Positions 1 to 64,000 of a stretch of 64,000 nt of DNA are shown here, one piece after another (within the stretch, counting starts at the first letter, position 1; each line of letters opens with the position of its first letter). The notes under the pieces were generated by a model. The model was not told the DNA's origin and did not search any database. It saw only the letters and a list, made by a program, of their open reading frames with translations. The DNA is from an uncultured Gammaproteobacteria bacterium. GTDB lineage: Bacteria > Patescibacteriota > Patescibacteriia > UBA9570 > JBBTWU01. Both the position numbers and the translations under genes were made by a program. The DNA lies in NCBI GenBank assembly GCA_964364425.1, contig CAYIMB010000001.1, forward strand, positions 6,941 to 70,940, written 5' to 3'.

Positions 1-399
1 CTAGGTGCGCAAGTGGTGTTGGGCGGCAAGCGCAAACCCGGGCAGGGATTTTTCTTTGAACCAACCGTGGTGGTTAAGGTTACGGCTGATATGCCCATTT
101 GGAAAGAAGAAGTTTTTGGGCCGGTGCTGCCGGTGATGGTGGTGGAATCTGAAGATGAGGCATTGCGTGTGGCTAACGCCAGCCGGTTTGGGTTGGGTGC
201 CAGTGTGTGGACGCATAGTCCTGAGACTGCAAATCGATTTACGCGTGAACTTCAAGCCGGTGCCGTGTTTGTCAACGGCATGGTGAAATCTGACCCGCGC
301 CTACCATTTGGCGGAATCAAAAAATCTGGGTTGGGACGGGAGTTGGGCGAATATGGTATAAAGTCATTCGTGAACGCTAAAACGTTTTGGATTAAATAA
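1..399 (+). CDS. Aldehyde dehydrogenase family protein, C-terminal fragment (5' end lies outside the window)
   Basis: Translation shows the EEVFGPV motif and the ALDH C-terminal PFGGxKxSGxGRExG motif. The frame is open from base 1. Confidence 0.8.
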   Translation, partial: LGAQVVLGGKRKPGQGFFFEPTVVVKVTADMPIWKEEVFGPVLPVMVVESEDEALRVANASRFGLGASVWTHSPETANRFTRELQAGAVFVNGMVKSDPRLPFGGIKKSGLGRELGEYGIKSFVNAKTFWIK

Positions 400-401
400 A
401 C

Positions 402-1250
402 ATGAGACTGAGCGAACAAGCAAAATCACACGGTCGCCTGCGTACTCGAAGTCAAGATATGTTGGGAGAACAGCAGAGTGAATCCAATCCCATTGCGGAG
501 TTACAATTTTTGTTTACGCCAGAAGTGAAGGAGAGGATAGAAGATCCAAGTCAAATTCTCAGTGGAGAACATCGAACCCAATATGCCATAGCATATATTT
601 TGCAACAAGCGATTCCGGATTTAGATTTTTCTCGTCTTGAAGAAACTACTCGAGCACAACTCTCAACCTCTTTAGTTTTTGGATCCATGATTGCTGCTGA
701 ACTACAGAAAGATACCTTTGATCCCGCTTTGATTCGCATACTTGCTCTTGATGTGTCCTGTGCGCCTGAGCGTCGGTCAACAGTGGTCATTCCAGACAAT
801 GTATTTAACCATTGGCTACAGTTGTTAGACCAACGAGACCGGTCTGGAGACCAAAGCGCATTTTTAGTTGCTCAAACGTTATTTGATTTGCTTGTGCTGA
901 GACCAGATAAACAAGCAGACCTGCAAGACTATTTGCATAGTCATGGTTGGGATGAAGTATTATGGCGAGGAAAGCGGATTGAGGTCAGTGCTCATGCCTT
1001 AGCCACGGCTCAAGTTCGGGTAATTGAACCGCGGTATTCACTCACTCTTCAAGAAAGGAAAGCCTATCTACGTGAATATGCAGAAGCACAACAAACTCCA
1101 ATATTAGCTCCCTCAATCACGGGTTGGGCTGCTCTTGCCATTTTACTCAGTCCTGAAGTGGAGATGAATAGTCAGGGTCGAGTCGTTTTGAAAAATCAGA
1201 AACAAGCAGTTGATCAGCTCAGGCCTCTTCCGCCAAGAATAGTTGTGTAG
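402..1250 (+). CDS. Hypothetical protein (282 aa)
   Basis: ATG at 402, three bases after the upstream stop. No motif recognised. Confidence 0.5.
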   Translation: MRLSEQAKSHGRLRTRSQDMLGEQQSESNPIAELQFLFTPEVKERIEDPSQILSGEHRTQYAIAYILQQAIPDLDFSRLEETTRAQLSTSLVFGSMIAAELQKDTFDPALIRILALDVSCAPERRSTVVIPDNVFNHWLQLLDQRDRSGDQSAFLVAQTLFDLLVLRPDKQADLQDYLHSHGWDEVLWRGKRIEVSAHALATAQVRVIEPRYSLTLQERKAYLREYAEAQQTPILAPSITGWAALAILLSPEVEMNSQGRVVLKNQKQAVDQLRPLPPRIVV

Positions 1251-1323
1251 TTCACGGGTAAATCGATTTACTTGAGTTTTTCAAGGATAATTGGTAGAGT
1301 GGAGACCAATTTTTAGTTGATGT

Positions 1324-4251
1324 ATGAAAGAAAAAGGACAGAAAATAGGGCCGGCGCAAGGACCATTAGCCAAGATGGAAGAGAAGATTATTGCCTTGTG
1401 GAAAGACAAGAATATTTTTGAGCAAGTCCTCAAGAAAAATGAGGGAAAGCCGTACTGGGTATTTTTTGAAGGGCCGCCTACAGCCAACGGACGTCCGGGA
1501 ATTCATCATGTCTTGGGCCGTACATATAAAGACCTGTACTTGCGTTATAAAACCATGCAAGGGTTTATGATTAAGCGCAAGGCCGGATGGGACACGCATG
1601 GTTTGCCGGTGGAACTGCAGGTGGAAAAGGAATTGGAGATTTCTGGGAAACAGTTTATTGAAAATTTGGTACCAGGTGATAAGCGCGCGTCAATTGAACT
1701 GTTCAACAAAAAATGTAAAGAGAGCGTGTGGAAGTTTAAGGATGAGTGGGAGAAGCTCACGGTGCGTTCCGGTGTTTGGCTGGATGTGCAACATCCTTTC
1801 ATCACCTATGAACGTTCATATATGGAATCTTTGTGGTGGATCTGCAAGCAACTTTGGGAAAAGGATTTGTTGTATCAAGGGCATAAGGTAGTACCGCATT
1901 GTCCGCGGTGTGAAACAACTTTGTCTACACATGAATTAGCGCAAGGGTATAAAGAGGTGACAGAAACCTCTGTGTACATGAAGTTTCAGTCGGCGGATGA
2001 TCCTCAGACCTATTTTTTGAGTTGGACTACTACGCCCTGGACTTTACCGGGAAACGTTGGGTTGGCCGTGGGACCAGAATTTACCTATGTGAAAATAAAA
2101 ACCCAAGGCAAACATGGTGAGGAATTTTGGTGGTTAACAAAAGAACGTTTGAGTATATTGGAAGGTGTGGCATATGCAGTAGTGGAAGAGAAATTGGGTA
2201 AGGATTTGGTTGGTATGAAGTATCAGCCATTATGGCCAGAAGCTATTCCGCAAGCAGCCACTCACGGAACGCGCGCCTTTGAAGTCTTGCCAGCTGCCTT
2301 TGTGACCACCACAGACGGTACCGGAATTGTGCACACGGCTGTGATGTACGGCGTAGATGACTATGAGTTAGGTGTTAAAGTTGGCTTGCCGCAAGTACAT
2401 ACGGTGAATATGAACGGAAAATTTGTTGACCATATTCCCGAGATCGGTGGAAAATTTGTTAAGGCTGAGGCAGTGGAGAAATCGATTTTAAATTATTTGG
2501 AGGAGCACAATAATTTATTCAAACAAGAAAAGTATACGCACGATTATCCTTTTTGTTGGCGCTGCTCCACGCCAGTCTTATACTACGCCAAGACCTCATG
2601 GTTTGTGCGCATGACTCAGGTGAAGAAAGAATTGTTAGAAAATAATGAAAGTGTGCACTGGGTTCCAGAGCATATCAAACATGGGCGCATGGGAGAGTGG
2701 TTGAATGAATTGAAGGATTGGGCATTCTCACGTGAACGGTATTGGGGAACGCCGTTGCCAATTTGGATTTGCGAAGGTTGTGGAGAAAAGCATGTGGTGG
2801 GGAGTATGGCAGAGGTAGAGAAGTTAGGCGGCAGACCGTTGCCGGACCCACACCGTCCGTTTGTGGATGATGTGGTTTGGTCATGTGACAAATGCGGAAA
2901 GACCATGCGCCGAATCCCGGAAGTGGCGGATGTCTGGTTTGATTCCGGAGCCATGCCCTATGCTCAATGGCATTATCCGTTTGAAGGTCAGGCAGAGGTT
3001 GGGAAGTTGGAAGAACTGAGTGGTGAACAATTCCCGGCCGACTTTATTGTGGAGGCCATAGATCAAGCTCGCGGTTGGTTTTATACCCTACTGGCCGTAT
3101 CCACTGCCTTGGGCAGGCCAGCACCTTTCAAGAATTGCTTGGTCTATGGCCACATTATGGATAAGCAAGGGAAAAAAATGTCTAAGTCCAAGGGCAATGT
3201 GGTTGACCCGTGGAGTATGATTGATGCGTATGGAGCTGATGCTACACGTTTATACTTGATGGCTGCCAGTCAGCCCTGGGACTCCAAAAACTTTGACCCA
3301 GAGGGCGTGGCTGAAACCATGCGTTCAAACATGATGATTTTGTGGAATGTCTTGGCCTTTTGGAATACATTTGTGAAAGAGGCTGGATTGAACCGTGGGG
3401 TGACTGAGACGCCAAAAGCACAACATATTTTGGACAAATGGATGTTGTCTCGCGTGTTCCAAACTCAGCAGGTCATGACCGAACAGTTGGATCAATTCCA
3501 GGTTACGGAAGTGGCTCGTCAGATTCCTGCGTTGATCACAGATTTGTCCACTTGGTACATTCGTCGTTCCAGAGACAGATTTAAAACGGGCACACCAGCC
3601 GAGCGCCAAGCCGCAGCCGACACGCTTAGCTTTGTCTTACTGACACTGGCCAAGTTGCTAGCCCCTATCACCCCATTCATAGCTGAACAGGTGTACCAAA
3701 CCGTGGGTGGCTCAACTGATTCGGTGCATTTAGAAGATTGGCCGCACATGGAAGTTCCTCAAGATGAAGCTAAAGTATTAATAGAAATGAAGGGGTTGCG
3801 TACTTGGGTGGAGCAAGCCTTAGCCTTGCGTCAGGAACAGGGGATCAAAATTCGCCAACCCTTACCCGCCCTTACTATACCGGCTAAAAATCTTGCCGCT
3901 GACTTAACTGCAGTCTTGCAGGATGAATTAAATGTGAAAGAAATACGTTTTGGTAAAATCCTAGAGCTAGATGTGAACATTACACCTGAATTAAAAGCTG
4001 AGGGCTTAGTGCGTGAGTTTACCCGGCAAGTGAATGCCTTACGCAAAAGCACCGGACTGACTGTGAAGGATATTCGTCCTCTGTACATTGAAACAACTCA
4101 AGAGCTAAAAGCGGCCATTCAGGCGCATGAAGCGTTTGTGGTGCAAACCACCAAAGCTTCTGCCCTTCATTTTGGGTCGCTTCCAGCAGATGTTACGCCC
4201 ACTCCGGTCAAGGTGGATGCCGCAGTCGCCCAAGTTGGTTTTGGGCAGTAA
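1324..4251 (+). CDS. ileS: Isoleucyl-tRNA synthetase
   Basis: HIGH-type motif PGIHHVLG, KMSKS motif, Zn-binding CWRC, editing domain, 975 aa. Confidence 0.93.
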   Translation: MKEKGQKIGPAQGPLAKMEEKIIALWKDKNIFEQVLKKNEGKPYWVFFEGPPTANGRPGIHHVLGRTYKDLYLRYKTMQGFMIKRKAGWDTHGLPVELQVEKELEISGKQFIENLVPGDKRASIELFNKKCKESVWKFKDEWEKLTVRSGVWLDVQHPFITYERSYMESLWWICKQLWEKDLLYQGHKVVPHCPRCETTLSTHELAQGYKEVTETSVYMKFQSADDPQTYFLSWTTTPWTLPGNVGLAVGPEFTYVKIKTQGKHGEEFWWLTKERLSILEGVAYAVVEEKLGKDLVGMKYQPLWPEAIPQAATHGTRAFEVLPAAFVTTTDGTGIVHTAVMYGVDDYELGVKVGLPQVHTVNMNGKFVDHIPEIGGKFVKAEAVEKSILNYLEEHNNLFKQEKYTHDYPFCWRCSTPVLYYAKTSWFVRMTQVKKELLENNESVHWVPEHIKHGRMGEWLNELKDWAFSRERYWGTPLPIWICEGCGEKHVVGSMAEVEKLGGRPLPDPHRPFVDDVVWSCDKCGKTMRRIPEVADVWFDSGAMPYAQWHYPFEGQAEVGKLEELSGEQFPADFIVEAIDQARGWFYTLLAVSTALGRPAPFKNCLVYGHIMDKQGKKMSKSKGNVVDPWSMIDAYGADATRLYLMAASQPWDSKNFDPEGVAETMRSNMMILWNVLAFWNTFVKEAGLNRGVTETPKAQHILDKWMLSRVFQTQQVMTEQLDQFQVTEVARQIPALITDLSTWYIRRSRDRFKTGTPAERQAAADTLSFVLLTLAKLLAPITPFIAEQVYQTVGGSTDSVHLEDWPHMEVPQDEAKVLIEMKGLRTWVEQALALRQEQGIKIRQPLPALTIPAKNLAADLTAVLQDELNVKEIRFGKILELDVNITPELKAEGLVREFTRQVNALRKSTGLTVKDIRPLYIETTQELKAAIQAHEAFVVQTTKASALHFGSLPADVTPTPVKVDAAVAQVGFGQ

Positions 4252-4258
4252 CTAGCGT

Positions 4259-5011
4259 ATGAGCCGCATGGTCAAAACACAAGCGGTGGTCCTGCGCCGG
4301 CGTGATCTGAAAGAACGCGACAAATTGCTGACTTTGTACACCCAGGAACACGGGAAGCTGACCGTCAGAGCTATTGGAGCCAAAAAGATTGAGTCTAAAC
4401 TGGGAGGTCATGTGGAACCGTTTATGCGCACAGAGGTGTGCTTGGTTACCTCAAAAACCATAGACATTCTGGCCGGAGCCCAAGTGGTGGAAGCGTATCC
4501 ACAACTCAGGTCTTCCATTTCTGGAACTCACGCGGCCCAATATCTGATGGAAGTGGTGGATCAACTCACCCCGGACGGTCAGCAAGAGCCGAGTGTGTAC
4601 GAGTTATTATGTAGCGGTCTGGATATTCTGAACCAACAATCTAGGGTCAATTTTTTGACCGTTCAAGCCACGGTCCTCAAGATTTTAGGTCGCCTTGGAT
4701 TTGAACCGGAGTTAGACAAATGTGTGCATTGCGCTTTACCCACAGTATCAGGTGACTACCTGTTTAACGTCAGTGCCGGTGGTGTAACACATAGTCGGTG
4801 CGGGGGAGACATTACCTGGGCGGCACCGCAAGTTCAGTTTGAAACTATTAAATCCTTGCGTTTTTCCTTGCGTTCACCTTTAGATGCTATGGCCAGCCTT
4901 AGGCTCTCGCCAATTATCTGGGAACAACTGAACACCTGTATTGATCAGCTGGTTCTGACCCATAGTCGTAAACCCATCCGCAGTCGGCTGTTCCTAGCCC
5001 AAGCCAATTAG
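4259..5011 (+). CDS. recO: DNA repair protein RecO
   Basis: N-terminal OB-fold region (AVVLRRRDLKERDKLLTLYT) and C-terminal Cys-containing segment; the size is typical of RecO. Confidence 0.8.
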   Translation: MSRMVKTQAVVLRRRDLKERDKLLTLYTQEHGKLTVRAIGAKKIESKLGGHVEPFMRTEVCLVTSKTIDILAGAQVVEAYPQLRSSISGTHAAQYLMEVVDQLTPDGQQEPSVYELLCSGLDILNQQSRVNFLTVQATVLKILGRLGFEPELDKCVHCALPTVSGDYLFNVSAGGVTHSRCGGDITWAAPQVQFETIKSLRFSLRSPLDAMASLRLSPIIWEQLNTCIDQLVLTHSRKPIRSRLFLAQAN

Positions 5012-5026
5012 TGGTATACTATCCAC

Positions 5027-6886
5027 ATGAAAAAGAAAAAACAGCATAAGCCACAGATGCCGAACCCTGAGGAAGAACCGTCCCGGTTAGATGAGGCGGA
5101 AGAAGGAGAGCAGGCTGAGGGTGAAGAGCAAATCGAGATAGAAAAAAAGTCCGAACGGGCTGAGTTTTCCACTTTACCTGTAGATACCGAGGATATTTCT
5201 GACTGGTATCATGATGATGAGTATGAGGGTAAGGTGGACATGACTAAGATTGACCGCTCGGCCAAACGGAATTGGTGGCCGTGGGTGTTTGCTTTGGTTG
5301 GTGTGCTGGTGGTGGGTGCAGCGTTGGCTTTTAGCTACGTTACGTATTTGTCCGGGCGGCCCGCGGCTGAAGGGTCTGCCCGCTTGGAGCTGTCTGTTCC
5401 GGAAAAAACTGCTTCAGGTGAAGCTGTTGTAGTGGAGGTCACGTATGAAAACTCAGACAGCGTAGATTTTAAAACCGGCAAAATAGAAGTGGTGTACCCT
5501 GAAGGTTTTGTATTTGAATCCGCCAACCCGCTGCCTACCAGCGGCCAAACTAACTGGGAGCTGGGTGTTATTCCCAGCGGACGCGGCGGGAAAATATACA
5601 TCACCGGACAATTGGTTGGAGAAGTGGGCAGCAGCAAAATATTTTCGTCTTTCTTTACCTACCGACCAGAAAACTTAAATTACGACTTTCAAGAAATTGC
5701 TCAAGCTGAGGTGGATATTTCCTCGTCTACCATTCAGATTGAAATTGACAGTCCGGAACAAGCCCATACAGGACAAGATATAGCATTAAAAGCCGAATTT
5801 AAGAACACTTCAAGCTCTCCCATTAAAGACGTGAAGGCCAAAGTGAAGCCTCCGTTAGGCTTCACTGTAACCTCAGTTGATCCGGAGGCCCCTGCGCCAG
5901 ATGATCTGTCTTGGCGTTTTGATGAAATTCAGCCAGGTGAGTCACAAACAGTGACTTTGCGCGGAACCGTTCAAGGTGAATCAGGTCAACAGCAAGCCTT
6001 CTCTTTTGAAGCCGGTTTTATAGAGATTGATGGTCGGTATAACGTGCAAGTGGAAAAACAAGCCTTGGTCTTACTCATCAATCCGTCCATAGAGCTGAAG
6101 TTGGATGCACCGGAAAAGGCGGCACCGGGCGAAAAAATCACCTATACCGTTACCGCCACCAATACATCTGATGTTCTGTTGAAAAATGTTAAACTACGTT
6201 TGCTGTTGGAGGGAGATTATTTTACAGAAGAACAGTTGGATCTGGCGGTGATAGACGAGTTGGCGGCTCAGGAGTCCAAAACAGTCACTGCCACCACCAC
6301 TTTGAAAGAATCAACTAAAGCCAGAGACTTAAGTCTGTCGGCGGTTGTATCCGTGCGTCAGGTGACGGTAGACGGAGAACAAACCACCATCACTTCCACT
6401 GCTTCAGTCAGCACGCAAGTAGAAGGTTCACTCTCTTTCTCGGCTCAAGCCAGATACTTTGATGACAATCTACAAAAGATTGGAGACGGTCCTATTCCGC
6501 CAAAAGTTGGTGACAAAACAACGTATGTGATCTGGTGGGATGTCACAAGTGGTCCATCTGACCTGAAACAGTTCACCGTGTCTGCACAACTGCCGGATGA
6601 TGTGACTTTTGAAACCAGTGATCCAGATATTACCTACACCGCAAAAACGCGTACAGTCAGTTACTCTTCCTCCGTATTTAAAGCAGACACCAGTAAACAC
6701 TTGGAGTTTTCCGTGTCCATTACGCCAACTCCAGATGACTTTAATGGTTTGATGGTACTGGTGGAAGCCGGTTCAGCCCAAGCCGTGGACACATCATCTA
6801 ACGACACCTTGACCGCAGATACAGAACGGCTCACCACTAATTTGGATGGAGACCCGGCCGCAGAAGGAAAGGGAGTAGTGGAGTAA
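5027..6886 (+). CDS. Membrane-anchored surface protein with DUF11-type (conserved repeat domain) Ig-like repeats
   Basis: Acidic N-terminus, one TM helix, then repeated ITYTVTxTN...LxGTVQGE-like modules. Confidence 0.6.
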   Translation: MKKKKQHKPQMPNPEEEPSRLDEAEEGEQAEGEEQIEIEKKSERAEFSTLPVDTEDISDWYHDDEYEGKVDMTKIDRSAKRNWWPWVFALVGVLVVGAALAFSYVTYLSGRPAAEGSARLELSVPEKTASGEAVVVEVTYENSDSVDFKTGKIEVVYPEGFVFESANPLPTSGQTNWELGVIPSGRGGKIYITGQLVGEVGSSKIFSSFFTYRPENLNYDFQEIAQAEVDISSSTIQIEIDSPEQAHTGQDIALKAEFKNTSSSPIKDVKAKVKPPLGFTVTSVDPEAPAPDDLSWRFDEIQPGESQTVTLRGTVQGESGQQQAFSFEAGFIEIDGRYNVQVEKQALVLLINPSIELKLDAPEKAAPGEKITYTVTATNTSDVLLKNVKLRLLLEGDYFTEEQLDLAVIDELAAQESKTVTATTTLKESTKARDLSLSAVVSVRQVTVDGEQTTITSTASVSTQVEGSLSFSAQARYFDDNLQKIGDGPIPPKVGDKTTYVIWWDVTSGPSDLKQFTVSAQLPDDVTFETSDPDITYTAKTRTVSYSSSVFKADTSKHLEFSVSITPTPDDFNGLMVLVEAGSAQAVDTSSNDTLTADTERLTTNLDGDPAAEGKGVVE

Positions 6887-6902
6887 AACAGGACGACAGT
6901 CC

Positions 6903-7496
6903 TTAATCTATATTGTTTGGGCTGATTATGTGTCTGACCATACTGGCTAGGGCAAAGGCAATGGCTAGTCCAAAGGTGATTTCCGCAACACCCAGGACCC
7001 AGGGCCAGTTCATGAGGTAGACAATCAAGAGTAACAAACCTACCACTTCAAAAACAGTTTTGAGTTTTCCATATATGTTAGCCCCGAATTTTCGGTCAGG
7101 TAAATTTTTGCTTGGTACCAGAGAGAAAATTAAGCCAGTTAGAAGAAACACTAATTCAATTAACGCCAGCAAGGTAAAAATCCTGAGGTCTAAGACTTGC
7201 CAACCTAAAATCCAGAACAAGACAAGAAAGATCACTTTATCTGCAATGGGATCCAAGACAGCGCCGGCTTTGGTCACTTGGTTGCGTGAACGGGCTAATA
7301 CCCCGTCCAGTACGTCTGTAAAGTAGGCAGCAACCAGTAAGAAAGCCGTTGGAACCGCTTGTCCGGCTAAAGCAAAGTAGCCAATGGGGACAACCATGAT
7401 CAAACGGAAGACGGCCAAGCCGTTGGGCGTAATCCACAAGGGGAGGGCATCTGCCAGCGGTTTAAACAGTTGATCTTTTGATTTTAATATGTCCAT
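6903..7496 (-). CDS. CDP-alcohol phosphatidyltransferase
   Basis: DG(x2)AR(x8)G(x3)D(x3)D motif (DVLDGVLARS...AVLDPIADK). The ORF-track start was GTG at 7505; the ATG lies at 7494-7496. Confidence 0.8.
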   Translation of the reverse strand: MDILKSKDQLFKPLADALPLWITPNGLAVFRLIMVVPIGYFALAGQAVPTAFLLVAAYFTDVLDGVLARSRNQVTKAGAVLDPIADKVIFLVLFWILGWQVLDLRIFTLLALIELVFLLTGLIFSLVPSKNLPDRKFGANIYGKLKTVFEVVGLLLLIVYLMNWPWVLGVAEITFGLAIAFALASMVRHIISPNNID

Positions 7497-7513
7497 ACTG
7501 CACACTGTAGCAT

Positions 7514-8614
7514 ATGTTGAATCAAGCGTTTACTCTTGCCCATACGCATGAGTCCGGAATTCGTCGGGGCGTGTTGCAGTTGGGTCATGGTCCGGTGGAA
7601 ACTCCGGCATTTATGCCTATAGCCACGGTTGGGGCAGTCAAGGCGTTAACCATGCAACAGGTGGCTGCCCTGAAACCCAGCATCATTTTAGCTAACACCT
7701 ATCATTTATCACTTCGTCCTGGGCTAGAAGTGATTTCTGCAGCTGGCGGATTACACAGGTTTATGGGTTGGGATAAAAATTTACTCACGGACTCGGGTGG
7801 TTTTCAGATTTTTTCTTTGGCCAAATTAGTTGAGCGGGACTTAGATGGAGTGTCTTTCCGCTCCCATATTGACGGAAGTTTAGTCCGTATGACACCGGAG
7901 CGGTCCATGGAGGTTCAAACCGTTTTGAACCCGGATATTGCCATGTCGTTTGATTGGTTTCCCGGTTTCCCGGCCAAAGAATCTGAGGTAGAGGAGTCGG
8001 TCAAACACACCTCCGCATGGGCCTCCCGGTCTAAACAGGCTTTTCGGGGTGACGGGTTGTTGTTTGGGATAGTCCAGGGAGGGATGTTTCCGGAATGGCG
8101 AGAACGTTCTGCGGCAGAACTCTCAGCCATGGACTTTCCCGGATACGCAGTTGGCGGGTTGGCCGTAGGAGAATCATTTACTGAACGTGAACGGATTTTG
8201 CAAACGACTACGCCATTTTTACCTCAACACAAACCTCGTTATGCCATGGGTGTTGGTTTACCTGAGGATATACTATCAGCCGTTCGGGCAGGGATAGACT
8301 TATTTGATTGTGTGATCCCAACGCGTGAAGGCCGTCACGGGAAAATTTATACCGGAGGAATGTTGAATGACGACCTGACCCGCGTGGAGTACCATACCAT
8401 CAATATTTCCTCGTCTGCTTATAGGCTTGATATGTCACCGCTTGACCCAAAATGCGAATGCTCAGTTTGTACCACAGGTGTTACCCGCGCTTATACCCGT
8501 CATTTGTTTACCATAGATGAACCGGCAGCTTTTACAATAACCTCTGTTCATAATCTGTATTTTTATTTGTCCTTGATGCAACGCATTCGCGACCGCACAG
8601 AACAGGCTCACTGA
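7514..8614 (+). CDS. tgt: Queuine tRNA-ribosyltransferase
   Basis: LTDSGGFQ catalytic motif and the Zn site CxCxxC...H near the C-terminus. Confidence 0.9.
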   Translation: MLNQAFTLAHTHESGIRRGVLQLGHGPVETPAFMPIATVGAVKALTMQQVAALKPSIILANTYHLSLRPGLEVISAAGGLHRFMGWDKNLLTDSGGFQIFSLAKLVERDLDGVSFRSHIDGSLVRMTPERSMEVQTVLNPDIAMSFDWFPGFPAKESEVEESVKHTSAWASRSKQAFRGDGLLFGIVQGGMFPEWRERSAAELSAMDFPGYAVGGLAVGESFTERERILQTTTPFLPQHKPRYAMGVGLPEDILSAVRAGIDLFDCVIPTREGRHGKIYTGGMLNDDLTRVEYHTINISSSAYRLDMSPLDPKCECSVCTTGVTRAYTRHLFTIDEPAAFTITSVHNLYFYLSLMQRIRDRTEQAH

Positions 8615-9210
8615 CATTTTTTCCACACGCCAAGGTTGAGACTGCGCGCGGCTGTTTGAGCTGACGTGAAATCTGTGGCATGTGCCAGATCCGGGGGATA
8701 GACTACGGCGTAAGCTAAACCCTCCTCCACCAACAACTGGTTCACAAAGACGCCATCCACATACACATAACGTAAGAGTCGACCGAATCTATCCTGATCA
8801 GAAACGTCTCTCACCAGCTGAACGGTTTTCCCCTCCACTAATTCTTTATTCCGTTTGGTAGCCGCCTGGGCATAACACTCTACGTGAGGAAAAATTTCCG
8901 GCGTATCAATCCCAATGTAGCGAACGTATGCGCCGTTACTTAAAATAATGGTATCCCCGTCTACTACTTGGGTGACCGTTAACTCTTGATCAGCTCTGCC
9001 AGTTTCTGCTAATTGGGTCAATGCGGGGAGCTGTGGCCAACCGGTCTGATCAGCAGTCTGAGCCCCAACAATTTGGAATAACCCCAATAAAAATAGGAAG
9101 GCAAAGGCTATAGCGGCAAACGCCCCTTCTCTGCGGTGGAAGTCCCGCACGGCTTTAGCGGCCCGCCGGACATGGTGATGCCATTTAGGTTTGGAGTGAC
9201 TGGTAGACAT
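8608..9210 (-). CDS. Thermonuclease (SNase-like) family nuclease with N-terminal membrane anchor
   Basis: VVDGDTI...YIGIDTPE SNase motifs and an N-terminal hydrophobic helix. Confidence 0.75.
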   Translation of the reverse strand: MSTSHSKPKWHHHVRRAAKAVRDFHRREGAFAAIAFAFLFLLGLFQIVGAQTADQTGWPQLPALTQLAETGRADQELTVTQVVDGDTIILSNGAYVRYIGIDTPEIFPHVECYAQAATKRNKELVEGKTVQLVRDVSDQDRFGRLLRYVYVDGVFVNQLLVEEGLAYAVVYPPDLAHATDFTSAQTAARSLNLGVWKKCQ

Positions 9211-9262
9211 GGGAACAGTCTAGACAGATGCGTAAAGATACGCAACTTGGTATACTGTCCCC

Positions 9263-9679
9263 ATGTTTGGATTGACTGGACAAGTGATAGGATTTATTGC
9301 CAAAGATATTGTTTGGAATACGGTGTATTTTCCCATTTGGTGGTACACCCGTGGGATTTTGCGTATCTTGGTGTTAATGAAGCACCAAGTGTCCAGCCTG
9401 GCCCGCACATTGCATTTACCCACGTTGTTCAAATATTTGTTGAAACCAATGTACGGCTACACAGACATCATTAGTCGGATCATCAGTTTTTACGTACGCA
9501 TAGTTCAGTTTATTGTTCTCTTGCTGATCACGTTGGTTGTGGTTGTAGGCCTGGTAGTCCTCTTAGCGGTGTGGATTACCGCGCCGGTCTTGGTTCTGTA
9601 TGGAGTTGCCTTCCACTTGGGTTGGATTGAGTTTAATCTTTATGCCTTGATTGCATGGAACGTTGGACTCCCAGTGTAG
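9263..9679 (+). CDS. Hypothetical integral membrane protein (138 aa)
   Basis: Several hydrophobic helices; lies directly upstream of the Clp-like gene. Confidence 0.5.
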   Translation: MFGLTGQVIGFIAKDIVWNTVYFPIWWYTRGILRILVLMKHQVSSLARTLHLPTLFKYLLKPMYGYTDIISRIISFYVRIVQFIVLLLITLVVVVGLVVLLAVWITAPVLVLYGVAFHLGWIEFNLYALIAWNVGLPV

Positions 9680-9684
9680 TTGGT

Positions 9685-12432
9685 ATGCAACTCCTCACCT
9701 GCCCTACATGCAGAGGATTTGGGTTTGAATTAACTCCAGGTGGAAGGCACGTCAAATGTGAACAATGCCAACATGAAGATTCGGTGATTGGGGTCATGCC
9801 GGACATGGTGCTGTACTTTTCTCGGCGCGTGAACAAGGTTTCCGTTCACGGACGCCGGTTTTTGCAATGGTTCCACCGCTTGGTGGATGTCATCTGTTTA
9901 GTTGCCGCTTTAGGCAGCCTGGGCTACGGCATCTGGTTTGTTGTCCAACAGACTGCGCAGGGTCAAGACACTCTTACGCTACTCATCACACCACACTCCA
10001 CAATCGCTTGGATTTGGGTTGGGGTGTTGCTGGTTTTATTTCTGATTTACCGGATAGCATCAGTCTCGGAACAGTTGAAAGTCTTACCTGAACTGTCTAT
10101 TGTCCAGTTACAAGAACACCGACTCACCGGCCTTAACCAGTGGCAAGCTGCTCACCAAATTAAAGGGAAGTCAAAGTTAAATTTGGCGGAATATTTAGCT
10201 GAAGACGGTATTCGGGCCATTGAAGATGCGGTCATTCTGGCAACACAGCTGAAGCATACTTCTGTCACGCCGGTGCATGTATTTGCCTCTGCCTTAAAGT
10301 CACCCCAAGCTTCCGTGGTGATAGGTCGGCTGGGGTTGGATTCAACCACGCTGATCAAGAAAGTTGCTTCAGCTTTACACCGACTAGATACCAAAGAGGC
10401 ATCCAAAGAAGTAGAGTTGTCCGCCAGTGCGCGTTCAGCCTTGGTTTTAGCCGGATACTTTGCCCGGCATGATAAGCGCCCCCGGGTAGAAGCCACTCAA
10501 CTGCTTCAAGCCACACTCCTACAAGATAAGTTGTTACAGGAAGTGTTTGAAGACATGGATGTAGATTTGCGCAGTGTATTCAACACTGTGGAATGGCTGC
10601 ACATCCAGAGCAATTTACGGGATAGGTTCAAACGCTGGCGGTCTACTCGGCGGGCCAAACCTAAGGGGATCATGAACCGGGCCATGACGGCTCGCCCCAC
10701 GCCGACCTTGGATTCCATTGGTCAGGATTACACCCAAGCCGCCCGGGCTGGCCACTTTGCCCCGCGCATTGGCCGAGATAAAGAAGTGGAGGAAGCCTTC
10801 CGGATTTTGCGTGAAGGAACGGGGAATGTACTTTTAGTGGGTGAGCCTGGCGCGGGTAAGTCGACCTTATTGGAGGGGATTGCCGAGCTGATGACTATGG
10901 AAGATGTGCCTAAAGCCTTGCAAGATAAACGGTTGGTGGTCATGGACCCGGGAGCTCTGGTGGCTGGGGCGTCTGGTGTGGGAGGCTTAGAACAACGCAT
11001 GCAAAATGTGATGCATGAAATTATCAAGGCGGGGAATGTGCTGCTTGGCATAGAAGATGTTCATCACTTGTTGGGAGCTTCCAGTGTTGGAGGGTCTGAA
11101 GATATTGGTCACCTTTTCATGAACTATTTGTCGCAAGGTTTTCTCCATGTTGTGGCCACTACCACAACGGAAGAGTTTCAAAAATATATCCAACCCCAGG
11201 AGACATTTTTACGTCGCTTTCAAATTGTGAAAGTGGGTGAACTGCCGCCGGAGGACGCCTTGCGGGTACTCATGGGCCGGTCTGGCATGGTGGAATACAA
11301 AGCAAAAGTATTTTTCTCGTATGCCGCACTGGCGGCATGTGTGGACCTCAGTGATAGGTATATCAAAGACCGCTATCTGCCGTCTAAAGCTTTGGACATT
11401 ATGGAAGAGGCCGCTTTGTACGCGGCGGAAAAACGTGGAGAGAAAACCATTGTGACTAAAGAAGATGTAGCCGCAGTGGTGAGTGAAAAAACCAACGTGC
11501 CAGTGACTTCAGTCGGAGCAGGGGAAGCGCAGCGTTTGTTGAATCTGGAACAAATTATGCATCAACGCATAGTCGGCCAAGATGATGCCATCTCAGCTAT
11601 TAGCTCCGCTATGCGCCGGGCGCGTGAGGAGCTGCGTGATATGAAGCGTCCCATTTCAAGCTTTTTGTTTTTAGGACCAACTGGTGTGGGTAAAACAGAA
11701 ACCGCTAAAACCCTGGCCCAAGTATACTTTGGGCAAGAAGAGCAGATGGTTCGGATTGATATGTCTGAATATCAGAATCAATATTCTTTGGACAAGCTGA
11801 TTGGCGCCTCAGGGCAACAGGGTCATTTGACTGAAGCGGTCAGGCAAAAACCATTTAGCGTTCTGTTATTTGATGAAGTGGAAAAAGCGCATCCGGATGT
11901 GTTGAATATTCTACTCCAACTCTTGGATGACGGACGGTTGACTGAAGGCACTGGCAAGACCATTGATTTTACCAACACCATTGTGATTGCTACCTCTAAC
12001 GCCGCCTCGGCACAAATTCAGCAAGCTTTCAGCGGTGGTGTGTCTTTAGAGGAGTTGAAACGTCAGTTGTTAGAGCAAGATTTACTCAAGTATTTCAGAC
12101 CTGAGTTGTTAAATCGATTTGACCATGTCACGGTCTTTACGCCTTTGAGTTTTAATGAAATCCTAGAGGTCACCCGCCGGCAGTTACAGGGAGTGGCCGA
12201 ATTAGTCGCTAAAAAGGGCATTTTCTTGGAGTTTTCTGACGAGGCCGTCCAAGATTTGGCCACCAAAGGCTATGATCCCAAGTTTGGCGCCCGGCCGCTC
12301 AGGCGCCTCATTCAGGACACGGTTGACGACGCCTTGGCAAAACTCCTATTAGAACATAAACTAAACCGTAGAGACGTCGTAGTTCTCCAAGCCGGCGGCC
12401 TCATGACTATTCGTAAAGCACAACAATTATGA
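9685..12432 (+). CDS. ClpA/ClpC-type double AAA+ unfoldase with N-terminal zinc ribbon and two TM helices (alternative start at 9655)
   Basis: CPTC...CEQC zinc ribbon, two hydrophobic helices, Clp_N-like repeats, and two AAA modules with Walker A motifs GEPGAGKST and GPTGVGKTE. No long M-domain and no IGF/VGF ClpP-docking tripeptide could be seen. Confidence 0.85.
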   Translation: MQLLTCPTCRGFGFELTPGGRHVKCEQCQHEDSVIGVMPDMVLYFSRRVNKVSVHGRRFLQWFHRLVDVICLVAALGSLGYGIWFVVQQTAQGQDTLTLLITPHSTIAWIWVGVLLVLFLIYRIASVSEQLKVLPELSIVQLQEHRLTGLNQWQAAHQIKGKSKLNLAEYLAEDGIRAIEDAVILATQLKHTSVTPVHVFASALKSPQASVVIGRLGLDSTTLIKKVASALHRLDTKEASKEVELSASARSALVLAGYFARHDKRPRVEATQLLQATLLQDKLLQEVFEDMDVDLRSVFNTVEWLHIQSNLRDRFKRWRSTRRAKPKGIMNRAMTARPTPTLDSIGQDYTQAARAGHFAPRIGRDKEVEEAFRILREGTGNVLLVGEPGAGKSTLLEGIAELMTMEDVPKALQDKRLVVMDPGALVAGASGVGGLEQRMQNVMHEIIKAGNVLLGIEDVHHLLGASSVGGSEDIGHLFMNYLSQGFLHVVATTTTEEFQKYIQPQETFLRRFQIVKVGELPPEDALRVLMGRSGMVEYKAKVFFSYAALAACVDLSDRYIKDRYLPSKALDIMEEAALYAAEKRGEKTIVTKEDVAAVVSEKTNVPVTSVGAGEAQRLLNLEQIMHQRIVGQDDAISAISSAMRRAREELRDMKRPISSFLFLGPTGVGKTETAKTLAQVYFGQEEQMVRIDMSEYQNQYSLDKLIGASGQQGHLTEAVRQKPFSVLLFDEVEKAHPDVLNILLQLLDDGRLTEGTGKTIDFTNTIVIATSNAASAQIQQAFSGGVSLEELKRQLLEQDLLKYFRPELLNRFDHVTVFTPLSFNEILEVTRRQLQGVAELVAKKGIFLEFSDEAVQDLATKGYDPKFGARPLRRLIQDTVDDALAKLLLEHKLNRRDVVVLQAGGLMTIRKAQQL

Positions 12433-13094
12433 CCATGAGTTTTGAAAAATCGTTCGGGTTTGTATTTAAAGATCCGAACTGGGTAAAAAAGTTAGTGATT
12501 GGAACGGTATTTGTTTTACTCACTCCGTTTTTGATTGGAATCCCGTTCATGTCTGGTTACATGATTCGGATTATTCGCCAGCGCTTACAAGGAAAAGAAG
12601 GTTTACCAGAGTGGGATGATATGGGCAGTCTATTTGTGGACGGGATGAAAACTCTGTTCATAGGGTTGGTATATGCTTTACCAGTGGTCGTTGTGGCTTT
12701 TGGTTTGGCTATACTCATGTTCATTGTGGGAGAAGTTGACAGTGATGCCGGAGCCTTTATGGGCTTGTTATTTTTACCTTTCCAAGGACTGAGCATGCTC
12801 TACTCTTTGTTCATTATTCTCATGCATCCACATATTTATTATGTTATTGCTACTGACGCTCCGCTGAGTCAGGCGTTTCATGTGAGAAAGTATTTTCAAG
12901 TGTTGAAAGTAGAATGGTCAAACGTGTTGATTGCCTTACTGATGGTTTGGTTGGCTGGGGCCCTGGCTTGGTTTGGTATATTTGTGTTTATTATTGGCTT
13001 CTTTATTGCTTTGGCCTACGTCAACATGGTGACTGGTGATGTCTACGGACGCTTATTGCAAGATTGGAAGTCCAGAGGATTACTCACCGCTTAA
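12429..13094 (+). CDS. DUF4013-like integral membrane protein
   Basis: FKDPNW N-terminal signature and multiple TM helices. Overlaps the Clp-like gene by 4 nt. Confidence 0.55.
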   Translation: MTMSFEKSFGFVFKDPNWVKKLVIGTVFVLLTPFLIGIPFMSGYMIRIIRQRLQGKEGLPEWDDMGSLFVDGMKTLFIGLVYALPVVVVAFGLAILMFIVGEVDSDAGAFMGLLFLPFQGLSMLYSLFIILMHPHIYYVIATDAPLSQAFHVRKYFQVLKVEWSNVLIALLMVWLAGALAWFGIFVFIIGFFIALAYVNMVTGDVYGRLLQDWKSRGLLTA

Positions 13095-13138
13095 ATTCGA
13101 TTTTCACTAGGAGCGTTTGAGTTGGCTGCCCCATAGAG

Positions 13139-13167
13139 TTGCAAATAAGCTAGGTTTTTTGTATAGT
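13139..13167 (+). promoter_or_regulatory. Sigma70-like promoter TTGCAA-N17-TATAGT, 10 nt upstream of the glyQS ATG
   Basis: Hexamers read directly from the sequence. Confidence 0.5.
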
Positions 13168-13177
13168 CAACGTCAGT

Positions 13178-14569
13178 ATGGCAACACAACCTCCTTCTGT
13201 AATGGAGCATATTATATCCTTGTGCAAACGTCGAGGCTTTGTTTTTCCTGGCTCAGAGATCTACGGAGGTCTGGCCAACTCCTGGGATTACGGTCCTTTA
13301 GGCGTGGAACTCAAAAATAATATCAGAGATCATTGGTGGAAACGTTTCGTCCACTCCCGTCCGGATGTGGTTGGTTTTGACAGCTCTATTTTTTTGAATA
13401 GCAAAGTCTGGGAAGCTTCAGGGCATGTGTCCAACTTTAATGACCCTTTGGTAGATTGCAGGGCGTGTAAAAACAGGTTCCGAGCTGACCATTTGGTAGA
13501 AAACGGTTTACATGAGCCGGTGGTTGGATTGTCTAACGCTGATCTCACTACACTCATTCAAACTCATTTGAAATGCCCGGTGTGTGGGAAAAAGGACTTC
13601 ACTGAGGTGCGTAAGTTCAGCCTGTTGTTTGAAACACAGATTGGTGTGGTCAGTGGAGACAAAAATAAAGTTTACTTACGCGGTGAGACAGCTCAAGGTA
13701 TTTTCATCAACTTCAAAAATATTTTGAATTCCAGCCACGTTGGCCTGCCTTTTGGTGTAGCTCAAGTGGGCAAAGCCTTCCGCAATGAAATCACCCCTGG
13801 AAACTTTATTTTCCGTACACTGGAGTTTGAACAAATGGAATTGGAGTATTTTGTCTATCCTAAACAAGCTGATCAAGCCTTTGAAGATTGGCTTGAGGCT
13901 ATCCACGCTTGGTTGTTGGATTTAGGTATTCGTCCAGAGTTGTTACACCGTCATGAAATAGAAAAAGAGGCTTTGGCCCACTACGCCAAACGGAATGTGG
14001 ACATAGAGTTCGATTTTCCCTTTGGACAAAAAGAACTCTACGGCTTGGCTTACCGTACGGACTTTGATCTGAAGAACCACATGGAAAAAAGTGGCCAAGA
14101 CCTTACTGTTCTAGATCCAGAGACCAATCAAAAGGTCATTCCTCATGTGATTGAGCCGGCGGTTGGTTTAACTCGTACGTTACTAGCTGTTCTGACCAGT
14201 GCCTACACAGAAGAATCCGTACCTGACGCTAAAGGTGAAGATTCTACTCGTGTAGTTTTGAAACTTCATCCTAAAATTGCTCCATTTAAAGCCGCCGTCT
14301 TACCGTTATCTAAAAAAGAAGAACTCCAAGCAGTGGCGCAACCATTGTATCAGGAACTCATCAAGTCATTTGCTTGTGAATATGACCAAACTCAGTCCAT
14401 TGGAAAACGCTACCGGAGGCAAGATGAGATTGGAACTCCGTATTGTATTACCGTAGACTTTGAATCTATCAATGATAAAGCAGTGACCATTCGTGACCGT
14501 GACACCATGCAACAGGTTCGCATCCCAATTGTCCAAGTAGAACAGTATATTAAAGACAAACTGTCATGA
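13178..14569 (+). CDS. glyQS: Glycyl-tRNA synthetase, alpha2 dimeric type
   Basis: Class II motifs and a characteristic N-terminus (FVFPGSEIYGGLANSWDYGPLG). Confidence 0.9.
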   Translation: MATQPPSVMEHIISLCKRRGFVFPGSEIYGGLANSWDYGPLGVELKNNIRDHWWKRFVHSRPDVVGFDSSIFLNSKVWEASGHVSNFNDPLVDCRACKNRFRADHLVENGLHEPVVGLSNADLTTLIQTHLKCPVCGKKDFTEVRKFSLLFETQIGVVSGDKNKVYLRGETAQGIFINFKNILNSSHVGLPFGVAQVGKAFRNEITPGNFIFRTLEFEQMELEYFVYPKQADQAFEDWLEAIHAWLLDLGIRPELLHRHEIEKEALAHYAKRNVDIEFDFPFGQKELYGLAYRTDFDLKNHMEKSGQDLTVLDPETNQKVIPHVIEPAVGLTRTLLAVLTSAYTEESVPDAKGEDSTRVVLKLHPKIAPFKAAVLPLSKKEELQAVAQPLYQELIKSFACEYDQTQSIGKRYRRQDEIGTPYCITVDFESINDKAVTIRDRDTMQQVRIPIVQVEQYIKDKLS

Positions 14570-15840
14570 AACGAGCACAAAAAATTTCTCTCAAAAATGG
14601 AGCACAACTCCTGATTTCCCCAGAGGCGGACGCAGCAAGTGTTACTATTTTGATTATGTTCAAGGTGGGTTCCCGGTACGAAACGCCAGACATTAATGGC
14701 TCATCTCACTTTATTGAACATTTGATGTTTAAAGGTACAACCAAACGCCCGACCACTTTGGATATTAGCAAGGAGTTGGACGGTGTGGGTGCGGACTACA
14801 ACGCGTTTACCTCTAAGGACACTACCGGATATTATGTGAAAGTAGACGCGCGGCAACTTCCCATGGCGATCGATATTCTTCAAGACATGTTATTTAACAG
14901 TTTGTTTGACGCTAAAGAAATAGACCGTGAGCGGGGAGTGATCATAGAGGAGATTAATATGTATGAAGATAATCCGTTGATGCATGCTGAGGAATTGTTG
15001 GAGGAGCTACTGTTTGGAAAGAAGCATCCCTTGGGGTATCAGATTGCCGGCCCACGTTCTGTCATCCGGAATGTCACACGAGAAAAAATGTTGGCCTACA
15101 AAGAAAAATTTTATGACGCCAAGCACATGGTGGTGTCTGTGGCGGGGCAGGTTATGCCTAGAGATGTAAAGAATTTGAAAAAGTCCTTTGAGTCATACCC
15201 GACCAAGCCAGGAAAACACCAATTTATTCCGTTCAAAGTCCGGCAGTCTTCCTCACGCGCTTTGGTGAGTTATAAAAAGACGGAACAAGTGCAAATGATG
15301 ATAGGAGTACCTTCAGCTTCCTTGTTTGATACGGATTTAGCCACTTTATCAGTCTTGAGTGTGATCTTAGGTGGCAATATGTCATCCCGCTTGTTTGTGA
15401 ATGTGCGGGAAAAGCGAGGATTGTGTTACATGATTCGTTCTAGCTCAAACCCGTATGAGGATGCCGGGTCATTCACTGTGCAATCAGGGGTTGCGCTCAA
15501 GAGCGTGAAACAAGCCCTGGAAGCTATCTTAGCGGAAATGAAGCGTATGAAGACTGAACCGGTCACTGCGCAAGAGTTGAAACAAGCAAAAGATTTCATT
15601 AGCGGAAAACTGACGTTGTCTTGGGAAGATTCAGAGACCGTGGCTAACTATTGGGCGCGACAATTTTTATTGGAGCGCAAACTAGAGACTCCAGATGAAA
15701 AGCTAGCCAAGATTAACCGGGTGAGCGTCAAAGATATTCAGCGAGTAGCCAAAAAATTATTCCAAACCAAGCAATTGAATTTGGTATTAATTGGTCCGTA
15801 CACTTCATCCGCTCCATTTAAGAGACTTTTGAAGGTCTAA
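14566..15840 (+). CDS. M16 family (insulinase/pitrilysin-like) zinc peptidase
   Basis: HxxEH inverted zinc motif (HFIEHLMFKGT). Confidence 0.85.
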   Translation: MKRAQKISLKNGAQLLISPEADAASVTILIMFKVGSRYETPDINGSSHFIEHLMFKGTTKRPTTLDISKELDGVGADYNAFTSKDTTGYYVKVDARQLPMAIDILQDMLFNSLFDAKEIDRERGVIIEEINMYEDNPLMHAEELLEELLFGKKHPLGYQIAGPRSVIRNVTREKMLAYKEKFYDAKHMVVSVAGQVMPRDVKNLKKSFESYPTKPGKHQFIPFKVRQSSSRALVSYKKTEQVQMMIGVPSASLFDTDLATLSVLSVILGGNMSSRLFVNVREKRGLCYMIRSSSNPYEDAGSFTVQSGVALKSVKQALEAILAEMKRMKTEPVTAQELKQAKDFISGKLTLSWEDSETVANYWARQFLLERKLETPDEKLAKINRVSVKDIQRVAKKLFQTKQLNLVLIGPYTSSAPFKRLLKV

Positions 15841-15844
15841 ATGT

Positions 15845-16951
15845 ATGAGTAAACTTCCATTTTCATTTCAACCGGTTCAGCGCATCTCAATCAGCAATAG
15901 TACATTACTGAGAGTCGTGTTGATTGGGTTCATTATGTATTTCCTGTTCTATATCCGGAGTGTTTTAGGTGTGGTGTTTATTGCTTGGGTCTTATCATCT
16001 GCCCTTGATCCGTTTGTGGATAAATTGGAACGGTACAGAATACCCCGCTGGGTGACTATTCTGGGTACGTATTTGGTCATTATTGCGGTTATCATTGCCG
16101 TATTTTCACTCTTGATTCCAGCAGTGGTACACCAACTGACAGACGTCACGGTGAACTTTGCGCCTGTGTATGGCCCTCGTCTGAATGAGCTACTGTCTAC
16201 ATTTAATGTCACTGGTCAAAATATTGCTGATCAAATTCAGCAAAACCTGTCATCTATCACCCAGAACGCCGGGAAAATTACCAGTGGTTTATTTGGTGCC
16301 GTGGGACAAGTTCTGTCTTTGCTAGCTACCACCTTGATCATTTTGGTCATGGCATTCTATATGACCATAGAGGAGGAAGGGATAAAGAAGTTTGTCCGTG
16401 CAGTGGCTCCGCTCAAGTATCATCCGTACTTGGTCCAGAAGTTAAATCGAATTCAAGAACGGATGGGTGCTTGGTTGAGGGGGCAACTACTCCTCATGTT
16501 GATCATTGGTTCATTATCCGCCATTGGATTGTGGGCTTTAGGAGTTAAATACTCCTTACTCTTAGGTATTATTGCCGGCTTCATGGAATTTGTGCCGGTG
16601 GTTGGTCCTATTTTAGCCGCCGTTCCAGCTCTGTTTTTTGCCGTCACTGATTCGCCGTTCAAAGGGTTGGCGGTGTTAATCTTGTATATAGTGATTCAGC
16701 AGTTGGAAAATCACTTAATTGTGCCACGCGTGATGAGTCGGGCCGTGGGAATTAACCCGCTGGTGGTGTTGATTGCCATCTTGGTTGGTGCCTCAGTGGC
16801 CGGTGTGGTGGGGGTGTTATTGGCTGTTCCCGCTACGCTTATTTTGTGGATCTTGTTGGAAGATTTCTTTAAGGAAAAAGAAGCGGCTGATACATCCTTA
16901 GAGATTGATGAAACGGAGGTTGAGGTGTCCAAGGATCAAACCAAAGAGTAA
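15845..16951 (+). CDS. AI-2E family transporter (PerM/UPF0118)
   Basis: About 8 TM helices and the characteristic C-terminal conserved region. Confidence 0.7.
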   Translation: MSKLPFSFQPVQRISISNSTLLRVVLIGFIMYFLFYIRSVLGVVFIAWVLSSALDPFVDKLERYRIPRWVTILGTYLVIIAVIIAVFSLLIPAVVHQLTDVTVNFAPVYGPRLNELLSTFNVTGQNIADQIQQNLSSITQNAGKITSGLFGAVGQVLSLLATTLIILVMAFYMTIEEEGIKKFVRAVAPLKYHPYLVQKLNRIQERMGAWLRGQLLLMLIIGSLSAIGLWALGVKYSLLLGIIAGFMEFVPVVGPILAAVPALFFAVTDSPFKGLAVLILYIVIQQLENHLIVPRVMSRAVGINPLVVLIAILVGASVAGVVGVLLAVPATLILWILLEDFFKEKEAADTSLEIDETEVEVSKDQTKE

Positions 16952-16977
16952 GCACGGCTAAGTAGAGTTGACGGCAT

Positions 16978-18462
16978 ATGCCAAAAGCCAAACCATACTA
17001 CATTACCATGGCTATAGCCTACGCCAACGCTAAGCCTCATATAGGCTATGCCTTAGAATGTTTGTATACGGATGTTTTAGCTCGCTACTTTCGGCTGCAG
17101 GGGAGGGAAGTATTTTTTCTCACCGGCACAGACGAACACGGTCAGAAAATTGTTCGGGCAGCCAAAAATGCCGGTCAACAACCAAAAGATTTTGTGGATG
17201 AAATGGTGTTACGTTTTCAAGCCTTGCGCGAAGTGCTAAATTTATCCTCAGATATTTTTACCCGTACCACTACACCTGACCATGCTGCGGCTGCTCAGGA
17301 TTTATGGCGGAGGTGTCTAAAAACTGGAGATATCTATAAGAAAATATTTCAAGGTTTGTACTGCGTTGGGTGTGAGTCATTTAAAACTGAGAAAGAACTG
17401 GTTGAAGGAAAGTGTCCGGACCACAAAGTTGTACCAGAAATGATAGAAGAAGAGAATTACTTTTTCCGTCTGTCCAAATACACTAACCCGTTACTTGAGT
17501 TGTATACCAAGAATCCAAACTTTGTGTATCCAGAAACTAAGTTTAACGAAATTATCAGTCTGGTGCGGGACGAAGGCTTGGAAGATATTAGTATTTCTCG
17601 GTCTAAAGACGTTTTGAGCTGGGGTGTTCCGGTGCCAGACGACCCTGGGCAAGTGATGTATGTGTGGTTTGATGCCTTGACCGTATACTTGAGCGGAGTT
17701 GGCTATCCTGAGGGCGACTGGAACAACTGGTGGCCAGCCAATGTGCAAATTGTGGGTAAAGAAATAAACCGTTTTCACTCCGCCTTATGGCCAGCCATGC
17801 TGATGAGTGCCGGATTGGAACTGCCAAATCAAGTCGCGGTACACGGTTGGATTACTGTGGACGGGCAGAAGATGAGTAAATCGATTGGCAATGTGCTTGA
17901 TCCCGTAGCTTTGGTTGAACAGTATGGCGTTGAACCGGTGCGTTACTTTTTGCTCAGAGAAATTCCGTTTGAACGGGACGGAGACTTTTCACACCGCAGA
18001 TTTCGGGACCGCTATACAGCTGATCTGGCTAATGATTTAGGCAATTTACTTTCCCGCACTACCACCATGATTGAGAAATACTTTGCCGGGAAGTTGGATC
18101 CAAAAATTCAAATCAATCCAGACATTGCAGTCATTCATTCGGAAGCACATTTGAAAGTGATTTCTCAGTTAATAGAAACTTTACGTTTTGATCTGGCTTT
18201 GGAAAAAGTTTGGCATATTCTAGATGAGGGTAACGGGTTAATTGAACGAGAAAAGCCCTGGGTCTTGGCCAAATTTGATACGGACCGCTTACACCAAGTG
18301 TTATATCAGTTAGTCATCTATTTAGAAGCTGTAGCCACGGCGCTCACTCCCTTTATGCCGGAAACGGCTCACAAGATTCAACACGCCCTGGGTCAAGATG
18401 TGATTCACAAAGCCGAACCGTTATTCCCAAGATTGCCTGAAGAAGAAACAACAACCCCATGA
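16978..18462 (+). CDS. metG: Methionyl-tRNA synthetase
   Basis: KMSKS motif (KMSKSIGNV), Zn knuckle CxxC...CPDH, N-terminus typical of class I MetRS. Confidence 0.92.
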   Translation: MPKAKPYYITMAIAYANAKPHIGYALECLYTDVLARYFRLQGREVFFLTGTDEHGQKIVRAAKNAGQQPKDFVDEMVLRFQALREVLNLSSDIFTRTTTPDHAAAAQDLWRRCLKTGDIYKKIFQGLYCVGCESFKTEKELVEGKCPDHKVVPEMIEEENYFFRLSKYTNPLLELYTKNPNFVYPETKFNEIISLVRDEGLEDISISRSKDVLSWGVPVPDDPGQVMYVWFDALTVYLSGVGYPEGDWNNWWPANVQIVGKEINRFHSALWPAMLMSAGLELPNQVAVHGWITVDGQKMSKSIGNVLDPVALVEQYGVEPVRYFLLREIPFERDGDFSHRRFRDRYTADLANDLGNLLSRTTTMIEKYFAGKLDPKIQINPDIAVIHSEAHLKVISQLIETLRFDLALEKVWHILDEGNGLIEREKPWVLAKFDTDRLHQVLYQLVIYLEAVATALTPFMPETAHKIQHALGQDVIHKAEPLFPRLPEEETTTP

Positions 18463-18935
18463 CATGGTTTGAATGGATTTTATTGGTCTGGTTGGGGATA
18501 GCCATTTTGATTGGTTGGCGGGCCGGATTTATTTTTACCGCCGGAAACCTTCTGGGGTTCTTGGCCTCTTTGTGGGTATCTAAACACTACGGCGGCGCGG
18601 TAGCTGAATGGGCCGGAGGAGGAGCGTGGGGTTCAGTCTTGTCCTCACTCGGAGTGGTTCTGGTGGTGACCAAGCTGGGGGGCGTAGCGGCTTTGATTAT
18701 AGATAAATTTGCCAAAATCAGTTTTATTATCCCCTTCGTGAAGACATTTAACCGCCTGTTGGGTGCCGGCCTCAGTTTTGTCACCCACGGGATGGCAGCT
18801 GCTCTGATTGCATTTTTAGTCAACTCAATTATTTTAGAAAAATTGATTACCCAACCTTGGGCTAAAGTCCTTGTTTCTGCTGGAAGTCTCCTGGCCGGAG
18901 CCTTACCCTCAACAGTGCAAAAGTATCTCTTATGA
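18459..18935 (+). CDS. CvpA-like membrane protein
   Basis: Four TM helices; N-terminus resembles the CvpA family. Confidence 0.5.
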   Translation: MTWFEWILLVWLGIAILIGWRAGFIFTAGNLLGFLASLWVSKHYGGAVAEWAGGGAWGSVLSSLGVVLVVTKLGGVAALIIDKFAKISFIIPFVKTFNRLLGAGLSFVTHGMAAALIAFLVNSIILEKLITQPWAKVLVSAGSLLAGALPSTVQKYLL

Positions 18936-19786
18936 AATGGAAACTCATAGATTCACACGCCCATGTGAATTTCCGTCCCTTTCAGGACGACTGGCATCAG
19001 GTGATTGAACGAGCACATGAAGCCAGCGTTGGCGTGATGAATGTAGGTTCTCAACTTTCGACCAGTCGCAGAAGTGTGGAAGTGGCTCAAGAATTTTCAG
19101 CAGATGGAGTCTGGGCCGCAGTTGGCCTCCACCCAACTCACTTGGCTGAGGACCACGTAGAAGAGGATGTGATTGATGGAGAAAAAATTTCTTTCACCAC
19201 CCGCCAAGAACGGTTTGATCACATGGCTTACTTGGGATTAGCTCAACGACCAGAGGTAGTTGCCATTGGGGAATGTGGTTTGGATTATTACCGTCTCCCG
19301 GAGGACGCGGGGAAAAAACAGGAATACATTACGCTGCAAAAGGATGTGTTGAAGCAGCAAATCGGTTTAGCCTTGCAAGTGAAGAAACCAAATATTTTTC
19401 ATTGCCGGGAAGCGTATGATGATTTTCTCAAGATTGTGGAAAAATACCGTGGGCAGGTGAGGGGAGTGGTACATTGTTATACCGGCGACGCTGATACGGT
19501 CGAGCGGTTGGTCGCCGCTGGTTTATATGTAGGGTTTACCGGAATTATTACCTTTCCTAAGACTGAGTATCTAGCTGAGGCCGTAAAACGTGTTCCGCTG
19601 GACAGATTATTGGTAGAAACTGACTGTCCATATCTTGCTCCGGTGCCATACCGGGGGAAACGTAACGAGCCAGCGTATGTGGAGTTTGTGGCGCAACAAG
19701 TGGCGAAAATCAAAGGAATCTCTTTTGACCTGGTGTGTCAGCAGACAGAGGAAAATACACGTAAATTATTTAAGTTAAACGGTTGA
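18932..19786 (+). CDS. tatD: TatD family metal-dependent deoxyribonuclease
   Basis: N-terminal IDSHAHVNF motif and a TIM-barrel hydrolase pattern. Confidence 0.88.
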   Translation: MKWKLIDSHAHVNFRPFQDDWHQVIERAHEASVGVMNVGSQLSTSRRSVEVAQEFSADGVWAAVGLHPTHLAEDHVEEDVIDGEKISFTTRQERFDHMAYLGLAQRPEVVAIGECGLDYYRLPEDAGKKQEYITLQKDVLKQQIGLALQVKKPNIFHCREAYDDFLKIVEKYRGQVRGVVHCYTGDADTVERLVAAGLYVGFTGIITFPKTEYLAEAVKRVPLDRLLVETDCPYLAPVPYRGKRNEPAYVEFVAQQVAKIKGISFDLVCQQTEENTRKLFKLNG

Positions 19787-19829
19787 AAGTTGATCTACTC
19801 TCAGGGTAGCCAGAATTTCCTTTTTTCTG

Positions 19830-19835
19830 TATAAT
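19830..19835 (+). promoter_or_regulatory. TATAAT -10 box 6 nt upstream of the rmuC ATG (leaderless or very short leader)
   Basis: Reads ctgTATAATttcagcATG. Confidence 0.4.
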
Positions 19836-19841
19836 TTCAGC

Positions 19842-20798
19842 ATGGATTGGATCCTTTTGGTTGTCATTTTGTTGGTTGCCGGGGTAGTCTTGGCGGCCTT
19901 TGCGTTGCTGTTGAAACGCCTGAAAGGTTTGGAGCAAAAATTAGGCCCATCTGAAGGAGTTATGTTGTTGAACCAAAATGTTCAGGGTATGCAAACACGT
20001 TTGGACACCATTAACGAAGGTATTAATACCCGTTTGGATAAGGCTGCCAGCGTGATTGGCGCCATGAATAAAGAGTTGGGGACTATGTCAGAGATTGGTC
20101 GGGGGATGAAAGACTTGCAAGATTTTCTTCGTTCACCCAAGTTGCGCGGAAACATAGGCGAACAAATCATGCATGACTTATTGTCACAGCATTTTCCCCG
20201 ACAATACTTTGAAGTGCAATATAAATTTAAGAATGGACAAACGGTTGACGCTTTACTCAAAACAGATCAAGGCTTTATTTCCATTGACTCTAAGTTCCCC
20301 ATGGAGAATTTTATTCGTGCTGCTAAATCAGCCACGGAAGAGGAGCATGCTGGGCATTTACGCGAGTTTAAGAAGGATGTGAAGAAACACATTACGGACA
20401 TCTCTAAAAAATATATTTTGCCGGAAGAGGGGACTGTGGATTTTGCTCTCATGTATATTCCTTCCGAAGCCGTGTATTACGAAATTATTCGAGACGATAC
20501 GGATTTGAATCAGTTTGCCCAAGAAAAGAAAGTTTTGTTGGTTTCCCCCAATAGCTTTTTTTACTTTTTGAAAGTGTTGTTGATTGGGTTAGCTGGGAAA
20601 AAGATGGAAGAAAACGCACGTAACATTTTTCAGGTGTTACAAGCGGCACAAAAAGACATGACTAGATTTGGTGATGACTTGGCTGTTTTGGCTAGACACA
20701 TGAAGAATGCTGGTGGCATGCTGGAGCAAGTGCAGTTGGATCACCAGAAGTTGTCTTCTACTATGGACCAAGTGCATTTACTCAAACAAGGCGACTGA
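19842..20798 (+). CDS. rmuC: DNA recombination protein RmuC
   Basis: N-terminal TM helix, coiled coil, and the conserved RmuC region (LRSPKLRGNIGEQ). Confidence 0.85.
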   Translation: MDWILLVVILLVAGVVLAAFALLLKRLKGLEQKLGPSEGVMLLNQNVQGMQTRLDTINEGINTRLDKAASVIGAMNKELGTMSEIGRGMKDLQDFLRSPKLRGNIGEQIMHDLLSQHFPRQYFEVQYKFKNGQTVDALLKTDQGFISIDSKFPMENFIRAAKSATEEEHAGHLREFKKDVKKHITDISKKYILPEEGTVDFALMYIPSEAVYYEIIRDDTDLNQFAQEKKVLLVSPNSFFYFLKVLLIGLAGKKMEENARNIFQVLQAAQKDMTRFGDDLAVLARHMKNAGGMLEQVQLDHQKLSSTMDQVHLLKQGD

Positions 20799-20799
20799 T

Positions 20800-21480
20800 A
20801 TGCTCAAGTTAGAAGATTTATATGACATAGCCGGATGGGAGTGGGAGGATTTGTTTGACGGGGTCACTTACCCTTGGGAAGTATTGCCAAAAATAGAAGC
20901 ATATATTTGCAGAACATTACAACCAAAAAACTTGGGACAACTGGTTGGCCAACCGTTTATAGGGGTTGATGTGCAAATTGGGGCCGGAACTATCATAGAA
21001 CATGGAGCCGTCATTTACGGTCCAACTATTATTGGTGAAAATTGTGTGATTCGGGCTGGAGCTTATATTCGGGGCTGGGTTCTCATTGGCAATCAAGTAG
21101 TGGTTGGAAATTCTTCTGAGATTAAGAACGCTGTGGTGATGGATCAAACCGCTATTGCTCACTTTAATTACGTAGGTGACAGTATTTTGGGATTCCGTAG
21201 CCACTTAGGCGCCGGCGCCATTTTATCAAACTTAAAAATTCCGGTGGGCGAGATTGTCATCCAAACCCTGGAGGGTGCTTTTCCTACCGGTCTGACCAAA
21301 TGCGGAGCGTTTGTAGGGGATGATTGTGAGATTGGTTGTAATTCTGTGTTAAACCCCGGATCAATTGTTGGTCAGGGTTCAACCATCTATCCCCTGACTT
21401 CTTTCCGTGGAGTAGTTGGTCCGCAGAGCATTGTCAAGACTAAGCAAAGGCAAGAAACAGTCATTAAACAACAACGTTGA
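20800..21480 (+). CDS. Left-handed beta-helix (hexapeptide-repeat) transferase-like protein
   Basis: Tandem [LIV]GxxxxI hexapeptide repeats. The ATG at 20800 lies just after the rmuC stop; the ORF-track start at 20707 overlaps rmuC. Confidence 0.65.
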   Translation: MLKLEDLYDIAGWEWEDLFDGVTYPWEVLPKIEAYICRTLQPKNLGQLVGQPFIGVDVQIGAGTIIEHGAVIYGPTIIGENCVIRAGAYIRGWVLIGNQVVVGNSSEIKNAVVMDQTAIAHFNYVGDSILGFRSHLGAGAILSNLKIPVGEIVIQTLEGAFPTGLTKCGAFVGDDCEIGCNSVLNPGSIVGQGSTIYPLTSFRGVVGPQSIVKTKQRQETVIKQQR

Positions 21481-21483
21481 CTT

Positions 21484-23160
21484 ATGCCAGGAGGGATTTC
21501 AGAATTAGCCGTGGTCATGGGCTTGGCTGCTGTGTTGGGAATTATTCTTCGTCTATTTAAACAACCGTTAATTTTGGCGTATGTAGCGACCGGAGCTTGC
21601 ATAGGCTTATTTGGATTATTCCAGCTTCCGGACAAAGAAACATTTCAAATCTTTTCAGATCTAGGTATTATGTTTCTCCTGTTCTTGGTTGGATTGGAGA
21701 TGAATTATGCTTCACTCAAGGTGGTAGGCAAGGCTTCCATCATAGTTGGGCTAGCGCAGATTATGTTAACCGCCCTGATTGCCTTGGGGATTGCCCTGAT
21801 CTTCCGCTTCAGCTTACTTGAGTCTGCCTACATCAGTGCAGCTTTGACCTTCTCCAGCACTATTATTGTAGTGAAGTATCTTTCGGATAAAAAGGACGTA
21901 AATAGTCTGTATGGAAAAATCAGTGTTGGGGTGTTATTGGTCCAAGACGCGGTGGCTATTTTGACTCTGTTTTTCCTGACTAGCTTTTTAACCGAATCAG
22001 CCGTTCAGGTGACGCAAGCCTTGACCACTATTGGTTTTGGAATTCTGTTATTCATGTGTATTTTCTTGATTGGACGGTTTTTGTTGCCACCGCTGATGCG
22101 CTCAATTGGGCGTTCTCCCGAATTAGTCTTTGTGGTCAGCTTAGCGTGGTTATTTCTAGTGGTGGGCGCAGTGCACCAACTAGGATTTTCTTTAGAAATT
22201 GGAGGCTTTTTGGCTGGTGTCGCCTTGGCCCAAAGCGCAGAACACATGCAGATTGCTCACCGCATAGGAGCTTTGCGCGACTTTTTTCTCCTCATCTTCT
22301 TTGTCATCCTTGGCTCCTCCTTAATCTATGCTGACTTTCAGGGGTTGTTTGTTCCCATTCTCACACTCACCCTATTTGTACTGATAGGCAAACCGTTAGC
22401 CGTCATGGGAATTATGGGCTTCTTGGGGTATAGAAAACGAACCAGCTGGTTGACCAGTGTAACTCTTGGACAGGTGTCTGAGTTCAGTTTAATTTTGGTT
22501 GCGTTAGGCTTGCAACTTGAACATATCTCAAACCAAGTGGTGAGCCTGGTGACCGCTGTAGCTATTTTGACTATTACTTTTTCCACGTATGAAATGATGT
22601 ACGCAGATAAAGTGGCCAACAAGCTTTCCAGCCTTTTATCTGTGTTTGAAAGAAAGGTGACCAAGGAACCGCATTGGTCAACACAGAAAATTAAGAAGCC
22701 AATTATCTTGATTGGCGCTCACCGGACTGGCCAAAGTATTTTGGCTAACCTACCCATGGAGGAAGCCTTGGTCATAGATTTTGACCCTGAATTAATACAG
22801 CATTTAAAACAACGCGGATATAAAACTTTATTTGGAGATATTAGTGACCCAGAAGTTTTTGAAGCAGCTAGGTTTGGTCAAGCAGAATTAGTCATCTCAA
22901 CCAGCCCAGATATTGAAGACAATGTGTTACTGTTAGAAAAAATTCGGAAGCTGAGACGTCACCCCTTAGTTATTTTACGGGCAGAAACAGAGCGAGAAGC
23001 TGAAGTACTGTATAAACAAGGCGCGGACTACGTGCTCCTCCCGCACTTTACCTCCGGATATTACATTGGCCTAGCCTTGTCCAAGAATCGCACAGCCAAA
23101 AAACTCCATGCTTTGAGGAAAAAAGACGAAAAAATGTTGAACTTACAGGTCGTGTCCTGA
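21484..23160 (+). CDS. Cation:proton antiporter (CPA2/Kef-type) with C-terminal RCK/TrkA-N domain
   Basis: About 12 TM helices followed by a Rossmann-like RCK domain. Confidence 0.8.
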   Translation: MPGGISELAVVMGLAAVLGIILRLFKQPLILAYVATGACIGLFGLFQLPDKETFQIFSDLGIMFLLFLVGLEMNYASLKVVGKASIIVGLAQIMLTALIALGIALIFRFSLLESAYISAALTFSSTIIVVKYLSDKKDVNSLYGKISVGVLLVQDAVAILTLFFLTSFLTESAVQVTQALTTIGFGILLFMCIFLIGRFLLPPLMRSIGRSPELVFVVSLAWLFLVVGAVHQLGFSLEIGGFLAGVALAQSAEHMQIAHRIGALRDFFLLIFFVILGSSLIYADFQGLFVPILTLTLFVLIGKPLAVMGIMGFLGYRKRTSWLTSVTLGQVSEFSLILVALGLQLEHISNQVVSLVTAVAILTITFSTYEMMYADKVANKLSSLLSVFERKVTKEPHWSTQKIKKPIILIGAHRTGQSILANLPMEEALVIDFDPELIQHLKQRGYKTLFGDISDPEVFEAARFGQAELVISTSPDIEDNVLLLEKIRKLRRHPLVILRAETEREAEVLYKQGADYVLLPHFTSGYYIGLALSKNRTAKKLHALRKKDEKMLNLQVVS

Positions 23161-24732
23161 GTAAGACAGGTTGAAGGATTTATTGCACAGGGGGAAATCA
23201 GGAATGATATTACCTAATACACACCAGGCCAGAGCATCCCAGTTGTGGAAGCCGGCGTCTCTGATTTTTACCCGGTTAATTTTACCTTGAGAATCAGTCA
23301 TCACCACATACTGTAATTCACCCCTATTTGATTCCACACAGCTCCAACCAAAACTATTCGGGTTAAGGTCTACGCTCGTTTGTATTTCGCCAGCTTGTTT
23401 TAAGCCCGACAAGCACTGTTCTATGATGTGAATGGATTCAAGCAATTCATCCCGGCGCAGAAGGAAGCGAGCCAGCACATCTCCTTCTTTTCTGACTGGA
23501 ACGGTAAATTGGATTTTGGCGTATTGCCAGGTGGGAAAGTCTCGTCTGGCATCAATATGTATGCCTGAAGCCCGGGCTCCAACCCCAACAACTCCTAAAT
23601 CTTCAGCCACCTGTTTCTTCAATAGGCCGGTTGTTTCCAAGCGGTCAAGAGCACTAGGCATGGCCAAAACAATCTTTAGAATCTCATTCATTTCTGCAGC
23701 AATGCGTTTGAGCTCAGCCAGCAAGCGGTGTTGCTGGTCTTGGGTAAGGTCTTGTTTCACCCCGCCTAGAGTATTTACTCCCCGTAAAAATCGACTTCCC
23801 GTCAGCTCACGGTTGAGTTCAAGTAATTGTTCACGTAAGCGCCAGAGTTGGGAAGCGCCAAAATTGCAACCAATACCAACATTCATGTTGGCCAGGTCAT
23901 GCAAGTGAGTGTTCACCCGCTCTAGCTCCAGGAAAATCATGCGCAACCATTGGGCTCTGATGGGAATAGTCACACCCGCGGCATCTTCTACAGCAGCACA
24001 CAGCCCTGCGGAGTGGGCTATACTGTTGTCGCCAGAGATTTGTTCACTTAAATGGAGCCACTTGTCCTGGGGTAGGTGTTCAAACAATTTTTCCACCCCC
24101 CGGTGTTTCCAGCCAAGACGAATTTCTAAGTTCTGAATAGGTTCTCCGGCCACTTGGAAACGGAAATGGCCTGGTTCAATCACACCAGCGTGAATGGGGC
24201 CCACCGGAACCTCATATATTCCTTCACCCTCATAGCGTTTAAATGGATATGGTCTGGCGTCAGGCGTGCGTTTGACCGGAGCGTTCCAAGCCACATCTTT
24301 GCGTAAAGGAAAAAAGTCCGTCGGCCAATCACTGTGAGCAATGACAGATTTTAGTTCTGGGTGGTTGGAGGGAATCAAACCAAACATATCCCAAATATCC
24401 CGCTCATACCTGGCGGCAGCTACAGACAGGGCGGCGAGGCTGTGGTATTCAGATGATTGTTCCGGAACAACTGTACGTAGGATCAAGATCGATTTTTCTG
24501 CGTCTACTGACCAGATCAAGTACAGTCCAAACCCCTTGCTCTGAACACGTTCGTCCGTAGCAAAGTAATTAGACACGCGGGCGTGGGTGAAGGTTCGCTT
24601 CACGGCTGAAGCCACTTGGTACCACGTCTCAACGGGAACGGTGAATTGGTAACGGTCACCGTTCTGCTCAATACTTTGAGCCAAGTGCGGCCAATCCGCT
24701 AAGGTTTTGTTGAGTTGGTCAACCAGTGTCAT
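23143..24732 (-). CDS. Fused NuoC/NuoD-like (HycE/HyfG-like) large subunit without Ni-Fe ligand cysteines
   Basis: NuoC-like N-terminus (ERYERDIWDMFGL) and large-subunit core (GPIHAGVIEPGHFRF...WKHRGVEKL). The L1 motif reads QISGDNS in place of R-x-CGxC-G, and the C-terminus reads DFPLCNKS in place of DPCxxC. Confidence 0.85.
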   Translation of the reverse strand: MTLVDQLNKTLADWPHLAQSIEQNGDRYQFTVPVETWYQVASAVKRTFTHARVSNYFATDERVQSKGFGLYLIWSVDAEKSILILRTVVPEQSSEYHSLAALSVAAARYERDIWDMFGLIPSNHPELKSVIAHSDWPTDFFPLRKDVAWNAPVKRTPDARPYPFKRYEGEGIYEVPVGPIHAGVIEPGHFRFQVAGEPIQNLEIRLGWKHRGVEKLFEHLPQDKWLHLSEQISGDNSIAHSAGLCAAVEDAAGVTIPIRAQWLRMIFLELERVNTHLHDLANMNVGIGCNFGASQLWRLREQLLELNRELTGSRFLRGVNTLGGVKQDLTQDQQHRLLAELKRIAAEMNEILKIVLAMPSALDRLETTGLLKKQVAEDLGVVGVGARASGIHIDARRDFPTWQYAKIQFTVPVRKEGDVLARFLLRRDELLESIHIIEQCLSGLKQAGEIQTSVDLNPNSFGWSCVESNRGELQYVVMTDSQGKINRVKIRDAGFHNWDALAWCVLGNIIPDFPLCNKSFNLSYSGHDL

Positions 24733-24736
24733 AGAG

Positions 24737-26242
24737 TTAGTAGTTTAATACCAGTTCGGTTAATTTAGCCAGGTATACGGTAAGGCCCAACGGCAGCATG
24801 AGGCCAAGTCCCAGCATGAGCGTTCCGTTTAAGATCATAGCCGCACTGTTCCAAGCTGAAATGCGTACACCTTCCGGAGTATGAACGTGACCATTGTCAT
24901 CCGTTGTGTCTGATACCGGTTTGTGGTTAAACACCAAGCGCATGAGGTTGTATAAGAATCCGACAAAGACAATGACCAACAGGCCCAAGAGCAGCCAGAG
25001 CATCCACCCAGGTGCGTCACTGAGCCCCCAGAGTAAACTAAACTTGCTCAGGAAAATACTGAACGGGGGGAATCCGGTCATGGCCACGGCTGCCAGCATA
25101 AGAGCTAGGCCGGTCATGGGCATAACCTTCATTAAATTTGAAATGTTGGGGATTTTGGTTGATTGGTATTTTAGGAGCACATTTCCGGCGGCAAAGAAAG
25201 AAAAACTTTTGGCAATAGAATGGTTAATGACTTGGAATAAAGCGGCAAAGACACCAAGCGGGGTGGCGAGCGCTAAGCCAATCACAATCAAACCCATGTT
25301 CTCTATGGAACTATAGGCAAACAAACGTTTGTAGTTGTTCTGTCTGAGCAAAGACAGAGCAGCAATCCCTACAGACAAGAAACCTAAAATATACAGTAAT
25401 GTTCCGGTAAATTCTGTGCCTACGGATAAGTCTGAAATCATTTTAACCCTAATCAGAGCAAATAACGCTACGTTGAGCAACACAGCTGAAAGGAGTGCGC
25501 TGATTGGAGTAGGAGCTTTACCATGCGCATCTGGCAACCACGTGTGCATAGGCACCAAACCAATTTTGGTGCCGTATCCAATCAACAAGAAGACAAAGGC
25601 AATTTTGACTAATTCAGGGTTTAACTCACTGCCTAAACTGTGTAAGTGTGTCCACAGGAGTGTGCTGGCTTCTTCTCCTCCGGCGTTTAACCCAGAGAAG
25701 TAGAGCAGCACTGTTCCGGCCAAGGCTAAGGTCAGGCCTACCGAGCTCATGATGACGTACTTCCAAGCGGCCTCAATGCTTTGTTTGTGTCTGTAAATGC
25801 CAACTAAGAATGCGCTAGCTAAGGTTGTTGCTTCAACACCCACCCAGAGTAAGCCTAAGTTGTTGCTACTCACAGCTAAACTCATGGCCAACAAAAAGAC
25901 GTTGTACAAGACGTAATACAATTTCACCTGTCTGGCGTCCATTTCCTGTTGTGCCTCTTCTGTTTTCACATACCCAATAGAGTACAAAGTGACGGAGAAA
26001 CCAATGAACGCAATTAACGCCAAGAAGAAGAATGACAGGGGATCAATGTATAACAAATCACCAAACAACCCCAGACTTTGGTCTACACTCACCACCTCCC
26101 GGTACAAGAAATACATACTCCCAATAGACACCAGACTTGAAGCTAAAGTGGCTGTCTCAAAGATGACCCGTTTCCGTGTGGCCAAACACACCAGCGCGGC
26201 AACCAGTGGAGCAATCAGATATAACCAGTAGACAAGTGTCAT
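24737..26242 (-). CDS. NuoM/N / HyfF-like antiporter-type membrane subunit
   Basis: About 14 TM helices and the Mrp/NuoLMN antiporter-family pattern. Confidence 0.8.
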   Translation of the reverse strand: MTLVYWLYLIAPLVAALVCLATRKRVIFETATLASSLVSIGSMYFLYREVVSVDQSLGLFGDLLYIDPLSFFFLALIAFIGFSVTLYSIGYVKTEEAQQEMDARQVKLYYVLYNVFLLAMSLAVSSNNLGLLWVGVEATTLASAFLVGIYRHKQSIEAAWKYVIMSSVGLTLALAGTVLLYFSGLNAGGEEASTLLWTHLHSLGSELNPELVKIAFVFLLIGYGTKIGLVPMHTWLPDAHGKAPTPISALLSAVLLNVALFALIRVKMISDLSVGTEFTGTLLYILGFLSVGIAALSLLRQNNYKRLFAYSSIENMGLIVIGLALATPLGVFAALFQVINHSIAKSFSFFAAGNVLLKYQSTKIPNISNLMKVMPMTGLALMLAAVAMTGFPPFSIFLSKFSLLWGLSDAPGWMLWLLLGLLVIVFVGFLYNLMRLVFNHKPVSDTTDDNGHVHTPEGVRISAWNSAAMILNGTLMLGLGLMLPLGLTVYLAKLTELVLNY

Positions 26243-26243
26243 A

Positions 26244-26894
26244 TTAGTCTTCCTTCAACTCACTTAATTTTTCTGTATCTGTGGAGTGCATGAGTGTATT
26301 CATCCGGGCGGTCAACAGAGAGAGAATGGTAATGCCTAAGACCACATCTACCAATAGGCCTAGTTCCACCACCGCCGGTAAGCCTAACGTTGTGGCTATG
26401 GCTAACAAGAATACACCGTTTTCCAAAACTAGAAAGCCAACCATCTGACTCAAAGCTGCGCGTTGTGAAATGACCATCAGGAAGCCCAAGAAGATCAAAG
26501 ACATGGCCACCACCAACTGCCACTCACCATGGGGTGAAATAACTGAAGCAACGGGCTGGACAATAAAGTAGGAGAACACAATCAGTAAGCCGCCAATTAA
26601 GGCGATTGGCGCCGGGTTAATGACCGTTGGGGCTTTCAGGGCCGGTTTCAGACGCTTCAACAACAGGAGCAATCCACAGGGGATAGCCACAGCCTTTACT
26701 CCAATGGTGAGTAAAGCGGTCAGCCACAGGTGTTGTTGTCCTAAGTTCACCGCCACAAGGATGGTAATGATGCCAACTAGCGCGGCCTGTCCAATATATA
26801 AGTAGACTTGTGATCTAAAGATTGGCCTGACCAGCATGATCAAGGTAATAAACAGAACTAAACCGGTAAACCATTGAATAAAGTCAGTTATCAT
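26244..26894 (-). CDS. HyfE-like small membrane subunit
   Basis: 216 aa, polytopic, in the position of hyfE between the HyfC-like and HyfF-like genes. Confidence 0.6.
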   Translation of the reverse strand: MITDFIQWFTGLVLFITLIMLVRPIFRSQVYLYIGQAALVGIITILVAVNLGQQHLWLTALLTIGVKAVAIPCGLLLLLKRLKPALKAPTVINPAPIALIGGLLIVFSYFIVQPVASVISPHGEWQLVVAMSLIFLGFLMVISQRAALSQMVGFLVLENGVFLLAIATTLGLPAVVELGLLVDVVLGITILSLLTARMNTLMHSTDTEKLSELKED

Positions 26895-27838
26895 AAGCTT
26901 GCAAAGAGTTGAGTTACTAGGGCAATCATGGCCACCACCCAGCCCATACCCAGGAGTGCCGGTACTCTGAGCAAGCGCATTTTAGCCATAGAAGACTCCA
27001 CCAAGGCAATGAGGATAGCTAAGATGAACACTTTTCCTAACCAGAGGACTGTCCCAAGCAACACTGCGCTTAACGTCCACTCCGTAGCCATGCCCCAAGG
27101 CACAACTAAGCTAGCCAAAATGCTCAACATCACCGTGAGTTTAGTCATACTCCCAATCTCCATTAAGGCCAGGTTTTTTCCGGAATTTTCCAAGATCATG
27201 GCTTCATGTACCATGGTGAGCTCTAAGTGTGTGGTTGGGTTATCAAAGGGATAACGGGCATTTTCCGCCAGGGTGATGAGGAAAAAAGACAAGAAGACCA
27301 AAATCAAGGCTGGGTCTAACCAGGCATGTGGGGTGCCTAAGACATGACTGATTATTTCCCCAGGGTAGGTAGATCCTCCGGTCAAGGCTAAAGCAAACAA
27401 GGCAGTAATAAAGACTGGTTCAGCCAAGGCGCTGATCATGGCCTCTCTAGAAGAACCCATGCCTCCAAAGGTCGTCCCTGCGTCCAAGCCGGACAGGACC
27501 AAGAAAGCAGTACCCAGGACCAGAATAAAACCGACAAAAATCATATCAGCCTGAGCGCCAAGGTTGGTGACGTTTGGAAGTAAAAATGCAGCTGTTGCGG
27601 TGGTTCCAAACACCATATATGGGGCGAGTTTAAACACCCAGGAGGTCACATCAGACACCACAGCATCTTTACGGATAAATTTGAGAATATCTCGGTATCC
27701 CTGGAGCAAGGGAGCGCCAACGCGTCCTTGCAGACGAGCTTTGACTTTACGTATAACCCCCGTGACCAGAGGCGCAACGGTCAGCAGCAGCAGACCTTGA
27801 GCGAGAGAAATCAGAATGGCTTGTGTTGTCTGAGTCAT
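26891..27838 (-). CDS. NuoH / HycD / HyfC-like membrane subunit
   Basis: N-terminal GxIRKxKARLQGRxGxPLLQxYRDxLK signature. Confidence 0.85.
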   Translation of the reverse strand: MTQTTQAILISLAQGLLLLTVAPLVTGVIRKVKARLQGRVGAPLLQGYRDILKFIRKDAVVSDVTSWVFKLAPYMVFGTTATAAFLLPNVTNLGAQADMIFVGFILVLGTAFLVLSGLDAGTTFGGMGSSREAMISALAEPVFITALFALALTGGSTYPGEIISHVLGTPHAWLDPALILVFLSFFLITLAENARYPFDNPTTHLELTMVHEAMILENSGKNLALMEIGSMTKLTVMLSILASLVVPWGMATEWTLSAVLLGTVLWLGKVFILAILIALVESSMAKMRLLRVPALLGMGWVVAMIALVTQLFASL

Positions 27839-29925
27839 ATCGTTTTGGCTAACAACAGGAGAGCAATTAACGCCAGCATCATGTAAGTGAGGTAACTATA
27901 GATGTGACCGGATTGTACTTTTTTTACGGAGTTGCCTAAGCGAATGGAAAACCGGGTGATGGGTCTGACCACATAGTCATCAAAGAAGGCCAACGTGTGG
28001 ACTGAATATGAACGGACATGCCAGAAGTAAAAGTTATCCTGCCCTTTGGTCACATGGACTTGTTCTTTAGGACGCAAGAAATAGCGCAAGGCATGCCGCA
28101 CAGGGCTGGTAAACCCAAGGCCTGAATATTGCATGCGTTCATTTAGGGGAGAACCGCAATCCCAAGACGGGCCTTTGACCACTCTGTTTTTCCCTCCCAC
28201 TAATTTCAAGATAATCCAAGCCAGTAGCATCAAGCCAAGCAGAAATACCAGAACCGTCCAAGCGCTGTTTCCAAATGAGACTGTTCCAGTGAGCTGTGCT
28301 TGATAGCTGAGGGTGGTTAGTGGCTCCAGTAGGTCAATAACGTTTGATCCAGCCGCTTGTTTTGTGATCCCCCAAAATTTAGGTAGACGTGCCAGTGTAT
28401 CTAGGACCTCACCCATGCCAAGCGAGATGCCTAAGGCACCTGCCGCCAAGACCAGCATAGAAATACGCATAGACAAAGGAGTTTTAGCCGGTGTAGGAAT
28501 ACCAGCGTCATGGGGTGTCCGGTTCCGGCCTAAGAACACAATTCCAAACATACGGGTGAAGACCACAAAGGCTAAGCCTGCGGCAAAAGCCAGGGCTCCT
28601 AAAATAAGAGGAAAGATAAAGCGCGCTCCCATACTTCCGGTCATAAAACCCTGTAACAACGTTTGTAGCATGAGCCACTCAGAGGCAAATACGCTGAGTG
28701 GAGGAAGGCCCATTAACCCAATTGCACCAACCAAGAAGATCATGGAAGTCAGAGGCAATACTTTGGCCACCCCACCTAGTAAATCCATAGACCTGGTGTG
28801 GAAGGAAAAATACACACTCCCCGCACCCAAGAATAATAACGATTTAAGCACCGCATGATTTACCGTATGCAGCAACGCAGCAATAATTGCTACGTGGGCA
28901 ATGGCCGGTTTCCCAATTGAGGTAAAATACATAGCCGCACCCAAGCCAATAAAAATAATTCCAATATTCTCTATAGAAGAGAAGGCTAAGGCTTTTTTCA
29001 TGTCGCGGCGTTCAATGGCATAAAACACGCCCACCAAAGCAGAAATTCCACCTAAGGCCATGACCAACAGCCCCCACCAGGGAGACATGACTTCCAACAT
29101 GCTTAAACCAAATACGCGGAAGAAGCCATACACCGCTACTTTTAACATCACTCCGGACATCAAGGCGGAAATATGCGACGGGGCTTGTGGGTGTGCTTCC
29201 GGCAACCACATATGCATGGGGACTAAGCCGGCTTTTGTTCCGAAGCCTAAAACTAAGAGGATAAAAGCAAAGGTGGCCATGCCCGGGGTCAGAAATCCGC
29301 CCACGCCCGTCCAATCGTTAAAAAACAGAGATCCGCTGTTATATGAGAAAATAATAAACACGGCCATCAAGAATGCGGTGCCAATCTGCGTCATAATGGC
29401 ATAGATAAATCCGGCTGGTCGGGCTTTGGCGTGGGAGTGTTGGTACACCACCAGCGCAAACGAAGTGAGCGCCATGATTTCCCAGGCAAATAAGAAAGTA
29501 AGAGCATGGGAGGCCACTAAGACCAAGGCCATAGACGCAATAAACCAGTTGGTCATGGCTCCTAGCCAGCCAAGACTATGGTGGCCAATATAGAGCTTGG
29601 CGTACCCAATTCCGTATAAGCTAGTAACAGCGGCTATACCACCCAGAAGTAGCAAAAATAGGCCAGAAAAGGCATCTATATGGATAGATCCTTGGCCAAA
29701 AATGAGGAAATAGGGAAGAGAAAAGGCTTTGTCTTGAGCGGCTTGATGTAAGGCTGTATATCCAACCAGAGCTAAGACCACGCCTCCTACCACGCCTCCC
29801 CAACCACTCACCCAGCGGGACAACACTTGGGCACGGCTACATACCAAAGCAAACGCCCCAGACGCCACTAAGATGCCTAGACTGGTGGTAAAAAGTGCCA
29901 GATTTGAGCTCCCAACCTGTATCAT
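27835..29925 (-). CDS. NuoL / HyfB-like antiporter-type membrane subunit
   Basis: 696 aa, about 17 TM helices, antiporter-family core. Confidence 0.8.
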   Translation of the reverse strand: MIQVGSSNLALFTTSLGILVASGAFALVCSRAQVLSRWVSGWGGVVGGVVLALVGYTALHQAAQDKAFSLPYFLIFGQGSIHIDAFSGLFLLLLGGIAAVTSLYGIGYAKLYIGHHSLGWLGAMTNWFIASMALVLVASHALTFLFAWEIMALTSFALVVYQHSHAKARPAGFIYAIMTQIGTAFLMAVFIIFSYNSGSLFFNDWTGVGGFLTPGMATFAFILLVLGFGTKAGLVPMHMWLPEAHPQAPSHISALMSGVMLKVAVYGFFRVFGLSMLEVMSPWWGLLVMALGGISALVGVFYAIERRDMKKALAFSSIENIGIIFIGLGAAMYFTSIGKPAIAHVAIIAALLHTVNHAVLKSLLFLGAGSVYFSFHTRSMDLLGGVAKVLPLTSMIFLVGAIGLMGLPPLSVFASEWLMLQTLLQGFMTGSMGARFIFPLILGALAFAAGLAFVVFTRMFGIVFLGRNRTPHDAGIPTPAKTPLSMRISMLVLAAGALGISLGMGEVLDTLARLPKFWGITKQAAGSNVIDLLEPLTTLSYQAQLTGTVSFGNSAWTVLVFLLGLMLLAWIILKLVGGKNRVVKGPSWDCGSPLNERMQYSGLGFTSPVRHALRYFLRPKEQVHVTKGQDNFYFWHVRSYSVHTLAFFDDYVVRPITRFSIRLGNSVKKVQSGHIYSYLTYMMLALIALLLLAKTI

Positions 29926-30464
29926 ACAGAGGTTGTTTTAGCGGCCAGACGGTCAACGGCAGCCAAGAGTCCGGCCAACAGATCTGAAGGGGTTGGTGGG
30001 TTTCCAGGAATCCAGATATCCACAGGCAAGACCGCATCCACGCCACCAACAATTCCGTAAGAACCCTTAAAAATACCACCGTCTTTAGCGTTATCTCCAA
30101 AAGCCACCACAATTTTAGGTGTTGGCATGGCGTTATACGCACGTTTTAAGGCCTCTTCCATATTTCGTGAGACCGGACCGCTGACTAACAACATATCTGC
30201 GTGCCTAGGCGAAGCAGCCACATGAATACCATAGCGTTCCATATCATAGTAGGGGTTGGCCAACATATTCACTTCAACCTCTTCCGCGTTGCTGGAACCC
30301 GGATCAACCTCACGGATATGCAAAGAACGGCCAATCAGCCGTTTTATTTTTTGACTTAACTCCCCACGCAGCAGTTCAATATCTTTTGGAACAGCGGCTT
30401 CCTGAGCGAATTTTTTTTTGGTCACTACCCCGTTTAAGAGGCTTTTTTTGAGCAACTGAAACAT
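29922..30464 (-). CDS. NuoB / HycG-like small subunit lacking all four [4Fe-4S] cysteine ligands
   Basis: Conserved NuoB scaffold (ASPRHADMLLVSGPV...YNAMPxPKxVxAFG...GGVDxxLPVDIWIPGxPP). The four Cys positions read P, S/A, N and N. Confidence 0.85.
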   Translation of the reverse strand: MFQLLKKSLLNGVVTKKKFAQEAAVPKDIELLRGELSQKIKRLIGRSLHIREVDPGSSNAEEVEVNMLANPYYDMERYGIHVAASPRHADMLLVSGPVSRNMEEALKRAYNAMPTPKIVVAFGDNAKDGGIFKGSYGIVGGVDAVLPVDIWIPGNPPTPSDLLAGLLAAVDRLAAKTTSV

Positions 30465-30636
30465 AATTGAGAATTATAACTCCTCCCGCAAATCGAATTT
30501 TATCAGACAACTGTCAAGTAGTATTAGGAATACGAATCTCCTTGTCAAATGGCCTAAAAGCGAGTTTTATACAGCATGTCAAGGCAAAAAGGGGCTTGAC
30601 GCCGGGAAAAAAAATGATCCAAAAATTTTGGCTGGG

Positions 30637-30665
30637 TTGACACAAAATCCCGTACTCCGTAGACT
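30637..30665 (+). promoter_or_regulatory. Sigma70-type promoter TTGACA-N17-TAGACT for the ATP synthase operon
   Basis: Consensus -35 with a 17-nt spacer, 24 nt upstream of the atpZ-like ATG. Confidence 0.6.
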
Positions 30666-30689
30666 GGGAACGCGTAAACTTGACAGAGT

Positions 30690-30901
30690 ATGGATAAAGA
30701 ACCGTCTTGGGCTGATTCAATGCGCCTGGTAGGTCAGCTTGGTTTTGAAATAGCGTTGCCCCTGGTGGGAGGAGCGTGGGGAGGGCACTGGCTGGACCAA
30801 CGCTATACTGCCTCACCTAAGTTTTTGTTGGTTGGGATGGTTTTAGCCGTGATTCTCTCTACACTCTTGGTGGCACACAAAATTAAACAGTTGCTGAAAT
30901 A

Positions 30902-30902
<1 letters not shown>
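30690..30902 (+). CDS. AtpZ/AtpI-like small membrane protein
   Basis: 70 aa, two TM helices, immediately upstream of atpB. Confidence 0.6.
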
Positions 30903-31977
<1,075 letters not shown>

Positions 31978-31978
31978 C

Positions 31979-32479
31979 ATGGAATTCATAGAAAAATTTG
32001 GGATCGATTGGAAACTGTTGATTGCGCAAGCGGTTAACTTTGCCATTGTGCTTTTGGTCTTATGGAAGTTTGCTTACAAACCCATCTTGAAGTTGCTGCA
32101 TGACCGGGAAAACAAAATTGATCAGAGTTTAAAAGACGCGGACAGAGTGGAAAAGTTGAAAGTGGAAATGGAGCAGGAAAAGTCCAAAGTTTTGGCTCAG
32201 GCAAAGAAGGAAGCACAGGTGGTTTTGCAGGAGGCACAGAAGAAAATCGAAATGAATAGACAGGCACAAATGGACAAAACAAAAGGGGAGGTACAGCAGC
32301 TAGTGACCAAAGCCAAACAAGAAATTGCTGCGGAAAAGGTGAAGGCCATGAAGCAAGCGGAAAAGGAATTGGGCTCAATTGCGGTGACTATTGCAGAGAA
32401 GTTAGTCAAACGTGAGCTGACTGATACAGATCATGCTCGCTTGGTGAGTGAGACTTTGAAGGAAATAGGAACCGTATGA
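31979..32479 (+). CDS. atpF: F-type ATP synthase Fo subunit b
   Basis: One TM helix then a long charged helix. The ATG at 31979 is preferred over the TTG at 31970. Confidence 0.85.
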   Translation: MEFIEKFGIDWKLLIAQAVNFAIVLLVLWKFAYKPILKLLHDRENKIDQSLKDADRVEKLKVEMEQEKSKVLAQAKKEAQVVLQEAQKKIEMNRQAQMDKTKGEVQQLVTKAKQEIAAEKVKAMKQAEKELGSIAVTIAEKLVKRELTDTDHARLVSETLKEIGTV

Positions 32480-32877
32480 AGCGCGTATCCCCGGGGCAAC
32501 TCGCCAGACAATTATTCAAAGCTTTGGAAAGCTCGCAAGAGCAGGACCTAGTCATTCAGGTATTTGCGGAGCAACTGGTGCGGCACAGACTGAGACGACA
32601 TTTGCCTCAAATCTTGCGAGCCCTAGAGACGCTTTTAGATGAGAAAGAAGGATTGGTTAAAGCGAAGTTTACTAGTCCAGTAGAGGTAACGAACCACTTA
32701 AAAAAACAAGTTGAGCAGGCCGTTTCTCAAGCTGTGGGTAAACGTGTGGAACTAGAGACGCACCAGGACCAAGACTTACTTGGTGGAGCCGTGCTCAAAA
32801 TAGGGGATACCGTGTACGACGCTTCAATTCGTACACAATTAGCAAAATTGAAACTTTCGGTAGAGAACTATGGATAA
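32476..32877 (+). CDS. atpH: F-type ATP synthase subunit delta (short)
   Basis: Position in the operon and OSCP-like C-terminal region. Confidence 0.75.
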
Positions 32878-34369
32878 AGAAAAAATATTAGACTCGCTTA
32901 AACAACACATTTCTAGCTTTGCCGCTACGGTGGATAAAGCAGAAGTGGGAACCGTGATTGAAGTGGGAGACGGCGTGGCCAAATTATCTGGACTAACCCA
33001 AGCGGTGGCAGATGAAATGATTGAATTTGCCAACGGTGCGTATGGAGTGGTGTTGAACTTAGAGTCAGAACAAGTGGGCGCTATGGTGTTGGGTGATTTT
33101 TCTACCATCCGTGAAGGTGAAACGGTCAAACGAACCAATCGTATTTTGTCTGTTCCGGTGTCTGATGCCTTGATTGGTCGCGTGGTCAATCCTTTAGGCA
33201 TGCCTTTGGATGGAAAAGCAGCTATCTCATCCAAGGAATTCTATCCAGTAGAACGTATTGCACCTGGTGTTATTCAACGTCAAAAAGTGGATCAACCGGT
33301 ACAAACGGGTATCAAAGCTATAGACGCCATGATCCCAATTGGTCGTGGTCAACGTGAGTTGATTATTGGTGACCGGCAAACTGGTAAAACGGCCATTGCT
33401 ATAGACGCCATCATCAACCAAAAGGGGAAAGACCTGATTTGTATTTACGTAGCTATAGGTCAAAAGGAATCTAAGACCGCTCGGATTGTGGCCAAACTGC
33501 AAGAGACCGGAGCTATGGACTACACTATAGTGGTGAACGCTCCAGCTTCTAGCCCAGCTTCCTTGCAATATATTGCTCCATACGCCGGTGTAGCTATAGC
33601 TGAATTCTTCATGGACCAAGGGAAAGATGTATTGGTTGTATATGATGATTTGTCCAAGCATGCTTGGGCCTACCGTCAGATCTCTTTGATCTTACGTCGT
33701 CCACCGGGTCGTGAAGCCTACCCGGGTGATATTTTCTATGCTCACTCTCGTTTGTTGGAACGGGCTAACCGTCGAGCCAAAGAATTTGGTGGAGGTTCCA
33801 TCACTGCCTTACCAATTATTGAAACTCAAGCCGGTGACGTGTCTGCCTATATTCCAACCAACGTGATTTCCATTACTGACGGTCAAATCTACTTGGAGTC
33901 AGACTTGTTCTACCAAGGTATTCGTCCAGCCTTGAACGTAGGTTTGTCTGTGTCTCGTGTAGGTTCAGCAGCCCAACTCAAGCCTATGAAAAAAGTAGCT
34001 GGAAAATTACGTTTAGACTTAGCTCAATACCGTGAGTTGGCCGCTTTTGCCCAATTTGGGTCTGACTTGGATGAGGCAACCAAAAAGCAGCTAGAGCGCG
34101 GTAAACGCACCATTGAAATCTTGAAACAAGATCAATACCAACCAGCTTCTGTGGCGCATCAAGTGTTGGCCATATACGCTGTGTCTAACGGATTCATGGA
34201 TGATGTAGAAGTAGACAGCGTTCGTCGTTTTGAAAATGAAATGACGGAATATGTTGATCAATCCGCTCGTGAGTTAGTGGAAAAAGTGGAAAGTGGTGAT
34301 TGGAGTGATGAAACTGCAGACAAAGTGAAAAAATTGATTGAGGACTTTAAGCAAGTGTGGAGTAAGTAA
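32870..34369 (+). CDS. atpA: F-type ATP synthase subunit alpha
   Basis: Walker A motif GDRQTGKT and alpha-specific motifs. Confidence 0.95.
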
Positions 34370-34370
34370 T

Positions 34371-36708
<2,338 letters not shown>

Positions 36709-36725
36709 ATCGATTATTACGCGAC

Positions 36726-37190
36726 ATGAAACTGACACTCAAAGTCACTACTCCAGACCGAACGTTGATCAACGCTGAAGTTGATCAGGTGACGGTACCT
36801 ACAAAAGAAGGGGAGATCACCATTCTCCCTGGACACGTGTCCTTAATGGGTGTGCTGGCACCAGGGGAATTAAGTATGAAAACTGATGCGAAGGAAGAAG
36901 CTGTTGTGGTCTACGGTGGCTTTGTGGATATCAGAGATGGAAGAGAAGTCAGAATTTTAGCTGATGAAGCTGCTCACGTTGCGGAGTTGGATTTAGAAAA
37001 GGCGGAAGCCGCACACGCTCTCGCGGTGCGGGTTATGGCTGAAAAGTTCAACCCAAGCGACTATGAAGATGCAGCACTTGCTGTTGAAAGAGAATTGGCG
37101 ACCATTCGAGTTGCTCGCAAATGGAAAGCCAAAGGCTTTGGAACAAGTACGGTGACAAGTGGGATCCCTGGGGCGCAAAGAAAAGAATAA
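36726..37190 (+). CDS. atpC: F-type ATP synthase subunit epsilon
   Basis: Beta-sandwich N-terminus, helical C-terminus, last gene of the operon. Confidence 0.85.
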   Translation: MKLTLKVTTPDRTLINAEVDQVTVPTKEGEITILPGHVSLMGVLAPGELSMKTDAKEEAVVVYGGFVDIRDGREVRILADEAAHVAELDLEKAEAAHALAVRVMAEKFNPSDYEDAALAVERELATIRVARKWKAKGFGTSTVTSGIPGAQRKE

Positions 37191-37193
37191 AAT

Positions 37194-37291
37194 AAAAACC
37201 GCAACAGCGGCTCAGAGGAGCGGGCTCATCCGGGAGCTTCAATCACCCTTCTTCGCCCATCTCCTCCTGCGCCGCTGTTTTTGCGTTTTTT
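37194..37291. terminator. Bidirectional Rho-independent terminator; its loop holds copy B of the hairpin repeat
   Basis: Stem AACAGCGGC (37203-37211) pairs with GCCGCTGTT (37271-37279). An A-tract precedes it and a T-tract follows. It sits between the convergent atpC gene and the minus-strand gene ending at 37290. Confidence 0.55.
37215..37276 (+). repeat. Copy B of the ~60-nt hairpin repeat
   Basis: Aligns with 34989-35053. The inner stem GGAG..GGGC/GCCC..CTCC carries two compensatory changes relative to copy A. Confidence 0.7.
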
Positions 37292-37673
37292 ATTTCTCTT
37301 CCTGGATCTGCGCCCTGAGTTTCTTCACTTTGTCAGCATCCTTCTTTTTCATTGCAGACTTGGTTGTCTGATGCACGGCATGTTCAATTTGATCAACTTC
37401 ATCCTCATATTTTTCAAACGCCTGGTTCATGAGTTTTTGAGCAAAACTAACTTCAACTGGATTATCTGGAAGGTCAGTTTCTAAGTCAGCCAATCTGGCC
37501 AAATCGCCCTCAATCGCTTTGACGGCTTGGTCTATAGCTTTGTTGATGGCTTCTTGGACACTGGCACTTAAACCGTGTTTTTCTAATTTATCTAAAAGTT
37601 TCTCCTTGATTTCAGGAGCTAGTTCTGCGGCCTCTAAAATTTCACGTGCCTCGACAGTTGTCATATATGCCAA
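37290..37673 (-). CDS. Hypothetical charged coiled-coil protein (127 aa)
   Basis: Protein-like composition, unlike the S/A-rich antisense plus-strand ORF 37519-38046. Confidence 0.5.
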   Translation of the reverse strand: MAYMTTVEAREILEAAELAPEIKEKLLDKLEKHGLSASVQEAINKAIDQAVKAIEGDLARLADLETDLPDNPVEVSFAQKLMNQAFEKYEDEVDQIEHAVHQTTKSAMKKKDADKVKKLRAQIQEEK

Positions 37674-37687
37674 ACAGACTACAGGAT

Positions 37688-38032
37688 TTATGCAGCCTGG
37701 GCAAATCGACCCTGAGCTTCAAGTAAGCCTCTACCTTTCTGAACTAAGGCTTGAGCTTGTGGAGCTTTTTTCTTTTCAGCCAAACCACCCAAAGTCCTCA
37801 GGACTTCCATATGTAAATTCCGGGAAGCAGAGCGTAAATCCACTACAGCTCCATCTAAGTCATGTTCTTGTGGAGTGCCGCGCAGGTCCGCTTGTTCTTT
37901 ACGCAACGTTTCTTTGGCTCCAGCAGTACGATCTTCAGCCCGAGTCATCCCACGAGCCAAAATTTCCTGGTTGGTTACAACTGGAGTCTCCTTTTTTTCA
38001 GATTTTGGCGCGCCGTGTTCAAGTGATGGCAT
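37688..38032 (-). CDS. Hypothetical charged protein (114 aa)
   Basis: Same reasoning as for 37290-37673. Confidence 0.45.
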   Translation of the reverse strand: MPSLEHGAPKSEKKETPVVTNQEILARGMTRAEDRTAGAKETLRKEQADLRGTPQEHDLDGAVVDLRSASRNLHMEVLRTLGGLAEKKKAPQAQALVQKGRGLLEAQGRFAQAA

Positions 38033-38122
38033 GGAGTTGTGATTAATTTGATTAAATGGAACCTAACAGAAATATATGGTTTTGTCAATCATTGGGCCAA
38101 AAAGACTCTATTTTCTATTGTT

Positions 38123-38150
38123 TTGACTCTCAGTGGTGGACTGATAGTAT
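38123..38150 (+). promoter_or_regulatory. Promoter TTGACT-N16-TAGTAT, 9 nt upstream of the helicase ATG
   Basis: Hexamers read directly from the sequence. Confidence 0.5.
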
Positions 38151-38159
38151 GTGGGAAGT

Positions 38160-41100
38160 ATGGAAAAAATCTTAGACGGTCTGAATTCAGCTCAAGCCGA
38201 AGCGGTGTGCCACCGGAATGGTCCATTGTTGTTGGTGGCCGGAGCGGGGACGGGAAAAACGACAGTCATTACCAGGCGCTTGGCCAAGCTCATTCAGGAT
38301 GGGGTGGCTACTCCTGATCAGGTATTAGCTCTGACCTTTACTGACAAGGCAGCGGGTGAGATGGAAGAGCGTATAGATACTTTGATGCCCTATGGGTATA
38401 CAGATTTATGGGTATCTACATTTCATTCTTTTGGAGAACGTTTGCTCCATGAGTATGGGCTGGACATAGGCCTGCCGCATCAATTCAAATTGTTGAATCA
38501 AACGGATCAATGGTTACTCTTGCGCGAACATATTGAGGAATTGGGCCTGGAGTACTACCGGCCAAAAGGCAATCCGACCAAATTTGTTGAAGCGTTATCT
38601 CACCATTTTTCTCGTTTGAAAGATGAGATGATTACACCGGAGCAATATGTGGAATATGCAGAAAAGTTGTGTCTAAACTTAGACGCAGAAGTTGCGCGGA
38701 CAAAACAAACCTTAACAGATGAAGAACGGGCAGGTGCAGATGAAGCCATACGTATTCGCGAGTTAGCCCACGCCTACCATGTATATCAACAGTTATTACT
38801 GGCAGAAAACGCTTTAGACTTTGGTGATCTGATTTTCCATACCGTGCAGTTACTAAAAAAACGTCCGGCTATTTTAAAAAAATTGCGTGATCAATTTCGC
38901 TATATTATGGTAGATGAGTTTCAAGATACCAACTTGGCACAATACGAGCTGATCAAGTTAATTGCTTCACCTAAAAATAATTTGGTGGCCGTGGGTGATG
39001 ATGACCAATGCCTCCCGGTAGGAACAAAAGTAACCATCCCCGGCGGAGAAAAAAGTATTGAGAGCATTAAATCTGGCGATGTGGTTTTGACTGCAGTCGG
39101 GAAAGGAAGTTTGAGCACTTCCGTAGTTTTAGCCTGTTCAAAAAAGAAAAAGACTTCAAGATTTCTTACATTTCAACTAGAAGATGGTCATTCATTAACT
39201 GCTACAGATAATCACAAGCTTTTTTGTTACGTCCCAAGAATTGATCAAGGGGGTAGAACCTATGTTTATGTGATGCATAGTTCATTGTTTGGGTGGAGGA
39301 TTGGAATAACAAATGATTTGGCCACCAGGTTATCTTTAGAAAGGGGTGCTGATAAAATTATAGCTTTACGCTCATTTTCTGATCCAGATGAAGCGAAGTT
39401 CTATGAAATACTGTGGGTTCTGCGTTATCAAATTCCGCCTGTTTGTTTTAAAGAAAGAGAGGGGGTAGCCATTAAGGGGGAATGGTTGAGTCGTCTATAC
39501 CATGAAATAGACACTGAAAAGAATATACAAAAGTTAGCAAAAGATCTGAGGGTAGATTTGCATAGTCATCATGTTGGTTTAGATAGTGTCAATAGAGGTC
39601 GGGGCAAGCGGCTAAAGATTCATTTTAAACTTTGCTATAGAAGTCATAAAATAAAAGGGAGGAATGATTCGATTCTATCTCAACCCCTTGTTCAACATAT
39701 AGTTGAGTTCCAAACTTCCCAATTAGACATCATCCGGAAATTAAAGTTAGCGGGAATTGAAACTCAGAAAGCTAAAAAAGGAATCAGGATCAGAAAGGCA
39801 GGTGTTGACTTAACTGTATTAGAAAACTTTGCACAAAAGGTTGCAGAGATTACAACAGGCTACATTGAATACTCTTTCGATGTCGGGAGAGTAAATATAC
39901 AATCTAAAAAAGCTTTATGTATGCCAGCAGGGAATGTTGTGATTGGTCATTTTTTGCCCGTACAAGTTAAAAATCATATTGAGTATAAAAAGGTTATTGC
40001 TATTCAAGAAAAAGTTACTACGGAGAATGTATATGATTTGGAGATTGCCAGAAGTCACAACTTTTTGGCTAATGGAGTAGTAGTACATAATTCGATTTTC
40101 AAATGGCGTGGAGCATCCGTGTCTAATATTCTGCACTTCCAAAAAGATTTTCCAAACCTGAAGCAAATCGTGCTCACAGAAAATTACCGGTCAGGGCAAC
40201 CTATTCTGGATTTAGCCTACCAATTCATTCAGCAAAATAATCCGGACCGTTTGGAATCAAAACTAGAGATTCAAAAACGGTTGGTGGCTAAGTCAGGACG
40301 TGAGGGAAAGGTATTTCATTTGCGCAGTATGACCGGAGAAGGTGAGGCGCATACTATTGTGAGAAAGATTGCGGAGTTGAAACAGGAACATCCGGACTGG
40401 ACCTGGAGTGATTTTGCCGTTTTGGTTAGGGCGAATGATCATGCGGAAAGTATTTTACCGTTGTTGGAACGGGCCAACATTCCTTACCAGTATGTAGCTT
40501 CCACGGGATTATTTTTGAAACCGCTTATGTTGGATATTTTGTCGTATTTGCGCGTGGTGGAAAATGTGCATAACAATTTGGCTTTGTACCGCGTGCTGAC
40601 CATGCCCATGTGGAAGCTGGCGGCAGAAGATGTGATGGCAGTGTTGAATTACACTGCCCGCAAACCGGTGGGGATGTTGGACACGCTGAAGAACTGTCGA
40701 GCCATTGGGGGCCTGAGCGTTCCAGCGTGTGTGACCATAGAACGCATGCTTTCACTCATGGCCCAGCACTCCCAATTGGTGCGTGAAAAACATGCGGGAG
40801 AGGCGGTCTTGAAGATTGTTCAAGACGTTGGATTGATGAAATGGATGACGGATCAAGAGGAACAGAAGGCGGCACAACATTTGGTCTTACTCAACCAATT
40901 ATTCCAACTGATCGCCTCGTTTGAACAAAGTGCTGAGGATAAGCGGGTTAAATACTTTCTACACAACGTAGATTTAATGCTTGAGGCTGGGGATGCTGGT
41001 GCACTGAAAGTAGATATTGATGAAGGGCCGGAATCAGTTAAAGTCATGACGGTACACGCTTCCAAGGGTCTGGAGTTTCAAGCCGTATTTGTCACCAATC

Positions 41101-42182
41101 TAGTGGATAAACGATTTCCTTCAGTTGGTCGGAACGAACCTATTTCTGTTCCGGATGATTTGCTCCAAGAAATTTTACCCACCGGGGATGCGCATCTTCA
41201 AGAGGAACGTCGTTTATTTTATGTTGCCTGTACCCGGGCTAAACAATACTTATTCCTTACCAGTGCGGAAGATTACGGTGGTATGCGGAAGAAAAAACCC
41301 AGCCGGTTTTTAGTTGAATGTGGATTGGCTGAAGTCAAAGCTGAACCAACCGGCGTGGTGGCCTTTGCAGCGCAAGATCAGGCCATTCCTGCGGAACGCG
41401 CTGTGGTGTTGTCGCATGCCCCTGAGACGTTTAGCTTCTCCCAATTTGAGGCCTATGAACGCTGTCCCTGGCAATACCGGTACCGGTTTGTCCTCAAAGT
41501 ACCGGCCCCCGGAAACTACTCAGCTTCCTTTGGTCGTAGCGTGCATGACACCTTGTTGGAGTTTTTTAAACGTGTGCGGTCTAACACAGAAGCCTCACAG
41601 GGCACGTTGTTTGGTCCGGCGGAAAAACTTACGCTTCCCACAGACAAAGACCTCCTCCAAATTTTTGAAGACAAATGGCAGTCTGATTGGTATGCTACAC
41701 CCAAAGCTGAACAAGAATATAAAGAAGCCGGTCGTAACGCCTTAAAAGAGTTTTACAACATCCATCATCAGGCCTGGCCCAAGGTGAAGTATTTGGAAAA
41801 AGGATTTTCTTTGCGTCTAAAAGACGTCACGGTGAAAGGTAAAATTGACCGGGTAGATGGAGTGGGAGATTCAAAGGTTCAGGTCAATGTGGTGGATTAT
41901 AAAACTGGGCGGTTCAAAGAAAAGAAAGACTTCAACCAGTTGTTTATTTACGCCATGGCCATTCAGGACGTGTTTAAAGAAGAACCGCAACAGGTTGGAT
42001 ATTATTTTATTGAAGAAAATAAACCTTTGGATAAACCGGTGACTCAGCAGGCCTTAGACAAAACGCGTGATTGGGTGCTGAACCTAGCTGAGCAAATTCT
42101 GTCCGGCGACTTTACGCCCTCCCCAGGCCAGCAATGCCAATTTTGTGATTACCGCTCCATTTGTGAATTTAGAGCGGTTTAA
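38160..42182 (+). CDS. UvrD/PcrA-family helicase fused to a C-terminal Cas4/AddB-like PD-(D/E)xK nuclease with a Cys cluster; interrupted by an intein
   Basis: Walker A motif GAGTGKT, motif II DEFQD, motif III VGDDDQ/SIFKWRGA split by the intein, C-terminal VVDYKTG nuclease motif and C...CxxCx5C cysteines. The ATG at 38160 is preferred over the GTG at 38151. Confidence 0.85.
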   Translation: MEKILDGLNSAQAEAVCHRNGPLLLVAGAGTGKTTVITRRLAKLIQDGVATPDQVLALTFTDKAAGEMEERIDTLMPYGYTDLWVSTFHSFGERLLHEYGLDIGLPHQFKLLNQTDQWLLLREHIEELGLEYYRPKGNPTKFVEALSHHFSRLKDEMITPEQYVEYAEKLCLNLDAEVARTKQTLTDEERAGADEAIRIRELAHAYHVYQQLLLAENALDFGDLIFHTVQLLKKRPAILKKLRDQFRYIMVDEFQDTNLAQYELIKLIASPKNNLVAVGDDDQCLPVGTKVTIPGGEKSIESIKSGDVVLTAVGKGSLSTSVVLACSKKKKTSRFLTFQLEDGHSLTATDNHKLFCYVPRIDQGGRTYVYVMHSSLFGWRIGITNDLATRLSLERGADKIIALRSFSDPDEAKFYEILWVLRYQIPPVCFKEREGVAIKGEWLSRLYHEIDTEKNIQKLAKDLRVDLHSHHVGLDSVNRGRGKRLKIHFKLCYRSHKIKGRNDSILSQPLVQHIVEFQTSQLDIIRKLKLAGIETQKAKKGIRIRKAGVDLTVLENFAQKVAEITTGYIEYSFDVGRVNIQSKKALCMPAGNVVIGHFLPVQVKNHIEYKKVIAIQEKVTTENVYDLEIARSHNFLANGVVVHNSIFKWRGASVSNILHFQKDFPNLKQIVLTENYRSGQPILDLAYQFIQQNNPDRLESKLEIQKRLVAKSGREGKVFHLRSMTGEGEAHTIVRKIAELKQEHPDWTWSDFAVLVRANDHAESILPLLERANIPYQYVASTGLFLKPLMLDILSYLRVVENVHNNLALYRVLTMPMWKLAAEDVMAVLNYTARKPVGMLDTLKNCRAIGGLSVPACVTIERMLSLMAQHSQLVREKHAGEAVLKIVQDVGLMKWMTDQEEQKAAQHLVLLNQLFQLIASFEQSAEDKRVKYFLHNVDLMLEAGDAGALKVDIDEGPESVKVMTVHASKGLEFQAVFVTNLVDKRFPSVGRNEPISVPDDLLQEILPTGDAHLQEERRLFYVACTRAKQYLFLTSAEDYGGMRKKKPSRFLVECGLAEVKAEPTGVVAFAAQDQAIPAERAVVLSHAPETFSFSQFEAYERCPWQYRYRFVLKVPAPGNYSASFGRSVHDTLLEFFKRVRSNTEASQGTLFGPAEKLTLPTDKDLLQIFEDKWQSDWYATPKAEQEYKEAGRNALKEFYNIHHQAWPKVKYLEKGFSLRLKDVTVKGKIDRVDGVGDSKVQVNVVDYKTGRFKEKKDFNQLFIYAMAIQDVFKEEPQQVGYYFIEENKPLDKPVTQQALDKTRDWVLNLAEQILSGDFTPSPGQQCQFCDYRSICEFRAV
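39009..40091 (+). mobile_element. Intein (361 aa) in helicase motif III
   Basis: Begins with Cys directly after VGDDDQ, has a block-B TxxH (TATDNH), and ends VVVHN followed by Ser. The extein halves rejoin to the canonical GDDDQSIFKWRGA. Confidence 0.8.
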
Positions 42183-42220
42183 CTGGACAAAACTACTTTT
42201 TTCGGCTAGACTGTCCACAT

Positions 42221-42814
42221 ATGAAAGAATCAAGACGATTAGCTCGCGTAGGTATGGCAGCCTTGGGTTTAGCAGCCGCCGGTGCGCCCGGTCAGGCAGA
42301 AGCCGGTATCACTCATAAGAAACCCGGAATGGAAACACACCAAATAGCTGATGTGGTTGCTCCGGTTGACCATGAAACCAGAAAGCTCATGGAAAAATGG
42401 GGCATTGATTTTAATGGCAGAGAAATTCGGTTGAAGCTTGATCCTAGAGATGACGGAAGACCCTTGGTCGCCGGAGAACCAAATGCTGTTGTACAAGTTT
42501 CACATGTCGGAAATGACAAAGTTGTATTCCGTTTTGTTGAGCGTGATGGGGGAGTTGGATCAGTCTCTATTGTACGAGGATATGAGGCAGGTTCATTTGA
42601 ATTCGATTTGAATGTCAGTCAAGGCCACCCACGTAGTGGGTCCGTTGAACAAGGGCTTGGTAAGCATACCTATGGAGAGTACGGAAAGGTTCGAGTGTTT
42701 GGGATGCATACGCATAAACCACCGTCTGATCCTGGAATGAAATGGTATTATCATAACCCTAAAGGAGAAGAGAAAGAGGGTTGGTGGTACCAGGCGCGTG
42801 AGGGCTCAAGATAA
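42221..42814 (+). CDS. Hypothetical secreted protein (197 aa) with C-terminal GMHT...PGMKWYY...G..WY motif
   Basis: N-terminal signal-like sequence (SRRLARVGMAALGLAAAGAPGQAEA). Confidence 0.6.
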   Translation: MKESRRLARVGMAALGLAAAGAPGQAEAGITHKKPGMETHQIADVVAPVDHETRKLMEKWGIDFNGREIRLKLDPRDDGRPLVAGEPNAVVQVSHVGNDKVVFRFVERDGGVGSVSIVRGYEAGSFEFDLNVSQGHPRSGSVEQGLGKHTYGEYGKVRVFGMHTHKPPSDPGMKWYYHNPKGEEKEGWWYQAREGSR

Positions 42815-42840
42815 AATCCAAATCAGTCTATAATCAGCAG

Positions 42841-42864
42841 AACGCCCGCTCCTGGGCGTTTTTG
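42841..42864 (+). terminator. Rho-independent terminator
   Basis: Reads AACGCCC-gctcct-GGGCGTT followed by TTTT. Confidence 0.65.
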
Positions 42865-42986
42865 ATGTGACTTATACTGTTTTTTTGGGTATATCAGGCC
42901 TGACCCCTTGATTTTATATCGATTTTCAGCTATTATCTCTGGCCATCATGGAAGGAATTCCGTGCTCTGCAACCCAGGAGACTCCC

Positions 42987-43244
42987 ATGTTGCAACCCCT
43001 CATGTTTCTTGTCCTCGTCATGGGGCTGTTCGCCGCCCCGTCCACCGCCAACGCCCGGCCGCCCAAGCACCACCAGGCGGCGGCGAGTCACCACGTCCGC
43101 GCCTACGGCCACCACCGCCCGCCCCCGACCCGCATCTACGGCATGCACACCCCGCTGCCCATCCCGCCCGCGGGCATGAAGTGGTACTACAAGGACGGGT
43201 CCAAGGGCCACTACTGGTACCTGGCCCCGGCGCCGGCCTACTAG
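42987..43244 (+). CDS. Small secreted protein (85 aa), paralog of the C-terminus of 42221-42814, encoded with near-100 % GC3 codons
   Basis: AGGAG Shine-Dalgarno 6 nt upstream of the ATG. Signal peptide MLQPLMFLVLVMGLFAAPSTANA, His-rich middle, C-terminal GMHTPLPIPPAGMKWYYKDGSKGHYWY. Confidence 0.6.
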   Translation: MLQPLMFLVLVMGLFAAPSTANARPPKHHQAAASHHVRAYGHHRPPPTRIYGMHTPLPIPPAGMKWYYKDGSKGHYWYLAPAPAY

Positions 43245-43375
43245 GGCCAGCCTGTCCAGCCCACATCCCGCTGCACCTTGCCATGTTGCGGGTCGAATGG
43301 AGCTTCTTCGGAAGCACCTTCGGCCCGCACCTCGTCTCTCTTTTCAAATATACAACAAACCTTTATCATGCCTCC

Positions 43376-45577
43376 ATGCAAGACCAAGTCATTCTCAAAT
43401 TACGCTTTCCCTTTGAAGACGCTTTGCGAGACCCAGTTGAACGTGTGGGAAAATTTGAGTCATTTTTTTACAACGTGTTTCATTTGATGCTCAAGCGCGG
43501 TGAAGTCATGTCATTTGAAATTGTGCAGATTAACGGGATCATGGATTTTTATATTGTGGCACCACGTATTTTGGTTCCCGCAGTACAATCTTTTCTGTAC
43601 GGTGTGATGCCAGATGCTTCTATTGATGAAGTGCAAACCTATGAACACCTTGATGCACTTCCATCTCAAGCCGTTGGGTTTCACCCGCGCTTAAAAGGAA
43701 GTGAAGCCTTCAGCTTACGATCATTCCGTTCCTCAGCCGGGGATCCGTTAAACGCATTTTTTAATTTACTGTCGGCTGTCCCTTCAACCGACGCAGTGTT
43801 TTATCAAGTCTTAGTCCGCACCATTGACGAGTCTTTAACTGGAGAAGAGGGGACAAGTGTGTATGGCTTTACAGAAAAACAAGAAACGGAAGAAGCGAAA
43901 CCAAAGTTCAGCACCACGGTGCGTATGTTGTACTTTCCTCAAGACGCTGAAGATATTAAAACGCGTAGCTTGTCATTTGAAAACGTGTTTAGCCCATTCT
44001 CTACAGAACACAATCATATTGAAGTACAAACCGTGGCCAACATTCAACAGTTTGTAGATGAATATTTCCGGCGCACAGAACAGGCGACTGGTGTGTTTAC
44101 CACAGAAGAAATCGCGTCCTTTTTCCACTCACCGGATCCAGCCGCAAAAATCCGTGGTGTGAACTGGTTGTATTCAAGACGAGCTGAACCACCTATGAAT
44201 CTGCCTTCCTTGAAGAACTGTGAGGAAGATGAATTGTCCATGTTTGGTGAAACCAACTTTCGCGGTCAGCAATTAGAATTTGGAGTGAAGCGGGAAGACC
44301 GTAGACGGCATTTGTATATTGTGGGTAAGAGCGGTACGGGTAAATCGAAGTTATTGGAGAAACTGATTAGTGACGATATTAAGGCAGGTAAAGGGGTGTG
44401 CGTCATAGACCCGCACGGTGACTTGATTCAAGCCTTGTTGTATCACATTCCGCAAGAACGCGTAGAGGATTTGGTGTATTTTAATCCTGCGGACTTGGAT
44501 TTTCCCATTGCGTTTAATCCCATTGCCAACGTGACCCGAGAGTTCAAGCAACAGGTGGCGCAAGGCATGATTGAAATTTTCAAGAAATTTTTTGGTGCGG
44601 ACTGGAGTCCCAAGATTGAACACGTGTTCCGCTTTACTGTTTTGGCCTTGTTGGATTATAAGAAAGCCACGTTGATGGGTATGCAGAAAATGTTGACCGA
44701 CCGACCATACCGCCAAAGTGTCATTTCAGAAATTCAAGATCATGTGGTTAAAAAATTCTGGGCCAATGAATTTTCTAGTTGGTCAGAAAAATTTGATAAT
44801 GAAGCTATTGTGCCTTTGGTGAACAAATTAGGACAGTTTTTGGCAAATGAGATGGTGCGCAACATAGTCTCACAAACTCAAAATAAGATTGACTTTGATG
44901 ATATTATGAATAACCAACGGATTCTGTTGGTTGAATTATCTAAAGGAAAATTGGGTGAAGAGAATTCTGCTTTACTTGGTTCTTTGATTATCACCAAGAT
45001 TGAACAAGCTGGTATGGCACGGGCCTTTGTTTCGGCTCAAGAACGTAAGGACTTCTACCTGTATGTAGATGAGTTCCAAAATTTTGCCACCAAAACGTTT
45101 GATAACATTTTGTCTGAGGCCCGTAAGTATAAACTCAACCTCACCATCTCACATCAATACTTAGGACAACTCTTAAGCTCTACCCGTGAGACGGTGTTTG
45201 GAAACGTTGGTTCTATTATTACTTTCCGTTTAGGCGCAGAAGATGCCGGATATATTGCCAATGAGTTTACTCCACGCTTTACGGCCTATGATGTGATGAA
45301 CCTATCTGTACGAGAAATGTACGTCAAAATGTCCATTGCTGGTGTAGTGGCGCCGCCTTTCTCGGCTCGTACCATGAATGTAGAAGACCCAGAATTTAAT
45401 GAGACCATGCACAATCGTCTGATTGAAGCTTCCCGGAATAAGTATGCAACCCCACTGGCTGAGGTGGAAGCTGAGATTGCCGGAATTGATCAGATAGTTG
45501 TCAGTTCTAATGGAACGGGCAAGCTGGCGGCGCAAGCGGAGTCAACAGATACCGTATTTGAGGCACCTCTGGTGTAA
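43376..45577 (+). CDS. VirD4/TraG-like (AAA_10 superfamily) coupling-type ATPase with no N-terminal TM anchor (alternative start at 43283)
   Basis: Walker A motif VGKSGTGKSKL, VIDPHGD, Walker B motif LYVDEFQNF, and the TISHQYLGQL motif (Q-S/H-x-x-QL). No hydrophobic N-terminal helices. Confidence 0.6.
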   Translation: MQDQVILKLRFPFEDALRDPVERVGKFESFFYNVFHLMLKRGEVMSFEIVQINGIMDFYIVAPRILVPAVQSFLYGVMPDASIDEVQTYEHLDALPSQAVGFHPRLKGSEAFSLRSFRSSAGDPLNAFFNLLSAVPSTDAVFYQVLVRTIDESLTGEEGTSVYGFTEKQETEEAKPKFSTTVRMLYFPQDAEDIKTRSLSFENVFSPFSTEHNHIEVQTVANIQQFVDEYFRRTEQATGVFTTEEIASFFHSPDPAAKIRGVNWLYSRRAEPPMNLPSLKNCEEDELSMFGETNFRGQQLEFGVKREDRRRHLYIVGKSGTGKSKLLEKLISDDIKAGKGVCVIDPHGDLIQALLYHIPQERVEDLVYFNPADLDFPIAFNPIANVTREFKQQVAQGMIEIFKKFFGADWSPKIEHVFRFTVLALLDYKKATLMGMQKMLTDRPYRQSVISEIQDHVVKKFWANEFSSWSEKFDNEAIVPLVNKLGQFLANEMVRNIVSQTQNKIDFDDIMNNQRILLVELSKGKLGEENSALLGSLIITKIEQAGMARAFVSAQERKDFYLYVDEFQNFATKTFDNILSEARKYKLNLTISHQYLGQLLSSTRETVFGNVGSIITFRLGAEDAGYIANEFTPRFTAYDVMNLSVREMYVKMSIAGVVAPPFSARTMNVEDPEFNETMHNRLIEASRNKYATPLAEVEAEIAGIDQIVVSSNGTGKLAAQAESTDTVFEAPLV

Positions 45578-45604
45578 ATCGAACTGGTCTGATACTGTTT
45601 TGGC

Positions 45605-47359
45605 ATGTCCACTTGCCAAAATTGTCATACGAATTTTCCTATCACGCAGCGTGAAGCGGACTTTCACGCCCGCTTATCTGTTCCAGCCCCAACTTGGTGT
45701 TTTGAATGCCGTTTGCAACGGAAAATGATGTTCCGGAATTATCAAAACCTATCTCGTCAGAAGTGCTTGAAGTGTGGGAAAGAAATAATTTCCATGTTTT
45801 CTGAACAGAGCCCAGTCACGGTCTGGTGTTCAGATTGTTTTGTTTCGGACACTTGGGAGGCCCAAGACTTTGCGTTGGAGGTTGATTTCTCAAGACCATT
45901 TTTATCTCAAGTCCGTGAACTGATGCAGACTGTTCCTCAACAACATTTGAACCAAAAGCAGAATGAAAATAGTCCTTGGAACAACCACCAAAGTCAGAGT
46001 AAAAATTGTTACATGAATTTTGGTGGAATAGCTAATGAAGATGGAGCTTACAACCATTGGTCTGGCTTCACAGCCAACTGTTTGGATAACTATGCCCTGC
46101 TGAATTCACAGGTCTGTTATGAAACAAACTTAGTGACTGAATGTTACCAAACATTTTTTTCCCATTTTGTTTTTAACTCGCATGAAGTGTATTTTTCTGA
46201 AAATTGTTTTAACTCTTCCAACATCATTGGCTGCTTCAATTTAAAAAGTAAATCGTATCATATTATTAATCAACCGGTGGCTCCGGATGAATTTAGACAA
46301 GAATTGAAGAAACTCCGCAGTTACGCCTACCAGCAAGAGTTCAAACAACGGTTTTGTGCTTTCAAGCTCACTCAACCATATCCTGCCGTTCACCATGTGG
46401 CCACCACTGATTCTACCGGCGACTATTTGGTCCGGAGCCATAATAATGTCAACATTTTTACTGCGGTTGAAGTTCAAAATTGCACTAATGCCTTCAGTGT
46501 TGGCTTTATAAAGGATTGTATGGATATGTTTTCCAGTAGTTTGGGGACGGAGTTATGTTATGAGTATGGTGGTGATGGCCAGAAATGCTATAAGGTACTT
46601 TTTTCTTTTGATTGTGAACAATCTCAGGACTTATTCTATAGCTATCATTGTTTTAATTGCTCTGATTGTTTTGGCTGCGTTGGTCTGAAAAATAAACAAT
46701 ATTGTATTTTGAACAAGCAATATAGCAAAGAGGAGTACCAAGCGTTGCTGCCAAAATTAAAACAGCACATGGGTAATCTCCCATATACAGATGCCAAGGG
46801 GAGAGTCTATCCGTTTGGAGAATTTTTTCCGGGAGAACTCTCGTCTTTTCCCTATAATGACAGCATTGCACAAGATTTTTATCCCCTCACGGCTGAACAA
46901 GCTCAAACACAAGGCATGAGATGGCGGCCAGAAAAATCAGCTCAGTATACTCCAACCGTTCAAGCCACTAACTTACCAGATCAGATTGACCAGGTACCAG
47001 ACTCCATCTTAAAAGAGATTATAGCCTGCGAACATGAAGGAACCTGTAGTGACCACTGCACCCGGGTGTTTCCTATTATTCCCATGGAGCTGGAATTTTT
47101 GAGAACCTACGGGATGCCCCTGCCTCACCTCTGCCCAAATTGTAGACACATCAGGCGGGTGAAACAAAAGAACTCTATGAAACTGTGGGAACGAGCATGC
47201 CAATGCGCTGGCACCACTAGCCAAAGCAAAGCCTACCAGAACCAGGTTGCTCATGATCATAGGGCTTCCGCCTGTCCGCGCGTGTTTTCCACCACCTACG
47301 CCCCAGAACGGCTGGAGATGATTTACTGCCAAGAATGCTACCAGGCGGAAGTGGTCTAG
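45605..47359 (+). CDS. Cysteine-rich repeat protein flanked by zinc-ribbon-like CxxC pairs
   Basis: CxxC pairs at both termini. The centre is a ~11-13-aa periodic C-[YF]-x-N/x ladder (NCYMNF, NCLDNY, VCYETN, ECYQTF, NCFNSS, GCFNLK, NCTNAF, DCMDMF, LCYEYG, KCYKVL, HCFNCS, DCFGCV). Confidence 0.55.
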   Translation: MSTCQNCHTNFPITQREADFHARLSVPAPTWCFECRLQRKMMFRNYQNLSRQKCLKCGKEIISMFSEQSPVTVWCSDCFVSDTWEAQDFALEVDFSRPFLSQVRELMQTVPQQHLNQKQNENSPWNNHQSQSKNCYMNFGGIANEDGAYNHWSGFTANCLDNYALLNSQVCYETNLVTECYQTFFSHFVFNSHEVYFSENCFNSSNIIGCFNLKSKSYHIINQPVAPDEFRQELKKLRSYAYQQEFKQRFCAFKLTQPYPAVHHVATTDSTGDYLVRSHNNVNIFTAVEVQNCTNAFSVGFIKDCMDMFSSSLGTELCYEYGGDGQKCYKVLFSFDCEQSQDLFYSYHCFNCSDCFGCVGLKNKQYCILNKQYSKEEYQALLPKLKQHMGNLPYTDAKGRVYPFGEFFPGELSSFPYNDSIAQDFYPLTAEQAQTQGMRWRPEKSAQYTPTVQATNLPDQIDQVPDSILKEIIACEHEGTCSDHCTRVFPIIPMELEFLRTYGMPLPHLCPNCRHIRRVKQKNSMKLWERACQCAGTTSQSKAYQNQVAHDHRASACPRVFSTTYAPERLEMIYCQECYQAEVV

Positions 47360-47417
47360 GGAAAATCGAAACACCCAATCCTTCCCAACTTAGCTAAAAA
47401 TCAGTATAATTTTTGGC

Positions 47418-47858
47418 ATGTCTTTACCCCGTTTTTTGTTTTTCACCGCAGTTGGTACGCTGGTGTGTATATTGGCCTGGTTGTTTGTGTTGTTTTTTAT
47501 AGATCCGACTCAGGGTGGGGCCATTGGACCCACATTATTTTTCATCAGTCTCTACTTAAGCGTATTTGGAATATTTCTCTTGATTGGCTTCTTTATCCGC
47601 TTAATCATTCACAAACAAGAGCCTCCCTTCCACCATGTTGCTATCTCCTTGCGCCAATCCTTTTGGCTCGCTACTCTGCTGGTACTCTCCTTAATCCTCC
47701 AGTGGAACGGTCTATTTGAATGGTGGATAGGAGTCCTGCTAGTTATAGGCTTCTCTGTACTTGAAGCATTTTTCCTCTCCCGGGCTGTGGATAAACGTTC
47801 CAAGCGTCGTCCAGTCCATCACCCTCAATCCCACGAAATTGAACACCCAGTCAACTAA
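47418..47858 (+). CDS. Hypothetical 4-TM membrane protein
   Basis: Hydrophobic helices; TATAAT 9 nt upstream of the ATG. Confidence 0.5.
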   Translation: MSLPRFLFFTAVGTLVCILAWLFVLFFIDPTQGGAIGPTLFFISLYLSVFGIFLLIGFFIRLIIHKQEPPFHHVAISLRQSFWLATLLVLSLILQWNGLFEWWIGVLLVIGFSVLEAFFLSRAVDKRSKRRPVHHPQSHEIEHPVN

Positions 47859-47859
47859 T

Positions 47860-48879
47860 ATGTACGAAAAAGAAATAGAACAAGCCAAAGAGCAATTGCG
47901 AAAAATTGATTCCCCGCAGACGTTGGAAGAGTTTCGTGTGAGATGGTTGGGACGCAAAGACGGCATGGTGACCCAAGCCATGAAGAAGATTGCTGAGTTG
48001 CCAAAACAAGAACGGGCGGAGGCGGGGCAGTCAGCAAATCGATTTAAAAGTATCATTGAAACCGAATTTGAGTTAGTCAAACAACAACTGGAGCAAGCCA
48101 CGCACAAACAAACGGTGGTAGACCCAACCTGGCCAGGAACAGTTCCACCCTCTGGCTCCATTCACCCGGTGACTCAAATGATTTTCAAAATCTGGGAAGT
48201 GTTCTCTGATATGAATTTTAAAATCTGTGAGGGTCCTGAAATAGAAACAGACTGGAACAACTTTGAAGCGTTGAATGTCCCAAAGCATCATCCAGCTCGG
48301 GATATGCAGGATACCTTTTATACCCCAGGCGGATTTTTGTTGCGCACACATACCACGGCAACGAACGCAAGGGTCATTCTTGGGGAACAGAGAAAGTCAC
48401 CGATTCGGATTTTATCAACGGGTAAATGTTACCGGCGTGATTCTTCCTTGCGGCATAGTCCTATGTTTCATCAATTTGACGGGGTGATGATTGATAAGGA
48501 TATTTCAATGAGTAACCTCAAGTGGACTTTAGAAGTTGCCTTATCAAAGACATTGGAGCAGGAGATAAAAGTTCGCTTACGCTATTCATATTTTCCGTTT
48601 GTTGAGCCTGGAGCAGAATTTGATGTGACCTGTACCATTTGTGCCGGCTCAGGTTGCGCGGTATGTAAGCACTCAGGTTGGTTGGAATTAGGTGGTTGCG
48701 GCATGTTGCATCCTAATGTGTTGCGTAATTTGGGCTTGGATCCAAAAGAAGTGCAAGGATGGGCCTTTGGATTCGGGATTGAGCGGCCTATGATGATTAA
48801 ACACCGTATTCCAAACATCCGCCTCTTCTTTGATAATGACCCGCGCTTCTTATCTCAATTTCAAGCACCATCTGTATGA
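47860..48879 (+). CDS. pheS: Phenylalanyl-tRNA synthetase alpha subunit
   Basis: Class II motifs (FRxxYFPFxEPGAE). The ATG at 47860 is preferred over the ORF-track start at 47761. Confidence 0.9.
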   Translation: MYEKEIEQAKEQLRKIDSPQTLEEFRVRWLGRKDGMVTQAMKKIAELPKQERAEAGQSANRFKSIIETEFELVKQQLEQATHKQTVVDPTWPGTVPPSGSIHPVTQMIFKIWEVFSDMNFKICEGPEIETDWNNFEALNVPKHHPARDMQDTFYTPGGFLLRTHTTATNARVILGEQRKSPIRILSTGKCYRRDSSLRHSPMFHQFDGVMIDKDISMSNLKWTLEVALSKTLEQEIKVRLRYSYFPFVEPGAEFDVTCTICAGSGCAVCKHSGWLELGGCGMLHPNVLRNLGLDPKEVQGWAFGFGIERPMMIKHRIPNIRLFFDNDPRFLSQFQAPSV

Positions 48880-51254
48880 AAGTAATTCAATCTTGGTTAG
48901 CTGATTACATCCTACGCTTCAATATCTCACCTGAAAAATTGAGCGCTTTACTGACGGCGCGAGCGGTGGAGGTGGATGAAGTCCTTGATCTCAAAGATAA
49001 ACTTCAATCCATTGTGGTGGGAAAAATTCTGACCATGGAAAAGCATCCAAATGCTGCCCGTTTACGCGTGGCTAAAGTCAGTCTTGGAGCTAAACGGTTA
49101 TCTATTGTATGTGGTGCGCCAAATATATACGCCGGAATGTACGTGGCTGTGGCTCAACCCGGTGCTCATGTGGTGGATATGCAGAGCGGGGAGTGGAAAC
49201 AACTTGAGGCAGCCACTATCCGTGGTGTAGCCAGTGAAGGGATGATTGTGGGAGCAGATGAGTTGGCTTTGGCGACTGGAGCAGCTGCGCAGAATGAACG
49301 ACTGGTCATGGACTTAACTGAGGTGGCAAAAGATACTCACGTAGGGAAATCAATTGTCTCTGTACTAGATGTTTCCCCGGTATACGACTTGGATGTGTTG
49401 GCCAATAGACCAGACTTGATGAGTCACCGCGGTGTGGCCAAAGAAATTGCAGGCTTGTTGAAATTGAAATATACCGAACCAACGTTGTCGCTTCCAAAAG
49501 CACGTAGTAAAAAAGCCCCAATCACCATTCAAATTCAGGCTAAACGGTTAGTTCCACGGTATGCTGGCTTGGTGCTGAGTGGAGTGAAGTTTCAACCGTC
49601 ACCACTCTGGATGCAACACCGATTGCGTCGTGCTGGCATTAGGCCAATTAATCTGGTCGTAGATGTGACCAACTACGTTATGTTGGATGTGGGGCAACCT
49701 CTGCACGCTTTTGATTTGGACAAAGTGGTGAAATTCATGAGAGTGAGAGAGTCTAAAAAAGGGGAGAAGCTGATGACTTTAGATGGCAAGCAACATGAGC
49801 TTCCACCGGGAGCTATAGTGATTGAAGATGGTAGCGGTTTGATTGATTTGGCTGGAATTATGGGCGGACAGTCCAGCATGATCACTGACCAAACTCAAAG
49901 AATTTTCATACAAGCAGCGGTGTTTAGTCCTGAACGTGTGCGCATGACTTCTCGGGCACTGGGACACCGCACAGAAGCTTCAGGTCGATATGAAAAAGGT
50001 GTTTCACCAGTATTAGTGGATCAAGCCTTACAACTGGCCTATGACTTATTGCACCGCCTGATGCCATCCGTGCAGTTGGAATCTATGGTTGATATCAAGC
50101 AGCCGGTCAGTGCTCCAGTGCAGGTTGTTATACGCACAGCTAAAACCAATTCACTCTTGGGCTCTAGAGTCACCCCTCAACAGATTGAAACAGTCATAAA
50201 GACTTTAGGGTTTACTGTATTGAAGAAAACCCAAGATAGTTTAAAGGTTCGTCCACCGCTCCACCGCTTAGATGTGAAGATTGAAGAAGACGTGATTGAA
50301 GAAGTTGGACGCTACATGGATTATAACTCCTTGCCTAAAACCGGACCTGTCCTACAACTTGAACCAGCCCCAACTACAGACGCCATTCGTTTGCGGCCAA
50401 TGATTTTTTCTACACTGGCTACTGCAGGCTGGACTGAAGTGATGCAGTTGTCGTTCACCAATGCGCAGCATATAAAACTTACCGGAAAGACGGAAAAGGA
50501 ATATATGCGTCTGGTCAATCCCATGAGCGAAGATCAAGCATTCATGCGTTCTGAGTTGTTGTCTACGTTAGTTACTTTGGCCAAGAAACACCTACGTCTA
50601 GGAACTACTCCAAAAATCTTTGAACTCGCCAAGGTATTTATTGCCCAGGGAACAGACTGGGCAGAAATTCCGCACCTGGCTGGCATGACTGTAGGCAAAG
50701 ACAGCTTTGCTCAGGTAAAGGGGGGTGCTGAGGCGCTACTGAAACGCCTACATATAGACCAAGTAAGGTTTGAACCAGCAACTCACTGGGCTTTTTATCC
50801 AGATACTTGTCTCAGTCTTAAGCTCGGAAAGGAATCAATAGGAACTATTGGCCAAATTAATCCAGAACTAGCTAAACAACTAGGAGTAGATCAACCTTGT
50901 GCCGGGTTTGAGTTATCTTATGATCAACTTATTCACTTAACTTCACCTCGCTTTGCTTATCAAGATATCCCAGTCTTCCCCAACATCATTTTAGATATTT
51001 CAGTGATCATTCCTGAGAACATCCAGTGGAAAGCGGTAGAAGAAGTGGTGCGGAATTTCGGCGGGGAGTTTTTATCTGAAGTAAAACCTTTTGATATTTA
51101 TACTGGAGATCCCATTCCGAAGGGTAAAAAGAACCTCGCTTTCAGGGTAGAATTTCAGGCCAAAGACAGAACGTTGGAGATGTCGGAAGCGGAAAACGCC
51201 AGAACTCAAATTGTGGCCCAGTTGAACCAAAAATGGGGTGCAAATTTGCGCTAA
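48876..51254 (+). CDS. pheT: Phenylalanyl-tRNA synthetase beta subunit
   Basis: tRNA-binding N-terminus, B3/B4 and B5 domains, 792 aa, overlaps pheS by 4 nt. Confidence 0.9.
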   Translation: MKVIQSWLADYILRFNISPEKLSALLTARAVEVDEVLDLKDKLQSIVVGKILTMEKHPNAARLRVAKVSLGAKRLSIVCGAPNIYAGMYVAVAQPGAHVVDMQSGEWKQLEAATIRGVASEGMIVGADELALATGAAAQNERLVMDLTEVAKDTHVGKSIVSVLDVSPVYDLDVLANRPDLMSHRGVAKEIAGLLKLKYTEPTLSLPKARSKKAPITIQIQAKRLVPRYAGLVLSGVKFQPSPLWMQHRLRRAGIRPINLVVDVTNYVMLDVGQPLHAFDLDKVVKFMRVRESKKGEKLMTLDGKQHELPPGAIVIEDGSGLIDLAGIMGGQSSMITDQTQRIFIQAAVFSPERVRMTSRALGHRTEASGRYEKGVSPVLVDQALQLAYDLLHRLMPSVQLESMVDIKQPVSAPVQVVIRTAKTNSLLGSRVTPQQIETVIKTLGFTVLKKTQDSLKVRPPLHRLDVKIEEDVIEEVGRYMDYNSLPKTGPVLQLEPAPTTDAIRLRPMIFSTLATAGWTEVMQLSFTNAQHIKLTGKTEKEYMRLVNPMSEDQAFMRSELLSTLVTLAKKHLRLGTTPKIFELAKVFIAQGTDWAEIPHLAGMTVGKDSFAQVKGGAEALLKRLHIDQVRFEPATHWAFYPDTCLSLKLGKESIGTIGQINPELAKQLGVDQPCAGFELSYDQLIHLTSPRFAYQDIPVFPNIILDISVIIPENIQWKAVEEVVRNFGGEFLSEVKPFDIYTGDPIPKGKKNLAFRVEFQAKDRTLEMSEAENARTQIVAQLNQKWGANLR

Positions 51255-51285
51255 GGTTAGCTGAAAAATGTACATCGAACTGGAC

Positions 51286-54011
<2,726 letters not shown>

Positions 54012-54025
54012 TACGGCTGATAGTC

Positions 54026-54586
54026 ATGGGAGGTTATACTTGGCCACAACTTATCCTTGGATCGCTCTGGTTTATTTTACCTATTGGCTTGGCTAACATG
54101 GCCCCGGTGCTCTTTCGTTCGGCCATGAAGTTTTTGGCTAAACCAATAGACGGTGGCCGCCTGGTTATGGGCAGGCCGTTATTTGGTTCACACAAAACTT
54201 GGCGCGGATTGATATTTGCTACTGGAGCCGGGGAAATTATTTTTTTGATGCAACTTGGGATCATTGTGACCTTTCCAGATGTGAGGCACATCACCCTGTT
54301 TGATTATTTTAGCGTTCCCTTATGGACTGGGTTCATTCTTGGGTTTGGTGCCATCTTTGGCGACTTATTTAAGAGTTTTGTGAAGCGGCGGGTGAGTGTC
54401 AAACCTGGAGAACGCTGGTTTCCTTTTGATCAAATCGATTATCTGCTGGGAGGGCTGATTGCTATTTCTCTAGTGAATCCCGTGGCCTGGTTTGTGTGGG
54501 TTGCTGTTTTGGTCGGGGGGTTGATTCTCCACTTGTTGGTCAACAATATTGGTTATGCTTTGGGCTTGAAAGATACACGCTGGTAG
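54026..54586 (+). CDS. CDP-archaeol synthase-like (CarS/DUF46 family) membrane protein
   Basis: KPIDGGR...G...KTWRG signature and polytopic topology. Confidence 0.6.
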   Translation: MGGYTWPQLILGSLWFILPIGLANMAPVLFRSAMKFLAKPIDGGRLVMGRPLFGSHKTWRGLIFATGAGEIIFLMQLGIIVTFPDVRHITLFDYFSVPLWTGFILGFGAIFGDLFKSFVKRRVSVKPGERWFPFDQIDYLLGGLIAISLVNPVAWFVWVAVLVGGLILHLLVNNIGYALGLKDTRW

Positions 54587-54593
54587 GCGCTGC

Positions 54594-54622
54594 TTGACTC
54601 CACGCATTCCGTTCTGTATAGT
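54594..54622 (+). promoter_or_regulatory. Promoter TTGACT-N17-TATAGT upstream of secE
   Basis: Hexamers read directly from the sequence. Confidence 0.5.
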
Positions 54623-54630
54623 GTCAACAG

Positions 54631-54653
54631 AAATCCCGCCGCGGGGATTTTTT
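54631..54653 (+). terminator. Terminator-like hairpin plus T-tract (AAATCCCGCCGCGGGGATTTTTT) between the promoter and secE
   Basis: GC-rich stem followed by six T. It may terminate the upstream gene or act as a leader attenuator. Confidence 0.45.
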
Positions 54654-54674
54654 AAGATCGAATATTGATTTGCC

Positions 54675-54905
54675 ATGGATCAACCAGTCCCAACCTCAAT
54701 CCAGCCCCGTGTCACCATACGGACCCTACCTTCGTATTTTAAGACCTCCTGGCAAGAGTTGAAGAAAGTGTCTTGGCCAACTCGCAAGGAAACTTGGCGC
54801 AACACCTGGGTCGTGATCTTGGTCAGCGTGTTTTTTGGCCTCTTTTTGGGGGCTTTGGATTACGCCTTAAATCGATTGCTTGAATATATTTTGTCCTATG
54901 CCTAA
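54675..54905 (+). CDS. secE: Preprotein translocase subunit SecE
   Basis: 76 aa, single TM helix, conserved WPTRKE region. Confidence 0.85.
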   Translation: MDQPVPTSIQPRVTIRTLPSYFKTSWQELKKVSWPTRKETWRNTWVVILVSVFFGLFLGALDYALNRLLEYILSYA

Positions 54906-55443
54906 ACAAACAGGGGAACAAGGTCGTCGTTGGTACGTCATTCATACCTATTCCGGATACGAAGAAAACGTGGCACACAACTTGAAACAACGTATTGAAT
55001 CCATGGATATGGAGGACAAAATTTTTGATGTTCTCATTCCAACGGAGAAAAAAATTAAAATCCGCAACGGCAAACGCCGCGTGGTGATTGAGAAAATTTT
55101 TCCAGGCTACGTCTTGGTGAATATGATTGTAACGGATGATTCATGGTATGTGGTGCGAAATACACCTAATGTGACTGGATTTGTAGGAAGTGGAACCACT
55201 CCAACTCCAATTGATGATAAAGAAGTAGAAGGCTTGAAGAAACGAATGGGTGCTGAAGAACCAACGTATAAAATTGACGTCAACACTGGGGATACGGTAC
55301 GGATCACTGATGGTCCGTTCAAAGACATGGAGGGGAAAGTGTCAGAGGTGGATGAAACCCGTGGTAAGGTCAAAGTCATGGTGTCTATGTTTGGCCGTGA
55401 GACTCCGGTAGAACTTGATTCACTCCAAGTAAAGAAAATCTAA
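54898..55443 (+). CDS. nusG: Transcription antitermination factor NusG
   Basis: NGN domain ([12 protein letters not shown]) and KOW domain. The ATG at 54898 overlaps secE by 8 nt. Confidence 0.9.
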
Positions 55444-55445
55444 AT

Positions 55446-55868
55446 ATGGCAAAAAAAGTTAAGGTTCAGATTAAATTACAAATCCCAGCCGGCAAGGCTA
55501 ACCCAGCACCTCCAATTGGTCCTGCTTTAGGTCAACACGGTGTGGCTATTCAGGAATTTTGTACCAAGTTTAATGCAGAAACCAAAGACAAGATGGGAGA
55601 CATATTGCCTACGGTGATTACGGTATATGAAGACCGGTCTTTCACCTTTGTGGTGAAGACTCCTCCAGCAGCTGAGTTGTTAAAAAAGGCAGCCAAGATT
55701 CAAAAAGGTTCAGGTAAGTCGTTGACTGAAAAGGTCGGCAGCGTGACCAAAGCGCAAATCAAGGAAATAGCTGAAATGAAAATGCCTGACCTGAATGCCA
55801 ATACCATTGAGGCAGCCATGAAGATTATTGAGGGCACAGCACGCCAAATGGGAATCACGGTCAAGTAG
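55446..55868 (+). CDS. rplK: 50S ribosomal protein L11
   Basis: Conserved L11 sequence ([20 protein letters not shown]). Confidence 0.95.
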
Positions 55869-55939
55869 CTAGAAGTTAAATTGAAATTAATTAACGTGGG
55901 AGGGCTTGAGGCCCGCTTGAACCACTAAACCAGAAACAT

Positions 55940-56617
55940 ATGCCAAGATCAAAACGGTACAAAGCGCTCGTTGAAAAGATAGAAAAGGGAAAGGTCTACC
56001 CAGTCCAAGAAGCGCTTGCTGTGTTGAAAGAAAGTCCGGTCAAGTTTGATGCTGCCGTGGAAGTTCACATGCGGTTAGGAATTGATCCAAAAAAAGGTGA
56101 ACAAATGGTACGTGGTACCGTGGTGTTGCCTCATGGATCAGGCAAAACCCGCAAGATTGCCGCTTTTGTCTCTCCTGAAAAAGAAGCTGAAGCCAAGGCA
56201 GCTGGTGCTGATATTATAGGAACTGCTGACGTGATTGAGAAAATTAAATCTACAGGAAAGATAGACTTTGATATTGCTGTAGCTACTCCTGATATGATGA
56301 AGAAACTAGCACCCATTGCCAAGAACTTGGGTCAAGCGGGTGTGATGCCAAACCCCAAGACTGAAACGGTGAGCCCCAACGTGACGAAAATGATTACTGA
56401 ACTGAAAGGTGGAAAAGTGGCGTATAAAAACGATGACACTGCCAACGTCCACCAAATTGTTGGTCGCATAAGTTTTCCCGCTGATCACTTGGCAGAAAAC
56501 GTCAAAACATTTGTTGATGTCGTCAAAAAGGCTAAACCAGCTGACTCTAAGGGAACCTACGTTAGATCCATCACCCTGACCACCACTATGGGGCCAGGTA
56601 TTGCCATTAGCGTCTAG
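55940..56617 (+). CDS. rplA: 50S ribosomal protein L1
   Basis: Conserved L1 sequence, 225 aa. Confidence 0.95.
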   Translation: MPRSKRYKALVEKIEKGKVYPVQEALAVLKESPVKFDAAVEVHMRLGIDPKKGEQMVRGTVVLPHGSGKTRKIAAFVSPEKEAEAKAAGADIIGTADVIEKIKSTGKIDFDIAVATPDMMKKLAPIAKNLGQAGVMPNPKTETVSPNVTKMITELKGGKVAYKNDDTANVHQIVGRISFPADHLAENVKTFVDVVKKAKPADSKGTYVRSITLTTTMGPGIAISV

Positions 56618-56620
56618 CCT

Positions 56621-57724
56621 ATGGCACTGGGAGCATTTCCATCCCAGTATATCCGCAGGCTGATTGAGGAAGGTGCTGTTATTGGTGCCAGTCAAACCAA
56701 TATTCAACCTTCTTCTTTGGATTTGACCTTGTCTGAAGAGGCGTGGCGCATGCCTGGCATATTTTTACCGCGGCCAGGGGAAACCATTCATGACATTATC
56801 AAAACTGGCGGGGGAGAGCCCTGGGATTTATCCAAGCCCCTGCCTTTGCGCGGAATCTTTTTTGTGCGCTTGCGTGAGTCTTTGAAATTACCTTCAACGG
56901 TGATTTTTGCTTACGCTAACAACAAAAGCTCAACCGGGCGTATTAATTTACAAACTCGTTTGATTTGTGACGGAGTGAGTCAGTTTGACAAAGTGCCTCG
57001 TGGCTACGCCGGTGAGTTGTGGTTAGTGATTAGTCCGCGCTCTTTTAATATTCAAATGCATCCAGGGGCAGCTTTGAATCAACTCCGTTTCTTTAATTCT
57101 GATACGCGCCTGAACTACACAGATCATTTGGCCTTGTATGAGTATTTCAACTTACTCTGGAATCCAGATCATACTCCTATCTCACGGGATGAAGTCCATT
57201 TCGATCTGCACGGGGGAATCACCATGTCGGTGAACTTAGACCAAGACGTCATAGGATACTCCGCCACACAGAATCCAAATGTGACTCTGGATATTTCACG
57301 CTCTGATCATGATCCACATGATTTTTTCCGTCCACTCCACCGACCAGAAAATGGGCGCTTGATGTTGTTGCGTGATGAATTTTATATTCTTTCCACCATA
57401 GAACAGATTGCTGTTCCGCCGGAATTTTCTGTAGAGATGGTAGCGTATGATCCATCTAAGGGTGAATTCCGTAGCCATTATGCCGGTTTCTTTGATCCGG
57501 GCTTTGGGTTTGGAGAGAAGGGTGAGGTCAAGGGCACAACGGCTGTTTTAGAGGTATATCCGCATGATAACGACTTCTTTTTGCGTCATGGGCAACCAAT
57601 CTGTAAAATGGTGTATGAGCGTTTGGCTACGTTTCCGGAGTTGGTTTATGGCACCGGCAACCTGAAGTCGAATTACCAGAAACAGTCAGGACCTCGTCTC
57701 AGTAAATATTTTAAATCAGCTTAA
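56621..57724 (+). CDS. dcd: 2'-deoxycytidine 5'-triphosphate deaminase, long form (DCD family)
   Basis: N-terminus resembles the dCTP deaminase/dUTPase fold, and the ~360-aa size is typical of long-form DCD. Confidence 0.6.
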   Translation: MALGAFPSQYIRRLIEEGAVIGASQTNIQPSSLDLTLSEEAWRMPGIFLPRPGETIHDIIKTGGGEPWDLSKPLPLRGIFFVRLRESLKLPSTVIFAYANNKSSTGRINLQTRLICDGVSQFDKVPRGYAGELWLVISPRSFNIQMHPGAALNQLRFFNSDTRLNYTDHLALYEYFNLLWNPDHTPISRDEVHFDLHGGITMSVNLDQDVIGYSATQNPNVTLDISRSDHDPHDFFRPLHRPENGRLMLLRDEFYILSTIEQIAVPPEFSVEMVAYDPSKGEFRSHYAGFFDPGFGFGEKGEVKGTTAVLEVYPHDNDFFLRHGQPICKMVYERLATFPELVYGTGNLKSNYQKQSGPRLSKYFKSA

Positions 57725-57819
57725 ATATCTCGATCGCGAGGCTCAGAGAGTGCATGCTTTGACGGAGCCCCAATCACCGTCACGCACGCATCTCTCTTGC
57801 GCCTCGCTCTCAAAATTCT

Positions 57820-59256
57820 ATGTCAGATTGGCCAGTCTACTTTAAAGAGAACTTGATTGTTGGAAATCTTGACTCCGGAGTTGGAGTCGCTACGCTTTGG
57901 TCTCCGCGGGAAGCTATTGCCAAGGGTCTAGACCCTAAGACCTATTGCGTGATTGGTCAGTTGTATGCCAATGATGGGATTAATCCCATGATTCGGAATA
58001 TCATGGCCAGGCCGCAAATCAGAACACTGGTGCTATGCGGTCAGGATAAAATTGGTTCAGCCGATTCTTTGGCTCATTTGATTAACAACGGCATAGATGA
58101 AAAAGGGAAGGTGGTAGGCAAGCCGGAGTCAAAAGTGGAAAAAGAAATTCCACGGGAAGCGGTGGAGAAATTCCGGCAGAATGTGAAGCTGGTGGATATG
58201 CGTGGAGTGTTTGATACGGTTAAAATCCAGACCGCCATTAATGAGGTGTCTCAAGACAATACGGCGTTTGCAGAACCACAATTATTCCCGGAGCCGGAGA
58301 TTTCCACTGACCGGTACCCAACAGATGCTTCCACCATCAAAATTCGGGGAAAGTTTGTTGGCGACGTGTGGCTGCGTCTACTCTGGCACATCATGCGGTT
58401 TGGGGCAGAAAAACAGTCACATCACGGGACGAACCAGAAAGAGTTGTGGAATGTAGTCACTGTCATAGAGGAAGAAGATCCGACTCATATCAAATGGTCG
58501 CCGTGGTTTAATTTCACACAGGAACATTTTGAAGGGTATAAGCCGCAAGTGATGACTAAAGAGAAAATTCCTTCGTTGGAATATACCTACGGTCAACGCC
58601 TGAGAGATCATGACGGGATTGACCAGATTGCTTCCATTAAAGAAAAGCTCAAAAAAGAGCCGTTCAGCCGGCGGGCTGTGGGCGTGACTTGGAATGTGCA
58701 GTTGGATGATTCCAGCACCCATCCACCATGTTTAGATATTGTGCAGTGTGTGGTTCAAGATGAACTGTTGTTGATGAATTGTTACTTCCGTTCCAATGAC
58801 ATGTTTAGAGCTTGGCCGGAAAACGCTTTGGCTTTGCGCACCATGCAAAAAGAAATTGCAGACGAACTGGGAATCATGTTGGGTTCTTTGACCATTGTTT
58901 CAGCTTCTGCACATGTGTACGAAGAAAGTTACGCGGCGATCAAGGAGATGTTGAAGGAGTATTATCCTAAGGCCCTTGATTTTTGTGAATTTGATCCACG
59001 AGGTAATTTTGTCATCTCAGTCTCAAACGGAACTATCAACTTGATTCAGATGAATCCCACCGGATCAAAAATTGGAACGTACTCAGGAAAGACTGCCATG
59101 CAAGTCTATCAAAAGCTGGTTGAAGATTATGCGGTATCTATTATTGGACATGCCTTAGATTTAGGCGGAGAGTTACAAAAAGCTGAGATGTGTTTGCGTT
59201 TAGGTATTCAGTATACGCAGGACCGCCCAGTGCCGTTTCAGGATTTGAAAAAGTAG
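57820..59256 (+). CDS. thyA: Thymidylate synthase (ThyA family) with an uncharacterised N-terminal extension of about 175 aa
   Basis: HPPCLD catalytic-Cys motif, YFRSNDMF...WPEN, SAHVYEE, and an upstream GTNQKELWNV region. Confidence 0.7.
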   Translation: MSDWPVYFKENLIVGNLDSGVGVATLWSPREAIAKGLDPKTYCVIGQLYANDGINPMIRNIMARPQIRTLVLCGQDKIGSADSLAHLINNGIDEKGKVVGKPESKVEKEIPREAVEKFRQNVKLVDMRGVFDTVKIQTAINEVSQDNTAFAEPQLFPEPEISTDRYPTDASTIKIRGKFVGDVWLRLLWHIMRFGAEKQSHHGTNQKELWNVVTVIEEEDPTHIKWSPWFNFTQEHFEGYKPQVMTKEKIPSLEYTYGQRLRDHDGIDQIASIKEKLKKEPFSRRAVGVTWNVQLDDSSTHPPCLDIVQCVVQDELLLMNCYFRSNDMFRAWPENALALRTMQKEIADELGIMLGSLTIVSASAHVYEESYAAIKEMLKEYYPKALDFCEFDPRGNFVISVSNGTINLIQMNPTGSKIGTYSGKTAMQVYQKLVEDYAVSIIGHALDLGGELQKAEMCLRLGIQYTQDRPVPFQDLKK

Positions 59257-59310
59257 AAAGAGACGCAACCCCTTTACCAATCAGATCAGTATGATATACT
59301 CATATCAAGT

Positions 59311-59967
59311 ATGAAAAACCCATTCGAAGGACTGTTTAGCCATAAAGGAAAGTTCATTGTGTTTGAGGGGGGTGAGGGCTCGGGCAAATCGACTCAGGCG
59401 AAATTATTGTTGGAACGGCTGCAAAAAGAAGGCAAAGACGTGATCTATACCAAGGAACCAGGAGGAACCCCGGTGGCTGACAAGATTCGGGAGATTATTT
59501 TGTATCAAAATACTGAACCAGTGGTTCCCAAGACGGAACTCTTTTTGTTATTGGCTTCCCGGGCGCAACATGTGACACAGAAAATTGCACCAGCTTTGAA
59601 GGAAAGCAAGCACGTGATTTGTGACCGTTTTTCCGGTTCAACTTATGCCTACCAAATTGGCGCGCGTAAGATGCCTAACGGTACATTTATTGAGGCTATG
59701 GATGCGTATGCACGGGACGGGCTAGAACCGGATTTGGTGATTTTTTTTGATGTGGACCCGGAGATTGGTTTAGCACGGAAAAAACAAGGCAATGAAGAGC
59801 TGAACCGCTTAGATAAAGAAGAGCTAGACTTTCACCGTAAAGTCCGTGGTCATTTCAAAAAACTGGCCAAACACAATGACGACAATTGGGTGGAACTGGA
59901 TGGCAGCTTACCTATCCAAGACCTGCATGTGCTGGTGTATGACCAGGTGAGTAAATTGTTGGCATGA
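59311..59967 (+). CDS. tmk: Thymidylate kinase
   Basis: P-loop FEGGEGSGKST, DR(F/Y) motif and lid region. Confidence 0.9.
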   Translation: MKNPFEGLFSHKGKFIVFEGGEGSGKSTQAKLLLERLQKEGKDVIYTKEPGGTPVADKIREIILYQNTEPVVPKTELFLLLASRAQHVTQKIAPALKESKHVICDRFSGSTYAYQIGARKMPNGTFIEAMDAYARDGLEPDLVIFFDVDPEIGLARKKQGNEELNRLDKEELDFHRKVRGHFKKLAKHNDDNWVELDGSLPIQDLHVLVYDQVSKLLA

Positions 59968-60389
59968 CACTCAAGGTACAGAAAGTTCGACCTGAGGCAC
60001 AACTCCCCGTTTACGCCCACCCCGGAGATGCTGGGTTAGATATCAGAGCAGCGCTAGCTGCTCAAATCCCATCCGGAGAACGCGTGGCCGTGGCTACCGG
60101 CCTGGCGCTTGAACTCCCCCAAGGAACGGTCGGATTGGTCTGGGATAAAAGCGGTCGAGCCTTAAAACAAGGGCTAAAAACCATGGCCGGGGTGATTGAT
60201 GCAGGATTCCGGGGAGAGTTTTTGGTGGTATTACTCAATACCTCGGACCAGGTGGTGAAGATCGAACCTGGAGATAAAATAGCCCAACTGCTGATCCAGC
60301 CTGTCAACCAAGTTGAGGTGGAAGAAGTGACCTCCGTTGCGGATTCTACGCGTGGTCAGGGCGGTTTTGGCTCAACTGGACTGCAATAA
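59964..60389 (+). CDS. dut: dUTP diphosphatase
   Basis: dUTPase motifs (AGLDI, GVIDAGFRGE, RGQGGFGSTG). Confidence 0.9.
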   Translation: MTLKVQKVRPEAQLPVYAHPGDAGLDIRAALAAQIPSGERVAVATGLALELPQGTVGLVWDKSGRALKQGLKTMAGVIDAGFRGEFLVVLLNTSDQVVKIEPGDKIAQLLIQPVNQVEVEEVTSVADSTRGQGGFGSTGLQ

Positions 60390-60411
60390 GGTTTTTTGTC
60401 ATGCTACCGCT

Positions 60412-61935
60412 ATGTCTAAATATGAAGTAGTTGTTGGAATTGAAGTGCACTTGCAGCTTAAAACTGCAAGCAAGATGTATTGTGCTTGCCGAAATGAAGA
60501 CAACGCAACGCCAAATGTGAATATTTGTCCTATTTGTACTGGGCAACCTGGGACGTTGCCGGTGTTGAACCAAAAGGCCGTTGAGTTGGTCGGGATTTTA
60601 TCTATTGCGCTGGAGGCGGAAATTTTACAGGAATCTGTGTTTGCACGGAAAAACTATTTTTATCCTGACTTACCTAAAGGCTACCAGATTTCCCAATATG
60701 AACTTCCTTTTTCAAAGGATGGTAAAGCAGAGATTGAAACGCGAGCTTTGCATAAAAAAGTGATTCGGATTGAGCGTCTGCAGTTAGAAGAAGATTCAGC
60801 CAAGATGATGCATGCTGTTGACGGTTCCAGTTTAGTCGATTTTAATCGAGCTGGAGCGCCGTTGGTGGAAATTGTGAGTCTGACGGATATTCGTTCTGCT
60901 GAGGAGGCAAAGTTGTATGTGTTGCAGCTGCAATCCATTGCGCGGTTTTGCGGTGTGTCTGACGCTGATATGGAAAAAGGTCAGATGAGATGTGACGTGA
61001 ATGTGAGTATTCGGCCGGTGGGGGATACAAAGTTATATACTAAGATTGAAGTTAAAAATCTGAATTCTGTTCGGGCGGTTGAACGCACGATTGAATTTGA
61101 ATTGAACCGGCAAGCCTCGTTGTGGGAAGCCGGAACTCCTCCGACCAAATCTGAAACCAGAGGCTGGAATGACGCAAGCGGTGAAACGGTCGCTCAACGC
61201 ACTAAAGAAGGGGCGGCAGACTACCGTTACTTTAATGAACCGGATATTCCCCCGCTCAGAATTACCCCAGAGCAAGTGGCTCATTGGCGAGCTGAAGTGC
61301 CAGAACTTCCAGCCGTGCGCCAACAACGGCTAATGAGCGAATACGAATTGTCTAAGCATGATGCCGGGGTGTTGGTTGGTGATGCTAGGATAGCTGAGTT
61401 TTTTGAAACAACCATGTCTGAACTGAGGGCTTGGTTGAACTCTATAGAGTCAACAGAAGGAAATGAGGAGGAGATTTGGAAGGTTAACCGTTTGAAGTTA
61501 GTCAGAGGCGCCTTTGGCTGGATTACTGGTGACCTATTCAAGCTGCTTAACCGGCAAGGTAAAACTTTGGCTGACCTTAAAATTACCCCAGAAAATTTTG
61601 CTGAACTGTTAATTTTGGTGTTTGATAAAAAACTCAATCGCACTGCTGCGGCTCAAGTCTTGGAAATGATGTTGGAAAAACAACATGTTCCCAACGGTTC
61701 TGATCCTTCCATGATTATGCAGAACCTTGGTGTGGAACAACAACATGATACGGGGGCATTGAGCGCGGCTGTTGATACAGTCCTGAATGAGCACCCTAGC
61801 GTGGCAGCTGATGTGAGAGGCGGGAAAGATCAAGCTGTCATGTTTTTGGTGGGTAAAGTCATGAAGTTGACCAAAGGTTCGGCTAATCCAGAAAAAGTAG
61901 CTGAATTGATTCGGGACCGGATTGGGCTTATATAA
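60412..61935 (+). CDS. gatB: Asp/Glu-tRNA amidotransferase subunit B
   Basis: N-terminus VVGIEVHLQL...K(M/L)(Y/F)C and GatB/YqeY C-terminal domain. The ATG at 60412 follows the dut stop. Confidence 0.9.
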   Translation: MSKYEVVVGIEVHLQLKTASKMYCACRNEDNATPNVNICPICTGQPGTLPVLNQKAVELVGILSIALEAEILQESVFARKNYFYPDLPKGYQISQYELPFSKDGKAEIETRALHKKVIRIERLQLEEDSAKMMHAVDGSSLVDFNRAGAPLVEIVSLTDIRSAEEAKLYVLQLQSIARFCGVSDADMEKGQMRCDVNVSIRPVGDTKLYTKIEVKNLNSVRAVERTIEFELNRQASLWEAGTPPTKSETRGWNDASGETVAQRTKEGAADYRYFNEPDIPPLRITPEQVAHWRAEVPELPAVRQQRLMSEYELSKHDAGVLVGDARIAEFFETTMSELRAWLNSIESTEGNEEEIWKVNRLKLVRGAFGWITGDLFKLLNRQGKTLADLKITPENFAELLILVFDKKLNRTAAAQVLEMMLEKQHVPNGSDPSMIMQNLGVEQQHDTGALSAAVDTVLNEHPSVAADVRGGKDQAVMFLVGKVMKLTKGSANPEKVAELIRDRIGLI

Positions 61936-61951
61936 ATACCCTACACAGCCT

Positions 61952-62392
61952 ATGGCTTTTTATCCTCTACTGGTCACTACTGATGTGGTCGTCCGTAACC
62001 CAAAGGGTCAGGTCTTGGTGGTAAAACGCAACATAGACCCATTTAGAGGGTTGTGGGTGAATCCAGGTGGTCACTTGGAAAAAGGCCAGACGGTAGAAGA
62101 GTGTGCCTTAACCGAATTGGCTGAAGAAACGGGCTTGGTGGTTGGACCTCAAGACCTTAAATTGATTAATGTGTTTTCCAGTCCTGAGCGTGATACCAGA
62201 ACGGATTACCAACGGATTAGCGTGGCTTACCTGGTGGAGGCGCCAGACGGCTGGGAGCCACGGTTGAATGAAGAAGCAAATGAGTGGAAATGGATTGACC
62301 CAAAAGACGTTTCCAGATCAGATATGGGTTTTGATCATTTTGACGTGATTACCCAAGTCAGAAAAAAATACCCAAGGCGGACTACTTCATAA
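61952..62392 (+). CDS. NUDIX hydrolase (alternative start at 61922)
   Basis: Nudix box GGHLEKGQTVEECALTELAEETGL. Confidence 0.8.
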   Translation: MAFYPLLVTTDVVVRNPKGQVLVVKRNIDPFRGLWVNPGGHLEKGQTVEECALTELAEETGLVVGPQDLKLINVFSSPERDTRTDYQRISVAYLVEAPDGWEPRLNEEANEWKWIDPKDVSRSDMGFDHFDVITQVRKKYPRRTTS

Positions 62393-63281
62393 ATTGCTGC
62401 ACCAGCTTACTCGCCTTATCTGGTTTAATCCAATGAATCCGTTTATCTCGCTTGAACCAGGTCATTTGACGGCGAGCGTATTGGCGGGTATGTAGTTTGA
62501 TTTGGTCTATTGCCTCAGGCAGATCGATCTTCCCTTGCACATAAGCCCCTATTTCCTTATATCCAATTCCTGACAGAGCCGGTAAGTCCCAAGTATAGTG
62601 TTGGGCTAACCCTTTTACCTCTTCTACTAACCCGTCCTTGATCTGCTGGTCAACCCGCTGGTTAATCCTTTTGTCTAACACGCTCGTTTCCGGTTTTAAC
62701 CCAAGCATCAGGGTGTTAAAAACCGCCGGCCCGCGTTTATTGAGGATAGGCGCAAGCTTGGAATTCGCTTGGGCAATTTCTATTGCCCTAATCACTCGGC
62801 GTTTATTTTTTAGCTGAACCATCTGAGCGGCTTCAGGCTCAAGTTTTAAAAGTTGGCCGACTAATTGGTCGAGTGGTTGTTGTTCCCATTTTGTTCTTTG
62901 GCCTGACGGCTTTCCCGTTGGGAGCAGCCAGTTATCCACCACAGAGTTTATATACAAACCAGTTCCGCCAACTAAAAACGGAATTTGGTCCGGATGTGTG
63001 TTGTGGCGTGTTTGAATAATTTCAAAGATGCGTGTTTGTATTTCGTTCAGGGCCAAGGGTTGATCAGGGGTAGTGATATCAATTAAAAAATGTGGTAGTT
63101 GAGCCCGTTCCTCAGCTGTCATTTTGGCTGTACCAATGTCCATTCCCATGTAGATCTGTCTAGAATCAGCTGAAATAATATAGCCGTTGAACTGTTTGGC
63201 CAGACGTATAGACAATCCGGTTTTTCCGGAGGCAGTGGGGCCAACAATGCAAATTAATTTTGGTAGGGCAGGCAAGTTCAT
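62382..63281 (-). CDS. miaA: tRNA dimethylallyltransferase
   Basis: P-loop GPTASGKT and the DSRQIYxGMDIGTAK motif. Confidence 0.9.
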   Translation of the reverse strand: MNLPALPKLICIVGPTASGKTGLSIRLAKQFNGYIISADSRQIYMGMDIGTAKMTAEERAQLPHFLIDITTPDQPLALNEIQTRIFEIIQTRHNTHPDQIPFLVGGTGLYINSVVDNWLLPTGKPSGQRTKWEQQPLDQLVGQLLKLEPEAAQMVQLKNKRRVIRAIEIAQANSKLAPILNKRGPAVFNTLMLGLKPETSVLDKRINQRVDQQIKDGLVEEVKGLAQHYTWDLPALSGIGYKEIGAYVQGKIDLPEAIDQIKLHTRQYARRQMTWFKRDKRIHWIKPDKASKLVQQFMK

Positions 63282-64000
63282 GACAATACTAAATCACCGC
63301 TGAGTGAAAAGGGCCGAGCTGAGCAAATTATTACGTCCACGAATGTTCCTACCAAGGCGGTTGATGCAGGAGATTCTTTTTGGTTGATACGCACAATTTT
63401 TAAACCCTCGTTTTTTCCAGTTAAGAACCCAGCCCGGTCGTACCCGTCAACTAATACGCGAATAGTTTTTCCTACAAACGTCTGGCTTTTTTCAAGGGCG
63501 GTTTGGCGCAGAACTTCAGTCAGTATTTTCCACCGTTCCTCTTTTTCTTCTTTGGGGACATTGTCTGCAAATCGACTTGAAACGGCTCCCGGGCGAGGGG
63601 AATACTTGGCAATATAGGCCATATCAAATTTAGCCGTCTTAAATACTTTTACGGTTTGTTCAAATTGTTCCCGTGTTTCACCCGGGAATCCCACAATACA
63701 ATCCGTGCTTAAGTCAGCCGTTGGTAATATGTTTCTAAACCGTTCAACCTGAGCTAAAAACTGCGCCTGCGTATACGGACGGTTCATGCGTTTGAGCACC
63801 AAGTCGTCTCCAGCTTGAAGAGGCAAGTGAATTTGGTTGGCTAATTTGGGATATTGGGCAATCACTTGCAACACCTCATCTGTCATATCTCTGGGGTGAG
63901 GTGAAGTGAAGTGGACCCAAAAGTCACCTTCGATTTTGGCCGTCTGACGCAACAACTCAGCAAAAGAAATTTCTTCACCTGGTTTATCTAAACCGTATGA
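63278..64000 (-). CDS. miaB: tRNA methylthiotransferase MiaB-like radical-SAM enzyme, C-terminal part (N-terminus lies beyond the window end)
   Basis: Radical-SAM distal half (LHLPLQAGDD...FPGET) and TRAM domain. The frame continues open to base 64000. Confidence 0.8.
   Translation of the reverse strand, partial: SYGLDKPGEEISFAELLRQTAKIEGDFWVHFTSPHPRDMTDEVLQVIAQYPKLANQIHLPLQAGDDLVLKRMNRPYTQAQFLAQVERFRNILPTADLSTDCIVGFPGETREQFEQTVKVFKTAKFDMAYIAKYSPRPGAVSSRFADNVPKEEKEERWKILTEVLRQTALEKSQTFVGKTIRVLVDGYDRAGFLTGKNEGLKIVRINQKESPASTALVGTFVDVIICSARPFSLSGDLVLS

Follow-up and report, generated by a model that had tools for sequence, protein, structure and literature searches.

A CarS-type membrane protein encoded between gyrB and secE in a Patescibacteria genome is a candidate phosphatidate-type cytidylyltransferase of bacterial lipid salvage

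Results

The analysed stretch of DNA, called the window here, is 64 kb (64,000 nucleotides) long. An open reading frame of 186 aa, running from ATG to stop on the + strand, occupies positions 54026..54586, exactly where the initial annotation had placed it, and encodes a predicted membrane CTP:lipid-phosphate cytidylyltransferase of the PF01864 family with five predicted transmembrane (TM) helices, referred to below as CarS. The gene is preceded on the same strand by an intein-containing gyrB (51315..54011, +; Pfam GyrB domains, with Intein_splicing at aa 458-662), the stop codon of which lies 14 nt before the carS start, and the two genes are probably co-transcribed. Directly downstream, the list of open reading frames contains the secE-nusG-rplK-rplA cluster (54675..56617, +), which had already been noted next to carS and which belongs to the genomic context rather than to the lipid function. 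The interval between carS and secE carries a candidate sigma-70-like TTGACT-17-TATAGT element (54594-54622, +), followed by a terminator-like hairpin with a T-run (54634..54656, +), both recognised by consensus scan only. Rfam and tRNA scans of the 64-kb window gave no matches.

A PgsA-like CDP-alcohol phosphatidyltransferase is encoded on the - strand at 6903..7505 (PF01066 CDP-OH_P_transf, 85.2 bits). The gene begins with GTG; the coordinates 6903-7496, under which it had been described earlier, are obtained from an ATG at 7496, and the GTG start extends the frame to 7505. Among NCBIfam models it fits pgsA TIGR00560 best, with a score of 79.6 bits that falls short of the 109.1 cut-off, and it matches an HMM built from CarS-adjacent CDP-OH transferases of other genomes with an E value of 8e-26. 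The gene is unlinked to carS, lying about 46.5 kb away, and its product is a probable consumer of the CDP-lipid made by CarS. No genes for PlsC, PlsY, FakA or DAG kinase occur within the 64-kb window. The search for GGGPS, DGGGPS and G1PDH that the initial annotation had proposed was carried out within the same 64 kb by reading translations, by motif searches and by Pfam analysis of 21 ORFs that were unassigned or otherwise notable, and it yielded no candidates.

The assignment of the 54026-54586 product to the CarS/DUF46-like family, as originally suggested, was confirmed by the HMM comparison. The protein matches PF01864 with an E value of 3.9e-30 and 105.6 bits (Pfam cut-off 22), and its residues 8-186 align to profile positions 3-175 of 175; it is a full-length member of the family. 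The KPIDGGR...KTWRG-type signature was found at aa 38-61 (nt 54137-54208) as AKPIDGGRLVMGRPLFGSHKTWRG, with more spacer residues than the earlier shorthand implied. A better match to the bacterial CdsA family, which would have spoken against the assignment, was not obtained: PF01148 aligned only locally, over residues 56-126, and its 22.6 bits fall short of the Pfam threshold of 24. The CdsA signature (PROSITE-type ...H-G-G-x-D-[RK]-x-[DE]) is not present in the ORF, and a Pfam scan of it returned no dolichol- or phytol-kinase families at E<=1. Membership in the CarS family is far beyond chance, since 303 homologues were obtained in a word-indexed search and 3431 clusters (50% identity) at E<=1e-3. 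At the level of the NCBIfam equivalog for CDP-2,3-bis-(O-geranylgeranyl)-sn-glycerol synthase (NF003114), the window protein scores 130.2 bits, below the cut-off of 148. Its relatives score 135.5-152.6 bits, the highest of these values belonging to P0009, which lies above the cut-off, and A. pernix CarS scores 193.

The AlphaFold (AF2) model of the window protein has a pLDDT of 93.9 and contains five long helices (6-29, 59-82, 101-122, 134-150 and 155-178). In a Foldseek comparison with the PDB, the only significant match was 5GUF, the A. pernix CarS (E 2.9e-6, TM 0.67/0.77, 29% identity), and CdsA structures were absent among the matches. A sequence search likewise returned 5GUF_A as the only significant match (E 1.1e-12). 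All universal residues of the family are kept (P19, N24, P40, D42, G54, K57, T58, G61, G112, D113, F118, K120, R121, R122, G128, D135, Q136, D138, H169 and N173). The CTP/metal-site pattern D..GKT..G, GD...K-R-R and D-Q-x-D was compared with the consensus of 16 canonical archaeal CarS; D42, K57, T58, G61, G112, D113, K120, R121, R122, D135, Q136 and D138 are identical, and all polar positions invariant in these 16 proteins are conserved. By homology to 5GUF and from reviews, these conserved polar residues form a putative CTP/metal active site.

The initial annotation regarded archaeal-type lipid enzymes in bacteria as rare, which does not hold for this one. Species-representative genomes with the CarS subtype number at least 535 and come from both CPR bacteria and Woese-/Nanoarchaeia; many of the 535 are Patescibacteria, and the gyrB-carS-secE position is deeply conserved in a Kerfeldbacteria-like group. 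The order gyrB-carS-secE-nusG-rplK-rplA is kept across relatives (Pfam SecE, NusG, L11 and L1 downstream), and gyrB adjoins carS in 14 bacterial loci. The host belongs to the Patescibacteria (CPR), close to Ca. Kerfeldbacteria; the window NusG shares 78-85% identity with that of Kerfeldbacteria/Patescibacteria loci in which the genes are arranged in this order. In the genomes that share gyrB-carS-secE, carS appears to be vertically inherited, because the synteny is held at 44-54% identity of CarS, compared with 30-35% for PheT and 52-64% for L1. Neighbour-joining analysis split the CPR/DPANN subtype from canonical archaeal CarS in 199/200 bootstraps; a monophyletic gyrB-secE CarS clade within that tree had low support (46/200). 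The mean identity between bacterial and archaeal members of the subtype is about 40%, and the nearest archaeal relatives of the window protein, from Woese-/Nanoarchaeia, are 43-46% identical to it. Full-text literature searches, whose coverage left out most subscription journals, turned up no publication on CarS in CPR and nothing specific on phospholipid enzymes of CPR or on bacterial homologues of CarS, so an earlier description is possible.

The neighbourhood of carS was surveyed over 6-10 kb on each side in 90 loci, of which 61 were counted as bacterial and 26 as archaeal; the counts are approximate because the titles of some records are placeholders or reflect wrong binning. Genes of the PF01066 family lie within five genes of carS in 23/61 bacterial and 16/26 archaeal loci. 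In relatives, the CDP-alcohol phosphatidyltransferase gene directly precedes or overlaps carS; same-strand adjacency was seen in 19 loci, in 17 of which the two genes overlap by 1-11 bp or are separated by at most 7 bp. Fusion proteins of the CDP-OH_P_transf-CarS, DUF212-CarS and PAP2-CarS types also exist. Acyl-lipid genes stand beside carS in 19/61 bacterial versus 0/26 archaeal loci, and this context comes from relatives whose CarS is 36-43% identical to the window protein. It includes the array H+-PPase - PlsC - PlsC - adenylating enzyme - (patatin) - CarS - trigger factor in seven loci, one of which (L052) stops at a contig end, and L078, a Kerfeldbacteria locus, shows a variant of this order. 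FakA/DegV, PlsY, DAGK_cat and UppS adjoin carS in some bacterial loci, UppS in four. Canonical CdsA was not found near carS in any of the 90 loci, either with a signature regex or with phmmer, where E. coli CdsA matched only CarS-like ORFs. Among the 61 bacterial loci, crude regexes found a DGGGPS-type motif in one and a GGGPS-type motif in none, the latter being a weak negative, and the recurrent neighbour clusters included none of the G1PDH, GGGPS or DGGGPS kind. A single CPR locus (L048) carries, at 3-5 kb from carS, both a GGR-family gene and a gene for a DGGGPS-like UbiA protein that scores 242 bits against a cut-off of 296; PlsY and FakA/DegV occur there too.

Discussion

We consider it probable, at roughly 0.6, that the window CarS is a CTP:phosphatidate-type cytidylyltransferase of a bacterial lipid-salvage pathway, which acts in the role of CdsA and feeds the PgsA-like enzyme encoded at 6903-7505. 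This reading builds on the family, the fold, the conserved polar residues, the synteny, the operon and fusion linkage to CDP-alcohol phosphatidyltransferases and the linkage to acyl-lipid genes; it presupposes the reaction, an acyl substrate and that CdsA is missing elsewhere in the genome too. The small five-helix membrane enzyme, from the CarS branch of the CTP-transferase superfamily, would move CMP from CTP onto the phosphate of a membrane phosphatidate-type lipid, with release of PPi. The CDP-activated lipid would then pass to CDP-alcohol phosphatidyltransferases, here the PgsA-like protein, for attachment of head groups. The host presumably lacks its own fatty-acid synthesis, and the likeliest substrate is phosphatidic acid of the ordinary diacyl (or lyso/acyl) kind, which the cell would reassemble from lipids scavenged from its own host. 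The CarS-type enzyme would thus fill the role held by CdsA in other bacteria. Such a CdsA-like task is favoured over archaeal lipids since the subtype is common in CPR and sits among bacterial genes for fatty-acid lipid salvage. It is in relatives that the gene shows CdsA-like linkage to uppS and to genes for acyltransferases and PgsA/PssA-type transferases; the window has only the unlinked PgsA-like gene. CPR cells have been described as having regular fatty-acid-based membranes and lysolipids while a complete lipid pathway is absent (PMC7242380), and for a Saccharibacterium the processing of imported diacyl-glycerol-3-P has been predicted to run through a 'putative phosphatidate cytidylyltransferase' (PMC6031116). 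Counter-evidence comes from the sole CarS enzymes with published biochemistry, A. fulgidus CarS and the activity of M. thermautotrophicus membranes, which favour di-geranylgeranyl substrates over phosphatidic acid, and from the failure of AfCarS to complement an E. coli cdsA mutant (PMC9385802; PMC4244643).

The implication of archaeal lipids in the initial annotation fared unevenly: its family assignment stands, but the archaeol pathway behind it is weakly supported. A genuine CDP-archaeol synthase, in a bacterium that makes or scavenges di-prenyl glycerol-phosphate ethers and activates them for an archaeal-type or mixed membrane, appears doubtful to us. Membership in PF01864, the 5GUF fold, the geranylgeranyl-chain selectivity of characterised CarS enzymes and the 43-46% identity to the closest archaeal relatives are all compatible with it, as is the fact that close relatives partly pass the NF003114 cut-off. 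The DGGGPS-like and GGR-family genes of L048 and one Parcubacteria genome reported with GGGPS and DGGGPS (PMC7852524) point in the same direction. However, the window protein itself remains under the equivalog cut-off, its subtype stands apart from canonical CarS, and the candidate genes for GGGPS, DGGGPS and G1PDH are missing from the 64-kb window and nearly so from the 61 bacterial loci, in 19 of which carS lies beside acyl-lipid genes; the neighbours in relatives include PlsC, FakA/DegV, PlsY, DAG kinase, patatin and UppS. Moreover, the lipids enriched with CPR are fatty-acid based (PMC7242380). Somewhat less improbable, although still unlikely, is a promiscuous CDP-lipid synthase that activates any acquired phosphatidate-like lipid, whether acyl or prenyl, ester or ether, G3P or G1P, which would explain why one subtype is common to CPR bacteria and DPANN archaea. 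Such breadth agrees with a single subfamily spanning both domains, with locus L048, where DGGGPS-like and GGR genes occur together with PlsY and FakA/DegV, and with the activity of M. thermautotrophicus CarS, which is independent of stereochemistry and of ether versus ester bonds. Woesearchaeota have in addition been reported with a bacterial G3P dehydrogenase and fatty-acid genes (PMC8204110). The discrimination between lipid tails by characterised CarS and by characterised CdsA enzymes argues against it.

Two further explanations were rejected. The CarS/CdsA superfamily includes CTP-dependent lipid kinases, and the presence of UppS next to carS might suggest a polyprenol/dolichol-kinase-like enzyme acting on the undecaprenyl carrier lipid rather than a glycerolipid cytidylyltransferase. 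This is very improbable given that the specific match is to PF01864, with the kinase families unmatched, and that carS repeatedly overlaps or is fused with genes of CDP-alcohol phosphatidyltransferases, enzymes that need a CDP-lipid; the UppS-cdsA adjacency is itself a classical bacterial arrangement, and the uppS-carS pairs of some CPR genomes mirror uppS-cdsA of E. coli. The other explanation, a mis-assembled or contaminating archaeal fragment, could draw on the archaeal family name and on the unreliable titles of several MAG records in the collection, but it has a negligible probability, being contradicted by the synteny: carS begins 14 nt past a bacterial gyrB and is followed by secE-nusG-rplK-rplA, and the same order recurs in many independent Patescibacteria assemblies with NusG of 78-85% identity.

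Returning to a CarS that acts as a phosphatidate-type cytidylyltransferase, a broader and more tentative proposal, which we rate somewhat below even odds, extends it to much of the CPR. The universal CDP-activation step of phospholipid synthesis would be performed there by a CarS-type enzyme and not by CdsA; the subtype, shared with Woese-/Nanoarchaeia probably by inter-domain transfer, would have been retuned to fatty-acyl (or mixed) phosphatidates in host-lipid salvage, with patatin, FakAB or the adenylating enzyme supplying PlsY/PlsC, these supplying CarS, and CarS supplying PgsA, PIPS or PssA. The way in which CPR bacteria, lacking fatty-acid synthesis, build their membranes is still an open problem (PMC7242380), and the CarS/CdsA pair has been counted among enzymes said to "uphold the lipid divide" (PMC9385802). 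If the proposal is true, the CarS/CdsA split departs from the bacterial/archaeal lipid divide, and the pathway by which CPR bacteria build membranes, long unknown, would gain a defined core open to testing. With its vertical conservation in CPR and its linkage to PlsC, PlsY, FakAB and PgsA-type genes, the CarS-type enzyme would offer a test of substrate class against enzyme family. The name "CDP-archaeol synthase", given to such bacterial proteins by public pipelines, is probably an annotation error; taken literally, it would wrongly predict archaeal lipids for hundreds of CPR genomes.

With canonical archaeal CarS (ApCarS 5GUF, AfCarS, NF003114) the window protein has in common the PF01864 family, the size and the five-TM fold. 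K57, T58 and G61 and the equivalents of ApCarS D100, K107-R109 and D122-Q123-x-D125 are conserved, and it presumably shares the Mg2+/K+-dependent CMP transfer chemistry. The subtype differs from canonical CarS in its mean identity to it of about 31%, in the specific residues H56, W59, R60, Q76 and Y94 (the last within an insertion) and in having W-x-P-F-D-Q in place of A-P-L-L-D-Q. The window protein differs further in its bacterial host and, through its relatives, in neighbours that are acyl-lipid rather than prenyl-ether genes. Bacterial CdsA (PF01148; T. maritima 4Q2E, E. coli b0175) belongs to the same superfamily, catalyses the same type of reaction and would act at the same point, upstream of PgsA/PssA-type enzymes. 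The weak 22.6-bit local match of the window protein to PF01148 runs over K-T-W-x-G ... G-D-x-x-K-S-F-x-K-R, and E. coli CdsA has GKTWQG. CdsA is, however, a protein of about 270-285 aa with 9 TM helices plus N-terminal and dimerisation domains, compared with 186 aa and 5 TM helices in the window protein, and its ...H-G-G-x-D-R-x-D signature is absent from every ORF of the 90 loci as well as from the window CarS.

The Ca. Cloacimonetes of the FCB group (Villanueva et al., 2021; PMC7852524) are likewise bacteria with a nominally archaeal lipid-enzyme family, but in the opposite arrangement: they possess GGGPS and DGGGPS without CarS, CdsA having been proposed instead, whereas the window bacterium has CarS, with GGGPS and DGGGPS not found in its 64 kb. 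A parallel to the CPR loci is provided by Woesearchaeota/Nanoarchaeia operons of the order PSD - PssA-like - DUF212(PAP2) - CarS, which contain the same subtype with the same motif signature and in which carS is also tightly coupled to a CDP-alcohol phosphatidyltransferase. They differ in the absence of PlsC, FakA and DAGK neighbours (0/26), in a partner of the PssA type accompanied by PS decarboxylase, and in their archaeal host, with L15e, ATP-dependent DNA ligase and diphthamide synthase on the flanks.

The CarS-type gene and its family

The ORF at 54026-54586 (+) runs from ATG to stop and encodes a protein of 186 aa. The initial annotation had placed it in the CarS family on account of a signature, which was found as AKPIDGGRLVMGRPLFGSHKTWRG at aa 38-61, and the placement was confirmed by PF01864 ("CarS-like"), which matched with E 3.9e-30 and 105.6 bits (cut-off 22) over profile positions 3-175 of 175. 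In Pfam, the profile of bacterial CdsA, PF01148, gave a local match alone (22.6 bits, cut-off 24), under its cut-off and far below PF01864; therefore CdsA, named in the annotation as the competing family, is not the better match. The NCBIfam equivalog for CDP-2,3-bis-(O-geranylgeranyl)-sn-glycerol synthase, NF003114, scored 130.2 bits, less than the cut-off of 148. The sole solved structure matched by sequence was Aeropyrum pernix CarS (5GUF, E 1.1e-12). The AlphaFold2 model, built from an alignment of 28 sequences, was confident (pLDDT 93.9, pTM 0.86) and consists of five long helices; in the Foldseek search of the PDB its only significant match was again 5GUF (E 2.9e-6, TM 0.67/0.77, 29% identity), the runner-up having an E of 0.6. 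By all sequence and structure criteria tried, the window protein is a member of PF01864. It stands outside the CdsA family, yet in its role it probably acts as a CdsA.

Chromosomal setting

The window is typical of Patescibacteria (CPR) DNA: it encodes aminoacyl-tRNA synthetases, a T4SS coupling-protein-like ATPase and an F-type ATPase operon, and its gyrB and uvrD both carry inteins. The carS start lies 14 nt beyond the gyrB stop codon, and secE-nusG-rplK-rplA follow directly downstream, in agreement with the annotated position beside secE-nusG. The order uvrD-pheS-pheT-gyrB-carS-secE-nusG-rplK-rplA-...-tmk-dut-gatB is repeated in assemblies of Ca. Kerfeldbacteria and further Patescibacteria. 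The identities between the window and these relatives (NusG 78-85%, L1 52-64%, CarS 44-54%, PheT 30-35%) indicate vertical inheritance of carS, under constraint, in the window lineage. Both a recent import and an assembly artefact are ruled out by the conserved order together with these values.

The carS-secE spacer of 88 nt (54587-54674) contains a terminator-like hairpin and has no Rfam match. A good sigma-70-like promoter match (TTGACT-17-TATAGT, 54594-54622) is followed at once by a GC hairpin and T-run (54634-54656); a promoter placed before a terminator ahead of secE is an odd order, perhaps that of a leader or attenuator.

Distribution and a distinct CarS subtype

A word-indexed protein search returned 303 homologues of the window protein, the named ones coming from Kerfeldbacteria, Gribaldobacteria, Parcubacteria, the "Patescibacteria group", Woesearchaeota and Nanoarchaeia, and many carrying the NCBI or JGI label "CDP-archaeol synthase". 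When one genome per GTDB species was scanned under the guidance of a profile, at least 535 genomes encoded a relative, and Patescibacteria orders are mixed with DPANN archaea among the best 80 of these. The rarity in bacteria that had been supposed is thus false for CPR. Searched exhaustively with HMMER, 1.84 billion representatives yielded 3431 clusters (50% identity) at E<=1e-3 and 576 at E<=1e-30.

Sixteen canonical archaeal CarS (from Aeropyrum, Sulfolobales, Thermofilum, Archaeoglobaceae, Methanobacteriaceae, Thermoplasmatales, Aig-, Micr- and Aenigmarchaeota and others) were aligned with the sequences of fetched loci, 61 of them bacterial and 26 Woese-/Nanoarchaeal. Residues common to all three groups are P19, N24, P40, D42, G54, K57, T58 and G61 in the first half and G112, D113, F118, K120, R121, R122, G128, D135, Q136, (D138), H169 and N173 in the second, and the window protein keeps every one. 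By homology with 5GUF, they would be placed at helix ends and in cytoplasmic loops, where CTP, Mg2+ and K+ are bound. The CPR and Woese-/Nanoarchaeal sequences share features absent from canonical CarS: H56, W59 and R60 (HKTWRG vs canonical GKTxEG), an invariant Q76, Y94 inside an insertion, and W-x-P-F-D-Q-I/L-D in place of A-P-L-L-D-Q-L-D. Mean identity is about 31% between this subtype and canonical CarS, and about 40% between its bacterial and archaeal members. Canonical CarS was set apart from the subtype in 199 of 200 bootstraps by neighbour-joining on 182 columns, a tree that can resolve neither the branching inside the groups nor which way transfer went; as each set was gathered with its own baits, intermediates may exist between them. 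The public names of subtype members are inconsistent because their NF003114 scores (135.5-152.6 bits; A. pernix 193) straddle the equivalog cut-off.

Two MFD MAG contigs (L027 and L033, 280 and 704 kb) carry a long-branch CarS-type gene among ORFs that look different from CPR ones, being Arg/Ala-rich, with Lon-like protease and UspA-like neighbours called by eye; therefore the subtype may occur beyond CPR and DPANN.

Gene neighbourhoods

ORFs were called in 90 loci, five neighbours per side were clustered by BLASTP, and representatives were annotated with Pfam and NCBIfam. Without three duplicates, the set comprised 61 bacterial and 26 archaeal loci, and the counts are approximate, as the domain was taken from record titles, of which a few are placeholders or probably mis-binned. 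A CDP-alcohol phosphatidyltransferase gene (PF01066) lies at most five genes from carS in 23/61 bacterial and 16/26 archaeal loci. In 19 loci the two genes are same-strand neighbours, of which 17 pairs overlap by 1-11 bp or are spaced by at most 7 bp, and CDP-OH_P_transf-CarS, DUF212(PAP2-like)-CarS and PAP2-CarS fusions were also seen. The adjacency, overlaps and fusions therefore firmly tie the CarS-type protein to the making of CDP-lipid for head-group attachment. Saccharimonadales-type loci have the order PIP/AIP-synthase-like transferase, PHP phosphatase, CarS, and Woese-/Nanoarchaeal loci PS decarboxylase, PssA, DUF212, CarS. The separate transferase annotated in the window is real (ORF 6903-7505 (-), PF01066 85.2 bits); its top NCBIfam match, pgsA, is under cut-off at 79.6 bits.

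The predicted fusions with CDP-OH_P_transf, DUF212 (divergent PAP2) or PAP2 are the proteins P0251, P0264, P0363, P0247, P0366, P0380 and P0274; in P0361 (380 aa), an N-terminal CarS precedes about 200 aa of no assigned family. A radical-SAM protein of about 478 aa stands beside CDP-OH transferase/CarS genes in seven loci, mostly DPANN (e.g. L061 2297-3733, L018, L043, L065, L066). In DPANN loci a conserved multi-TM protein of 150-170 aa, with no Pfam match, is encoded at most three genes from carS; in 11 of 12 loci the two genes are on opposite strands.

Acyl-lipid genes accompany carS in 19/61 bacterial and 0/26 archaeal loci. An operon of H+-PPase, two PlsC, a PaaK/FadD-like adenylating enzyme, in places a patatin-like phospholipase, CarS and trigger factor was found in seven loci, one of which (L052) is ended early by its contig end, and a variant of the H+-PPase/PlsC/CarS operon occurs in a Kerfeldbacteria genome (L078). 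Bacterial loci also have FakA-DegV fusions, in one case with PlsY (L048), DAGK_cat diacylglycerol kinases, and UppS, the last resembling the E. coli uppS-cdsA pair. In the carS flanks of the 90 loci, a CdsA-signature regex found no canonical CdsA, and phmmer with E. coli CdsA matched nothing but the CarS-like ORFs. Prenyl-ether genes of archaeal type are nearly lacking: crude motif searches gave one bacterial locus out of 61 with a DGGGPS-type motif (L048) and none with a GGGPS-type motif. Within 8 kb, that single locus surrounds CarS with DegV, an AIPS-like transferase and PHP, with FakA/DegV and PlsY, and with two genes that score under their cut-offs, a GGR-family reductase (154.5 bits vs 158.8) and a DGGGPS-like UbiA (242 bits vs 296). 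This operon-like stretch (L048 3854-11713; CAZDCT010000002.1, a CPR MAG), where bacterial acyl-lipid genes (DegV, FakA/DegV, PlsY) and archaeal-type ones (the transferase, the reductase and UbiA) stand around the CarS-type gene, is a candidate CPR lipid pathway of a genuinely mixed kind.

Chemistry and lipid class

That the CarS-type protein would transfer CMP from CTP onto a lipid phosphate, giving CDP-lipid and PPi, is well supported: by its family and fold, by its conserved residues, and by the operons and fusions that link it to CDP-alcohol phosphatidyltransferases. The H+-PPase present in several carS operons fits a cluster of PPi-releasing steps. As to the lipid, we infer, with a probability of about 0.6, that the substrate is a fatty-acyl phosphatidate and the enzyme a substitute for CdsA, because PlsC, PlsY, FakAB, diacylglycerol kinase and patatin recur near carS, CdsA is missing nearby, the lipids attributed to CPR are fatty-acid-based (PMC7242380), and earlier metabolic reconstructions of Saccharibacteria fit this role (PMC6031116). 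Against it count the selection of geranylgeranyl chains by characterised CarS enzymes and the failure of AfCarS to replace E. coli CdsA (PMC9385802, PMC4244643). Moreover, the 64-kb window holds none of the kinds of acyl-lipid genes seen near carS elsewhere, and some CPR genomes do have DGGGPS-like genes, as in L048 and a published Parcubacteria case (PMC7852524). A promiscuous enzyme is an unlikely explanation. A true CDP-archaeol synthase, against which the NF003114 score of the window protein under the curated threshold speaks, is still harder to credit, and each of the remaining readings is very improbable. On present evidence, the host is not an archaeal-membrane bacterium.

The FCB-group Cloacimonetes have GGGPS and DGGGPS and no CarS (PMC7852524), whereas the window bacterium is their mirror image, with CarS present and neither GGGPS nor DGGGPS seen within 64 kb. 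The gene is already known in databases, under its archaeal name; in the searchable literature no description was found of the CPR plus Woese-/Nanoarchaeal subtype, of its conserved placement or of its presence inside bacterial operons for acyl-lipid salvage. The subtype offers a tractable way into the question of how CPR build their membranes, and it bears on whether the CarS/CdsA split really follows the lipid divide.

Other genes in the window

Two inteins were found in this 64-kb CPR window. GyrB (51315-54011 (+)) has a PF14890 Intein_splicing match at aa 458-662 and 898 aa, vs 671-689 aa in syntenic relatives without the insert; the UvrD/PcrA-type helicase with a C-terminal PD-(D/E)XK nuclease (38151-42182 (+)) has an intein/Hint insertion at aa ~284-647 and 1343 aa, vs 967-986 aa in relatives. 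The proteins at 402-1250 (+) (282 aa) and 45605-47359 (+) (584 aa, cysteine-rich) have no Pfam match. The TrwB/VirD4-like coupling ATPase at 42908-45577 has a Pro/Arg-rich, low-complexity predicted N-terminus (TTG start), and its start is probably over-extended. A membrane-bound complex-I/group-4-hydrogenase-like module, unusual in a CPR genome, occupies 23143-30464 (-) and comprises a fused 30-kDa+49-kDa subunit (529 aa), a small-subunit-like protein and several antiporter-like subunits. Judged by eye, the 49-kDa-like subunit is missing the usual N-terminal CxxC NiFe-ligand motif; therefore the module may be an Ehr/Mbx-like non-hydrogenase complex. The nucleotide-salvage cluster at 56621-59256 (+) encodes a bifunctional-type dCTP deaminase (DCD_N+DCD_C, 367 aa) and a thymidylate-synthase-like protein of 478 aa, whose architecture of MtrA-like N-terminal and PterinBD-DUF4346 C-terminal domains recurs in a Kerfeldbacteria locus (L002).
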